Shown here: positions 1-64,000 of the stretch, piece after piece | How the letters are laid out: each line of letters starts with the position of its first letter | How positions within the stretch are numbered: position 1 is the first letter of the stretch | Source: Phoronis australis | Taxonomy: Eukaryota; Animalia; Phoronida | Length of the DNA: 64,000 nucleotides | Direction of reading: 5' to 3' | NCBI GenBank assembly: GCA_002633005.1 | Contig: NMRA01000805.1 | Span: 1-64,000, forward strand | Notes under the pieces: model-generated | What the model saw: only the letters and a program-made list of their open reading frames with translations | The model's database searches: none | Told to the model about the DNA's origin: nothing | Translations under genes and position numbers: made by a program

Positions 1-696
1 CTAAGAATCCGCCTGTCGCACACCCAGCATACGTAAATAGTACCAGTGGTTTTCAAATATCTAGATAATATTATTTAGTACACCAAACCTCACGGTCAGA
101 ACAGGAACCGTCACACAGACGAGTTCAGTGAGGCAAGCATCTACAAACTGTTATATTGACAAAAATGAAGCAAGTCTCTCCAGTGCAATAGCCATAAAAG
201 CATTGTTTAGTAAAAACAAGTAAGTTAACAAAGATAATTTATCATATTTCGAATGTAGAACGAAATTCGTAAAGGAAAAGGGTATCACTAAAATAGTAAT
301 TTTTGTACATTTCACACTTGCATGTATGTGTTTTATTTCATTATAAAAATGTCCACGATTATAAAAACTGAAGTCTGATGGACATTTTGGTGAGCAACAC
401 AAGAAATTAAAAAATAACTTAAAATACAATATACCTATTTGAAAAAATGTATTATATTGAAAGAGCTTCATTATTAGTTTTGACTAAACTGCTTTGCAAA
501 GCTTTATGACTTAACAAGGAAAATGAACGCTCAGCACCGCCATCTGGCGAGTCAGAAGAACATTATATGGTCCCCATCTTGATTCAGTCAAATAACACAT
601 AAACGAATGAATGTAGAATTGTTTTTCTCACCTTCCATTTTCACCAGTGAAAACAATTATCTTGTCTTTTCCTGCGTCGATGGATTGCTTGCTTAC

Positions 697-749
697 CAGG
701 TTTTCTTCAAGACACACATTGCCGAAGGTTTTCAAGGCCTCTAACATGT
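697..749 (-). CDS. Putative internal exon of an unidentified minus-strand gene (DMLEALKTFGNVCLEENL)
   Basis: Minus strand reads tttattttcag|AC ATG TTA...AAC CTG|gtaagc. Canonical acceptor and donor; only one frame is open; its phase matches the candidate exon at 7805-7865. Confidence 0.4.
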
Positions 750-1096
750 CTGAAAATAAAATGACTTTCACTGTTTACATAAGAGGAACATGTTCATAGG
801 AGGGCGCAACCATTTTTTATGTTACGTCTACTAAAAATGCTGATCCCAGATTACCTTATGCAAGGCTCGACATAAGCGAATACACGCTCGAAAATACGAG
901 TAGAAAAAGTAAAACACGAGCAGGAATTGGCCTCACTCGTATTATTCGAACAGGGGTGGAGTGGACGTTCGCATTTTTCTATTTTCTTTTCTTTTCTAGT
1001 CGTCGCATCTGTCACCAACCACACGTACGGTTGTGCACCCGGCGAACGTGTCCAACGTTATCTGCGACCTTTTTGAGAAGTCACGCGTCCTTTTAA

Positions 1097-2385
1097 AGGC
1101 GAAGGCAACCTTTTTTCATGTCACTTTTAGCAAAAATAAGGTCTGTTGATTATCCAGACATATTTTTCACTTAATTACAGCTTTTCGTAATTTAATTAAT
1201 TTCTCGTCCTCTACTCCGGAAGTGACGTTTTGGGAGGCAAGAATTTCGCGCCAATTTCTTTTCATACAGTCAGACTGTGAGAGCTGTCAAGTCAGTAATT
1301 GTTCTACCTCGGATGTGATAAGTTCGGTCGTCGTTTGCTTTTTTACGAGTCATTCAACATGCCACGCTGTTGCTGCGTACCAGGATGAACTCATTATCGT
1401 CTCAGACGCGCTTTGGGTACCTTGTATCGCTTTCCGAAGGATGACACACTTCGCCGTACTTGGCTAGTCGTTTGAAGAACGCAGCGCTACCCGTCCACGC
1501 AACGTACAAAGCAATGGAAAGCATTTTCAGCCGTCAGATTTCGACAGAGATATGTACGCTGAATTGATGAAGGTCCCTGCGAAATAACGCCTGAAGAAGG
1601 GTACCATAACGTCGCTGTTTATTCCCGGCAGTGCCCTGTCGCCAACCCCGAGAAGTGCGTTTTTGAAGCGAGAAGCCTCGCGAGCTGTGGCCACTATAAA
1701 CAGTGACTGGAGGCACTTCATCTACTGTCACCCATGGCTCCGAACGTACCCCATTGCGTGCAATTCAGGAACTAGCAGTGATTCCCCGTGTGCTGTTGTC
1801 TCTAGCCCAGAGCCTGTAAGCAGCCCTGCAGCGATGTTGAGTAGTGGGAGTGAATACAGGCCCAGTTTGACACCCAGTGAAAAGGACAGTTCGTCATCCA
1901 ATGAACAGATCGGTGAGCCTAAGTTTGAGAAGTTTATTGTGGACTTGTATTGGAGCTATTCAGAAAGTGCCACGTGTGTGATGAGGGAGTCGCACTGCGC
2001 AATGTAAGCAGTCACCATCCACTGGGAGTGTGTCGCGGGACACTCGGGCAAGTGAGACAATTCTTCCTCTGTACTTGAGACGATAATGAGTACATCTCGG
2101 TAGGCAGAAACAGTGTGACATGTTGACTGACTCGTAAACAAAAGCAAACGACAACCGAACTTATCACAACGGAGGTAGAACAATGACGGACTCGACTGCT
2201 CTCACAGTCAGACTGTATGAAAAGAAATTGGCGCGAAATTCTTGCCTCCCAAAACGTCACTTCCGGAGTAGACGACGAGTAATTAATTAAATTACGAAAA
2301 GCTGTAAATAAGTAAAAACATGTCTGGGATAATCAACGAACCCTATTTTTGCTAAAAATGACATGAAAAAAGGTTGCCTTCGCCT
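1097..2385 (+). mobile_element. Internally deleted Kolobok-type DNA transposon with THAP-transposase remnant
   Basis: TTAA at 1093-1096 and 2386-2389 flanks AGGCGAAGGCAACC...GGTTGCCTTCGCCT termini. Imperfect TIRs of about 300 bp. The interior translates to decayed THAP motifs (MTHFAVLG*S; KHFQPSDF...RLKKGTITSLF) and EPKFEKFIV. TTAA TSD with AG..CT ends and an N-terminal THAP domain is the Kolobok signature. Confidence 0.75.
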
Positions 2386-2428
2386 TTAATAACTGCTAAA
2401 GAGGGAGCCTGAAAATCGAGGTGTGTAC

Positions 2429-3316
2429 ACTTACCCCGAAGCCAAAACTATGGAAAGTCAAAGCGGAAAAAATTCCAGGACACTGACACCCTTTCTATGC
2501 AAGGTTTAAAACATGTCAAAGCATTATTATTACTCTGTAGTACCAAGAATAAATATCTTAAAATCAGAATTTTCACTTATGCAAGAATTGAAAACTGTCA
2601 AAACATTATTTTCACCCTGGAAGACAAACAAATTCAAGACCAAAATTTATCACGTCGGCACCAAGAATTTATGACATTAGAACCTCAGTAATTTATCACG
2701 CCAGAACCTAAAATTTATCACGTCAGGACCAAAAATTTAAAACTTCAGGACCAAAATTTAACATGTCAAGAGACTCAAGACCGAAAATTTATATGCCAGA
2801 AAAGTTTAATGTCAGGAGACCACGTGACCATCCACAAGCATTACCCCTCAAAGGCATGACGTCGGTACTAGGATACAATAGCTAAGCGTTCAACAATGTC
2901 TCGCCGACGACAGTCATTATCATGACATTGAGTTTGAATTTTTTGTTGTCCTTTGCAAGCTTTATGACAGAAACCAAGGTATATTGTACTTGAACACGCC
3001 GTTGATTTTTACTGAGACACAGTGCAAGGTCATTGTCGGTTAGTGGATGGTCACGTGATCGCCTGACGAAAAAGTTCCGTCCTGACGTGACAAATTTTGG
3101 TCCTGACGTAATAAATTTTGGTTTTGAGTTGTTTTTGTTTTGGTCCTGCATAGATTTTAATTCTTGAATAGAAAACGTGTATATTAGAATTTTTTTCGCT
3201 TTGGCTTTCCATAGCAAACACAATGTTTTACTCGCTGTCAAAGACAGCGTTTTGACATATATTGTCGCACTCAACACATTTTGTTGTTCAGGAGACATTC
3301 TAGTTTCGCGGTAAGT
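2429..3316. mobile_element. Non-autonomous DNA element with short TIRs and inverted subterminal ~21-bp tandem arrays
   Basis: ACTTACCCCGAAGC at left versus GTTTCGCGGTAAGT at right. AAAATTTATCACGTCAGGACC-like repeats at about 2640-2820 and their reverse complement at about 3060-3150. Confidence 0.5.
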
Positions 3317-3867
3317 CTAAAATGGCGTAGTGTCACTTGGCCTCAAATCGTAACGAGTGCAGATTTTCAAGAATTTTCCACCTACTAATTTCGTTATTAG
3401 GTACTGGTGTTTTCGTTTTAAAACCATAAGAAATGTAGAAATTACTTGCAACTAGGCCCGGCCAGCCAATAACTGACGAGTTGCAATCATAATTACCAGT
3501 GCTTTCAGATTCTAAAATGCGGGCAATGCAAAGCCGGATGAAAACTAATAACAGTGACCCGAGGTCACATCATTGTTAGTGTAGAGGTCAAGCATATTGA
3601 GCATGAAAGGATACATATCACAATGACTGAGAATTTATACGTTATGTTTGCGGTTAGCCGTTTAGACCAGTGACTATAATCACCGCGTAACGTACGGAGC
3701 GGACGGAATCACACATGTTAAAATGCCCCCTCTAAAAATCGAATCTGCAAAAAGACAAAAACATACTGCCCTGGCCCATAGGTACTCCAGATTGACCTAC
3801 AAAGGTGAGACCCTATGGGTCAATTGATCCAGAGCTAAGTTTTTGCAATTTGTAAAATGATCCCCTA

Positions 3868-4264
3868 GGCCCGGTCTCTAATCTTTGTACTCGAAACGAA
3901 CTCTAAACTATTTTTGGCAATTTCTCTGCTCCTTTTGTGCGAACTTAAGATAATTGGTTATCAGACTGGGCTCGAATACATTATTATGCATAAGAGTTTC
4001 TAGTTCAAGTTTGCCCTTGAAGACCCTTATATTCGTGCTACAAACTCGAGTAAAAAGTCGAAATTTCGAGTTCAAACTCGAACTTATTGCTTTAATATTG
4101 GGTTTACAAACTGTGAACTAAGGGCAATAAATTATCTACGTAAGTTATTGTGTACTCTAGCATAGAATAATAGACACTTATCTTGAGTTCGCCCAAAAGT
4201 AGAGTAGAAAATGCCAAACCTAATTTCGAGTTCCATTTCGAGTAAAAAGATTGGAGACCGGGCC
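3868..4264. mobile_element. MITE, PIF/Harbinger-like (GGCCC termini)
   Basis: TIR of about 36 bp: GGCCCGGTCTCTAATCTTTGTACTCGAAACGAACTC versus GAGTTCCATTTCGAGTAAAAAGATTGGAGACCGGGCC. Flanked by CTA/CTG. Confidence 0.65.
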
Positions 4265-4337
4265 CTGGTCATGTTACGGTTAAGTGATGGGTAATAACTG
4301 ATCGAATCATTAATAACGACAAAAACATCATCACCAC

Positions 4338-4450
4338 GGTAGAGTTCAACGCTGGGACCGCGCTGGAAAAGCAAGACTTCTCGAGGTTACGCAAGATGCT
4401 TGGCTAGCTTTTTCTAGCCACGAGACAGCTACTGAACACTGAACTCTCCT
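4338..4450 (-). mobile_element. Copy of ~145-bp MITE family (TIR GGTAGAGTTCAGTA)
   Basis: Reverse-orientation similarity to copies at 6841-6985, 31012-31160 and 63365-63510. Confidence 0.45.
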
Positions 4451-4681
4451 TGAGTCTGCTTGTCATATTGCTTGTGAAAAACCTGAACGGAATGAGCACC
4501 ACACGCTGGGTTTATTTGCCTAGTAAATTTATATTTCCGAGTAGGTCGTGACCTTTTGTCACCTACTGCTGTTACCGTGTGTCATTTTATCTCTTTCCGA
4601 AGACGAGAGATGTCCTGTCTCAAAATATGGCCGTCATTTTAATTTATGTCTTTTGGCAATCTTCTCTGTTATGCTTGACAA

Positions 4682-5119
4682 ATGTATGGAAACCGTGAAC
4701 CGACAGCACACTGCAGCTGGTTTGTGTCAAGTTCTGAAGCTGTCGGTAAAACAAAACACATCAACACCGGGTTTCAAGAAAGCAAATTATGTAGGAGATA
4801 TATTAACTGTTTGCGATGTAGGCCTAACTTGAGCTCCTCAACACGCGTACGTACAGGTAGGCCCTACACTGGTTTGCAGCGAGTGATAAGTGTTCCTGCG
4901 GCTGAGGTTTTACAGTGGGCACATCGGTATCACGGAAACAAACCATACAAGTGCCAAAAGTGTAACCTCCTAGCAAATGATTCAACATTTTTGTTGACGA
5001 CCCATGGGAAAATCGCAGACGGTATTACTGAACATAATGGCGAAGTTTATACATGTGAGAAAAGCAAGAAACAGTTTAAGAGGAGATCATCACTAAATAC
5101 CATCGAAATATTTTGTTAG
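4682..5119 (+). pseudogene. Decayed C2H2 zinc-finger array remnant
   Basis: The ORF contains linker/finger fragments TGRPY, HGNKPYKCQKC and GEVYTCEKSKKQFKRRSSL, but zinc ligands are mostly lost. Confidence 0.4.
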
Positions 5120-5885
5120 CAATTCTTGTTGTTTGATTGTTTGTTTGTTTATTTGTTGTGTTCATAGTCACTATGTTTTAAGTTCTTATCTAGTGCCGTA
5201 TTTCTATGTTTGATTGCCATGCTATGATATCTAGCCTGTATTTGCACGACTGGTTGCAGATTCATGCTACTACTTTAATGTTTTATGAATGAATTTTAGT
5301 TTCCTATAATTTATCATGATCAAGCGTACTGTGTACCATAGTGGCGGCTCTACGATGCCGTGCAACCCAAAACACGGCATGCCGAATGGTAAACAGGTTG
5401 AACACTTTAGAATTTCACCGTATGTATCAACCCGCACAGTTCCGTACCAGGCAACATCCAGAAGTCAGTCTCCCTGTCGGTGTCCAGTCATCACTAATAA
5501 TGTAGTCTGGTTTGTGAGTCAAGCATGCGTAGCACAAGTGAATATATCACATTTGGGTCGTCGATGACTCATGAGTAATCAGTGTTCACATATTAGCAAA
5601 ACGTCTATAAATTTCTCCAAACTTCAAAAAAGTAGCAATTCTTATCAACCGCACCCGTTGTAGACATGACGACTCAGCAAATTACCAGGTTAGCCCACCC
5701 ACCCCCTTTTATACTCATCCACACGTCTTTCGTAATACGGGAATATTCAATATGCAACGGAATAACAACTTATTCTTATCACTGTTGTCTCTTTATTTAT
5801 CACGTAGTACTCTAAAAATGAGTCGTTGCACAACCTCCGATTGCGGATTTGTAGGATGTACGTGACTACACTGAGTGTCAATGGC

Positions 5886-6084
5886 ATGCTCGCACCCAGG
5901 GTGAGTCTCCGGGGCTCGAACGAGACCCTTCCCCCAATTTGGCGAAGTGGGCAAAACTCCGCCTCAGAGAAACAAAAAAGTACGAAAAAGTAGAAAACGA
6001 GACAAAAGTCCACTAAGAAGGCAGGCGAATGCACAATTCATAGCTCTGAACGTACCTCGTTTTTTTAGGCTAGGTGCGCGCGTG
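5886..6084 (+). mobile_element. MITE family with CATGCGCGCACCCAG-like termini
   Basis: Shares TTTGGCGAAGTG, AAAACGAGACAAAAG and GCACAATTCATAG.TCTGAACGTA blocks with 58597-58797 and (reverse) 62992-63256. Confidence 0.55.
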
Positions 6085-6840
6085 AATGCCATGCTTGAAA
6101 TTGCTCCACATTCTGGTTTATAACTACAAATCGAGATGCCAACTCAAGTCGCCTGAAATACCGGAAACTTGAGCAAAAACCTCCCAAAAAGGCCTAAGAG
6201 GCCACATTATTAAATCAAGGAATTGCATAAGCAATGTAGTGGCATAAAAATAGTGGTATAAATCATTATCAAGAGTCACGAGTTCCGAATAGCGTTAGAG
6301 CAGACGATATTTGAGCTTCCTCAAATTTTTGGGCATAAATAAGGTTGAAACCAACTGTCGTTGAGTTTCATAGCTTTATAATTAGCTTTATAATTAGCTT
6401 ATTTCACAATTCACATTTCGATGGCTGGTGTGTGGAAAGCAAACGTAAGTTTAACCCTTGTCGGATATTCCAACATTAGACCTCCTAATTCGAAAGTCAT
6501 CAGCATTCAAATACCTGATAGCCCAGTTTATGTCAACGGGGGTAATGGCTTAGTAATGTATTTAGACCAAGGAATTATTGGGTGTTAAACTAGGACCAAT
6601 ATTACTCCCAGGTGTTAATTAGACCTTCATTATGTAGTGCAATATTTGGCTCACAAAAGCACGGAAACAGATGTAAAACCATTATGCTAATTAGAAAAAT
6701 AATGTGCAGCAGTCCTCACTCTAAAAAGCGAGAACATATTTATCTTTCCAGCTGCACACTGTAGTCAAACATTACCCCCCCCTCGATGTCAACGACCTTG
6801 CCTTTTGATCTAGGCTATGAATCAATATTGGTTCCCATGT

Positions 6841-6985
6841 CCAGGTAGAGTTCAGCAGCTGTCTCGCTGCTAGAAAAACTAGCTCAAATCACGTTTAATT
6901 ATTCAAATTACACGGCAATATCTCGCGAAATCTCGCGATGTCGTGCTTTTCTGAGGTCCTAGCGTTATATGAACTCTATCCAGGG
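6841..6985 (+). mobile_element. Copy of ~145-bp MITE family
   Basis: GGTAGAGTTCA...TGAACTCTATCC inverted ends; internal AATTACACGGCAATA shared with 31012-31160 and 63365-63510. Confidence 0.55.
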
Positions 6986-7804
6986 CTAAGTTACTATATT
7001 TCTTTGCGCAGGGATTGACACGTCGTGGTTATTACATAATCGCCCCAAGAATACTACTGATAGCGATTTTATTTACAAATGGCTTAACTGCAACGGTTTT
7101 ACCTTTCCATTGTGTTAGTGTTGTCGTAGCCAAACCCAACTGGTGGTATACAAAAAGATTATTTCGTTGGCTTGTTTATCTTCGGTGTTGTCAAATCCTT
7201 TCTGAATATCATCGTACTAGCCATTGAATGAGCACAATCTTTCTGGAAATTTTTAGCTGCTTTCACTTTAAAAGAGCTTAGCTTACCATCTGATTAATTT
7301 CAAAAATAGTGTGATATCATGACATCTATATCAATGCAATATACAATTTCTGCACACCACGGATTTTAAAAACGTTTCAATCAGGTTTAAACTTATAACC
7401 GCTTTGGTGTGAACACTGCAGTTCTGTCCGCAGATATTCCATTTCACTGATAGTCCGGATGTCGACTATACCATCTATCTCACCGATAGCTTTTCAACAC
7501 CACTAGCTGACCTCGGGGTCATCTCGACAATCTCGATGCACGTTGATTTCCGCCAGCGCCCTATATGCTGGCCATAGCAAAATTGACCTGCTTGTCAGAC
7601 TCGACTAAAGCGTTCATGGACATGAAGGCCTATTGATCAAGTTACTAACATCGTTCGCGGCGATGGTTACAACACCTTTTTCATTGAGCTAATTGGTAAA
7701 GTAGTACACGCTTGAGTGAATGATTTGGTGTTGATTTCTGCCCATGCATTCTTGATATCGTTCACCTGCAATTCAGACCTATGAAACTTGTTTTAAGCAC
7801 TTAC

Positions 7805-7865
7805 CAATATCAGGGGCTATTTTCTTTGGCAACTGGAATGACAGCATAAACGTGACCGCAGCCAT
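7805..7865 (-). CDS. Putative first coding exon of an unidentified minus-strand gene (MAAVTFMLSFQLPKKIAPDI)
   Basis: Strong Kozak context GGCACCATGG, 20 codons plus 1 nt, then donor G|gtaagt. Phase 1 joins exon 697-749 in frame (G+AC = Asp). Confidence 0.4.
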
Positions 7866-8481
7866 GGTGCCAACGAGTGTCGAATAATAATGGAACTGTT
7901 AATAATCCTGATAACAGAAAGACCGTTTTCAGCTGTAACGCAGACGGAAAACTATGAGCTGAGCTGTGTGCTTCAAGTGAAATAAACCTCACGCCACTGT
8001 TACCCGCACACAGTGAGTTACAATGCTCACTGACCTGTAAACGAGATTCGTAGTACAAAGCGTAAACGTAGAACACGTGTTTACAGTGAGAGAGAGCAAG
8101 AGATTTATTATTCAGCGCAGGGGCGGATCCATGATTTTGAGTTAGGGAGACATTCGCGTCACCGCCTCGCGACGCAAAATCCTTACAGTTCATATCGTCG
8201 TAGACGCGATCAATGACCTGAGCCTGCTCTTTTGCATTCGATGCGTGCAGCTATACGGGCGGCGCTGGCCCGGCAGTCTTAATTTTTAGTTCGATCTATG
8301 GTAGTAGTCAATGGTTTTTTGAGCCAAGGTTGAATTTACGTCGCCCTATTTCAATAAAAGTTGTCGCCTGCTCAGTTTGGGCATCTCAAGGTTTGCGCTG
8401 CACTGTGAAGGCTAAGAATAGCGTCGATTTTTGAATCTGCCAGTGTTATGAGTGTTTGTCAAATGTTGACCCCTTGACCCA

Positions 8482-10769
8482 TTTTTATGTGCCCACATAC
8501 TTATATAGGCCCTACTTTCATTGCCGTCATCTATGCCTGTCCGGGCGTCCGTCGTCCGGCGTCCGCAGCTGTCATCTCCTGAACCCCTCACAGGATCTTG
8601 ATGAGATTTGGCAGATGTGTTTATTGAAGCTGACGATCAGATGACGACGAATTTTGGACGTACCCGACTACTGGTGTGTCCCCTAGTGGCAATTTTAATT
8701 TTTTACGTGTACGTCGCTGTATCTTCAAATGTTCTTAACGGATTTTCATGAAACTTGGCACATAGGCATCTATTTATGAGATGACGTTAGATCCAGGCGT
8801 TTTCGGATTCATTCGACGTACGTATTTTGCGACATCTAGTGGCCATTTTTACTGTTTTCGAGTTTTTTTGACGTCCGCCCCTCTATCAACCAAACTGCTC
8901 CAAGGATGATTGTGAAAATTGTAATATATGCGCTTACTATGAAAAGGGCGTCTGATCCGACGGCTTTGATTACTGTAGCGCCTTCTAGTGGCAGTTTTGT
9001 TTGATTTTGCAATTATGGTTGTATCCCGTATACGCTCTGCAGGGTATTTACTAAATTTAGTAAGTATATTTAGATGAAGTTGGCAAAGAATGACGATGAC
9101 TTACAAACGGATCGGACTACAGGTGTGCTCCCTAGTGGCAATTTTAGTTTTTACGTTTACCTCTGTATGTTAAAAGATACTCAACAGATTTTCATAAAAT
9201 TTGGCAGATCGGAATTTATTAGTGAGACAACGCTTTTCTTCTGTTTTCGAATGGGTTCAAGGTATTTTGCGCCACCTAGTGGCCATTTTCACTGTTTTTT
9301 TGGCGTTCGCCCCTCTGTCAACCGAATGATTTTAAAAATTGTCATATATGTTCCTACTGTGAAGAGGACGGATGACGGTGATTTTCTAAGGATGATTTTA
9401 AAAATTGGCATATATGTTCCTACTGTGAAGAGGACGGATGACGGTGATTTTCCGACAACTTCGACTATTTTGGCACCTCCTAGGAGCAGTTTTGTTTTCT
9501 TTTGCGCCCATAGATTTATTTCCTAAACCCACTGCGGGAGCTTTATTAAACTAAACAAGGGTAATTATATAAAGTTGACAACGGACAACAATGACTTTCA
9601 GACATATCCGATTATCGCTGTGCCCCCTAGTGGCAATTTAACGTTGCGCACCTGTGCTGTGGAATTAATATCCCGACTTATTGATCGGCCAGTCGGGATA
9701 CAGCCGTGTCGTTATCAGTTTGGCAGTGGCAAACCAATGTTTACTCAGTCCAGCTCTCTTATTGTCTGTTTTCATCTGATAACCTGACGTAATCCACAAT
9801 TACATTGTAAACAGTGCGCCTGACAGTAACCGATATTTAAAAATACTATTTCCAAACGACTTTCAACAAATGTCGTGAAGCAGATGTGTTTTGTATGAAA
9901 TATTTCCACCAAAAAATTTCGAATGGTGAAAAACGGTTGACTTCAGAGAAATTAGACTTAACTTTCACCTGTCAATTCCTTTGTGTCACTGTAAGGTCTG
10001 ACCAGCTTAACCACGGTACTGCTTGACAAGTTTAATGGAGCGCGATTCTAGATTAGATCGTGGTAGTGAAAATTTCTTGGTTCTTACACTCCAGAAGAAT
10101 GGTACGTGATGTTTTTCTCCGTTTTCTTCTGTTTTTCTGAAGTTACCTGACGGATATTTATGAGACGTAGCTTTCTTTTAATGAAATGATGACATACCCG
10201 TTTTCGGATGGATTCGACGTATTTTGCGCCATCTAGTGGCCATATTTACTGTTTTCGAGTCTGTTTTTGGCATCCAGCTCTCTATCAACCAAACCGCTCT
10301 AAGGATGACTGTGAAAATTGGCATACATATGTTCTTAGCGTGAAGAGGGCAGTTGACGATGATTTTCCGATGACTTCGACTATTGTGGCGCCTACTAGTA
10401 GCGGTTTTGTTTTTGTTTTTGCTTCTTTAGCTGTATCTCTTAAACCCATTGCAGGATCTTTGTTTAATTTTGCAAGTGTATACAAGTTGACAACGGATGA
10501 CGACTTTCAAACGGATCCAATCAGCTCTGTGCCCCCTAGTGGCAATTCCATTTTTCTTCTGTTTCTCTGAAGTTCCTTGACGGATTTTTATGAAATGTAG
10601 TAAATAGCTTCCTATTAAAGAAACGATGACATGTTGCCGTTTTTGCATGGATTTGATGTATTTGGTGCCATCTAGTGTCCATTTCTAGAATACAAATAAA
10701 CATACCCAGAAGCACACAGTTTGCGGTGCATTCATGGGCGCATTTCAACGCTCTGCGTTGCTCTTGTTT
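8482..10769 (+). mobile_element. Helentron-associated (HINE/DINE-1-like) non-autonomous element with central ~147-bp tandem repeats
   Basis: 5' TTTTTATGTGCCCA followed by a GTCC-type microsatellite. 3' subterminal inverted repeat TGGGCGCAT (10735-10743), hairpin CAACGC-TCT-GCGTTG (10746-10760) and T-rich end. Central repeats form a ~440-bp trimer. A short reverse copy of the 5' end lies at 25681-25762. Confidence 0.65.
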
Positions 10770-13700
10770 GCACAGTCAGGGCTTTCCATAAACCCCTACT
10801 GCTTGCAAGCGGGATGTTGAAATTTAGCAGGAAATTCAGGTACCCTCAAACACTAGCCTTGTTTAGTCAAAAATCTGGTTGTTTGACACTCACTTTTCGC
10901 CCAATTTCTGTAAACTGGAAAGATTCAGGACAGTCTGAATGCATTTCTCTCAGTTGGGAGAAGTCGCCTGCAAACTGTGGTTTTGTGATGAAAACCAATG
11001 ATTTCATTTGTGTATTATTATTAGTTTTTTAAAGGACACGAAACCCTGTTTTTAGGATTTCGACCAATCCTCGTTCTGTCAGCTGCTAATGCACCATTGA
11101 AATCCCACTTGATTGATAAAAGCAGGTTTCAAATAAAAATTCATACTTCTTTTGTCACTGACAGACAAGATATTATGGCACTTGGTACGTGGAACGTCTT
11201 TTCCTACAGGTGTCGCATAACTCGCCTAAAGCGTAGATCACGCTTGCCCGTTTAGCAGACTTGGCTGAGAGATTTTCAGCTTTTCAGCTCGAAACATTTG
11301 AGGGTTGTCGGGTTACATAGCATTATTTTGTTTCAGAGGATTAGATGGGAACGTCGTTTTTAATATCTGTTAATAGGCCAACGTGGTGCCCTCGTCCGGT
11401 AGTTGCACAAAGTCGACTGCTCGATGAAGGCTGGCTCAGTTGAACGAGGCTTTACGCTCGTAAGTTTATATTCGTTATAATTTTACGCTCGTATTTTACG
11501 CATGTTATGAAGTGTTCAGAAAGTAAAAAGTATGGAAGTGCAAAAGGTTGAAACAATTTCGAAAACTGAGTCAGGAGATTTTTTGACCTAGCAATCTCAA
11601 GCATTTGAAAGTGATCCGTTTTAGTAAATATTCTGGTGTCAAAATATATATCTAGGAGGTTGTCTGACAATGCTTTTATTTTATTTGTTAAAATTATTGT
11701 GCTTTTTCAATATTTAGGCCAAGTTTCATTCTCTTAATCGTAACAGTGCGTGCCGAGATGACATGTGGCATTGCAAAAACATAGGTTCAAAACAGTTTTC
11801 GGGGGTAATGTAGAAGAACTTCTAAATGTTGGTGGTAAATCACTCATTCTTTATTCAAGACATTTGAAAAACAAGCCACTTTCACAACAAAACAATATCA
11901 ACTGCGTATTAGTTTAATCGCTGGTGTTCTCGTGGACTACTTGCTACAATTACGAACGTAAAATAATAATAATGTACGAGCGTAAAACTTCCTGACGTGG
12001 CCTTCAAATCAATTACTCACTGGATATAACGATTACGGTCGTAAAACACGAGCGTAGCCTAATTACGGGCGACTCTTTCCTCCGAACGGCCCACGATATA
12101 CTATATAGCAATGATATTCTCAAAGCAGGATCGGAGCTAAGGATCATACCATAAAACCCTGAAACCTGTTTGTGTGGAAGTACAGGATAAGCCAAAAGAA
12201 TCAAATATCGTGCCCGGTCATGACGATCAATGTCCGCTTGACTCGGGTCTAAGGCCACAGTAGAGGCCTGTGTAGCTCCCACAATGAAAGGAATAAAATG
12301 GGGTGGGTCGAGTTTGACGGCAGTTTTGTGGATTGTATGGGAAGTGTTTGTCACAAATGGTATTCAGTAGTTCATTGAAGTTGTTTTGAGTAAGGTAAGT
12401 TCAGAAATTTGGCCTGTGCTGTTGTCTGCTAGGTTACGTACGAGACACATATCCTTCTTGAGACTTGAATTCCTTGCCATGAATCCAGATAACCTTCAAA
12501 CAAGTGGAAATTGTCAAAAATCTAGTTGGTATATTTCAACCCAAATTTCTGGAATCTAGAGTGAAAGAACATTCGGATGGTGGTCTCTTTTCTTGCACCG
12601 GGGCAAATTTGTGATTTTAATTGAAATGTGAAAACAACGCACTTCTTTAGTTAGTATTGGTACCTCGAATTTTTTCACGGTGGGTGTAGCGAGGTAAAAA
12701 GACAAGACTAAGTTGATTTTCTTCATTTTTGGGAAACCCCATGAGTGTACCTTTTGTCAGTTTCGCCTTTTTAGGTGAACGAGACAGCTGTGCAAACAAG
12801 GGCTTTGATTGGCCCAAGACCATTGGTACTGTGGTTTCAGTCCTCGCCATACCGGATGTAATTCTCACAGATCCGGCTTCTGATGCCGCCAAAATAATCA
12901 CAGTAACTGCAGTGACCGAATTACAATGTACTATATGTTTACTGCCCTAAGCGACAGGATGTCAATAACTTGATTATCGTCGCACACTACGATTTATTGC
13001 CGTAAGCTAAGTTTTAGAACCGTAAAAAACGCTGTCGGGCATTTTTGGGTGTTACGTCGCCTGGGTTTTTGGGGCACGGGTTTTTGGGGCACCCGCATTT
13101 TCCAATTCTACTGTAAAAACAACAACAACAAAAACACTGTCAGGCATTTTTGGGTGTTATACATCCCGTTCGGCAAAAAACGCTATCGGTAGTCTTCTGT
13201 TTTTTGCAGCGAATATTTCACCCTTACGTTTTGATTAAGACCCACATGTCCAGCTTTTCATCTTGAAGTCCCGCTTTTCAATCCAATTGCTCCGTTTTTT
13301 CGTTCTTGAATGTTGACCGTGACAACTATGCAACAAGTGTTCAAAATAACATTGTCTCTTTTTATGAATATTGTTATTTTCCAGAGTCCGCTTTCTTTAC
13401 TAACATAACGATCGTAATCTGTGTTCCAATGTCTCTTGTTTACGGCAACGTACACTACTGAAGAAAATAGTTTAATTTAAACTTTTATGTAAAGTCCTCC
13501 ACTGCAACCAATGTGATGAGCTATCTACAGTACTTTTCAAAGCTAGGTGAGAGATGTTTGCCCATTTTTATCTATCAGGAAACCTTTATCTGCAAATTTC
13601 GGATAGTTTACTTGGAGTAGTTTATCGCATTTTTCGTAAATATCGCCGCGTTCTAAATTTTTATTGAATGAAGAATGCAGTAGTTGTATCAACCGCACCA

Positions 13701-16222
13701 AAGGTCTAATTAATTATATTATAGAAAGATAATTTTGGATGACTGTCTGACTAAATTATGAACAGAGTGTGTGAGGGATCCATATTTCAAGTTACCTTTG
13801 TCTATATAGGGTAAAAATCTTTTGAATCACTGAAATTTTTTCCATAATGGCTTAATTAGTCATTTATACAAAGTCTCTGGTTCATTTCCTTCTTTCTGTT
13901 ACTACTACACGTTGTTATTTTTCGCATTTTGTCAACACTCTTGTTTTTTAAATTAAAAAAAAAAATTTAAACCAGTCAGGTAATGCGAATTGATATTTAC
14001 TTTAAAACGACTTAAATTGTTTTTCTTTTCCTTTAGGTATTGTTGTCGCGAAAATCATTGAATGAACGCGAGCAGGAGTTGCGGTGAAGTTAAACTTTAA
14101 TTCTTCGTTAGTTGTAGTTGCTCGGTTCAACTGTAACATACAAAACATTCTGTGAGACAATTAACAATGTGTTGGTCGTTTACTAAGTCACCATACTAAT
14201 ATTTAACATTGCTTGTATACCTACTCAAGCAAACGTCAAACTACTTGAGTCTAAGGTGATTCGGAAAGGCACTTAGAATACGCGTTGCAGCGTTGAAGTT
14301 CTGACTATATAACAAAACCAACTACAATATACTTGCACCAATTTGCTGCATAAATCACGACGAAACTGTGAGATAGTAAACTTATCGGTAATGGCATTGA
14401 AATTAGAATGAGACAAATTGGCGTGTTACATCTACAAACCATGGCCACATGCAACATACTATTGAAGAATATAGTCATGTGGGAAAATAGAAGCCGCATC
14501 ACAAACACAAAAATCACCAACAGATGGCGAATAAAGTCAAACTACTTACTAAGTGCGTCGGAACTTACAGGTGTAATTATCAAGAACTGACAAAGGGCTT
14601 TCCGATGATATGGCTCTTATGCAGTCAGATTGGAAAATCCCGCAGTTACGAAAAGTAAAGTCTGTAGCAACAAACGAATGCAACGCTAACATATAAGGAT
14701 CGGTATTTCGATTGTTTGTTGAATACGAAAAAAGAAGAAACAACTCTCTTGCATGCGCGGCCCAACACCAGAGGGCGCGAGATCGGAGTTGGCATTTCAG
14801 GGCTAGAGTTCTACGAAATTTCAGAACATTTTTCCACCATCTATTATTTAATTTGCACGTTTTTCGACAACAGTTGTCAAAAGCATTCGCCACCATGAGC
14901 GGCGCACTCGAGAGGGCTGTGGTGCTATAGTCTCACTTATTTCAGTGCTGCACCGCCCATGGTATCATAGGCGGCGTACCATAGGGGGGCTGGGGGGACT
15001 ATCGTAGCCCCCGCCATTTATTTCAGTGCTGCGCCGCCCATGAGTACGCAAGTCTGAGAGCAATTCGATTTCTCGGCTGCTCCTAGTTGCGAATTTTTTT
15101 AGTAACTGCTGAAGATATTGCATAAAATTATCGGTGTCAACCTGGACTAGCATCCAGGTGTTCTATGCAAGTTTCTGAGTAAGAGGTAAATCAGTTTCGC
15201 CGTGCTTATTCATTTTATCGTGATGGCGATCAGTATATTTGTTTTGCTCAGTGGTAAGAGGTTTTATTTTTATCGTGACCTCACTCATGAACATTATATT
15301 AAAGATAAAATCCGTTTTTATTGCTCTAGCGAGAGTTGCGACAAGTACAAAAACATTTTGAAAGAACTCGACTCACAGGATACATATATTAGACCTGCAA
15401 CCCAGCGCACTCGGCACAGATCTGAACGAGGTACCAGCATGTAATTACAGCACCACTCAGTGGAATGCACATAAATGCATATCTTAGGTGTCTCCTCTCC
15501 GGGTGAGGCTGCAGCTGGGAACCTCCCAGGGTGGGGGGGGGGAGGGGCAAAAGTGAGCTTGATTAGATATTTGATGTAAAATGAATCATCGTGCCACACT
15601 GAGCGCCGAGTGGCCGAATGTCGTATGATATATACTTGCACTCTAGGAAACGCCCGTTAGTAAAACTCGCATCATGGAAAGTTTAACTTCTCGCAAAAAG
15701 GGAAAAAGCTATATTCGTATGAGGGAAACCCAATCCCTTCCCCCCTTATCACTTCACAGTTTATTTTGGAGACGCGCCAGCCAAAACTGGTTTAAAACTA
15801 AGAGCACCGAATGACCCGTGGCACGGAAGAAATTAGGGTAATGACCCAGAAACCCCAAAAGGACCCACCCGGCCCAGCTTGAGCTAGCTCAAACATTCGA
15901 GGTACTACAAAAACAATTTCTTATTATTCAATGCAACAGTGACACTAAACGGTATATGACGGAAAAACGCTGTTTGGACTCCCAAACGTCTCACCAACGA
16001 AATGCTCATGGTTAAATTTTTGACCTAGATTGAGGTACTGGCCAAACGATTTTTTAAAAAATGTAAAAGCAGTTAACCCTTAATACCGAATAACCCATTT
16101 ATGGAAAATTGCAGTCTGGAAAGGTCCCGTCGGAGACTAAGGAGGGCCTCCCATGATGGTGCTTGTTCAACTTAATCCACTAGCTGCTTAATTGCCGTCT
16201 ACTGTCACTAGAAATCAGCCAT

Positions 16223-16307
16223 CATGGTACTGAGACAAGCAGACTACGTCATGGTACTGAGACAAGCAGACTACGCCATGGTACTGAGACAAGCAGACTA
16301 CGTCATG
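16223..16307. repeat. 27-bp tandem repeat x3
   Basis: CATGGTACTGAGACAAGCAGACTACGT at 16223, 16250 and 16277. Confidence 0.9.
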
Positions 16308-16448
16308 TCTTGTGGTGTACTGGTTGTCTTCTTCACCAAGTCATTTAAGAGTCTTGGGTTTCAATGAGGTAGAGATCCCTGTTCTTATTTCTTTTACGGC
16401 GAAATATCCAATTCCATGAGAATACTAAATAAATCACGTCTTGTTAGT

Positions 16449-16793
<345 letters not shown>

Positions 16794-18546
16794 NAGACAT
16801 GAGTATAAAAATAAATATCTGACACTTAGTAGAGTTCCTGATGGGACAACTGTTTTGATAAAATATGTGTTCTGCACTTATATTGGAATCGTATGAAACA
16901 TATGTTTGGAAGAAGTCCTGATAAAATGCATTTAATCAATTATTATATCTCATTGTCCAATTTTGTCTCTTGTAAATAGAGTATATTTGTTTGTTGCGCT
17001 ACACTTGATGAAAATATTCATATTCAACGTTATATTGATCGCATGCTTTGTTGAAATCACGACATACATGATTTGCTTCTGCAGACTCACTTTCAATCAA
17101 GAACAACCTTGAGGCATATTTCTGGCATAACCCGACACATTACCATTAGCAATCGTTCTCTAATGATTTTAACTCTACATTTCAGACTGCTAATTTTCAC
17201 CCGGTTATTTACACCAGTGGAATATGGTTAACACTTTTCAACTTGTAAAGAATAAACAAAAAAATATTGTGTCCAAAATTATGGCCGTTACCGGCGGGGT
17301 AGACAGGTCACACGGTAGTCCTCGCGGTCACTAACCGACTAAACACCGAAGATGAAACCTGTCCCTATAGTAACTAGGCTTTACAATTCCGGCAGCTGTA
17401 ATTTTCCCATCCTCTCCTTATTTGCTGCCTCCGACCATAGAAGTTGCAACTTTGTTCTCCAGGCGGCGGCCTACTGCAGACGTGCGCGATCTATAAGTTA
17501 ATAAAATTTACTTTTAGGGTGTGTATAAACCCCGAAAATTTTTTCCGTTGGTTTTAGTGCTATATCCGTATGTCGTTTGCTCATCCTTGTCTTCAGCTGG
17601 TATTCGCGTTAATCACGACGTAAACGGATTCGGATTTCTTGCGTCAGTAGCCAAACTTGACAATTATTGCACAAAACCGCGCGATTTGTACTAAATTTAA
17701 AGAAGTTCAAAGTTGGTGCGTAAGACATTCAGCAAATTTTTGAACTTGCAACCAAAAGTACAACATTATCCTTCAGTTGTTAGTGTGACCACGACCCATA
17801 GGTGACTTGACTATCTCAGTGGTGGACGACCTGTGTCCTATCTGGCGCAGCGCCACCTCTCCTAAAGTACCCTGGTGTGGGGCATGGCTCCTTTGGCCTC
17901 CCTCTAAATCCGCAACTGGGCACCCCTGGTGGCTTGTAGTCATGAAGCATACAGTGAAGTTAATCTGATATGGTTTTGCAAGGACCACTACTAAGTCATT
18001 ATATGTTGAATGCACCAAGGAACGCTGAGCCAGAAAAAGTTGTAAAGCAGAATTCGGCGAACCCATGTTTTTGAACAACCTTCAAAAACAAACTCTAGTA
18101 ACTCTCTTCTCTTTGCGCTCGAAGCGTATGCCACCCCTTGACCCCAAATCAACTGCCGATGACAAAAGAAAGTTATAACGGCAGGTCATTATTACTTATT
18201 AAAGGCACTCCTCCCTTGACATTCACCAATTTAGAACACAGGATGAATTATGTCAGTCTAAAATATAAACATTTCGTGACTTTCTGCCCTGTTTGCGTTT
18301 GTCTTATTGTACTGTTATTTTTTATTTTTTAAAAACAGATGTGGGGTTTGCGCAGATGCCTCATTACATAAGGCGGGGGTTGAGTGTGTACCTATAATAC
18401 ATAAGTCAGCTGTCACTCATTACGGCGGCCATTTTAGATAGTGATGGTGCACTACCAAAAATCAAAATTAAAATGAAAAACTCATGTTAAATTCGGATAA
18501 GTTTAAAATACTCGGGAGTTGTGTCGAATGAGCATCATTTGGGCTT

Positions 18547-18638
18547 GCGTTTTGACTGTACTAAATGGCGTTTTGACTGTAATAACTGGCGTTTTGACTG
18601 TACTAACTGGCGTTTTGACTGTACTAACAGGCGTTTTA
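18547..18638. repeat. 21-bp tandem repeat, about 4 copies
   Basis: GCGTTTTGACTGTACTAACTG units. Confidence 0.85.
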
Positions 18639-18725
18639 TGACTTTTTAAATTAAAATGACGCGGGAAGAGTGTCTTTAAACAAATCAACCAAAATCAACG
18701 TAATTGCCATATACGAAAACGTCTT

Positions 18726-19305
18726 TTGTTGTTTATTTGTTTTTGTATTGAAGGCCTCTGACCCAAAGTACAATAAACAAAACAATCAGGCACATTTGCA
18801 CAAGCAGTCAACCCATTTAAGAGTTGTTCTCGTCTTTTAAGGGCAAAATACACATATTTAACAGCAGATATATCTGGATTAGCGAGCAGGCGTATACAGG
18901 ATTCTTGAGTTGGATGCCTCCATTGAACTTCCTTCATAAAACGTGACCTAAGTTCACAATATCCCTTGCAAACCAACAGGAAATGGTATTCATCCTCTAC
19001 AAGACCATCATTGCAAGCCATACATAATCTATTGTAATATTCCACTTTCTCGTGTCTACCCACTTCCACTTGTAGTCTGTGGTTGGAGCAACGTGAACGA
19101 GTAAACGCTTGAATAAGACTATTGTGTAGCGGTAACTTAAGATATGGTTCAAAACAGTACAGAGTCTTAAAGTTAGAGTAGAATTTAAGTTTTGCATTAT
19201 GCTCAATTTCTGATCGCCAACCTTGCTCATAACAGTCATTAACTCTTTGCGCGAAGAAACTTAAAAACGAGACTTCGCACGTGACACCTTGATTCAACCA
19301 GAAAA
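18726..19305 (-). mobile_element. 5'-truncated non-LTR retrotransposon (ORF2 C-terminus with CCHC knuckle)
   Basis: Translation WLNQGV...QRVNDCYEQGW...RCSNHRLQVEVGRH...RLCMACNDGLVEDEYHFLLVCKGY is typical of LINE ORF2 C-termini. A-rich tail. 10-bp target-site duplication AAAACGTCTT at 18716-18725 and 19306-19315. Confidence 0.85.
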
Positions 19306-19475
19306 AAAACGTCTTCTCTTGCAATGGAAACTGTTTGTGAAGGCCAATTAGTATTCTGTTTACTGTCACTGCACTGACAATTCTTATTAAAGTCGCAAGA
19401 AAACATCATAAACTGCCACTACAAGTTCAATAATATATCTTCATACTCCTAGCCTGGAGTATGGAGTCACAATCC

Positions 19476-20417
19476 CTAAAGTTCTACGGTTGCATACGGC
19501 GCACGGGATTTCATAAGACCCTCCGCAATTTCTTTCAGGCTTTTCCCGCAAATAGGGTGAACCAAACACGGTTCCAAGTCCGCTAAAGGAACTGCAACAT
19601 GGCTGTAGACGATGGCGTCGTTATGGGGTAATGCCTGTCGCTTCTTTTTCACCACACCTTCTTCTTTCCATACCCTTTCGAATTCAGAGACCCGTTTTCC
19701 CCAATACGAGATGTCAATGTCCAGAGCAACCAAAATTTGATTCCAATCGCTGGTGTTTCGCTGCCTCCCCACTTTGTCTTCAATCGACTGCAATTGGGTT
19801 TTGAAGGCTACTGGGTCCTTTTTTGTGATTAGCTTAACTGCCATGTTCAAATAGTCCATTTCGCCCTGGGCATTAGATGCCGCCTCTGTTCTAAAGACTC
19901 TCGATACACCCAGGACAGTCGTTGAAGATTTTAACATTTCTAAGGCGTCCCTAAGATTTTCTTTCGCATTGGCGGTGTTCGACCCAAGAGACAAATAGAC
20001 GACTGGTTGAGGATAGTCGCAATATTCTCTTTCGATGACTACCCCCGTCGTTTCTGCCTCCGGTATGGCGTGTGGCTTGTTGACAAACACTCTCGTCCAC
20101 GGAACGTTGAATAAGACTATTATTATTCCAGCAATATCTTCTACCATTTTCTCTATTAAGTTGAACTTGTTGCTTTTCACATAATTGGAAACCGCAGTAC
20201 AAACTGTTTCGTAATTTGTACACAATTGCGGATTATCTTCGTCAGCGGATGTTTTCACGTTCGTGGCAATATGCATAGTGATGAAGACCTCCTGAAATTG
20301 TCCAATTTCATGGGGGTAGTACCCAATCTGTGTCGAACATTTAAGATTTTTCACATACAGCATATCACGTATCTTATCCATCGTGTCCTGAAATGAATTA
20401 ATAGTCACTGCATCAAC
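19476..20417 (-). CDS. folB-folK: Bifunctional dihydroneopterin aldolase / 6-hydroxymethyl-7,8-dihydropterin pyrophosphokinase (FolB-FolK fusion), main exon
   Basis: N-domain (about 20025-20381): IGYYPHE, TNYE, FNLIE, PWTRVFVNKPHAIPEAETTGVVIER, matching FolB with catalytic E/Y/E/K. C-domain (about 19500-20003): VYLSLGSN, DYLNMAV, IEDKVGRQR, LDIDI, LPH, PLADLEP..VHP, matching FolK/HPPK. Acceptor tttctacag precedes 20417 in phase 0. Confidence 0.9.
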   Translation of the reverse strand, partial: VDAVTINSFQDTMDKIRDMLYVKNLKCSTQIGYYPHEIGQFQEVFITMHIATNVKTSADEDNPQLCTNYETVCTAVSNYVKSNKFNLIEKMVEDIAGIIIVLFNVPWTRVFVNKPHAIPEAETTGVVIEREYCDYPQPVVYLSLGSNTANAKENLRDALEMLKSSTTVLGVSRVFRTEAASNAQGEMDYLNMAVKLITKKDPVAFKTQLQSIEDKVGRQRNTSDWNQILVALDIDISYWGKRVSEFERVWKEEGVVKKKRQALPHNDAIVYSHVAVPLADLEPCLVHPICGKSLKEIAEGLMKSRAPYATVEL

Positions 20418-21177
20418 CTGTAGAAACCAAGACCCTAAACCCAATCTCCGAACAAGAGTTCCTGACTAACTTCCATATTAATTTCTTTCTTTGGTTACAT
20501 TCGCAACATCATATCTTAGAAATAGCTGATGGGATTTATATGAGACTTTCATATACTAATGCTTTGGGCACTATTCTCCAAACAACTTGGACGTGAAAAG
20601 TCTCATCTTATCGTGGGCCCTTCAGTATTACGCTTATTTTTACGATCGAAAAATACGAGCGTAAAATTACGAGAGTAGCCCACATTTTCTTCAGAGCTCT
20701 CGTGATAAACAATGTGGTAATTACAGTCGCAAAACAGAAGCGAAGTCTCGGTCGTAATTACGAGCGTATGTACGGGCGACACTTTCCCTTGAAAGGCTTA
20801 TACTACGATTTTTTGTCCTAAAATCAGCCGGACATTTTAAAAACGAGGCCAGTGTAGCAACGTTTTTTCGTACCTCCAGGACAAAAGGATGCTTCGCTAA
20901 AACTGTCAGGTAGCCAAAGCCCGTTTCAATGAATTCAAATAAAAGTACCAAAAAACACACACAGCAGAGTTTGTTGTTTTATGGCTCTGGTGCAAAACTG
21001 GTCATGGTTGTACTACCAAATACTACAAAACTGCGTTCTTGGCCCTGACGCCGATTGTGTATCTCCAAAAACAGGTGAAATCTCAGTCACATGAAACTCA
21101 TCTCAAAAAGAACCGTTGCTACGCTACGTGCATATTCTATCATCAGACTTATTTCATTCACATGAAAAACTACTTAC

Positions 21178-21198
21178 TTCTACATCCGCTACATCCAT
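21178..21198 (-). CDS. folB-folK: Putative first coding exon of the folB-folK gene (MDVADVE)
   Basis: Minus strand reads ctataATGGATGTAGCGGATGTAGAA|gtaagta. A at -3 and G at +4, consensus donor, phase 0 in frame with the exon starting at 20417. Intron 20418-21177. Confidence 0.6.
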
Positions 21199-22937
21199 TA
21201 TAGTTCACTTTTAAGCTTCCACGGTATCAACCTCCCTAAAACTACCTCTTGTACAAGTGTACGAACCACCGAGATTTTGAAAAACATTTAGCATATACAT
21301 ATATATTATCTATCAATCTCGTCTGCAAACTAGCTCAGTTATCAGTTACCGGCTCCTGAATGATATACAGCCTAGGGTTGGGTAACGTAGAACTGACGAC
21401 AAGAGTCTTAAGTTCAAATGTGTACGTCATAATTGCTATCTAATGTATAACGTTCAGGCAACTTATGTCCATGTATGCAATTCAGCTGCAAAACATTCCC
21501 GGCAGAGTCGGCAGTAATTTTTGTCAAGGAACCGGCTTACAATATATTCCCCATCATGCTAACTTGCTAACTAAACCAGGAACTCCATTGCTGAGGCTAA
21601 TTGAATGGGGATGACTATACGCAGGCCAAATTATATGCATATATAACCAGTTCAAATCCCAAGCGATATCCCAAACCCAGAAGTCATTCCCCAGATATTG
21701 GTAAAGGAAATAATGAGACCAACTAAGTACTAAGTGGTATTTCTTCTAAAAGTTAGTTTCGAAGCATCGAAACTCTCCGAGAACGGATGTTTTGTGACTG
21801 TAAATACGTAAGCATAAACTGGATTAAGTTCGTTATGAGTGGCGCTAGTGTACAGTTGCACTGTAGGCGTGACAATTGCACTGCCTAGAAATCACACGAT
21901 TGGGGTACGTCTGGCATGGTGGCACTAAGTTTCGAAGCGGTAGGCATTATTAGAAGGTTCAGTGAGACAGGTTTGCTTGTATTTGTAAAAATGTTGGGAC
22001 TGAGAACAGTTCACTAGTTCAGCTTTAGGTACACTTTTTCTTCAAAATGGCGGCCCACATAGCAGTGTTGAATTTCGGTGGCAGTTAATAGGTTTCATTA
22101 AGAAAATGGCTCCTGCTGGGTTGGCTGGGCATATGATGCCTGCGAATAGAGATGAGCATTTGCGTGATCTTTTAGGCTGTTTTGAGCGAGAGATTGCCAG
22201 TTTTGTTGACCCCTTGACCCACATCATAGACTCAGTGGTGGCTTTTCATAACCTTTACTGCTTGCAAGCCGGAAGTTGAAATTTGGCAGAAAATTCAGAT
22301 ACAATTCAGACACTTTGGGTTTGCAAAAATGTAGCTGGTAGACACCTACCTTTCTCCTGATTTCCGTAATCTGGAGAGTTTTGGCCGTCGAACTTCATTG
22401 TCTGTCAGTTCGTCAGTAATCGCAGTGCAAATGGTGGCTTTGGGCCAGGATAAAAGCTGATGATGTTTGCTCGTTTTTAAAGTAGCCAGCTGCACTTCCC
22501 GTAGTCGTAAAAGATGGAAAATTGACGTTGTGCAGGGCACAACGCACGGTTCATATGTTCAGGTTTCGTACATCTTGTGGCACAGGCTGTTGGAGCTGCC
22601 AACTAAGACCTGTTTTTTCAAGACCAAAAACTGTTGCGTGCCACCCTTCTGTTTAGCGACTGAAAAATATGTTGCGATTTCAGATAGCCTTCAAACAACC
22701 TTAATAGCAAAAAATCTAGTTGGTGGCAACCTATTTTTACCATGGCCTGGAATCTTCAGGAAATTGGCATTCAGAATCTAGTGCCTTTAGCTTAGGTCTA
22801 ACAGTGACAGGGAAGTTGTGGTTGGGTTTACCTTTTGGACCTCGCATCCTCTTTCGGTGTTAGTGAAAGGGCCAAAGATATAAGACAGAATGAAGTTTCT
22901 GTGGCCATGCGTAGCGGTAGTAATGTGAAACGACTAA

Positions 22938-23591
22938 GGTGGCACTGAATAGTTAGGCTGCGGCCGCGGCCAATTTGCACTGCCAAAATATTGAAATTTT
23001 GGGGTAGGCCAAATGAGTTTGGGAGCATTTTGTAGGTGGGCATTGCACGTAGGCTCAGTGAATGTGGTTTGCTTGTATTTGTGAACATGCTGTGAATAAA
23101 AAAGGCCACTTTCTTGGCTGTAGCTGCACTCTTCTTCAAGATGGCGGCCCCCGGCTGCAATTGTGCATTGTTGGGTAGCGACCGAGAAATTGGCTGTGAT
23201 TTTAGGTAGCCCTCAAACAAGCAAGACTTGCCAAAAAACTAGTTGGTTGACAGTACTTTTGGACCACATATTCGGAATCGGTAGGAAATTTGCTTTCAGA
23301 CTAATGTTGGCTTTAGTCGTGCATCGACAGGGAAGTGGTGTTTTTGGGGTGAAAAGTGCCGATTTTGCATTTTTTTGCCCTTATTTTTCTTAGTCTAGCT
23401 TGGTTTTCAGTGGGAATGAAATGGTCAAAAATACAAGAAAGAATGAAGTTTCTGTGCTCATCTTCTGGGCTTTTTATGTGAAATAATTGAAAACATGCCA
23501 TTCTTTGCATCCTGTTTTTGACAGAGTGAAGAAAAGGTGACAAATCAAGTGACGTGTGTTTTGCTGGGCAAAACCCAGTGAGAACTGTTCT
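22938..23591 (+). repeat. Interspersed repeat family (inverted copy at 61440-62083; older partial copies at about 21920-22320, 8300-8480 and 10770-10870)
   Basis: Colinear reverse-complement similarity, e.g. GGTGGCACTGAA...GCGGCCAATTTGCACTGCCAAAATATT and GTCGTGCATCGAC.GGGAAGTGGTG...GGGGTGAAAAGTGCCGA. Confidence 0.8.
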
Positions 23592-24581
23592 GTGCCTCCT
23601 AACGACTCGACAGAGTGGAAGAAAGGCAGGGAGTTCAGTGACGTATGCACCGCCAAACCCAATGAGAACTGAACAGTGCCTCCATGTGCCTAATATGCAC
23701 CTAACTTTAAAGGCCTGCATGTCCTTACATTATCACCACCGTCCACTACTCACAGTGAGTGCTTGATCTCATGGATAATCCGAATACAAGCAATTAAAGG
23801 TTACTCGATTATGACTGCATGATAATGGCTTGATTACGAAACTATTACGTCATTAATTGAAAACGGTAACGACCTTACTCAAAACACGTTGGCTGCACAA
23901 GATGTGAACACAAGAGTTGCTCATCAACAGTATTTACACAACCAAACTTCAGTATTTTTATCGTAAATATTTTTATTCTGCCAAACATAGCATAATTTTA
24001 GTACATTTTAAACTTTTCGTTTTTAGCGTGCTAAACGTAGCGAAATGCAGCTTATTAATTCTAGATGGAAGTAACTATATCGTGTGTGAAAATTATGTCT
24101 AAAAATTTTAAAAAATAAATCAGTGATTATGTAAAACTCCGATCCAATTTAAAAGCAACTAATACAACGAGATTACGACGTTTCATATCGCCAATTAAAC
24201 ATTTAGCAATGTTTCTCAAGGTTTTAAATCTTAGGCCTGTTCAAAATTCCTGAATAATAGTTCGCCCGCCTTAAAGAATCTAGGAAAAAGATGAACACGA
24301 AAATTATATTCGACGAAAAGTGTTTTTCTGAGTCCACCATTCCATCAAGTTTACAGTGGGGACACATTCTCCCCTCTGTATCGAGACCACTCTGAAACCT
24401 TCCCTTAAAGCGGCTATAAAGTTAACCCCATCAACACTCACTAGCAAACTTGAAAAACTTCAGTACAGGACCCTGAAATGTTTTCCAGGATTTTGCTGCT
24501 GGGTGGAGGATTTGCTACTGAGGTCGGGCATTCCCTCACTTGGCATACCTTAGGCGTAAGCTCTCTTTTGTGGTGGGCCGT

Positions 24582-24848
24582 GCACCACTTGTCTCCTAGT
24601 TTTATGTGGGATCTATTTTGAGGTGAAAAAAGCCTCGTACAATTTAAGATCAGCTGGTCACTTCATGTCACCACCAGTGGTTCGAGCATGAGTATGGGAT
24701 TAACTCTCTCTGATCTTATGGCGCGCGGATGTGGAATTCTCTACCCAGACATGCTAGGGCGAGTCAAACACTTAACGATTTTAAGAAAAACGTATGGCTT
24801 TTTTCATTGTAGCATGTATAGTGCCTTGTTTGTTTGTTTGTTTGTTTC
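24582..24848 (+). mobile_element. Degenerate 3' end of a CR1/L2-group LINE
   Basis: Frameshifted translation LSPSFMWDLF/EVKKASYNLRS...YGINSL*SYGARMWNSLPRHARASQTLNDFKK (YNLR and WNSLP motifs), then a (GTTT)n tail. Confidence 0.6.
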
Positions 24849-25680
24849 AGATATGTGCCAATTATTTTTAAATTTCAATTGTCAGTGATAAAAGCCACCG
24901 GCTAATGTTTTTTGTTTACCCCGAAAACTGACAATAGAGAAATTAACTATCCCTCCATCACAACTGAAAAAGAAATTTGATTTATACCACTTACCGTCAT
25001 GAAATTGGTTATGAATTGATCAAATTGGAGGTGATTTCAAGGCTTTGAAAGAAGTGGCGGTTCGTGATTTTTTTAAAGCAGCTGGAACGCGAAAACTCGT
25101 AAAAATACATTTTGAACAGATCGTGGAGAATTTACTTCTAGGGGATGCTAACGCGAGTGTTGCTCACGTTGAATATTGCAAGAATTTCTAGAAAAAGTCG
25201 CCAGGTTCACTATTTTTGAAATACATACGAAATATAAAGTCTTTCATCCCAATGCAACTTCAAATCCACCCCGCCTCCTAATAATACGCATGCTCTCAAA
25301 GAATTTCCCAAAGTGCATGATCGCCACGGTTTAGATTACATCAACGGTCGAAGGTAACATTTTCCATGTATGGGAAACTTGCTACGTCTACCATGTCTTG
25401 TCATACCTAATAAGGAGACGTGCTTTGCTTTGTGGGGAAAAGTGACGAGCAGTTGATAGGTCTTTTTTTAATTTTGAAACTAAAGGAAAAATGCTTTGAC
25501 ATCAACAGAAATTCAAAATCTTTACGAACAGGTTGTAAAAATACATGGTGAGCAGACTGAATTTTGTTTCAGTGGCGGGGAACTACTTTAAATATAGTCT
25601 GTTTTTCGCGTCCCAAGCCTCTTTTGAGTCTTGGCACTCTGTGCCCAAGAGTATCAGTGTGGATGTTAGTGGTTAATTGG

Positions 25681-25762
25681 ACGGACGCCGCACGGACGCA
25701 GGACGGACGGACAGGGATGACGGCATAATACGTCCACATATAAATATGTGGGCGCATAAAAA
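25681..25762 (-). mobile_element. 5' end fragment of the HINE/DINE-like family
   Basis: Reverse complement TTTTTATGCGCCCACATATTTATATG...GCCGTCATCCCTGTCCGTCCGTCC matches 8482-8570. Confidence 0.6.
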
Positions 25763-26032
25763 GGATGATTACTGACAGATATCAAAATTACAAAGGCAAT
25801 TTCTAAGATATAACAATATAATACAAGAGATACTAAACGATCTAGTTACAAATACACAGACAAACACAAATAAACATAAAAACACAGAAAGGCTATCAAT
25901 GAGGATGTCAGTACATAATAAGTCACTTGATTTTTTGTACAACAATAGCCTTTACCACGTTGAACCTGACCAGCTAGTGTTTTCTGCGCATGCGCCTATA
26001 GGTATAAACTTCATACCCAAATTACCATAATC

Positions 26033-26630
26033 TTAATTCATTTGTACCGTTTCCTCAAATAATTCATAATTTCTCAGGTATCTCCTTTTTCGGTAAACTT
26101 TCATCATTGTTTTAAATATATTCGCATGAAATTTAAATTTATCATAATATTTTTGTAGTTTGATAATTAATCTTTGCATAGCAATAGCGGTTTTTGCAAA
26201 TACTAGGACTAAATCATCTACAAATATCAGAAAATATATATTCAACATACCTATATTTTCACAGGAGCCTGGTACATTTTGTATATCACTTTCCAACTTC
26301 TTCACAAGTTTCATACTTACTTTCGAGAGAAATTATTTGTTAATTTGCTCCGGAATTGAATAATTTATCAAAGACTTTGATGTTTTAATTATGAAAACCA
26401 GGAAAATTGTATTTTGCACGAATTAATCTTTTTAACTGGGTTGGTGTAATCTGGCATAATTTCTGAATTTTGGAATTAAGTGTCAGTGAAGATTCGATTT
26501 TTTGTTGTTTTCTGTACTGTAGCTCAATGCATTTTTGTTTTTTTTTGTATCCTGGCATCACATCTTCAGATGTTGACTGTACATGTACTATTAGAAAATG
26601 TCTACAATTACGCGTTTTGTCCACATTCAC
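26033..26630 (-). mobile_element. Decayed LINE reverse-transcriptase fragment
   Basis: LIFVDDLVLVFAKTAIAMQRLIIKLQKYYDKFKFHANIFKTMMKVYRK resembles the non-LTR RT YADD...LQ...N..KTK region. The upstream boundary is approximate. Confidence 0.6.
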
Positions 26631-29258
26631 GAAGGCCGAGTGCGAATCCAGTGTTCATCCACATCCCCAACCAGAACACGCATTGCCAGGCTATCTGGCT
26701 TGTAGACCTTAGCAACGGAGGTTCTATAAATGTTATGCTATCTGGTCGAGTACATGGTAAACAAGTGAGCCCTGTAAATTACTGGCGAATTTTCAAAGGC
26801 TACGAACCAACAGCTGTAGGCGCACAATAGCCGGTTTCAGAAAGCCACGTAAATATGACAGATGTGTTTTTAACTTCGGGTGATTGACGGTAATTGGAAT
26901 CTGATGGCTTAGCTATATTTCGCCTTGACTAAAAGTGAAAGTCTAGTTAGGCCTTTTATGCGCCTAAAATTACCGTAATGGCGTTCTGTTTCCGTTACCA
27001 GCACTTCGAAACCATAAGCAAATAAAAAAAAAACGTTTCAGGGTTTTACTAAGGTTGGCCAGATCTAAAATTATGATGTCGAAAATGGTTCATGGTACGT
27101 ATTGCCTGTTGCTGCTTCATTCGGCAACAGATCAAGATTGAATGAGCTTGGTGTTAACTTTATACCCAAAAGGCTTCCTTTAAGAATTTAACAAACACAG
27201 CTAAAAAGTAGGCCCACATGACACAAAATACTAGCCACTGATAGAGTTTACTAGTTTTCATTTCATGCACTGGCCGGTTTGTGCGCGTGCCTTAACGGAA
27301 ATGCCCATTTTTGTTACAGAGCATCCTGGACACCTCGAATGTTTTCGTAGCCTCAAATTGTCCCTCGGAGGCGTTTCATACCTACGCATGTGCGACCTTC
27401 AATCAGAGCAGAAAGTCATGTGACTGTCAAAATCGGGAATGCCGACGAATGAGCCGAGATACGCCAGTGATTATGGCGTAATAACAGGAGGACGACCATG
27501 GACTAACTGACAGAATGATGTCGTGTGCTATGTAGATGGACATATGAAACCGGCTCTTGGCCAAATTTTAAATTTTTCATTTCTTAAAATTTTCGTTACT
27601 AAATACAGTGTTGCTGGTTTCGTATGTGTAATTCTTACGTGTTACTTGTTATTCTGTAGAAACAGGTAAAACACATTAAAATCCAGTAAAACATCTTTTA
27701 ATATATATTTTAAGCGAATTTTAAAGTGTTTTACCTGTTTCTACATTTTACCCGGTCTCGACATATGTTATTTTTAACTTGTTATTCTGTATTATATTAG
27801 TGTTAGTGATTAATATTTTATGGTAAATAAACGAATCCCTTTTCTCTGATGATTGAAGTTCACACAAATTTTGGAATGAAATCTTCCCAGGCCAGTTATG
27901 AGCAGCGTGAATAATTTCGTATAATATTAGTCATTATCACTTCTCCACCATAAAAACTATAATTGCCGAGTTTAAACTTGTAACATCCTTTGAAGCAATT
28001 CACATGGCGTCAATGTTGTGTCAATCGCTGCCAGGAATGAATTGGCGACTGATACAGTTACGTTGAATGATATGAATGTACTTACGGGACCAAATGTACT
28101 CAAGTTGATTGAAAAATCCGCGCGCCTATCAAACATTAAATATTATAAATAGCTAAACACCAAAAATAATAAGCCCCTTAATAAAAAATTTGGGGCCAAA
28201 CCCAAGAACTGAATCGTCCAAAATAACGAATGTCACAATTTGTCATCTTGAAGACTAATAAAAATATCCAATTAGCTTATAAAGTTAAATTTAATTTTGT
28301 CCGTCTTCTCTTGTAAATGTGCCATTTAAAAAACCTTGATGTCCCAATCTGGTATGCAATGCTTTGTTTTTTGGAAAATGTAGCAGTGACAACAGGTGGA
28401 ACCGTTTAATTGAGTCGCCGGCCAGGGGCTGAGACGCAGATATGAAACATATCCGAGGGATTATTAGAGGCTAAGAGCGTGTTTTGGATGGCCTGGTACA
28501 TAGATTCTCGACTTCGAAAAATCGAATGCAATATTTGTTGTCCATAGATTGCCTCGAGGCTATTTTGTAGTTTGGACTACGGGAGGAAACGTACTCGAGT
28601 TCTCTTAAAATTGCGTCATCATCAGGTAATTAACATAATCCAGCCCAGCGTGTGTCGATTAAAAATGCCCACTTCAACAAAAAAGCTTACAATTAACTCA
28701 TAATTTCTACCATTTGAATTTTTAACCCAGATTGTGTCTTCCCTTGGCTTCATTGTTGTTGACTTTGGAATTTTTAGCTCATTGTATTTATTTCGGATTA
28801 CACAGAGTTACATGCTTAGGCCTACGCCTGTAGGTGTGACGGGAGCACCGTCTGTTTGTGGAGTCGTGAGTCAAGTTTGTTCGTTTCCAAATTACCGGTA
28901 GCTAGGGGTGTCTATTATTGGTGAATCCCCCTATTTGATACTTCCGATGACGAAACTTTCACTTTGCATTTTGATTGGTTTTTACATTTAACTAGAGACC
29001 CGTATTTATACGTAATTTGGTACATTCGCAGCGCGAATTCGCCCATAAAAATGCTCAGACTTTGGATTCTACCGGGTCTCATTTCTATCTGGCGAGAGTC
29101 TCACATTTTTAACTCTGTCGGGCCCCGTTTCTTTCCGGTTAGAGTCTCAGCCTTTTAAATTTAACTTTAATTAGGATCAACGTTAGCTTAAATTTTTTTC
29201 ATTTACTTGCCTTTGGGGACTGACGTAGATGATTTCGGAGTCGATGTTGACAATGACG

Positions 29259-30595
29259 ACGGAAGCTAATGATGTGTTGTAAGTTTGTACATTTGTGATT
29301 TATATTTAGCGCATAATAAATTCATTATATATATCTACTTCTCTCTGGTTTCGCTGTCTATAAGTTGTCACCATGCTAGTATGCGATACGAACGAGTAAA
29401 AAAGTACACAACGCTGCAATTATTTTTATCAGCTACGAACAGTCGAACGTTAGATACCAAGTAAAGGTGCTAGTCGCTCCACCGATTCTCCTTGTATACG
29501 TCATGGGATTCAGCGATTGAGCATTTTAAAATATGCTGGTCAAATATTGCAGCTTAAAAAAATCCTAATGCAAAGCACGCCGTTTACTACGTAAGCCAAC
29601 ACCGTGAAAACAACAGCACACACGATGGCCGGCGCGGACGGATCGAGAGCCTCAAAGCCCGGCGTCAGGCTCACCATCCTGGTCCCGCGGCGAAATTATT
29701 GTAACGTCACGCCCACACGCCGCCCTACAACTGTTTAGCCAGTGTCTGAACAATAAAAGGTCAACAATGAGTCATGGTCCCACCAGCGGGATTTTATGAA
29801 TCCGAGCCATGTTGCAGGACCCCTGATAGCGACGAGATGTAGGTTGTCAAATGTACGCCCTCTTGTGGCCGAACACGACCTAACAGTTTGTCAGAGTCTC
29901 TAACTCGTAAAAACATCAGAAAACTTCANACGGAAGCTAATGATGTGTTGTAAGTTTGTACATTTGTAATTTATACTTAGCGCATAATAAATTCATTACA
30001 TATATCTACTTCTCTCTGGTTTCATTGTGTATAAGTTGTCACCATGCTAGTATGCGATACGAACGAGTAAAAAAAGTACACAACGCTGCAATTATTTTTA
30101 TCAGCTACGAACAGTCGAACGTTAGATACCAAGTAAAGGTGCTAGTCGCTCCACCGATTCCCCTTGTATATGTCATGGGATTCAGCGATTGAGCATTTTA
30201 AAATATACTGGTTAAATTCTGCAGCTTAAAAAAATCCAAATGCAAAGCACGCCGTTTACTACGTAAGCCAACACCGTGAAAACGACACCACACACGATGG
30301 CCGGCGCGGACGGAGAGCCTCAAAGCCCGGCGTCAGGCTCACCATCCTGGTCCCGCGGCGAAATTATTGTAACGTCACGCCCACAAGCCGCCCTACAACT
30401 GTTTAGCCAGTGTCTGAACAATAAAAGGTCAACAATGAGTCATGGTCCCACCAGCGGGATTTTATGAATCCGAGCCATGCTGCAGGACCCTTGATAGTGA
30501 CGAGATGTAGGTTGTCAAATGTACGCCCTCTTGTGGCCGAACACGACTTAACAGTTTGTTAGAGTCTCTAACTCGTAAAAACATCAGAAAACTTC
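29259..30595. repeat. Near-identical direct duplicate (29259-29928 / 29930-30595) joined by a single N; probable uncollapsed alleles
   Basis: Colinear copies with scattered SNPs and indels, N at 29929 exactly at the junction. Confidence 0.8.
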
Positions 30596-30807
30596 CAAGT
30601 TCGGTCGCAGTTACAAAGAAGCTTTCAAAATAGTTTGCCATTGTAGATGGGAGTACGACTTTAAAGGATTTGACCTGTGTTCGCTCGAATAATTCGAAAT
30701 GTATATTTTGCCGACAAAAATCTCATGAATAGATACGTGGTTTCCGGTATAGCCAGTGGGAAGACCAAGTTCGAGGAAGTTGTCAATTTTGTGGCGTCTT
30801 CCCAAAG

Positions 30808-30876
30808 ATGATCAGGGCTATTCTGGTTTTCAACAATCATGGAAAGCCCAGGGTTTCAAAATTCTATGAATATTAT
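30808..30876 (+). CDS. AP3S1: AP-3 complex subunit sigma, exon 1
   Basis: MIRAILVFNNHGKPRVSKFYEYY, donor gtgagt; 69 nt. Confidence 0.95.
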
Positions 30877-31011
30877 GTGAGTATGTTTTACGTCGATCGG
30901 AAAACAAGTTGGTTGGCGACTCCGACGGAGACGAGTTCAGGGATATTATTCATTGTCACTGGTGACTGGGTCTAGGAATCGGATATTGTTTACTTTCAGA
31001 GATAAGATATT

Positions 31012-31160
31012 CCTGGCGTGTGTTCAGTAACGCTAGGGCCTACGCTAGGACCTAGGTAATATCTATCCAACGTCACGTGTTACCATTTAAATTACACGGT
31101 AACATCTCTCGTAGTCTTGCGAAGTTTTGCTTTTTAGTGAAGTCCTAGCATTACTGAACG
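31012..31160 (+). mobile_element. Copy of ~145-bp MITE family in AP3S intron 1
   Basis: GTTCAGTAACGCTAGG...ATTACACGG...AAGTTTTGCTTTTTAG...TACTGAAC shared with 63365-63510. Confidence 0.5.
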
Positions 31161-32575
31161 GGATTCTGGACTGTGCCCTTGCGCCATTTGTGCGTGAAAA
31201 AATAAAATGGCACAAGTACATTGCAACAGTGCGTACCGCAGGTGCATTTTTTAAAATGCAACACTCTTCCGAAGATGCAAGGTTCTAGTCAACTTTGAGG
31301 CAGTCATGTAAAACACGACTCTGTTCATCTTATTTCGATTGGCCTTAGGGTTTCAGTTTCATATCTTACCAATTTAATTACTCTCCCTTTGTCTGGTGAG
31401 CACAAGGTTTTGAAAAAGGCATACTTTCTATCATCAAACCTGGTCAGGAATATCCCTGTACTTTATGTATTTACAGTAATCCGTCTCCAAAAAGTGGCAA
31501 AATCTTGAATCACAGCATAGTCTGTTGATATGTTCTGAATCCTCTCTTTGTGTTGATTCCAAAATGGATAAAACACATTGATTGTTCTTTTCTTACTTCT
31601 GTGGAAAGAATTACTTTCAGTATGCTTTTAAGCATTTCCCATCAGCGTGGTCTCTATTGATAATAACTGGTCACAATCTGATGCCGTCACAAAATTATCT
31701 TTGACTATCCCTACTCTAACCCTAACCCTAGGAAGGGTAGCCTTATCCCTAAAGGGGAGGGGACACAAACCCTATGAAAGTGCAGATGCCCAATGGCTAA
31801 GATTGAAGACCAGACTTTCTTTTTCGTTGTGAACAGTGTAATATGTGTAATATTCAAGTCATTTTACAAAATACCGTAGTATAGTAAGAAACGACTTTTT
31901 CTGAAACTCTGAATAGACAAGGTCAAAGAATTTGATGTTTCTGGAATCAGCATAAAAAGAAGCCAGAAAACACTTTAGAATTAACAAGTGGCTACGATTT
32001 AATAGTCAATTTGTAAGCAATAACGGTGTTCCATTAATGTCAATTGTCTGCACTAGTCGAATAAAGCAATTTCTCATTTTGAGAATCAGGCAATCACTGA
32101 CCATTAATGTCATGAAGCAAAATCTCCTTGTCGCCTTTTGGCATGATGAAAACATGTCTCGTGCCTTTTGTAGTGTTATTAATTGGGTTAGTGTTCAAAA
32201 CCGCAAATGTTTTTCAAGCAGAATATTGCTTGGAAGACAATTTGGTTAGTATAATTGGAACAGCTCCACTATTAGTAATGACAAGTAGCATTTCATCATA
32301 AGAATATGTTTATTGATGACCCCCTCCCCCCTACTTTCTTGCTTCCTTTGAAACTTTCTAAAAAATATATGGCAGTTGAATCATTCATTGAAAGTTTCCC
32401 TCAGTTAGTAAATTTTAATTGAACTGTAAAGAATAACAATTAATTCCGAATTGTAGTTTATAAAACCAGACACAAAGTCCTACTGACAATCTAGGAGTGG
32501 GATATTTTGTGGATATCAACCAGAAATTCAATGTATGCTTGAAAATCATCTTTAAATTGTTGGCTCCTATTGCAG

Positions 32576-32667
32576 CCTGAAGATATGCAGCAACAGATAA
32601 TTCGAGAGACATTCCAGTTGGTGTCCAAACGCGATGACAATGTGTGCAATTTTCTGGAGGGTGGCAG
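32576..32667 (+). CDS. AP3S1: AP-3 complex subunit sigma, exon 2
   Basis: tgcag|PEDMQQQIIRETFQLVSKRDDNVCNFLEGG|gtacgt; 92 nt. Confidence 0.95.
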
Positions 32668-33460
32668 GTACGTATAGTATCAAAAACTTCCCTTAACAAG
32701 TAAAATATGTTATGCAAGAGTTTCACATGTTCCAAAGGAAATTCACTTCATACTCTATGCTATTTATATATTACGTTGCTCAACAAAATTTTACCCAGAA
32801 AGTTTCCTTATGATGAAAGAATAGTTTCCATGTCCAAACAGATAAAGTGTGTTCAATGGCCTTCAACTTGTCTGACCGGTATTGGGATGTGTAAATCAAT
32901 TGCATACTATTGCTCCCCCTTTTTATTATAAAAGGCAATTGCTATCATAGTAAAGTCATTTTTAGACCAGTTCAGTGTTCTCATTAAGATTAAAGTTGAG
33001 CTCGGTTTGAATGACGAAACGCTGTCAATCGCTGTGTTTGCATTTTAAGTTGCAAAGGGGAGACCACCGTTTTCTGTGTTCTGGGTGCGAAATTTAGTTA
33101 GGTAATAATTTCCAGCAAAATGTAGTGTACACTTGACTGAAGAATGTGATGGTTGTGACTCAACATCTTGCAGGTTGAGACCACTTAAAAACAAGTCTTG
33201 TCACAACTGGTGAGACAGTGGCTTAAAATTTGAGCGTGGGGTTCAGAATTTTGAGCATGGCCATCACATTCAAAAAGCCTGGAGAGAACAATGCAGTTTG
33301 TTGAAGATCAAGCTATTTGGTGATTTTCAAGCTTAGTCTACAAGTGTGAAGGAAATTGGGATTTTGACAAATGGGCAGTTGAATAGTGTGTTGTTGGTTT
33401 TGACTGTATTTCTATATTACTCAAGTGCCAATCATGTTTGTAATTTAATTGCCATTTCAG

Positions 33461-33572
33461 TTTAATAGGAGGCTCAGACTACAAGCTCATCTACAGACAC
33501 TATGCCACTCTTTATTTTGTGTTCTGTGTTGATTCTTCCGAGAGTGAATTGGGAATTCTTGACTTGATTCAG
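33461..33572 (+). CDS. AP3S1: AP-3 complex subunit sigma, exon 3
   Basis: ttcag|LIGGSDYKLIYRHYATLYFVFCVDSSESELGILDLIQ|gtaagt; 112 nt; hallmark adaptor sigma motif. Confidence 0.97.
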
Positions 33573-34590
33573 GTAAGTGACGTGGAGCCTCAGAAAACTG
33601 TTTCAGGTGGGTTTGTTTGTCTTGAAAAATCTCAGAAGTGTTTAGAATGAAGTCTTCTCTTCTTCTGATAGTCTCCAGCTTTCTTGAATTTACATTAACA
33701 CACTACAGTTTCTTTAAAATGCTGGTGAATCAATGATAAGCTTGTGTTTGCTAAGTAGGCAAAAGCTGATGTACATTTCAGAGACAAAAAATTGCAGGAA
33801 AATGCAAGATCACTCATTAAGTCTTCGTGAGATATCGCCATGTATTACAAACGAGGCATGTGATCAAATTTTGCTTCTTTCGCGAGTCTTGCATCTTTGG
33901 AACTCAGCCCTGAAATACGCTCTTCTACACTGTTCCTACACTGTGGTGCTGGACAGCAGCAATGGTGTGTTAACAGCCAGTTTTGTTTGTCCTAATGGCA
34001 AATCGAACCTCAGCAATGCACATGTCCACAATATCATCCATCATCTTGAATATGTAATTAGGTAAAGTAAACAAACCAATTCACTCATTTACCATGTAAG
34101 TGGATTGGGGGGAGAAAGCTGTTTGAACCTGTATATCAACTAGATTGTGAAAACGTTGCTATAAATCTGTCGTTCCCAAAATATTCACCATTATTACAAA
34201 GTCCTTTTTCCAGCTGAGAACCACATTTAAAATGGTTGGTGATTTTAGTATTAATGTGGGTATTTGCAAGGCCAATCACGTTTTTACCAAGTCCACCTAA
34301 GGTCAGTTGTGTCGATAAAGTATATTAAAATTATACTTTTTGGTCATAACGTCCCTTCGTCAGTGATGTAGCACATTAAGGGAGTGAGTTACGGAACAAA
34401 TATTGCCTTGTAACAGACTTTAGATGTGTTATGATCTTGTGTCTGTTATGTTTGCATCTTACGCTTGTGCTCACTGCTGACAAAGGGAGGTTATGCACAG
34501 AACTATGGGTATTTTGATTTGATATAGGAAGTACTGTGTCACTGTTAAACTGAATATTATTGGAGCTCTTGTTTACTCCCTCTGTTTTAG

Positions 34591-34662
34591 GTGTTTGTTG
34601 AAACCTTGGACAAGTGTTTTGAGAATGTCTGTGAACTGGACCTCATCTTTCATGTAGACAAG
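34591..34662 (+). CDS. AP3S1: AP-3 complex subunit sigma, exon 4
   Basis: tttag|VFVETLDKCFENVCELDLIFHVDK|gtaagc; 72 nt. Confidence 0.97.
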
Positions 34663-36612
34663 GTAAGCACCACTGTCGATGATTCAGTCCGAGTATGCCC
34701 ACGAATGGGGGAGTTGTGGGTGGGGGGAATTCTGTTGTTTTGGTGCGCACCTGGTTACAGCTAATTAGAGTCCATACTGTGAAACTGTGATGTTTGACAG
34801 TTTCTCCTGCCAGTGTTGAGGTGAAATGTAGAGGGCTGGGTGGATCAGCTTGATCAATCTGACTGCAGAGCTTTGTCTGAGTTGAGCAAAGATACAACTT
34901 ACCATGTCTTATTGTGTCTGTTGTTGTGTAGTGTGTAAGAAGATCAGACTTGTGGGTTTGATGTTTTGTAAAAAATAGAGATGAGTTACTATTAAGCAGT
35001 TCCAGTCAGAAGTTCATTGCTTGGTAGACGCAGTTGTCATTTTTAAATCTTTGCTGACACACCCAGTATGTGCCGAGTTTATGGTGATCAAACAAAAGTT
35101 GATATTCCCCACCACTCTGATGGTGAATCCCATTTGCACATGGCCGTCATGACGGGGGGCCCTCTACCTTTGCTTAGCTGTCGTCATTACTTTTGGCTTG
35201 TACTGTATAATAGTTATGAGTCTTGACCGCACAAGGTTCAAATAAGGTGTCTCATAGGTTATCAAAATTCTGAATTAGATGATTTGCTTTTATTCATGAA
35301 GCCTTTCTTGAGAATGAGTAGTTTGCACTTGATCCTCGAAACTTTGTGGTGATTTCGGCACAACACCAAACATGACTTAGAGCATGTTCGTCTGGCCAAA
35401 AGTTCCATTATATTTTGGCACTTTATTTTGGAACAGTTTTGTAGACCTTTTGGGAACTTTCCTTGCGCATTTTAGGCTCTGAAATATTACTTTTTTTACA
35501 CTCCTTTTTTGAAAAAGTCAGAAGGGTCAGTGTCTGAGTGTCTGATCAAATAGTAATAAATCCAATCAGAATTGAGGAAATCACATGCAACTTGAATAAG
35601 GTGCACCTATTTGGTAGATTATGGTAATCATCTATGTTCACTATTTGAGCAAAGGTCAAAAGGTCGAAATCGAAATTGAGGTTAATGGGTATGAATTGTC
35701 AACAGTTTAAATTACATCAAGCAATGCCTCTCCTGTTCCGATAAATAAGAAATAAATAGTGTTGTATAACATGTAATCTCCTTTATAATCTGATGTTTGG
35801 TGGAGATTTGCGGCTGTTTTTCAGCTAGTACTTTGAAACCACATGCCCATTCAGTCATTGTCCATGGAAGAAAAATGCTGGTGAGACCAGTAAGGCAACC
35901 AACGACTCTGCGGGTGGCCGGCTAAAAGTGAATCCTGAAATTGTTACACTTTCATGACTGCTTTGCTGCAGTCACCAGGTGGCGAGACCATCTTGCCCAA
36001 GAACTGCCAAACAACCTGTCATGGAAGTTGACAACATTTCATGCATCAGCTCAAAGTAGTTCATCATGGAGACAGTTTATAAGGGAAGCGAAAGAAATGA
36101 AGCCCAGTTTTCAGGAACACACAAATGGTTGCTTGCCAGTGTCTTTGATGCCTGACATGGCAAGATGATGTCATGCTTGTGTTCAACTTCAAGACATCTG
36201 AAAATAATGCATTTGGTGCCATGTAGAAATAACTCTGACCAGACATCAGTAGGATAATACACGCTAGTGTTGACTCTCAAAGTAAATGGCTTTGGCGTGT
36301 CTTTGTTGTGATATCAGTGTGTGGTACTGGCACCCTCTGTTGGCAGTGATGAAGGCTTCAATCTTCTCAAGGACCAACTGTGTGTTTGTTATCTCGGCAG
36401 TGCACGGATTGTTGAGGTTGTATATCACAGATGTGATTCACCGCTAGGGGGTGCTGTTGATCGTCAACGAACTGAATGTATGAAATCTCCATGGTGACCA
36501 GAGGTCATAACTCGTAGATGTAATTGACCACTAGAGGGCACTATTATTCATTTCTATGTTGCTAGTGCTGTGGTGTTGCTCTACAGGATATCTTGTTGCT
36601 GTTCATTGACAG

Positions 36613-36720
36613 GTTCACTGGATCCTCGCTGAGCTGGTCATGGGGGGTATGGTGTTAGAGACAAACATGACAGAGATCTGTACAAGGATAGATGAACAAA
36701 GCAAACTGGAGAAAACAGAG
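36613..36720 (+). CDS. AP3S1: AP-3 complex subunit sigma, exon 5
   Basis: gacag|VHWILAELVMGGMVLETNMTEICTRIDEQSKLEKTE|gtaggg; 108 nt. Confidence 0.95.
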
Positions 36721-36971
36721 GTAGGGGGCGTATGTGTGTGGTGTACTGGGAGTCACGTTAGGCTTGATTTGTCTGGGTACAAGGTATCATGGCTGAATTC
36801 AGACTTCAGTCAGAATGAATTTGTGTGGAGCTCTCTAGTACCGTGACAAAGGTGCTACCTAAATGTTGAATAATTTTGACATCAAGTGCGTCAGAGTTTG
36901 TCCAGTTTATTTCCAAAACTATAATAGTATATGCACAAAAAAGCTTCTTAAATTGGCTAAAGCTCTGGAAC

Positions 36972-37065
36972 CTCAAGTGAAACTCTTGTCTCTTTCTTAT
37001 ATTCACTAATATATTTTCTCAAGTGAAACTCTTGTCTCTTTCTTATATTCACTAATATATTTTCT
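36972..37065. repeat. 46-bp tandem duplication
   Basis: CTCAAGTGAAACTCTTGTCTCTTTCTTATATTCACTAATATATTTT twice. Confidence 0.9.
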
Positions 37066-38899
37066 GTCATCTGACCGTTGTTTCAGTAGTTCTTCTTTTA
37101 TTCAGCACACAATATGGCCGACAATTGAATTATTCTGTTTTGTTCAATTTTTGTTAAAGTTCTCATTGTTTGCAAAAAGGTAAGCTGCCATTGAAAATAA
37201 AAAATAACAACTTTGGCAGTTATTTTTGTGCAGAACAAGTGGAGAATTACTGTACATTCATCTTTGCTGCTCTACTTTTCTTGCACCCTGTCGTTTTGCT
37301 AAGTTTTAGTCTCATCGCACCCTGTTGCTCTGATGTGACATACTGACAAGGTTGTCTGTTTCTTTAAATCTTAGTCTTCAACAGCGACTGGCAGGATAAT
37401 GTTATCACTGCAAGCCTCTGCACAATTTGAGTTTGGGTACAGTTTCGCCAGTTTCTCACCAAAACAAATGCCAAAATGCCCTTGTTCCATTTTTCAAAAG
37501 CTTGTAACCTTGTTATGAGTGTCCATCATTTTTTGAAATATTGTCTGATGGTGACTATGGAACAGATTATAGAAAATGGTAAAGCATTGGTTTGGTGGTA
37601 ATTTTCCTTCATTAAAAATTCGAGAAGACAGAAGCTTCACTTGTCTGCCATATTGTGTTTTGAGTTGGTGAGACTACCATTTTAATGATGTTGTCTGCCT
37701 GACTTTTTTGTGATTATGTTTTTGCGATGACTGAGTTGTATGCAAGTCACATTCTTATACCTAGGTCCACTAAGAGTTATGAAAAAGCAAAATTTTCAAT
37801 GATCGAAAATTTACAATAATAAAACCTTCACAGCTGTCACTGTAGTGTAAAAAATCCACTTTATTTGCTTTACGGTAAATTACTTGTCATGACACAGGGC
37901 AACTATGACAGTCAATGCTACTAACACTCAACAGTCTTATTGTGGAATTTCACTTGCGCTCAGCCGTCATGATGTGGAAAAATGGGCCATTTTGTCTAAT
38001 TTTTTAAAAATTGTTTTGGCTTTTACTACATTTCTATAACAAAACGTCAGTGGAGTGCCCCTTTGTATTATCCACTGATGAACATGTCATTGAGAGGTTG
38101 ATCTAAGACTTCAACTTTAAGCGTAGATTTATTTTTGCATGTTTTCTCTGTTGTCTCCGGGTTGGTAAGCGGGCTGGAAGGCCAGCCCAGTGCTGAGCAG
38201 TACCACCAGGGGGAGTATGTCGCCTACCGATATCTCCATGATAAGTGCCACCCGCAGGAAAAACGGAGACTGTGTGCACCGTCTGACTCACAGTTACACA
38301 CGTAGCTCGTCCGGTATGTAGAGGGATGCTGCGCCTTATGCAACAGTGCTTGGTGCTCGCACGCCTCTGCAGGCATGTTGTCGGCTGTTCAACAGGCGGC
38401 GCTTTGCATGTTCAAAAGCACTGTGTTTGACATGGGACTTGACCAGTATAGATCTTGCAATGAAGACGGCGCATTCCACGCCATGGCAAAGTTTGATAGG
38501 TTAATTATCTGGATGTTCTTGCGTGGGGAATTTAACGTCAGCTAAGTGCAATGTTATGCTACAGCAAGTTTCCACTTGGGATCCGGCCCGTTACTCGTCA
38601 ATCATAACGTGGGAGGGGCTGTCAGTAACAATGTAACCGCTCTTTCACTGTGTATGTGGAACACCTTTCTTATGCTCTTCTACCTTCATTCACGCCTACC
38701 TCTTAGCATACACTGAAGTGCACAGTCAGCGCATCCCTCTACATTAAAGTTTCAAAGGAGCAAACTTTCGTTACCTGCCAACATATACAAATATTGTCGG
38801 TGCATTATGTCCTCGTCTTTGCCTGTTGGACGTTCCCTGCAGTATCTCCAAAACCCCTTGGTCACTGATGAATTTTCATGAACGTTTGCATACATGTTT

Positions 38900-39960
38900 T
38901 CATTATGGATGGGATGGCATGAGCGAATTTTCAGACGGATCCTACTACGGGTGTGCTCCCTAGTGTTAATGTTATTTTTTTTCGTTTGCCTCTGTATCTT
39001 CGGGCGGCCTTGATGGATTTTCATTTAATTTGGCAAATAGGTATCTATTAAGGAGCACGCTTCACTTTCCATTATTTGGATGAGATCAACATATTCAGTA
39101 CGATCTATTGACCATTTTTCGAATTCACCTCTCTATTGGCCAAACCACTTTGAGGATCAGTATGAAAATTGGTTCATGCGTTCCTGCTTGAAAGAGCACG
39201 ACTGATGATTATTTTTGGACGGCTGTGAATTCTGTGGCGTACCCTAGTGGCATTTTTTGTGTCTTTGTCTGTATCTCCTAAACCCTGCGTAGGGTCTTTA
39301 AGGTGACAACAGATCATGATGACTTTCGCTTCCAACTACCACAGTGCCCCCTATTGATAATTATACCGGGTAGTGTTACATTTATATTTTCTGTATCTGG
39401 AGTTTCTTAAGGAATTTTCTTGCAATTTGGGAATAGGTTAATCTGTTAAAAGAAACAACGACACCTTCCCGTTTTCAGATGTATTTGACCTAATATAGGT
39501 CATCTAGTTGCCACTGTTATCATTTTATTGAGTCTGGTTTTTAGCATCTACCTGTGTATCAGCCAAACCACTTTAAGGATCATTGCTAAGATTAGCATTT
39601 TGCTGAGGCGATGCATGGCTGACGATGATTTTTTATGGATCCAACTGCTGTGGTTTCCAATTTTTTGCTTATGGCTTGTTATCTACAAAGTTGTTTGATG
39701 GATTTTGAGTGCAATTCATCTACTGTTTTCTCTGCGTTTGTCTTGCAAGCTCCTTGATTGATGTTCGTGAAATGTGGCAAATAAATTACCACAACTGAGG
39801 TGACTGCACAAGCCTTCTTTCAGAGGGATATGATCTTCATTGTGCCCCCTAGTGGCCTTTTTGTTGTTTTTGTGTCTTCTTTATTTTCCGTCTTGCTAGC
39901 CTTCAAACTGCATTAAAAATCCAAAACGATGTATGGCAGGTGTGCTCCTATTTAGGAGAG
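38900..39960 (+). repeat. Degenerate central repeats of the HINE/DINE-like family (also in the duplicate at about 41454-42240)
   Basis: CCCTAGTGG, AAATTTGGCA-like and CAAACCACT.TAAGGAT blocks shared with 8600-9640 and 10130-10680. Confidence 0.6.
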
Positions 39961-42900
39961 CATAGCTGTCTTTTTCAGCCCCTACAGGGTATTTTAAGTT
40001 TACTGGCGTTGCTCCCTTTAGTGAGAATATTTAAACAATGATCATCCCTTGTTTCTGCACTGTATGCGATGCGCACAGTGGATTGATATCAGTGCTCTGC
40101 GTTGTAACAAGCTTTGAACCGTGAATAAAATTTTATGACTCAGAGAAACCGGAACGTTGAAATATCGAGTGTCAGGTGCATAGATAAGAATCAATGTGCA
40201 CAAACGTTCAATAGCTGTTACCAGTTGTTTTGCATTGATCTGAATAGTTCCATTATTTTGTGTCTTTCGTATGATAAGGTTCTAATCACACCTCTTGAAT
40301 CATGATTCTGACCTTCCCAAAGCAAGCTTTCCTCTTCCTAAACAGTACAATTCACGCCAAAAGCAACTGAGCACAAAACTTTGTTTCTCTGTTATGACGG
40401 CTTACACCCTTCACTGCTTGAATGACACAATCAACTGCCATTGCAGCTAATTTCTAATAAAAGAATATCGTTTCCACCTTGCTCACCTGCTGGAAAATTC
40501 CTGTTCGTTACCGCTGACTATGGACGTCTGCTCTGACGATGGTTTTGGTTTCCGACTAACAGTCATGATGGGAAGTCTGGGTCATATTGTCGGAATACTT
40601 TTTGGCATGTACTATACGTTTGTGTCCTCAACATCTTTCTCCAACTCTCCTCTCTCTCCATTGATTGGATACTTCACCGTTACCATTTGAATGGATGCCA
40701 GAATGTCTGGTCATTGCATAGCTTCTGTAAGAACAATTCCTGCTTGCTCGAATTTCTTCATTGTCTACTGCCATTGTATGGTGTCTGAAAGAAGCATCAA
40801 TGTTAATGTGTTGGACATTTCATGCTTTTGGAAATATGAGGAAGCAATGTGGAAACTATACAAAACCAAGTGTATGCATGAGACTGTAAATGTACCTAGG
40901 TTCATTTTCTTATGGAAACTTTGACTGGTCAGGACTTTGTCACATCTTACAGTACTCTTCAGGATTTTGTGGTTGGGTGTTGAGGTTTAGTTTACATACA
41001 CTATCAGTATTCACTATTGTTTACCTCTGCATGACTTATATGTTGTCTATTTTAGTTAAATATTGTCAGTTAGCTATTACGTCATGCCAATCTACCGCTA
41101 AGAGATTTATTTGAGGATAGTGATATCCAACTTATATGAAGGGCTTAGAGTTAAGCCAGCATTCGGCTTGTAAATGTCAGACTTGTACGAATTTTACTAC
41201 ATTTTCTTTTGCCATTATCGCTGTTATTGCAAAGGTGTTGGTGTCTAGTTGTCACGGTAACCAGCCTGTGACCTTTTCATTTGATTACAGCCCGGCATAT
41301 CTAGTTGTAACCAACCTGTGACCTCTTCATTTGATTACAGGCCGGCATATCTAGTTGTAACCAACCTGTGACCTCTTCATTTGATTACAGGCCGGCATAT
41401 CTAGTTGTAACCAACCTGTGACCTCTTCATTTGATTACAGGCCGGCATATCTNATTGGTTCATGCGTTCCTGCTTGAAAGAGCACGACTGATGATTATTT
41501 TTGGACGGCTGTGAATTCTGTGGCGTACCCTAGTGGCATTTTTTGTGTCTTTGTCAGTATCTCTTAAACCCTGTGTAGGGTCTTTAAGGTGACAACAGAT
41601 TATGATGACTTTCGCTTCCAACTACCACAGTGCCCCCTATTGATAATTATAGTGTTACATTTATATTTTCTGTATCTGGAGTTTCTTAAGGAATTTTCTT
41701 GCAATTCAGGAATAGGTTTCTGTTAAAAGAAACAACGACACCTTCCCGTTTTCAGATTTATTTGACCTAATATAGGTCATCTAGTTGCCACTGTTATTAT
41801 TTTATTGAGTCTGGTTTTTGGCATCTACCTGTGTATCAGCCAAACCACTTTAAGGATCATTGCTAAGCTTAGCATTTTGCTGAGGCGATGCATGGCTGAC
41901 GATGATTTTTTATGGATCCAACTGCTGTGGTTTCCAGTTTTTTGCTTATGCCTTGTTATCTACAAAGTTGTTTGATGGATTTTGAGTGCAATTCATCTAC
42001 TGTTTTCTCTGCGTTTGTCTTGCAAGTTCCTTGATTGATGTTCGTGAAATGTGGCAAATAAATTACCAGAACTGAGGTGACTGCACAAGTCCTCTTTCAG
42101 ATCGATATTATCTTCATTGTGCCCCCTAGTGGCCTTTGTATTGTTTTTGTGTCTGTTCTTTATTTTCCGTCTTGCTAGCCTTCAAACTGCATTAAAAATC
42201 CAAAATGATGTATGGCAGGTTTGCTCCTATTTAGGAAAGCATAGCTGATGTGATTTTCAGTCCCTACAGGGTATGTTAAGTTTACTGGCGTTGCTCCCTT
42301 CGGTGAGAATATTTAAACAATGATCATCCCTTGTTTCTGCACTGTATGCGATGCGCACGGTGGATTGATATCAGTGCTCTGCGTTGTAATAAGCTTTGAA
42401 CCGTGAATAAAATTTTATGACTCAGAGAAACCCGAACGTTGAAATATCGAGTGTCAGATGCATAGATAAGAATCAATGTGCACAAACGTTCAATAGCTGT
42501 TACCAGTTGTTTTGCATTGATCTGAATAGTTCCATTATTTTGTGTCTTTCGTATGATAAGGTTCTAATCACGCATTCTGACCTTCCCAAAGCAAGCTTTC
42601 CTCTTCCTAAACAGTACAATTCACGCCAAAAGCAACTGGGCACAAAACTTTGTTTCTCTGTTATGACGGCTTACACCCTTCACTGCTTAAATGACACAAT
42701 GAACTGCCATTGCAGCTAATTTCTAATAAAAGAATATCGTTTCCACCTTGCTCACCTGCTGGAAAATTCCTGTTCGTTACCGCTGACTATGGACGTCTGC
42801 TCTGACGATGGTTTTGGTTTCCGACTAACAGTCATGATAGGAAGTCTGGGTCATATTGTTGGAATACTTTTGGCATGTACTATATGTTTGTGTCCTCAAC

Positions 42901-43667
42901 ATCTTTTTCCAACTCTCTTCTCCCTCCATTGATTGGATACTTCACCGTTACCATTTTAATGGATGCCAGAATGTCTGGTCATTGCATAGCTTCTGTAAGA
43001 ACAATTCCTGCTTGCTCGAATTTCTTCATTGTCTACTGCCATTGTATGGTGTCTGAAAGCATCAATGTTAATGTGTTGGACATTTCATGCTTTTGGAAAT
43101 ATGAGGAAGCAATGTGGAAACTATACAAAACCAAGTGTATGCATGAGACTGTGAATGTACTTAGGTTCATTTTCTTATGGAAACTTTCACTGGTCAGGAC
43201 TTTGTCACATCTTACAGTTCTCTTCAGGATTTTGTGGTTGGGTGTTGAGGTTTAGTTTACATACACTATCAGTATTCACTATTGTTTACCTCTGCATGAC
43301 TTATATGTTGTCTATTTTAGTTAAATATTGTCAGTTAGCTATTACATCATGCCAGTCTACTGCTAAGAGATTTATTTGAGGATAGTGATATCCGACTTAT
43401 ATGAAGGGCTTAGAGTTAAGCCAGCATTCGGCTTGTAAATGTCAGACTTGTACGAATTTTACTACATTTTCTTTTGCCATTATCGCTGTTATTGCAAAGG
43501 TGTTGGTGTCTAGTTGTCACGGTAACCAGCCTGTGACCTCTTCATTTGATTACAGGCCGGCATATCTAGTTGTAACCAACCTGTGACCTCTTCATTTGAT
43601 TACAGGCCGGCATATCTAGTTGTAACCAACCTGTGACCTCTTCATTTGATTACAGGCCGGCATATCT
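39168..43667. repeat. ~2.2-kb direct duplicate (39168-41452 / 41454-43667) joined by a single N; probable uncollapsed alleles
   Basis: Colinear copies with SNPs and small indels; N at 41453. Confidence 0.8.
43523..43667 (+). repeat. 50-bp VNTR containing the AP3S exon-6 splice acceptor (3 units here, 4 units at about 41258-41452)
   Basis: Unit AGTTGTAACCAACCTGTGACCTCTTCATTTGATTACAG|GCCGGCATATCT. Acceptor AGs end at 43555, 43605 and 43655, and at 41290, 41340, 41390 and 41440. Confidence 0.9.
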
Positions 43668-43778
43668 GCTGCACCAGCGCGGGCGGTCAATGCAGTGAAA
43701 GACATGAACTTACCACAGAAATTCAAGGACATCAAGCTACCGGATTTACCATCCATCGGTAGTATAAAGCTTCCATAG
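43656..43778 (+). CDS. AP3S1: AP-3 complex subunit sigma, exon 6 (terminal)
   Basis: tacag|AGISAAPARAVNAVKDMNLPQKFKDIKLPDLPSIGSIKLP*. The APARAV.AVK.MNLP motif is typical of sigma-3. Total CDS 576 nt. Confidence 0.93.
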   Translation, partial: AGISAAPARAVNAVKDMNLPQKFKDIKLPDLPSIGSIKLP

Positions 43779-46700
43779 CCAAACAAGACTGTAATGGGCC
43801 TGGGCCCAGGGTCAAATTTTTCTTCTCCTAACTCGACTTGAAAATTTGACCACTGCTGTCCAAACTGCAAATTTATACTCAAATCCTGTGGCGTGATTGG
43901 TTAAATCTTAGTCGACTTTGAGTTTGGGGATTCGATCCTGGGTCCTGTTGTCACCTACGATCTACAGATTTGGGTCCCTTTCTACAAGGAAAAGACAAGA
44001 AAAAATGCATCCATTCAGCATGGATGGATAATGCAAGGGTCAATGGCTTAGGCCACTGAATTTTTAATGCAGACACTAATGAGTTGATGCTTTGCCTCCA
44101 TCTCTGAGATTTGGTCACTTTTTGATTGTTGTAAAATGACTTGGGAGATGATGTGCAGTGAAAAACAATGTTATATTTTTGTAAAACGGGATTTGATCTG
44201 TGTGTTCATATGACTTACATGCTTTACATAGGAACTTTGTGATGTCACTTTGAGGTGGTGAGGTTGTAGAATTTTATAATTCATTGCTTATTATGTGCTA
44301 TTCTCTGTGCGAAATATTGTAGAGGTTGGTGCAAATAAGTCCAAACAGTAAATTATGTTATTTCACATGGGAAGTCTTGGCTTTCTACAGGTTTGTGTCT
44401 ATGGAAATATGTCACACTGCATGTCAAAATTTAGTTGAGATTGTCTTCGTTTCCAAATGTCTGTGGAAAGGCTGTGACATGTCTAGTTGTCTTCAGTGAT
44501 TTCTTGGTATGTTTCAAAATTTCTCTAGTTTGTGTTGTTTATTTTTGCTTGTCCTAGATATACATTTGTGTCCTTAGTCTTCAGTATCCAAAACATATCG
44601 ATTCTTCAGATAACCGTTGTTAAGAAGCACTGTTGCTTAAAAATCCAGTACTCTCTGTAAGAGTCATTTCTCAATAATTTTATGTTGTAGTATTATTTTT
44701 ATTGGAAATAATATCGAGTGAGTAAGAAATGTGGAATAAACAGATTCCTATAATTAAATTATTAATCACCGACTGTTGTACAAGTTACATTTTCAACACT
44801 GTCACTGGTTATCCCGTGTTCTGTTTGTTTCCTAGTAGGGATGCACTTGTTTTGGGAACGCCATGTGATCAGTCACAATCTTTGTGAACTGTTCAAAAGT
44901 GAAACTGACCTCCACCACATAGTTATTATTAAGAGTTATTTGGAAAGATCATTTGGATTCATGTGTGATGCACTTCACATTTTCACCCACTTTCCACATG
45001 TGTGTCAGTCAGACCACTGAGGCCTATTTGCAAAGTTATAACATAAATCCTCCGAAATAAGATGTGTGAATATTGTAAAATGGTCGCAGTCTTGTGAACT
45101 GGCAAAACGTTCTGCCAATATTGGAGAAAGTACAAGTGTTTTTGCAAACTGCCATCTGTTTAAGTCATCACCCATATTTAGTTTTAGGACTAGCCCGCCA
45201 CAACCAAAAGATAGACTTTAGACAATCCAAAATTTTATCCAGGTGTTATTTGTGCAAAGATAACCTCCATGTGTCTGTGGGGCAGTGGCTGTCATCTGCC
45301 GGTTAAAGTTGCTGTTTTTTGTGAGAAGCCATACCATGTTGAGAGCACCAAATTTCGAATTGTGCTACTTACAAATTAAAGTTGGCCTGATGGTGTTGCT
45401 GGATAAAAATTAATTCCAGTCTTTATATAGAGATGTAATAACCATTAGCGATTGGCATCAGGCTTATCAAAGTTGGTTGAGTGCAAAATACTTGTTGTAA
45501 TCAGGAAATGGAACTATTGGACTTCGGACTTTTAGGGAATTGCAAAATAGGCCTTTCCCAACAAATTTCATGTTAGGTTGAAAACGGTTCGTGGCGTAAG
45601 CGATTTGCAATAACGGGCCAATCTTGGCCTACGTCCGTTTGGCTTTAAATCGACTTTCCACTCTTCTCGCCCGACACGTTTTACTGACGTATTTGCATGT
45701 TCCTAACTATGCGGACAGGAACTAAGTGGAAATGCTACTTTGTACGTTAAATACGGTTCAGTTGTTTTCGCTGACAACAATTTTAAATGAGAAGACAAAA
45801 AAAAATTGGAAACAAGTGACCTTTGCACCAGTGACGTACCTCGCGGGCTCATGTAACCAGCATCATGCAGTTTTAATCCCCAGCTCCACGTCAGCGATAC
45901 TTGATGGACACGGTTGAGTGATTTGGGGCGGATCATTTTCGCCCTAAAACTCGTTCTTAAAAACATTTGTCAATTTCAACCTACTTCATTTTCACACCGT
46001 AACTATATGTTGTGTTTCTAACTAATTTGGCAAAGCAATCACAGTGATAGAGAATTAGCCTGCAATTAAAGTTCCACTGAACTGCAGTCTTTGTTTAGAA
46101 ACGCATGCTTTCACTGGGCTAAAGCTTATAGTTATGTAGATATTTGGCAAAATACAGAGACTTATCGATGTGGTCCCACTTAACCTTAATTGAGTCGAAC
46201 GTTCATTCCACGTTCCGTACTTCCAAAGAGTAACCCCCGTGTAAGGGCGCGTACACACATTACGCCATCACTCAAAGGTGTGAGAAAAGATGGCGTTTTA
46301 TGGCAGGGTAGAGGGCCGTTAGACTACGCCTATTAGAAAATCTCCAGTAGAAGAGGTGTCTCAATTCTCACATCACCACTGGAAAAGCAAAACTTCTTCA
46401 CCGTGCAGTGATCGATAAACCGTGTCGTGTTTTACTTCTCTAAAAAACTGGTCAATGTCCTGCGAAACTAGACGCAGCTTCACACACGAATTTGCGGTTA
46501 AATACCCATTCCATTATTACAAAGTGTGTTTTAATTGTCTTAACTGCACCAAAATCTCCTAATGTGTCGCTCCTGTGTACTTTTAAAATTAGTTAAATGA
46601 CTCGATTCGTAGTCTAAGTAGACAGATCGAGTTGTGTCTTAATTACAACTCTTCGAATGAGATCTCGTGTGTTACAGAATACACCTCTACTACAGTCGTA

Positions 46701-49700
46701 GTAGACTTTTTCCTCTAGCTATGTGATGGTGTATTGTGACATGGTTTGCGACAACTTGAGATCATTCACAAGAGAACACAGTCGTGGCTGGTAATGTCGC
46801 ACTAAACTCTGACGAAAAGTACCTACGAGGCCAAATTACGTTAAGTGTTTGCCAGAAAAGGTTTGAGAACAGTAATATTCTACTGCGACAAAAAGCTTCA
46901 TTTTATTGATAAACAAGTCTGGCATGAAGCAAACCAAATTTTAGCTTCTGTCGAAGTCGGTTCAGTTTATGTCTAAAATCGTGACTGTGCATATACACAC
47001 TTCGTCAGACTTCTTTAGTTAACAAAAATACGAATTTTAGTCTGTTATTAATTGACCTGTTCTGTGTAGATATCGCACAATAACATTTTGGTAAAGTTTC
47101 CATGTTATGCATGAAGTGAAAAAATTAATAGAAAAATGACGATTTTGACCATTGCTTAGGATCCAAGTTGTATAGGTTGTTTTTTGGGTGGCATTCTCCT
47201 TTAAAGAGTCTATGGTATAAAGTAATACCAAGCTTCTTCAGCCATGAACACGGTATTATGGAACGAATCATTTGGAATGTAGTACAGTACTATACTGCAA
47301 ATATTGTCAACAAAGATGTACGTAGCTTTGAGGAGAAACTAATACTTTTCAGTAAGCACATATTTCACACTGTCATCAACCATCCTATGAGAAATTTTTA
47401 AGGATTCCTCACAATGCAGTGAGCTTTTGTAAGGTACAATTATTTCTGTAGGCCAAACTTGAGGAAAGGGGATTACATAAAAATTGGCAAATGTCCAACC
47501 ATCAGGTAACACATGCGAACGCCTGAACTGTTTGTATTCATTGCTAAAATGGAAGTCAAGAATGGCGATTTGATAGTTGAAATGGCGTCATTATTTCATT
47601 GCTGAATACAACAGCGGCAAATATAAATTACGATTATGAAGACGCATAGTTTGTAATTTATAACAATCATAAATACGGAATCTCCAACGGAACTGCTGGT
47701 GTCGATTGGCTGCGACGACGTGAATTAGACACTGGGGGAATATCATGTTGTTGGGTGATGACAAAGGGGGTGGCAGGGGAGGGGGGGGGGTAAAAGTGAC
47801 AAATATTAGATAACGTAATATGTGAAGGCCCCTTAACACCTTCTTTATGGTCCTAACCTGGGATTCATCGAAAAATAGTGCCAAATCACTTGTTTGGTTC
47901 AAAGCAGTCCGCAACACGACGACCCCGTGTGTTTGTTCCTAAGTGCTTATCTTGAGGGTATCCAAATAGTTTACACAATACCGCAAGTTGTTGCGCTCCC
48001 ACCGAAATGTGTCCATCGTCGCATTTTCTAAATTTTCCGAAACAGTGTGAGAACCTAGTTTTTGTTTTACTATAATCTGATTTCGATCCCGGATCTTAAG
48101 AATGCGCTAATGTGACAAAATACTGCGTCGACTTTTTTCAGACATGTTTTTTTGTTTATTTGGGTTTTAGGATGTTTAGACCACACTTTGTTATCTTATC
48201 TGATGCATGTAATCCCAAAGTAATGCCTTGGCCTCGCTTTCTCATGGATGATTGTGTCACAGGACCGAAATCTCCTTTTTCTTGGAGGTACGAAAACGCG
48301 TTGTTACATTGGTCTCATAGAAATGTTGGGCTAATTCTAGGAATGATGTCGGAAAATATCGTATCCACACTGTTTTCAAGTTTATCCAACATTCTGCCGT
48401 CAGACGTACATCACACAGCAGAGCAGTGAGACCCTAGATATTGCAATGCATTTAACGCAGTAGAGAAAAAAATGAAAAAAAAACAAGGTAACAAGGTACC
48501 AACAAACAAAATGACGCCCATTACCAAGATGGTATCAACCCTTGCCAGTTCAAAGACAAGACAAGACAATAAAGTACAGTGGCGCGAAAGCGAGACCATA
48601 CAATTGTTTGACGTGTGTTGCACCATATTGTGAGTAGCGACGTGAGATTCAAGTGTCTGCGTCAGTAATCCGGGACCGTCCTATTTAGTGTACCAACAGA
48701 ATATGTTAATGCGTTCTCATGGAAGCAGTGTCTTCATTTTCAATGGCCAGATTTCCCTGAAAAACACTTTTTCAATCAGGTTATGGCTTTGAGCTGCCCG
48801 AAAATTGTTCACTGGTTATCGTATCCTCCCGTTTTCCAAAAGCGTCGAAGCGGGGTATTTTGACTTGGAGCTGTGAGCGATATTCGAAGGAGTCACAGAA
48901 ATCGACGGTCAGTTACGGATATTCCCGATACGAAAGCAACTGAAATGGTATATTCTGTATTTCATCCTATTAACATGACACAGTTTCTGTGAACTTTTTA
49001 CGTTTTTGAAAATCTGGAATATCTGGAATCAAAATTTATGTGCTTCCGACCATTCCGAGCACTCATATCATACCCTTTGTATGTCGCATTGGTACCCAGC
49101 AACCGTGAGCTGGTTGTGTGGAAATTTACTACCTGGGCGATTGCCAATTTATTTGTAGAAGGATTTGCTACTAAGTTGTCATGTTACTCTAGAAGGGTTT
49201 GCCCTTCGACGTATTAACTTGAGATCAATATACATAAAAAACCAGGTCGACAGCGACAATTTGCCTACAAGTTTACGTAAAGCCATGCCAGTAAAAGAAT
49301 ATTGTAATCATGAATGAAATCCCCTTGACTCGGTATACGCATGACCGTTTAAGTGTACATTTGTAAAAGTCTGGGCTTTTTTGCCCCACAGAGCCAGGTA
49401 AACGGCAAGTCACAACATCAAACGCCTTTGGCTACAATCTCTCGTGCTCAAGGCTTATTTATGGAGTTGGCGAGGCTTGATCACGTGCTCTTATATGGTG
49501 GTAAGAACAGCGTTAAACAACTCAGCGCTTGATTTACAAAGTCTATCTAAAGTGAACAAGAACATTTAACATAGTTGCGTCTTCAATTTTTAAAAATCGG
49601 GGAGTTATTAACTTAAACACAACTACTGCATTCAAAAGACTGCCTTGCAGACTGCTCAGAGTTACGTCACCTAGCTCCTCGCTTATCGTTAGGGATCTCC

Positions 49701-49747
49701 AATACACCAGATTCAATTGCAAACGTGTCTGGACTTTCAGAGGGCTT

Positions 49748-49788
49748 ATGTGTGTATGTATGTATGCATGTATGTATGCATGTATGTA

Positions 49789-49847
<59 letters not shown>
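49748..49847. repeat. (TATG)n/(TG)n microsatellite
   Basis: Directly visible; runs into the gap. Confidence 0.95.
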
Positions 49848-50695
49848 NNNNNNNNNNNNNNNNNNNNNNNNNNNNNNNNNNNNNNNNNNNNNNNNNNNNN
49901 NNNNNNNNNNNNNNNNNNNNNNNNNNNNNNNNNNNNNNNNNNNNNNNNNNNNNNNNNNNNNNNNNNNNNNNNNNNNNNNNNNNNNNNNNNNNNNNNNNNN
50001 NNNNNNNNNNNNNNNNNNNNNNNNNNNNNNNNNNNNNNNNNNNNNNNNNNNNNNNNNNNNNNNNNNNNNNNNNNNNNNNNNNNNNNNNNNNNNNNNNNNN
50101 NNNNNNNNNNNNNNNNNNNNNNNNNNNNNNNNNNNNNNNNNNNNNNNNNNNNNNNNNNNNNNNNNNNNNNNNNNNNNNNNNNNNNNNNNNNNNNNNNNNN
50201 NNNNNNNNNNNNNNNNNNNNNNNNNNNNNNNNNNNNNNNNNNNNNNNNNNNNNNNNNNNNNNNNNNNNNNNNNNNNNNNNNNNNNNNNNNNNNNNNNNNN
50301 NNNNNNNNNNNNNNNNNNNNNNNNNNNNNNNNNNNNNNNNNNNNNNNNNNNNNNNNNNNNNNNNNNNNNNNNNNNNNNNNNNNNNNNNNNNNNNNNNNNN
50401 NNNNNNNNNNNNNNNNNNNNNNNNNNNNNNNNNNNNNNNNNNNNNNNNNNNNNNNNNNNNNNNNNNNNNNNNNNNNNNNNNNNNNNNNNNNNNNNNNNNN
50501 NNNNNNNNNNNNNNNNNNNNNNNNNNNNNNNNNNNNNNNNNNNNNNNNNNNNNNNNNNNNNNNNNNNNNNNNNNNNNNNNNNNNNNNNNNNNNNNNNNNN
50601 NNNNNNNNNNNNNNNNNNNNNNNNNNNNNNNNNNNNNNNNNNNNNNNNNNNNNNNNNNNNNNNNNNNNNNNNNNNNNNNNNNNNNNNNNNNNNNN
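49848..50695. other. Assembly gap
   Basis: Run of N. Confidence 1.
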
Positions 50696-52317
50696 GGGGG
50701 GGGGGGGGCAGCAGGCAGCCCAGTATTAATGCGTTTGCACCATCGTGTGGTAATGCCGCGGCGCCCTCCAGGATCATTGCTTTATATTTCAATTTCGTTG
50801 GCAAATTTTATTTTAGACGCTCAAAGTATAGATGTTCTCATATGTTGTTTGGGGTTCAGTTGCTCTAGACTGGTGGTAGCTCCAGAAAACGAGGTCTAGT
50901 ATCATTTTTCCATGAGAAACGACACTTGGAAATACACGAAGTCAATGTCCCGTGTTTCATACTATGTGCTTGTTCATTCACCTGTACGAGAACTCTTGTT
51001 TGCGCTAGTCACACCTGTCTGCGCAATTATTTGTTCGGTAAACCCCTTGAGAAATGATACCTACGTGTGATATATCAATTTTAATCGTTTAATCAATGTC
51101 TTGCGCCAACGTTTAAACTTACACACGGTGAAAATACTCCAGCACGACAAACACAGCTGAGACGATTACAAAAAAACTATTGTGCATTGAATAAATACTG
51201 CTCAGGCCAAGGAGCATGCCGGCCTCTATGCTAAATCCATTGTGACATCAGCAAACGATGACAACAACCATTGAATGGTTCCCAGTTTAGTCGCCTCAAT
51301 CTCTCCGTGTTGGGCCGGGAAAAGCGAATACATAAGCACGGCATGGTGCTGCGTCGTATCAATTGAGAGGTTACGTAACACAGGCACACTCAGGACGGTG
51401 GTTAATAATTGATGAATATATCGGAGGACATCTTATGATCATTACACGGTCAATAGATAGGTTGTCTCGTGGAGCGCGACAAAACGTTGCTTAGGTAGAC
51501 CTACATCGATTCCTCGTAATAACAGGGATAACGTAGACTGTAGAACCTGGACAGAGTCCCTGACCTGGATGAAGAACAGAATTTACCTATGAAGCATGGG
51601 TGGGTGTACTGATACTACAAGATGGACTGTCTGTAGAGCAGGTGAGTGCGTTTGGTCTTCAGCCCTCATTTACGTTGTCAAATCATATACTGATGAATCG
51701 GGGACGCTTTATACAAATACGCTGTGTTGCGGAATAAGCCTATCCAAAATCACTGTCTGTCGCTAGTAAAGAGATATTTTGTGATTGACATCATTATGTA
51801 CTCTAACATATTCATAATCCTGTCATTCTAGTCACAAATAACATAATTAATTGCTGGTCTATAGATAGAGAGAGGTTTTAAACAGCATTTAGCTAGTCAA
51901 CTCAAAAGTGTTCAAACAATGCCCTTATCGCGGCTTGTTTTTATTCAGTCGTTTAAACCACACTCTTATCTCGGATTTGTTATCGCAAGCGCTTAGATCT
52001 GAAGTATCGTGTCTGAAAAAAGCAAGTCTGGAACAAGAATCGAGTTTCGTGATAGTCGTGCATGCAAGTGTGTGTTGAAGAAATTTGGGAAACAGCGGGC
52101 AGACCGGACGCTGATTCAATACATATCAGGTGAGCTGATGGCCCTGTACTTGATGCCTGGTTGATCAGAATTGGCGACAAGCAGTGAAAAATGAGCCCTG
52201 TGGTATGTCAATTCATAGGACACGACTTTGGGCTTTAAACAAGTTAAGTTCAAGAAACTAAAGAACATTAACCTCTCTGTTTCAGGTTGCTCTCAATAAT
52301 TACAAAGTCCGACAGTC

Positions 52318-52348
52318 ATGACGTTGGCCAAGTCCAGCTCATCATCAG
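52318..52348 (+). CDS. Putative first coding exon of orphan gene (MTLAKSSSSS); exon 52286-52348
   Basis: ctctctgtttcag|...ATG...TCAG|gtaagc. In-frame stop upstream of the ATG. Phase 1 joins 58975 in frame (G+AA = Glu). Confidence 0.4.
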
Positions 52349-55300
52349 GTAAGCCAAGTTGACGGCCAGTTGCGGGTTTATCTGAAGTGGTTACATCTTC
52401 AAACTGCTCGGAAAACCTGCAACTTATTTTTTTTTTCTTCAAACTTCTTGAAGATTTTCGAAGTGCAGATTATAAATTGAAGACCAACGCAGCGATAATT
52501 GCTTGGCCAATTGCAATCTTCAGACTGAAATGAAATTGAATTAATTAAGCGACGATGAAGCAATCATTGAACTCCATTCAGTCCATGGTTTCATCATGTT
52601 TAATAACCAACGCTAAGGAACTCCTATCAACGAACCAAAACCACGTCTTCCATCCCAAAACATGAATCGAAACGACGGTTTTCAGAGATGGCGCTGCGTA
52701 GGGATATAGTCTGGTCGGCGAGTGAACTGTCTCAGCCTGTCGTGGGCGATTCCGCTCTGCTAGCATGTTCGCACCCAACCCATGCTACTGACAACCTCTG
52801 ATAATACATTTTTACAGCACTGGCGGGTCTAGGATCTGCTAAAGGGGTACAAACACAATTCTAGACAAAATATCGTTCGCGTGAGCCCTAAATGGGATGC
52901 TGACAGTGTTATTAGTCGTGGGCGTATAGGGGTAAACTTCCCCTACTCCCAAGACCGCCTATGCACATTCCGATTGTCATGTACGTTTTTCGAGCAAGAG
53001 TAGGAATGTGTTGGTCAGCCGAGGAGAGCTAACGCGATACAGTTTGGGACAATTTATTGTTGAACATAGAGCACGTTTGAATTTGCTCAGAGAGTACCAT
53101 CGATCGTTTGCGAGAGGTTGAGTATGCGACGATCGTACAAGTATACACACCCTTGGAGTTAAGTTATGGTGTGCGGTGCCGCAGTGTAATAGACAGTACT
53201 TTACGACTTGCATAGAACACACCCACGTTCTGGTAGACACGTACACCAAGGCTATCCCGGTATCCCACACGCCCTCATTCATTGTTTCCTAATAAAGTCA
53301 GTGACACGACTCAGTGACGTCTCTGTCTAGCGGGCTACGTGGAGTAGCTTTATGGTGTCATATTACCAAATGAACATGTTATCAGTTACAGCAAAATAGT
53401 TCGCAAAGGTAGACCACATCAGTTTGTAAGCAAGCCAACACAAGAATTTTTTTCTGCACTTTGTTGGTTGATGGCACCGAAGTAGTTGCTCTATCCATGA
53501 TGTAGGCAATCAGTCCTGTGGCACTCGTTGACAAGTGTCGAAAAATATTAAGTATAGCCAGTCATGTGCCATGTGCAAATTTTTCTTTAGGCCTGCTCAG
53601 GCGAGTCTTATTGAATATTTATCGGAGATCTTCAAAATTTATCAAATGTACGTAAAAGTTGTGGAATCAATAGCTACATACATTAGAGTGAAAATTTCCT
53701 AAGAAAAAATACAGAAAACTTCTGTCTTTACCTGGCCCGGTTAAAAAGCGAGCTGTAATGCACAAGTGCTGGTTTAGTCACGCAGTGCAACCTTTTAGAA
53801 CTATTTTGCCTGCCGTGATGTAGTCTGAGGGCACATTATGAACATCGCTACTTCCTTAAATTCCATGATATTTATTTTCAATTTTTGTTCAAGACTCTGT
53901 CCGCGTATTGTTCATTTAAACAGCACTATTACTGCCTTGTAACAAAACCATTTAGGAACCTAGAAAAATGGCCACAGGCGTAATATTGAAATATTATATC
54001 TTACAAATGGTTGATCGGATTCAGATAGTATGGTTTATTCACTGTTATCCAAAACGCAGTTAGGATTTGCTTTGAACATGTTTGCGTGAGGGGCTATCAA
54101 AAATAGGGACTTTATGTTTTTTTTAGAAAAATCCAAAGTTGCATAAACTGAAATATTAGTCTTGAAAACTACAACAGCGTTTTCGAGATTCTCTCTTCGA
54201 CATTTATATCAAATGTTACGTTATTGAGATGATCGTTTGCCTAGAGCATTGTCTATTCGTTAACTGGCAAGAGACTAACTGACACTGTGCACGATGATCG
54301 GTATGCACCTTTCTTTTTTACTGAAAACGTTCTACAAACATAACATCACGTGACTCAAGCGAGCGGTTGCAGATTGGTGTAGACTTACAGACCGTATTCT
54401 AGGCCTACACGCTTTCTACTTTAACCAATACGTATGTGATCTCTTACTGAGATGAATTCTATGATTTTGTAGGCAATTAGCAAAATGTGTAGATTTATCA
54501 ATAAGGCCCTATATATAACCTTAAACCGGAATTGCTCGACTGTCCAAATGGAGTTTATAGCAACTGACTGGACAACGAAATCCGAAGACTTGTTTTATAT
54601 TCCCTTAATGAGCTTGAAACTCAACACATAATAAAAGTGTCACAAACATGGTACTCAAAGTATCATTATTTAGTAAACATTACGCCTGATTACACCCCAG
54701 TAGGATTAATTACTTCAGTTGTAAGGGAAAATCAATTTACATAGATTCGAATATATTTTTTGTTCCGCCATGACGTCATGCAAGATTGCCAATTGATTTC
54801 AAGTCATCTGGGATGCAAACGCATCAAATGGAGTAATTTTGATAACAAATATGAAGATTGTGTGAGCTACACCGAAACTTGTCGGATGGTTTGATATAAT
54901 GTATGCGCCAATTGAGTCTGCGAAGCTGTGCCTATATCCTGAATCAAGTGCAATCATGTTCACCTGTATGCGTAAAACCAATGAGCTATCTGTATCTAGC
55001 TCATTTGGTAAAACCAAGGAATAAAATTTTAGACTAGCATGTGAGTTAAGTTTAATTTCTCCATTAGAAAATGATTCACATTGACGAGTATTCAGTTAAA
55101 CCTTGAAAATATTAATATTGGAGAAAAGACACACAAAAAAAACTATTTTAATAGGTGCTTAAAAGTACATGCAATGAATATAAAAATAGACCTATTGCTT
55201 TCAATGAACCTTTGGCGCATCCGCCTGTACATGTATACGAAACATTCGGGTATTTCTTGAAAAGCGCATTGTTTCTGAAAAAGGAGCACGGCCCTAAATA

Positions 55301-56103
55301 TGCGTATAAAGGATATGCGAGATTAGTAGATGATACAAATAACTGACGATATTTCACAGTTTGTTACGTCATAGGTTCTGATGAATCATAATCCTTGGTT
55401 AGCTTACTGACAGTGACTGTAACTTGACACGTAGTGGCTATGAGGAAAACGAATCGATTCAGTGCTTGGACCGTCTCGAAGGGCCTTCGAGACGGCGGTG
55501 ATTGAAGCTTTTATTGACGCTCCTTACGTAGGAAGCTTTTTCGACGAATAATGCTTCACACGTTGCTAACTACCTTTTGCTCATACAGAGACACCCTAGG
55601 ATGCCTTCGATGACTTTAATTCCTTCCAATTCGAACAAAATATTCCCTCAATCAAACATTTTCTTCGAGCAGTCCTTCGTTGAGTTGCCCAAAGCGGCAA
55701 CTGGCTATTTTAACACTGCGCACGCTCCTATTTTTACCGCGCCCACCAGGAGCCACGTCATGACAGGTAATCACTTCATTGAGCCGGTTGAAGCAAACAT
55801 CTTGAGCCAGGTCTGTGAACCAACTACAAGGTGCCATTTCTTCATAAATTCAAAATTCTCGTATAATCTGAATAAGGTACATGTTGAGACTGACTAGTTT
55901 GGAAGCGTTAGTGTTCTAAATCAAATTTAGTTTTTTGGCGGAAGGCGAATTTTGTCAGTTCGTTAACATTAGGCTGTATACTCCTGCAGCTATAGCTCTG
56001 TTCCAATCACTACCGTACACATGTTAAACAAACTGGTGAGTGAGTGTCTCTCACTTGGAAATAGAGAAACGACATTTCTTTGTTCGACCGTCAGGGTGAA
56101 GAG

Positions 56104-56470
56104 TTTATTTATTTACTGAATGTTTAAAATGAGGGTGGCCTCTTCAGTGAAAGCACATCTTTCCAAGAGGGCCCTCAACAATAGAATATAAAACAGTAAT
56201 ATAATACAATAAAGTAGTAAAACAATAATTAAATGCATGTAACAAAGAAACAATTAAAACAGGTCGAGAATTTAGATAATGAATAAATGACGAAGGATGA
56301 GGAAAATTTGACTAAGAGAGGTGAAATAAATAAAGAGATGATACTAAATAGTGAGAGAACAGGAATGAAAAAGGGCATAATTAAGACAGGTAAGATGTAA
56401 GAATTGGTAAGTAAATTACAGCCACTTGCATTATATTTGAAAGCATTAATTGAATCGTGAGTTTTGAGAA
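56104..56470 (-). mobile_element. Probable LINE 3' end remnant
   Basis: (TTTA)n tail next to the GAGGGTGGCCTCTT...AAGAGGGCCCTC stem-loop, with pyrimidine-rich 3'UTR-like sequence on the minus strand. Confidence 0.35.
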
Positions 56471-57474
56471 AGCTATTCGTGTGATGAAACTGATCAAAAA
56501 GTCAGTATTTCCCTGCGTGAACAATTACAGTGCTTATGAAAAGACGCGGTTTGTTGAGTTCTCGAAGGTTTTCTAACTTATACTTCACGAATCTGATGAC
56601 CCGCCGAAGCCGGGATCGTGAGAGTTTCGCTCAGGTGTTTCGTCCCTGTGCACGTCAGACCACCTGTCCTTTTCCCCGTCATTATTGTAGAACAGTTGTT
56701 TTAAAAATAATCGAAGAAAATCAGAAAGAAATTGGCGATTCGTCAACAAAGAAGAGTTATTTGTCCTTTGAACTACCGATTTTCCACGAGATTTGATTAT
56801 TTTTCGAAATCAACTAAAGCATTTCAAATGACTCAATATCCTTGCGTAATTCGAGTAGGTTTAGTTTGAAACAAGTAATGCTTACTAAATTCACAACTAC
56901 GTCACAAGCATGACGATAGTACGTGATGATGTCACGTGATCATCCACCATGAATCCTAACACTGCACATGATAACCGAGTAGAAAAGAATGATCAATCGT
57001 ACTATTGTTTCAAATGCATTCATCAGTAACACAATACCTTTTCATTGAAAACATGCTTTGCATATGTTCTTTGATATTAGCATGTAGTCGTACGAGTCGA
57101 TATTTCCAGTGAAAACGTACATATAAGGTTTACAAGCATACGTGCATTTCAAATCTAATTTACACGTAAGCTAAGCCACCGCCCATTGTCAGTTCGGATT
57201 CTCTGTGTTTATCTTTTACCAGTGGGGATTAAAATAGCTTGTCAGTTGATCAACGGAAATTAAATTCAACAAACAGTGATAACATTACCGATTGATAACA
57301 ATCTTGCTTCAATAAAAATATTGTATTTCCTAGTTCATTTTTACGTGAACTGCAAAATCGGACAATACTAAAACTTGTCGCTGCAGGTTAATAACCGGCA
57401 ACGACCCTCACGAATAAGTTGATCTGTGGTTTGGTGTTGTTTTCTGTAGTGTAGTTCGGACCGCAGTGCTGGGA

Positions 57475-58538
57475 CGGATGTTATGATCCTAGCACTGTTT
57501 TGCTGCGTTTGTAGCGACGGTTGTCCAAACAAATAATCTAAAGAAACGGGTGAATAGCCGCCATTTCAACTTTGATTAGGGACATTCGTTTGATGTCCCC
57601 AATTGATGATGATGAGATTGATGTTGGCCTTCAAAGAAAGTGGCGTACACAATATGCGTGTAATCGCCCGTAAACATTTCTCTGCGTCAACAGATAGTGA
57701 GAATACGAGCGCTTATTTATGACGACAATATTTGATGTTACGGTCCCATTACTGATCTGGCCACACAGCCTACGGTTGATCCGACTGAGATTGTATGTTA
57801 AAATGTCTTTGCATTCGTATATGGTTGTCTGAAAACCATTTAGTACCTCTTCTAGGAATCTAAACCCGTCAGTTGTACACACTTAACGTGGAGAATATTG
57901 TACATTTAAGCAGGAAGAGATAACCAGGAAGGGACAACTAGCTAAACCGCCGTTTTTGGCCTCCTTCCCCGGTCTAATTTCAGGACTTAAGTTTCGTTTA
58001 AAAGGAAACAGATGATTTTATCAGAGAGATTAAAGCTTTTTCTATAAAAGGATATCAAAAAACTCACTTTGCAACCTTAAACAGTGGTGTAATTGTACTT
58101 TNCGGATGTTATGATCCTAGCACTGTTTTGCTGCGTTTGTAGCGACGGTTGTCCAAACAAATAATCTAAAGAAACGGGTGAATAGCCGCCATTTCAACTT
58201 TGATTAGGGACTTTCGTTTGATGTCCCCAATTGATGATGATGAGATTGAGGTTGGCCATCAAAGAAAGTGGCGTACACAATATGCGTGTAATCGCCCATA
58301 AACATTTCTCTGCGTCAACAGATAGTGAGAATACGAGCGCTTATTTATGACGACAATATTTGATGTTACGTCCCACTACTGACCTGGCCACTCAGCCTAC
58401 GGTTGATCCGACTGAGATTGTATGTTAAAATGTCTTTGCATTCGTATATGGTTGTCAGAAAACCATTTTGTACCTCTTCTAGGAACCTAAACCCGTCAGT
58501 TGTACACACTTAACGTGGAGAATATTGTACATTTAAGC
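57475..58538. repeat. ~436-bp direct duplicate (57475-57911 / 58103-58538) at a single-N join; probable alleles
   Basis: Colinear copies with SNPs; N at 58102. Confidence 0.8.
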
Positions 58539-58596
58539 TCGGTCAAACACCACCGATTTCCCAGGCGCCATCTCTTGCAGCACTAGGAATGAGAGT

Positions 58597-58797
58597 CATG
58601 CGCGCACCAGGTGGGTGGTGCATTTGGCGAAGTGAGTCCGAGAAAACGAGTCAAAAGTCCACAGGAATTCGGCACGAATGCACAATTCATAGGTCTGAAC
58701 GTAGTAGCCCGTTTTTTTTAATACCCATTTTTTCCAGTAAAAGGTCCACGTACTGTAAAATTCGAGCCCCCCATAATTTAAGCTGGGTTCGCGCATG
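58597..58797 (+). mobile_element. MITE (CATGCGCGCACC...TTCGCGCATG)
   Basis: Inverted termini and internal similarity to 5886-6084. Confidence 0.55.
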
Positions 58798-58974
58798 AGT
58801 GTAGTACTGAGTGTAGCATGTGACACATGTGCCCCCCCAAGGATGTCATCAACTAGATTTTGAGAAATGATATGTTTGAGAAATGATATGCCTATCGTGT
58901 TTTCATCAAAACCACTATTCGTGCACTTTGTTGCATAATCGATTGAATTCAGCGTTTATCTATTGTTTTTCCAG

Positions 58975-59399
58975 AAGCCATGACAACGGGGAACCAGTAT
59001 TATCTCTCGCCCAATAACGTGGTAAAGAAATCGTCAGATGACAACCTACGCACACTATCACTACCTCCAATGCCCTCTTCGTCGTTAGCTGCGTCTTATT
59101 CAGAGCTGACGAGACGTTGGAAAAAGCCTCCCGTGTCAGGGAGTCGCAGTAGCAGTCACACAACTATCAAACGGAGCAAAAGTTGCGACACGGACAGAAT
59201 CGTGCGAACAATAAACCTCAAACTGGAAATTAAACCGTCTGACATTCGCCAGCTGAACTGCGGTGATGGGAAAAAGATGAAGTCCGTGCTCTCGCGAGAT
59301 CGTTCCCCAAAAGTAAGTGTGGAGGCTTTGGATTTGGCGAAATCCAAAGCATTACAGACTCGAGAGAAGGAAAGGAAGAAAGTGTCTTTTGCAATTTGA
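58975..59399 (+). CDS. Terminal exon of an orphan basic, Ser-rich protein ending in KKVSFAI (RVxF motif)
   Basis: Acceptor ttgtttttccag at 58974, GCCATG at 58980, 139-aa non-repetitive ORF, AATAAA at 59449-59454. Confidence 0.55.
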
Positions 59400-61439
59400 T
59401 CATCGGACTTCCTTTTTGTATAAGTCTTCATGGTCATCGCGCAAGTGCAATAAAAAAAATAATTTTCAAAGCGACAGACAGAAAAATCAATCCTCTAGTG
59501 GAGACACCAAAGCGACGAATTCGCGAGCGTTACCAATTGGTATTTTGAGATGTTGCACCTAGCACTCTTATACCAGGTCTTGGCATATGTAAGATTACGC
59601 CGTCAGAGGTGAAACGATACCGCCTTGTCACCACGAGTGTGCCGTCGTCGTGTGCTGGCCCTTGGTCGGGTTGCCGCCTGAGGCCACGGACTCCTCCCCC
59701 AGCTATGCCAAAAGTCTTGTCTCGTCCCTACGTACTCTACCAGAAGCTATGTATTTAAATAGACCGCATAAAGATTATGAGGGCGGACACCACTATGGGC
59801 CACTTGGACCGCGGTATCCGATCAAGTAGCCCCGAGGAATGTTACGTTGTCAGAAATCATTAATTTAGTGTGTCTAACGCATCGAGTACGCCTGTACGTG
59901 TAAACTTACAAAACTGTTACGCAATCACGTGTATGATCGAAACTTGATAGCTATATTTTTCACTATTCCTATTCTTAATTGCTGTGAATACAAATTGATA
60001 TTAGTCACTCGATACACTGGTGAATCTCTTAACCTTACGTACATTGGCACGCCACACGCGCACGCACTCATGCACACACACGCCCATGTTAAGTCAGTTC
60101 ATTTCTTACTCGGGACTTTGGTCTACACGGGTTCTATATGGGAGACTGTTGCGAAGTAGCAACAACCGGTGAACATTGCGTGTGGAATAATTTTTTTTTC
60201 ATTGACCTACTATTGACTTCATGACAGTGTTTTGTGGTCTATGGTCGTTCTTAAGGTGTTGAAAAGAGAAGTTATCTCTCCGCAATTTCTACCTGGATAC
60301 GTTCAGTTGTCAGCCAGTAAACAATACAAGCCATTCGGTCCACTGCAGCCACACACACACACGGGTAGGTTTAACCATCCTAAAAAGAAATTGTGGTCAC
60401 AGAAATTGAGGATTTTGAATCAATTTTACTAGTTTCCTAGTCTCGCTGGTTTGTGAAACATACTGGAGATGTAAAAGATATACGGTACTTCCGCTCATTT
60501 GTCCACCTGCAATTGACTCTGGGCCATATTAGTTTGACCGGAGTTGCATTGTGACTCTCCACGGACTTATTACGGTGAATTCTTTCACACGGCGGTATGT
60601 GACTGTATGACACAAACGAGTTTAATTGCATTGTAAAACAAATGGACTCTGTGAGAGTTTCTGTGTGTATGACCGTGTGTTGCTTGTTCGATGTAGACGT
60701 GTTCATAGCCCAAGGGACACTTACACATATGTTCGAAAAGTAAAAGATTTAACCATGATTTAGAAACCGCCGTCGACTGGAGTTGACAAACCAAACGGGA
60801 GGTTTTTCTAACGAGTCGACAGTAAAATGCGCATTTCTCTTTTAGACAATAAATGTCGGAAATAGCACTTGCTCAATTAGGGCCATCCGTGCGTGAATAT
60901 TGTATTTTTGTTTTGACGTGGGATCTAGGAGTTCATTTTCAAGTTGCTAGACTACGGCAGCAGGTTTTCGAATAGCTGACTTTCGAAATCGCTGCACCAT
61001 ATTGAAATTCACTATCCCGCCAGACGGCGAGAAGATATTTGGTGGACACTGAGGCGTTCAGGCTAAAATTTCGATGACATCGTATTCGAACAAGAGCGCC
61101 TGATAAACATTTTGTAAATTCATAGTATGCAGTCGCTGTTAGCGCCCCATCCTGGGGCCCTTCAATCGCTACATAAGCTTGATTCTAGTTGTGCCACGAT
61201 CACACACGCGTGCGACGTGGGTTCGTGGTGTGAGTATTTCAGTGACGTAAGGTTATCCCTACCAGAATGGCCTCTGCTTTTGGTGTGAGCCTGCCACCAA
61301 ACAGGAAAGGCCTGGATGGTCGCGGGTTTCGTTTTACCACTATTTCTCAGTGTCCCGCTCCAGACTGTGTCGGGATCAATGGCGTCTCATTATTCTAGAC
61401 AGTGTCAATTTGAAATGTCCTCTGAACTAGTAAAAACGG

Positions 61440-62083
61440 GCACAGAACAGTTCTCACTGTGGCTTGCATATCAGAACACACAGGCACGTCGATGGACTCC
61501 GACTCAGTCACCCTTTCTTCACTCTGTCAAAAACTGTATGCACAGAATAACAAGTTTTAAGGCATTTCACATCACAAGCCCTACATTGAGATGAGCTCAG
61601 AAACGTCATTCTCTTGTGTATTTTGACCCTTTCACTCCTACTGAAAAGCAAGGTAGGCTAGGAAAAGGGCAAAAAAACACAAGTCGGCACTTTTCACCCC
61701 AAAACCACCACTTCCCAGTCGATGCACGACACACGACAACATCAGATTCTGAAATTTCCTACCGATTCAAAAAATGTGGTTCAAAAGTATTGTAAATCAA
61801 CTAATAGTTTCTTTTTTTTCCAATTCTGGCTTGTTTGAAGGCTACCTGAAATTGCAGCCGATTTCTCAGTCGCTACCCAGTAATGAACACATGCAACTGG
61901 GGGCCACCATCTTGAAGAAGTGTGCACCTACAGTCGAGGAAGTGGTCTTTTCTCAAATAGCACATCCACTGAGCCTACATGCAACACCTACCTAAAACTG
62001 CCCCCAAGCTAGACCAATCCTTAGATTTTAATATTTTGGCACTGCAAATTGGCCGTGGCCGCAGTTCAGTGTTCAGTGCCACC
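61440..62083 (-). repeat. Inverted copy of the repeat at 22938-23591
   Basis: Colinear reverse-complement similarity over about 640 bp. Confidence 0.8.
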
Positions 62084-62311
62084 AAAGGTATGCCCACCTT
62101 ACCAAGGACGGGCTTTACCGCTCGCTGGGGGATTGAGTGGGCTGAACACTGGGAGCTGTTATCCCAGGGATATGATTCGACCGCTTTTGTTCGCAGAATT
62201 ATGATACGTGTTTGACAACAAATCGGTAAGATCTTCAGGCTTTCTCGATGATGTTCAACTAGTTCAACCAATGCAACAGCTCGTGTGTATTAGCTCATGT
62301 TGATTGTTTAA

Positions 62312-62711
62312 GGCAGGTGGATACACAAACAATTAGTTTTGACTGTTTTTTACATTTTTATGTTAACCTAATCTTTAATACTTGATGCACAGTATATTGA
62401 AGACAAATAAAATCATTCTGAAAATCCAAAGTTGTTTTTTAAATTGCATTTGATCAAGCTTCAGTAAATCCTATGACTTGACTGCTCACCAGCTCAGTGA
62501 CTGGTATGTGGGGCGGAGCTTATACAAGGACACTACCTCTAATCTAACCTGTCAACAAACATTGCGAAAAGTAAGAAATACGATATTTAAAAAAACGGAC
62601 TACAATAAAAACTCTTTTTTCGATTTTTGTCACTTTCAGAGTCATGTCTAAGTAGTTACTTATTTACATGTAGATAGGAACCTGGAGATTTGACCAGTGT
62701 ATACACCACCC
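62312..62711. mobile_element. Kolobok-like MITE
   Basis: TTAA at 62308-62311 and 62712-62715 flanking GGCAGGTGGATACAC...GTGTATACACCACCC imperfect TIRs. Confidence 0.5.
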
Positions 62712-62991
62712 TTAATACAACCACATTTTTGCTCAGTCGTGGTAATTTGTCAGGTGTCTTAGGCGCTTAATCTCGGTGCCATGGCATTTAACTTACTAAA
62801 AGGACTGATTGGCATGATGTATGTCTCCTGGGAGTGATATTGGTCCTAGATGTTTCAAAACAATTGGTTAAAAGTTCTGCAGCTTCTAATTACCTTTGAC
62901 AACATTTACCTTGTGTGATAAAAAGAATTCAAATTTTGCCTCATTACTTAGGTTACATTTGGGATTGTTGTCTATAATGAAACATTATCAG

Positions 62992-63256
62992 TATGCGCGC
63001 ACATAGCTTTTAATATGGGAGGACTCGCATTTCTGGCGATGTGGACCTTTTGCTGACAAAAGAGCGGGAGGAGTAAAATAAAACAAAAAAAACGGGGTAC
63101 CACCTTCACTGTGCGTCTGTGCCTTTTTAGTGGTCTTTTGTCTCGTTTTCTCAGACTTTTTTCCTCTGAGGAGGACCTTTTTGCCCACTTCGCGAAATGG
63201 GGTGACTCGTTCGTTCGAGTCCCCCGAGCCCCCCCCCCCTCCCTGGGTGCGCGCAT
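62992..63256 (-). mobile_element. MITE (ATGCGCGCAC termini), same family as 5886-6084
   Basis: TATGCGCGCAC...GGGTGCGCGCAT ends; internal CTTTTGTCTCGTTTT and GCCCACTTCGC are reverse complements of blocks at 5940-6010. Confidence 0.55.
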
Positions 63257-63364
63257 TATCAACACAATCACAAAAACCGTCTGCGATAGTCTCTGAAAGT
63301 ATGGCATTCACAAAGAACCACATGATTCAGTGTTGTTAGGTCTTTACAAGCTCGAACCAACATA

Positions 63365-63510
63365 CCGGGGTAGAGTTCAGTAACGCTAGGACCTCGCTAA
63401 ATTCTAGCCAAAATCGCGTGTTTACATTTAAAATACACGGCAATATTACACGTAATCTCGACAAGTTTTGCTTTTTAGAGAAGTCCGAGGAATACTGAAC
63501 TCTACCCAGG
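63365..63510 (+). mobile_element. ~145-bp MITE, best-preserved copy
   Basis: TIR GGGTAGAGTTCAGTA / TACTGAACTCTACCC. Confidence 0.65.
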
Positions 63511-64000
63511 TTTGTGGTTCAAGCACTGAACAAGTCCTGACGTTAACGGCATAAGCAGCTCCACCTGTTAGCGGTAAAACCCTTGGTCGGGTGGGCGTAT
63601 CCAGTTTTATTACGTGTCGTCTTATTGATGACATTCACGTGGCTACCCTTTTAGTGTTTTTATTGATACATTCTTAAGGAACCGCTCACGGAGAGAGGGT
63701 CCAATGTTGGAATCGATTACTTCTATTTCCCTGTTCTTTAGTGAAATCGTGCAACCGGCTTTCATGTTGAGGAAGGTCACTGCCTCCATCGCTGTGTGAC
63801 CACACGGCGGTGGAATGAACTGCAACTTTTCTCCAAGCTTAATGATGTTTAGCCTTTCATCTTAACGTGTCCAATCACCCTGTACATGTAAATATGACAC
63901 TGCCAGGTATTCACGAGAAGAAGTTGAGATTCCAAATTTATAAAAAACACAAAACATTCGTGCACAGCACGGCAGTATCAGGACATTCGACCAAAACAAC

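Follow-up and report, generated by a model that had tools for sequence, protein, structure and literature searches.

A spliced FolB-HPPK fusion gene of bacterial-type ancestry in Phoronis australis, with a putative role in non-folate pterin metabolism

Contig NMRA01000805.1 of the phoronid Phoronis australis carries a gene in which a FolB-like domain is fused to an HPPK-like domain. The locus raises the questions of whether this gene belongs to the animal, where it came from and which pathway its product serves. We analyzed a stretch of 64,000 nucleotides of this contig (the window), for which a first-pass annotation, made from the letters alone, had proposed horizontal transfer of bacterial folate-pathway enzymes. 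From sequence comparisons, we give about an even chance to the combined reading that the locus is an expressed host gene, likely derived from an old transfer related to Anaerolineae, whose product likely feeds a non-folate pterin pathway.

The gene is encoded on the minus strand, within an intact stop-to-stop frame at positions 19476-20465. Translation from an ATG at 20381 to the stop codon at 19476-19478 yields a protein of 301 aa, in which a FolB/FolX-like (tunnelling-fold) domain (20031..20357) precedes an HPPK-fold domain (19569..19997). Both domains lie within one coding exon (19476..20387), as the first-pass annotation had said, and the motifs that it quoted are found in the translation. 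The frame, which it had put at ~320 aa, is intact but shorter: the protein has 301 aa, and a minor isoform that includes exon A (21178-21198) reaches 310 aa. The domain assignments are based on alignments and on Pfam matches that exceed the curated cut-offs (E 1.6e-22 for FolB, E 2.1e-21 for HPPK). In addition, an AlphaFold model of the fusion protein (pLDDT 82, from an alignment of 7 rows) was matched by Foldseek to solved DHNA and HPPK structures and, as the top match (E 1.5e-19), to S. pneumoniae SulD (PDB 2CG8). The FolB domain was matched to solved DHNA with a TM-target of ~0.9.

The fusion gene is transcribed in two of the three RNA runs (X5 and X6), with almost no reads in X7. Stranded reads of X5 and X6, which come from a different study than the DNA runs, cover the coding sequence in one orientation at a depth of 20-50 and the intron at 0-7, a pattern that fits a minus-strand transcript. 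Two alternative first exons, also on the minus strand, are joined to a splice acceptor at 20388. The coding part of exon A (21178..21198) contributes seven codons in frame; its 5' end is not fixed. It is separated from the coding exon by intron A (790 bp, GT..AG, 20388..21177), and the junction from 21178 to 20387 is crossed by five X5 reads with five starts; among the matches listed, no read of X6 or X7 crosses it. Exon B (23754..23799) is non-coding, and six molecules end at 23799. The corresponding intron B (3366 bp, GT..AG with donor GTGAGT, 20388..23753) is full of high-copy repeats and is based on loose read ends at 20387 (12 X5 and 10 X6 reads) that match 23754-23783 once and exactly, the exon joint itself not being among the matches listed. 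By these counts, exon B is used more than exon A (12+10 vs 5+0 reads in X5+X6). Exon B also contains a six-codon upstream ORF (23754-23772), whose stop codon spans the splice junction before the main ATG, and which may lower the rate at which the major isoform is translated. Among the matches listed, RNA reads differ from the assembly in the coding sequence by two synonymous variants and one non-synonymous variant, too few for a selection test.

The fusion is therefore a genuine host gene that is spliced and expressed, in agreement with the first-pass annotation. Bacterial contamination or a chimeric assembly might be suspected, because the DNA runs all come from one sample that is possibly the source of the assembly, and because no contig joins the fusion gene to the neighboring AP-3 sigma gene, from which it is separated by an N at an assembly join. 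However, we judge this explanation to be extremely improbable: the GT-AG spliced reads from a separate study refute it, the introns contain host repeats, and the GC content of the coding sequence is 0.44 vs 0.40 for the window. Moreover, DNA depth over the coding sequence is similar to that of the flanks, a check that had been suggested for this locus. In X2, it is 37.8, and unique bins of the flanks have 33-51 except for a single one at 22.7; in X3, it is 4.2 vs 0-7.7.

The AP-3 sigma gene, of which five exons were located (30808..36720, plus strand), is animal-like, with 36 of the 37 residues of exon 3 identical to AP-3 sigma-1 in PDB. It is head-to-head with the fusion gene. The first-pass annotation had correctly named this neighbor, but had placed it ~10 kb away; its exon 1, at 30808, is ~7 kb from the upstream exon of the fusion gene. 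The N, at 29929, falls within a duplicated block of ~650 bp (window 29250-30600), which probably represents two alleles joined by the assembler, so the link between the two genes crosses an assembly join. On its other side, the 3' UTR of the fusion gene runs into a stop-free frame over the remnant of a high-copy repeat (18695..19405, minus strand), where DNA depth is 500-1800 (over 18700-19341) vs 6-8 in the coding sequence. We presume this remnant to be LINE-like. The frame has no Pfam match, so the flanking LINE that had been proposed is borne out as a high-copy repeat but not in its identity. Very high-copy repeats are also transcribed at 22897-23750, within intron B, and at 25400-25839, with a summed contig depth of ~100,000 in X2. 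At 27148-27801, where no long ORF is listed, RNA reads run opposite to the fusion gene at a depth of 4-9 in X5 and X6, which may reflect a repeat or a plus-strand transcript that lacks annotation.

All four aldolase residues are kept in the FolB domain, as had been claimed from its motifs: E25, Y57, E77 and K102 align with E21, Y53, E73 and K98 of E. coli FolB. The catalytic DHNA residues are given as Glu22/Tyr54/Glu74/Lys100 in S. aureus numbering (PMC11328599). The domain passes the cut-offs of PF02152 (80.5 bits vs 31.8) and TIGR00526 (67.1 vs 45.05), but misses those of the FolB equivalog models TIGR00525 (52.9 vs 72.15) and NF008614 (73.8 vs 184), as well as that of the FolX model NF008418 (59.7 vs 152). 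It scores higher with FolB than with FolX models, whereas the copies of Anaerolineae and Branchiostoma do the reverse. In the FolB tree, the domain belongs to a FolX-like group together with E. coli FolX (86/85), and E. coli FolB is split off by a 100/99 branch, although a forced placement beside E. coli FolB is not rejected with the 124 columns of the FolB domain alone (p 0.178). A protein annotated as FolX in Chlamydia functions as an aldolase (PMC4161248), and FolX itself is described as gammaproteobacterial (PMC3405516). A motif of the form HE[IV]G is present in the fusion protein and in most eukaryote copies, but none of the 77 bacterial FolB domains taken from GTDB loci has it.

The HPPK domain likewise passes its models (PF01288, 76.9 bits vs a cut-off of 25.7; TIGR01498, 62.4 vs 54.1). 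It has the Mg-binding DxD motif and keeps the equivalents of N10, T42, Y53, N55, E77, R82, R84, D95, D97 and H115, while those of R92, R121 and P43 are missing. Thus, of the catalytic arginines in loop 3, R82 is kept and R92 is not: the motif reads VALDIDI, so the equivalent of Arg92 is Val218 (codon at 19728..19730, minus strand), a substitution that the first-pass annotation does not mention. At a depth of >40, no RNA-read variant at this codon is among the matches listed. Arg92 is kept in 249 of the 276 distinct HPPK domains in which the motif was readable (25 of 301 lacked a readable motif). In E. coli, the R92A mutation lowers HPPK turnover by orders of magnitude, an effect for which our literature search found no source. 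The equivalent arginine, with the correspondence inferred from spacing, is described as key for catalysis (10.1101/2021.11.10.468163). Across the family, HPPK domains also differ from the E. coli enzyme at positions H115, R121 and F123, and a motif HVAVPLA replaces the E. coli R121-F123 region in both the fusion protein and Anaerolineae. The fusion protein, like its counterparts in Branchiostoma and Lingula, has a long insert that follows DxD. HPPK-only trees leave the place of the domain unsettled, and it can group with bacterial HPPKs of a Val92 type; the test does not discriminate for or against descent from that subfamily (p 0.53 vs 0.40), for sequences drawn in with this protein as the query.

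Named eukaryotes with homologues are Branchiostoma, Lingula, the octocoral Paramuricea, the acoel Symsagittifera, Sphaeroforma arctica and a protist represented by an MMETSP transcript. The architecture is thus common to other phyla and was already published for Branchiostoma (PMC4224340), contrary to the uniqueness implied by the first-pass annotation. The Branchiostoma folB-folK gene ('FOL1-like' in RefSeq) resembles the Phoronis gene in being a host-encoded, transcribed two-domain fusion without DHPS. However, the two proteins are only 37-38% identical, outside the 76-78% seen among Branchiostoma copies, and Branchiostoma keeps Arg92 and lacks His115, whereas the fusion protein lacks Arg92 and keeps His115. 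Lingula has one FolB-HPPK copy with a degenerate FolB domain and a separate FolB. Sphaeroforma arctica (XP_014155004), the MMETSP protist and three further records carry a C-terminal SDR domain, belong to the same clade as the fusion protein and mostly have the HE[IV]G motif; these fusions differ from the Phoronis protein in the third domain and in replacement of the Tyr53 equivalent, which the fusion protein keeps. In the two SDR domains scanned, the top NCBIfam model was pteridine reductase, below its cut-off. Proteins with a fused domain of the pteridine-reductase-like type are P0030, P0046, P0059/P0242, P0115 and P0250. A search for longer homologues, in which the best 7995 candidates were scored, yielded a single protein and provides weak evidence.

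Among bacteria, the nearest relatives are in Anaerolineae and then Planctomycetota (best 80 of 439 loci). The Anaerolineae genes (Aggregatilineales/Phototrophicaceae), which are sister in trees, encode folB/folX and folK as fused or adjacent genes beside folE, with 37-40% identity to the fusion protein. The bacterial copies have Arg92 in all 80 loci and lack both HE[IV]G and the insert after DxD, the opposite of the fusion protein on each count. BLAST gave 207 bits with Chloroflexota, 186 with Branchiostoma and 75-79 with fungal FOL1, and the ESM Atlas returned nothing more specific than generic clusters of bacterial FolB-HPPK proteins, at 0.90.

A concatenated tree (LG+G4) of 72 rows, hand-chosen from ~260 proteins and 80 loci, joined 11 eukaryote-type and 16 Anaerolineae-type rows with 100/100 support and placed fungal FOL1 elsewhere. 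In a 34-row mixture-model tree, the eukaryote and Anaerolineae clade has support of 99/94 and the eukaryote copies 93/94. All three concatenated trees place the fusion protein, a long branch (1.96 in the 34-row tree), among the eukaryote copies, with one starred node (95/88) in the mixture-model tree; support for the eukaryote-copy clade itself is moderate, at 89/42, 86/89 and 93/94, and never starred. The direction of transfer depends on rooting outside the Chloroflexota/Planctomycetota group. The gene is integrated, spliced and nested among bacteria in the trees, in line with a bacterial-type ancestry, and AU tests speak against a FOL1 fragment. The first-pass annotation is supported on the bacterial ancestry but not on the donor, which it suggested to be proteobacterial; the domain belongs to the FolX-like group, and its nearest bacteria are Anaerolineae.

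Three histories deserve comparison. Fungal and amoebozoan FOL1 proteins also have FolB followed by HPPK, and one could regard the gene as what is left of an ancestral opisthokont/amoebozoan FOL1 after loss of the DHPS domain, without any transfer; the second FolB domains of fungi likewise belong to the broad FolX-like group, and FOL1 fission is frequent (PMC4224340). Yet FOL1 has a C-terminal DHPS domain, which is absent here since the fusion protein stops after HPPK, and it usually has two FolB domains and forms a separate clade. AU tests against fungal FOL1, amoebozoan FOL1 not having been identified in our sequence set, reject its union with the eukaryote copies for each domain as well as for the concatenation (p 0.026 for FolB, 0.00016 for HPPK and 0.045 concatenated, two of these narrowly). 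The per-domain phylogenies that the annotation had recommended thus set the gene apart from fungal FOL1, as do the BLAST scores, and a FOL1 remnant appears very unlikely. A separate transfer, specific to the lineage of Phoronis and with a bacterium similar to Anaerolineae as its donor, the function being the same, is rather unlikely, although Chloroflexota are the top BLAST matches, the coding sequence is intron-free and grouping of the fusion protein with Anaerolineae alone is not rejected (AU p 0.336). Animal-only and holozoan-only clades are also weakly rejected (p 0.012-0.039, under LG+G4, which can reject true clades), so that the gene tree departs from simple vertical descent. On the other hand, bacteria with short branches would top BLAST regardless, the three concatenated trees place the protein among eukaryote copies, HE[IV]G is absent from the bacterial domains, and the long insert after DxD is as in Branchiostoma and Lingula. 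We therefore favor one old acquisition, which would be common to amphioxus, Lingula, the octocoral, the acoel, Sphaeroforma and the protist, and would have been followed by many losses and perhaps by eukaryote-to-eukaryote transfer. Shared inheritance within a wider clade, which the first-pass annotation had named as an argument against its proposal, thus partly applies, because the gene is also present in further phyla of animals and in a unicellular holozoan.

The genomic surroundings in the bacterial relatives speak against a folate role. In 50 genomes, a hand-chosen subset of the 80 loci consisting of MAGs without completeness values, folP was found above its cut-off in five, and folC in all 50; a further five genomes included one with folP. 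The five folP genomes are three Planctomycetota and L067 and L075; L053, L067 and L075 are outside the sister clade, and L054 and L073 are absent from the tree. Because folP is rare and folE is a flanking gene in 68 of the 80 loci, the module likely serves a folP-independent pterin pathway. A folM-like SDR gene is directly upstream in L053, L062, L073 and L075. Such folM-like genes clustered with pterin genes were predicted to serve non-folate pterins (PMC1971073), and FolX and FolM make tetrahydromonapterin (PMC3405516). The E. coli FolX-FolM pathway is comparable in that FolX nests within the clade when FolB domains are compared in a tree and folM-like neighbors and fusions occur among the relatives, but, unlike the fusion protein, it has no HPPK. 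A pteridine reductase/FolM model, which rings on generic SDRs, found no match above cut-off in the 50 genomes. Two specific roles in Anaerolineae were considered and are unsupported. For a methanopterin route, the MptH-like model TIGR00284 gave no match above cut-off in the 50 genomes (three were below it), and for a phenylalanine-hydroxylase cofactor, pterin-dependent hydroxylases are in only five of the 50.

In our working model, host GTP cyclohydrolase I, an enzyme that animals have of their own, would supply dihydroneopterin, either free or as the triphosphate. Its side chain would be cleaved or epimerized by the FolB/FolX domain, giving 6-hydroxymethyl-dihydropterin or dihydromonapterin, and the HPPK-fold domain would bind pterin and nucleotide while having, in this copy, poor or altered activity as a pyrophosphokinase. 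The last step, to a reduced pterin that serves as cofactor, antioxidant or pigment precursor, would fall to a pteridine reductase, an enzyme that several relatives carry as a fused domain. More speculatively, and at somewhat less than an even chance, a hitherto unrecognized folP-independent pathway of FolE, FolX/FolB-like, divergent FolK and FolM-like proteins, found in Anaerolineae and scattered marine eukaryotes, entered the eukaryote or holozoan line once, and animals of several phyla retain it for the synthesis of a pterin that is neither biopterin nor folate, with a new job for the HPPK fold. This job is possibly to strip phosphates from pterin triphosphate or to pass the pterin to another acceptor.

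A more conventional view is that ordinary DHNA and HPPK make dihydropterin pyrophosphate for folate, and that the synthesis is completed by an unseen folP of the host, by some other enzyme or by a symbiont. Both Pfam domains above cut-off, the four DHNA residues and the equivalents of D95, D97, R82 and H115 are in its favor, as is the architecture of SulD, which has the same domain order and folds. SulD, however, has only 19% identity to the fusion protein and serves folate synthesis together with folP. A folate role was also the reading of Maguire et al. 2014, who nevertheless found Branchiostoma to lack folP (PMC4224340). We consider it unlikely for the Phoronis protein, which lacks Arg92, an arginine described as key for catalysis; in addition, when the window was searched by tblastn with SDR, DHPS and FolE queries, the best E was only 0.18, with no DHPS match. 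The folate framing of the first-pass annotation is weak because the nearest bacteria mostly lack folP. In Sphaeroforma, folB-folB and folK-folP genes of the ordinary kind are present as well (PMC4224340), and the fusion there is thus extra to folate synthesis, consistent with the non-folate pterin pathway that we prefer.

The type of fusion gene is already published, and the case merely adds to the known transfers into animals, without being a surprise; the folP-free orphan pterin module is the part worth pursuing. Maguire et al. described the Branchiostoma folB-folK fusion without folP as a probable prokaryote-derived transfer, with folK grouped with Planctomyces maris, and noted doubtful copies in Nematostella and Trichoplax (PMC4224340). 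The main text of that paper mentions neither Chloroflexi nor pteridine reductase, and the main text of PMC4729200 mentions neither folate nor pterin. The wider animal distribution, the Anaerolineae link and the reductase fusion were not found in our literature search, which left most subscription journals outside; the supplements of both papers may list such genes. Why only the first half of the folate pterin branch is retained in amphioxus was a question that Maguire et al. did not answer. That the nearest bacteria mostly lack folP and protist relatives have a fused pteridine reductase suggests that it never was half of a folate pathway. A single small protein suffices to test this question, which draws attention to pterins other than biopterin in animal chemistry.

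Several variations among the relatives were also observed. Most of the 80 bacterial loci (L001-L080) have folE beside folB/folX-folK, without folP or an MptH-like gene, and this orphan pterin operon is often flanked by metK, a Wzc-like kinase gene and genes that we take to be dTDP-sugar-like. Val92-type bacterial HPPK folds were found in P0090, P0110, P0142, P0150, P0166, P0174, P0175, P0176, P0035 and P0039, and that of P0175 is fused to a glycosyltransferase. In the place of Arg92, Lingula has His and Symsagittifera has Cys. In Lingula (P0029/P0182 and P0038), the fusion's FolB domain lacks the catalytic residues, which a separate FolB-only gene retains. The catalytic FolB Tyr is replaced (by N, L, V or I) in P0030, P0046, P0242, P0244, P0250, P0189 and P0221, which are copies from the octocoral, the acoel, Sphaeroforma and the protist. 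DHNA becomes an oxygenase when this Tyr is changed to Phe, and so these copies may make dihydroxanthopterin.

Follow-up and report, generated by a model that had tools for sequence, protein, structure and literature searches.

A bacterial-type FolB-FolK fusion gene of Phoronis australis lies among host genes and is spliced as a host transcript

This locus carries a gene of bacterial type, encoding a FolB-FolK fusion, that is expressed in an animal. The gene lies on the minus strand of a 64,000-nucleotide stretch of Phoronis australis DNA, which is called the window here. A preliminary description had read the locus as a domestication, with a gained 7-codon first exon, a 760-nt intron and a TATA-driven start placed ahead of a bacterial-like start codon. 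The coding sequence and its domains are as follows.

19476..20381, minus strand: intronless coding sequence of a 301-residue FolB-FolK (DHNA-HPPK) fusion; the exon starts at 20387 (Pfam, RNA)
20031..20357, minus strand: FolB (dihydroneopterin aldolase) domain (PF02152, Pfam 1.6e-22)
19569..19997, minus strand: HPPK domain (PF01288, Pfam 2.1e-21)

Both domains scored above their Pfam cut-offs (80.6 bits against 31.8 for PF02152, and 76.9 bits against 25.7 for PF01288), and Pfam detected no folP domain in the protein. The AlphaFold model of the 301-residue protein had a pLDDT of 93.9, and its top fold match was the bifunctional DHNA-HPPK of Streptococcus pneumoniae (2cg8, presumably SulD; E 1.5e-21, 19% identity), with a T-fold rmsd of 0.8-1.4 to DHNA chains. 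An exact look-up of three start variants of the protein found them absent from the protein collection, and the ESM Atlas yielded only generic bacterial FolB-HPPK clusters, at 0.90.

The transcript structure was examined in three raw-read RNA runs (X1, X2 and X3) of one study, which carry the same species label and of which about 19% each was read; the library selection is given as 'unspecified'. The features of the 5' region that emerged are the following.

23754..23799, minus strand: non-coding exon of 46 nt that opens the main form, with an approximate 5' end (junction reads, molecule ends)
20388..23753, minus strand: main intron, 3366 nt, GTGAGT...TTTCAG (14 junction reads, loose ends)
22350..22659, minus strand: optional non-coding cassette exon, 310 nt (two 7-read joints, depth bump 14.6/8.1)
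21178..21247, minus strand: minor exon ending at donor 21177 and reaching at least 21247 (5 X1 reads)
20388..21177, minus strand: minor intron as spliced, 790 nt (5 X1 junction reads)
20388..20417, minus strand: 30 bases intronic in all forms observed (0 of 26 reads use 20418, depth drop)
21292..21308, minus strand: AT-rich TATA-like stretch, within the main intron (sequence and RNA)
20608..20800, no strand assigned: degenerate dispersed-repeat fragment in the intron (sequence)

All 26 junction reads that entered the coding exon in X1 and X2 used the acceptor AG at 20388, while acceptor 20418 was used by none of the 26, joints being listed from at least 3 reads, so that a joint with one or two reads could escape listing. 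The junction 23754>20387 was covered by 14 reads (10 in X1 and 4 in X2), 23754>22659 by 7 (3 and 4) and 22350>20387 by 7 (5 and 2), and the junction 21178>20387 was covered by 5 reads with 5 different starts in X1 and by none in X2 or X3. The share of donor 21177 was 5 of 20 reads in X1 and 0 of 6 in X2, and 21 of the 26 junction reads came from exons further upstream than this donor. The four introns (23753-20388, 23753-22660, 22349-20388 and 21177-20388) have GT-AG ends and are removed in the RNA, indicating that they are spliceosomal (U2-type). In addition, sense depth between 20394 and 20514 was 0.6 and 1.9, compared with 27-30 in the adjoining bin. The junction counts are small (26 reads in two runs of one study); for these RNA runs, we regard the exon model as valid with near certainty.

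The 760-nt intron that had been proposed between 21177 and 20418, with an expected RNA-seq junction 21178->20417, was therefore not observed in any of the 26 reads, and its donor joins 20388 to give an intron of 790 nt. The motifs on which the proposal was built are all present, namely the ATG at 21198, the seven codons and GTAAGT at 21177, followed after 760 nt by an in-frame AG that ends at 20418. By itself, this pattern is not beyond chance: of the 31 GTAAGT sites that the window contains, 8 are preceded within 60 nt by an ATG in phase 0 with no intervening stop, and the open reading frame is in register with three AGs, whose ends are at 20466, 20418 and 20388. The donor at 21177 is real, with 5 reads, but it is minor and was seen in one run only (X1). 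With no listed joint at acceptor 20418, the predicted acidic N-terminal extension of 19 residues is not supported, and the form that uses donor 21177 would add 9 residues in its place. Nor do the reads support the 7-codon exon as the first exon of the gene: most transcripts begin with a non-coding exon another 2.6 kb upstream. The suggestion that the TTG at 20444 is intronic held in every observed transcript form. The locus shows that splice calls made from motifs alone can place the donor correctly and yet be wrong about the acceptor and overlook the main first exon.

The longest short side among the reads of the minor exon is 70 nt. This exon holds ATG 21198, the use of which would account for the 9 additional residues and which has an A at -3 and a G at +4; three further ATGs (21300, 21294 and 21287) would precede it if the minor exon begins above them. 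It may serve as an alternative first exon or lie internally in a transcript, or it may represent an intermediate of splicing.

We placed the start of the main transcript near 23800, because six molecule ends in X1 fall at 23799 and sense depth is about 0.1 past 23820; a 5' end that rests on six fragment ends is approximate. Loose read ends at 20387 (12 in X1 and 10 in X2) matched window positions 23754-23783 exactly, and the first-exon form is for this reason probably undercounted. A trans-spliced leader was considered as the source of these loose ends and was discarded on the same exact match. A first exon borrowed from another expressed gene was likewise discarded, as there were no sense reads in X3 and no other joint was listed. 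Sense depth over the coding sequence was 23-49 in X1 and X2 and about 0 in X3; the gene is thus expressed from the minus strand in two of the three runs, active in some samples and silent in others. Over the unique parts of the main intron, sense depth was mostly 1-6 in X1 and X2 and absent in X3, which fits pre-mRNA. No poly(A) tail was found among the loose ends listed at the locus, and the contigs of X4 did not cover the gene. Among the differences between reads and assembly that were listed, three fell in the coding sequence (two synonymous and one missense), and none breaks the frame.

The 5' untranslated region has an ordinary exon structure and ordinary splicing. The main first exon contains an in-frame stop 7 codons ahead of the junction. 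It also opens a uORF of 6 codons in another frame, the stop codon of which straddles the junction and precedes the ATG at 20381 by 4 nt. The cassette exon at 22350..22659 adds three further upstream ATGs, and both of its splice sites fall within or border on dispersed repeats (22240-22442 and 22654-22823). The AT-rich, TATA-like stretch at about 21292-21308 is present as described, but as the promoter of the gene it is misplaced: since the dominant first exon lies upstream, the stretch falls inside the main intron, and it could at most be a candidate promoter of the minor exon. No TATAWAW was found in the 80 nt before 23799. The sequence TGACGTAA occurs at about 23852-23845 on the minus strand, some 50 nt upstream of the mapped 5' end, and we take it to be a CRE/ATF-like site.

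The intronic repeat at 20608-20800, which had been matched to a second copy at about 11950-12100, is real, but it is short (about 45 columns) and degenerate. The motif TACGAGCGTA was found at 20654, 20759 and 11975; the local match of about 45 columns to about 12035-12080 scored 37, compared with 28 for the best of 300 shuffles, and a reverse copy near 11430-11520 scored 41, compared with 25 for the best shuffle. A dispersed element of about 660 nt, present as inverted copies at 22938-23596 and 61439-62083 (75% identical), occupies a portion of the main intron, where it collects reads on both strands that stem from copies elsewhere. Past the 3' end of the coding sequence lies a further repeat.

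18695..19369, minus strand: multi-copy element fragment with a 224-codon open frame (read loose ends; no Pfam hit)

This fragment is presumably LINE-like, resembling the 3' end of a non-LTR retrotransposon ORF. The 3' untranslated region appears to run into it, and the first AATAAA past the stop codon is at 18737, at the fragment's end.

A neighbouring multi-exon host gene in the window is divergently oriented.

30808..43772, plus strand: AP-3 sigma subunit (AP3S) gene, six coding exons found (Pfam)

The last AP3S exon matched molluscs at 28-32 of 39-41 residues and a scorpion at 32 of 40, compared with 17 of 35 in Branchiostoma; echinoderms gave 21 of 36 and the sea anemone 17 of 43. In exon 1, Branchiostoma matched at 16 of 23 and bivalves at 19 of 23. 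By this gene, the host of the window is likely a protostome, and amphioxus was rejected as a candidate host. The preliminary description had also argued that the FolB-FolK gene is expressed by the host and is not contamination, and this was borne out: the minus-strand transcript is spliced at GT-AG introns from upstream host sequence in two of the three runs, which identifies the gene as a host gene. Transcription by Pol II and polyadenylation are what spliceosomal splicing would lead one to expect. FolB-FolK is, then, a host-integrated gene of bacterial type, which shares its contig with host genes and has its transcript processed by host splicing.

We next consider its relatives. A profile search (HMMER, 1.84 billion representatives) returned Branchiostoma belcheri as the best match (XP_019639203; 38% identity, 1.6e-50), followed by a cluster of 290-residue proteins (5.5e-37), Lingula (1.5e-29) and Sphaeroforma (5e-29); the octocoral Paramuricea clavata is a member of the cluster of another match. 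Word-index searches returned fusions of 288-300 residues at 33-40% identity, the named ones from Chloroflexota, and no animal homologue among 14 matches or among the best 120 of 293. The best 23 genome loci among the matches listed were all from Chloroflexota, mostly Anaerolineae; the patterns used to sample bacteria came from an alignment rich in Anaerolineae. A recent domestication confined to this lineage is doubtful, given the homologues in amphioxus, a brachiopod, an octocoral and an ichthyosporean; the gene is not a lone recent capture and belongs to a known, little-studied animal family of horizontally transferred genes.

A folB-folK fusion of Branchiostoma floridae was described as a likely horizontal transfer from prokaryotes, located on a host contig and transcribed in B. 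belcheri (Maguire 2014, PMC4224340, in the parts of the paper that deal with this gene). The same parts of that paper name Planctomyces as the nearest bacteria, note a doubtful Nematostella copy of folB-folK and the missing folP, describe animals in general as lacking folP, and leave open why amphioxus keeps only the first half of the pterin branch of the pathway (PMC4224340). Our search for other reports on the animal FolB-FolK family found none besides Maguire 2014; subscription journals lay mostly outside this search, and the supplements of Maguire 2014 may record more animal members. The Branchiostoma fusion has the same two-domain architecture without folP and belongs to the same gene family as the window protein, but the two share only 38% identity, the window host is likely a protostome, the nearest bacteria of the window protein are Anaerolineae instead of Planctomyces, and amphioxus keeps the HPPK Pro-Arg motif that the window protein lacks. 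For B. belcheri, RefSeq has two predicted isoforms, with a difference of 12 residues at the N terminus. What is apparently new here is a protostome member of the family, an Anaerolineae sister group without folP (0 of 8) and the loss of the HPPK Arg92 position. The prevailing view is that the pterin branch of folate synthesis is missing from animals. The window presents a second, RNA-validated case in another animal lineage.

The window, amphioxus and Lingula proteins have in common an insertion after an LDI/LDL-D-I-S-x-W motif. Lingula has paralogues with complementary decay, one being FolB-only and the fusions having a degenerate FolB together with a His at the Arg92 position. In the octocoral cluster, 14 metagenome-called proteins end at 187-190 residues; going by their sequences, these ends may mark an intron inside the coral coding sequence, whereas the window coding sequence is intronless. 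A short-chain reductase is fused to FolB-FolK in Sphaeroforma, in an MMETSP transcript and in two other proteins, and we suggest that this reductase is pteridine-reductase-like.

The fusions of Anaerolineae (Phototrophicaceae, Aggregatilineales) match the window protein over its full length at 33-40% identity, with the same domain order and a shared HVAVPLA-type C-terminal motif, but they keep Arg92 and do not have the 10-residue insertion of the window protein. Their start Met aligns with residue 5 of the window protein (Arg5-Asp6) and not with Met1, and MDKI, which had been taken for a bacterial-like start, is therefore not the old bacterial start. The bacterial gene often stands beside folE, which adjoined it in 6 of the 10 loci with neighbours scanned (44 proteins, a subset of 99 ORFs). 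A DHPS (folP) match was found in none of the 8 nearest Anaerolineae genomes, compared with 13 of the 14 controls and both of the 2 relatives that are more distant; since completeness of the metagenome-assembled genomes is not reported, the missing folP may partly reflect incomplete bins. The folP-less relatives have folB and folK, and folC was present in 5 of the 5 tested; an enzyme may thus be missing from the known route by which these bacteria make folate or pterins.

Trees were built under LG+G4 without inferring a root. The full-length tree comprised 56 rows. Of the 23 closest fused Anaerolineae loci, 13 were used in it; two partial proteins entered the FolB tree but not this one. A group of 22 rows, made up of the window protein, the animal and eukaryote copies, four further or MMETSP proteins and the 13 Anaerolineae fusions, was recovered at 100/99 and stands apart from FOL1. 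Fungal and amoebozoan FOL1 combines the same two domains in a eukaryote, but with folP added and often with a doubled folB, and common descent of the window protein with fungal FOL1 was rejected (p-AU 0.0018). In the FolK tree, the unfused, adjacent folB/folK genes of other Anaerolineae are sister to the fused group (98/94), which favours a bacterial origin. These results support the view that the FolB-FolK gene is very probably of bacterial origin, and the transfer likely came from an Anaerolineae-related bacterium, long ago.

We then asked what the protein could do. The FolB residues E25, Y57, E77 and K102, which we take to fill the active-site Glu, Tyr, Glu and Lys roles of the aldolase, are kept, as they are in 115-119 of 119 homologues, and in the alignment Y57 stands at the Tyr53 position that is altered in 7su4. 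In the HPPK domain, E201, R206 and R208 (the HPPK Glu77, Arg82 and Arg84 positions), the Mg-binding Asp pair D221/D223 and H253 are kept. However, Val218 lies in an expanded loop where E. coli has Arg92, which is part of the Pro-Arg-Thr motif that precedes the Asp pair. Catalysis requires Arg92, and its equivalent is Arg in 97 of the 109 homologues with the motif; since the other 12 of 109 are also without it, the loss is no proof of an inactive HPPK. From its residues, the domain is best called HPPK-like and of doubtful activity. FolK and FolP are joint signature genes of folate synthesis, and DHN aldolase also epimerises its substrate to dihydromonapterin, as given in the relevant sections of De Crecy-Lagard 2007 (PMC1971073).

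Overall, the explanation that we favour, with a probability of about 0.7, is an old Anaerolineae-derived, spliced host FolB-FolK gene with its main start near 23799, working as an aldolase outside folate synthesis. The main transcript would start near 23799 and splice to 20387, and translation would begin at 20381 to give the 301-residue protein. The uORF-bearing 5' exons might tune translation, and donor 21177 would give a minor form with 9 extra residues. Host GTP cyclohydrolase I could supply dihydroneopterin, which the FolB domain would cleave or epimerise, the HPPK domain being weak or inactive. As no dihydropteroate synthase is expected to follow, the product would feed a pterin pigment, cofactor or salvage route. 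That aldolase activity is the selected function is our prediction, held with some confidence, and the role would be a FolP-independent one in pterin metabolism of particular tissues. Because folP also appears to be absent from the nearest bacterial relatives, the fusion may at no time have been part of classical folate synthesis. As a bolder extension, which we offer tentatively and consider rather unlikely as a whole, a single transfer from Anaerolineae-related bacteria may have brought a folP-independent pterin module, joined by a reductase in some protists, into early holozoans or animals. It would survive in corals, lophotrochozoans and amphioxus and produce a non-folate pterin not yet described in particular tissues, and in this protostome the kinase half would be off and alternative 5' exons with uORFs would tune the output.

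Four other readings were weighed against the old, spliced host aldolase. The motif-based model (a 7-codon first exon, a 760-nt intron to 20418, a 19-residue extension and a TATA-driven start) draws on in-frame motifs, a canonical donor used in five reads, the favourable context of ATG 21198 and a slight rise of sense depth at 21241-21361 (7.5 and 4.6, compared with about 1-6 nearby). Yet no read uses 20418, the five donor reads go to 20388 and depth over 20394-20514 stays below 2; the model is refuted as the main form in these RNA runs and is very improbable. Gain of an intron in the 5' untranslated region has been reported for domesticated genes (Kordis 2011, PMC3257199, in the portion on such introns), but for transposon-derived genes of mammals and chordates and not for bacterial genes. 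Bacterial contamination or a chimeric assembly, at which an intronless coding sequence with bacterial homologues might hint, is next to inconceivable given spliced reads that join the coding sequence to upstream host sequence, sense coverage across the 3.4-kb intron, and the repeats and multi-exon AP3S gene that flank it.

A transfer from Anaerolineae specific to this lineage, separate from those of amphioxus, Lingula and corals and with the 5' exons built here, would agree with the best full-length tree, in which the window protein pairs with the 13 Anaerolineae (61/53, unsupported) and the animals do not form one group; the 38% identity to amphioxus is like the 33-40% to bacteria, and the coding sequence has no intron. 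However, neither a single clade of the 4 animals (p-AU 0.27) nor one of 9 eukaryote and other rows (p-AU 0.43) was rejected, the FolB-domain tree groups all 10 eukaryote and other rows (80/86), the insertion is common to the window, amphioxus and Lingula proteins, and the long branch of the window protein (0.95) implies long residence in any case. We rate this separate transfer as possible, on the unlikely side. In the last reading, the DHNA and HPPK activities are both intact and supply folate synthesis, which symbionts or a putative DHPS substitute would complete. Both domains exceed their cut-offs, the Asp pair, E201, R206, R208 and H253 are kept, and all five folP-less relatives tested keep folC; an alternative folP step was raised for Branchiostoma in the passages of Maguire 2014 on the pathway (PMC4224340). 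Against this stand the loss of the Arg92 position with its loop insertion, the decay of Lingula paralogues in one or the other domain, and the improbable export of a phosphorylated pterin, and we consider the reading decidedly unlikely. Phosphorylated pterins are unlikely to be exported from cells, and the S. pneumoniae DHNA-HPPK works in a complete folate pathway.

Elsewhere in the window, a Pfam scan of 294 ORF stretches returned only the AP sigma exons and one sub-threshold match. A 150-codon serine/lysine-rich open frame at 58947-59399 (plus strand) ends in KKVSF, presumably a PP1-binding-site-like end; this frame had no Pfam hit and was absent from the protein collection (tested ATG). In the AP3S intron before the last exon, a segment of about 2.27 kb is duplicated in tandem (39168-41651 and onward), with 96-98% identity; the duplication may have arisen recently, or the assembly may have created it. 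A degenerate repeat family occupies 8641-10700 and 38900-42150, and its CCCCTAGTGGC core, in our estimation, resembles a CTCF-type motif.
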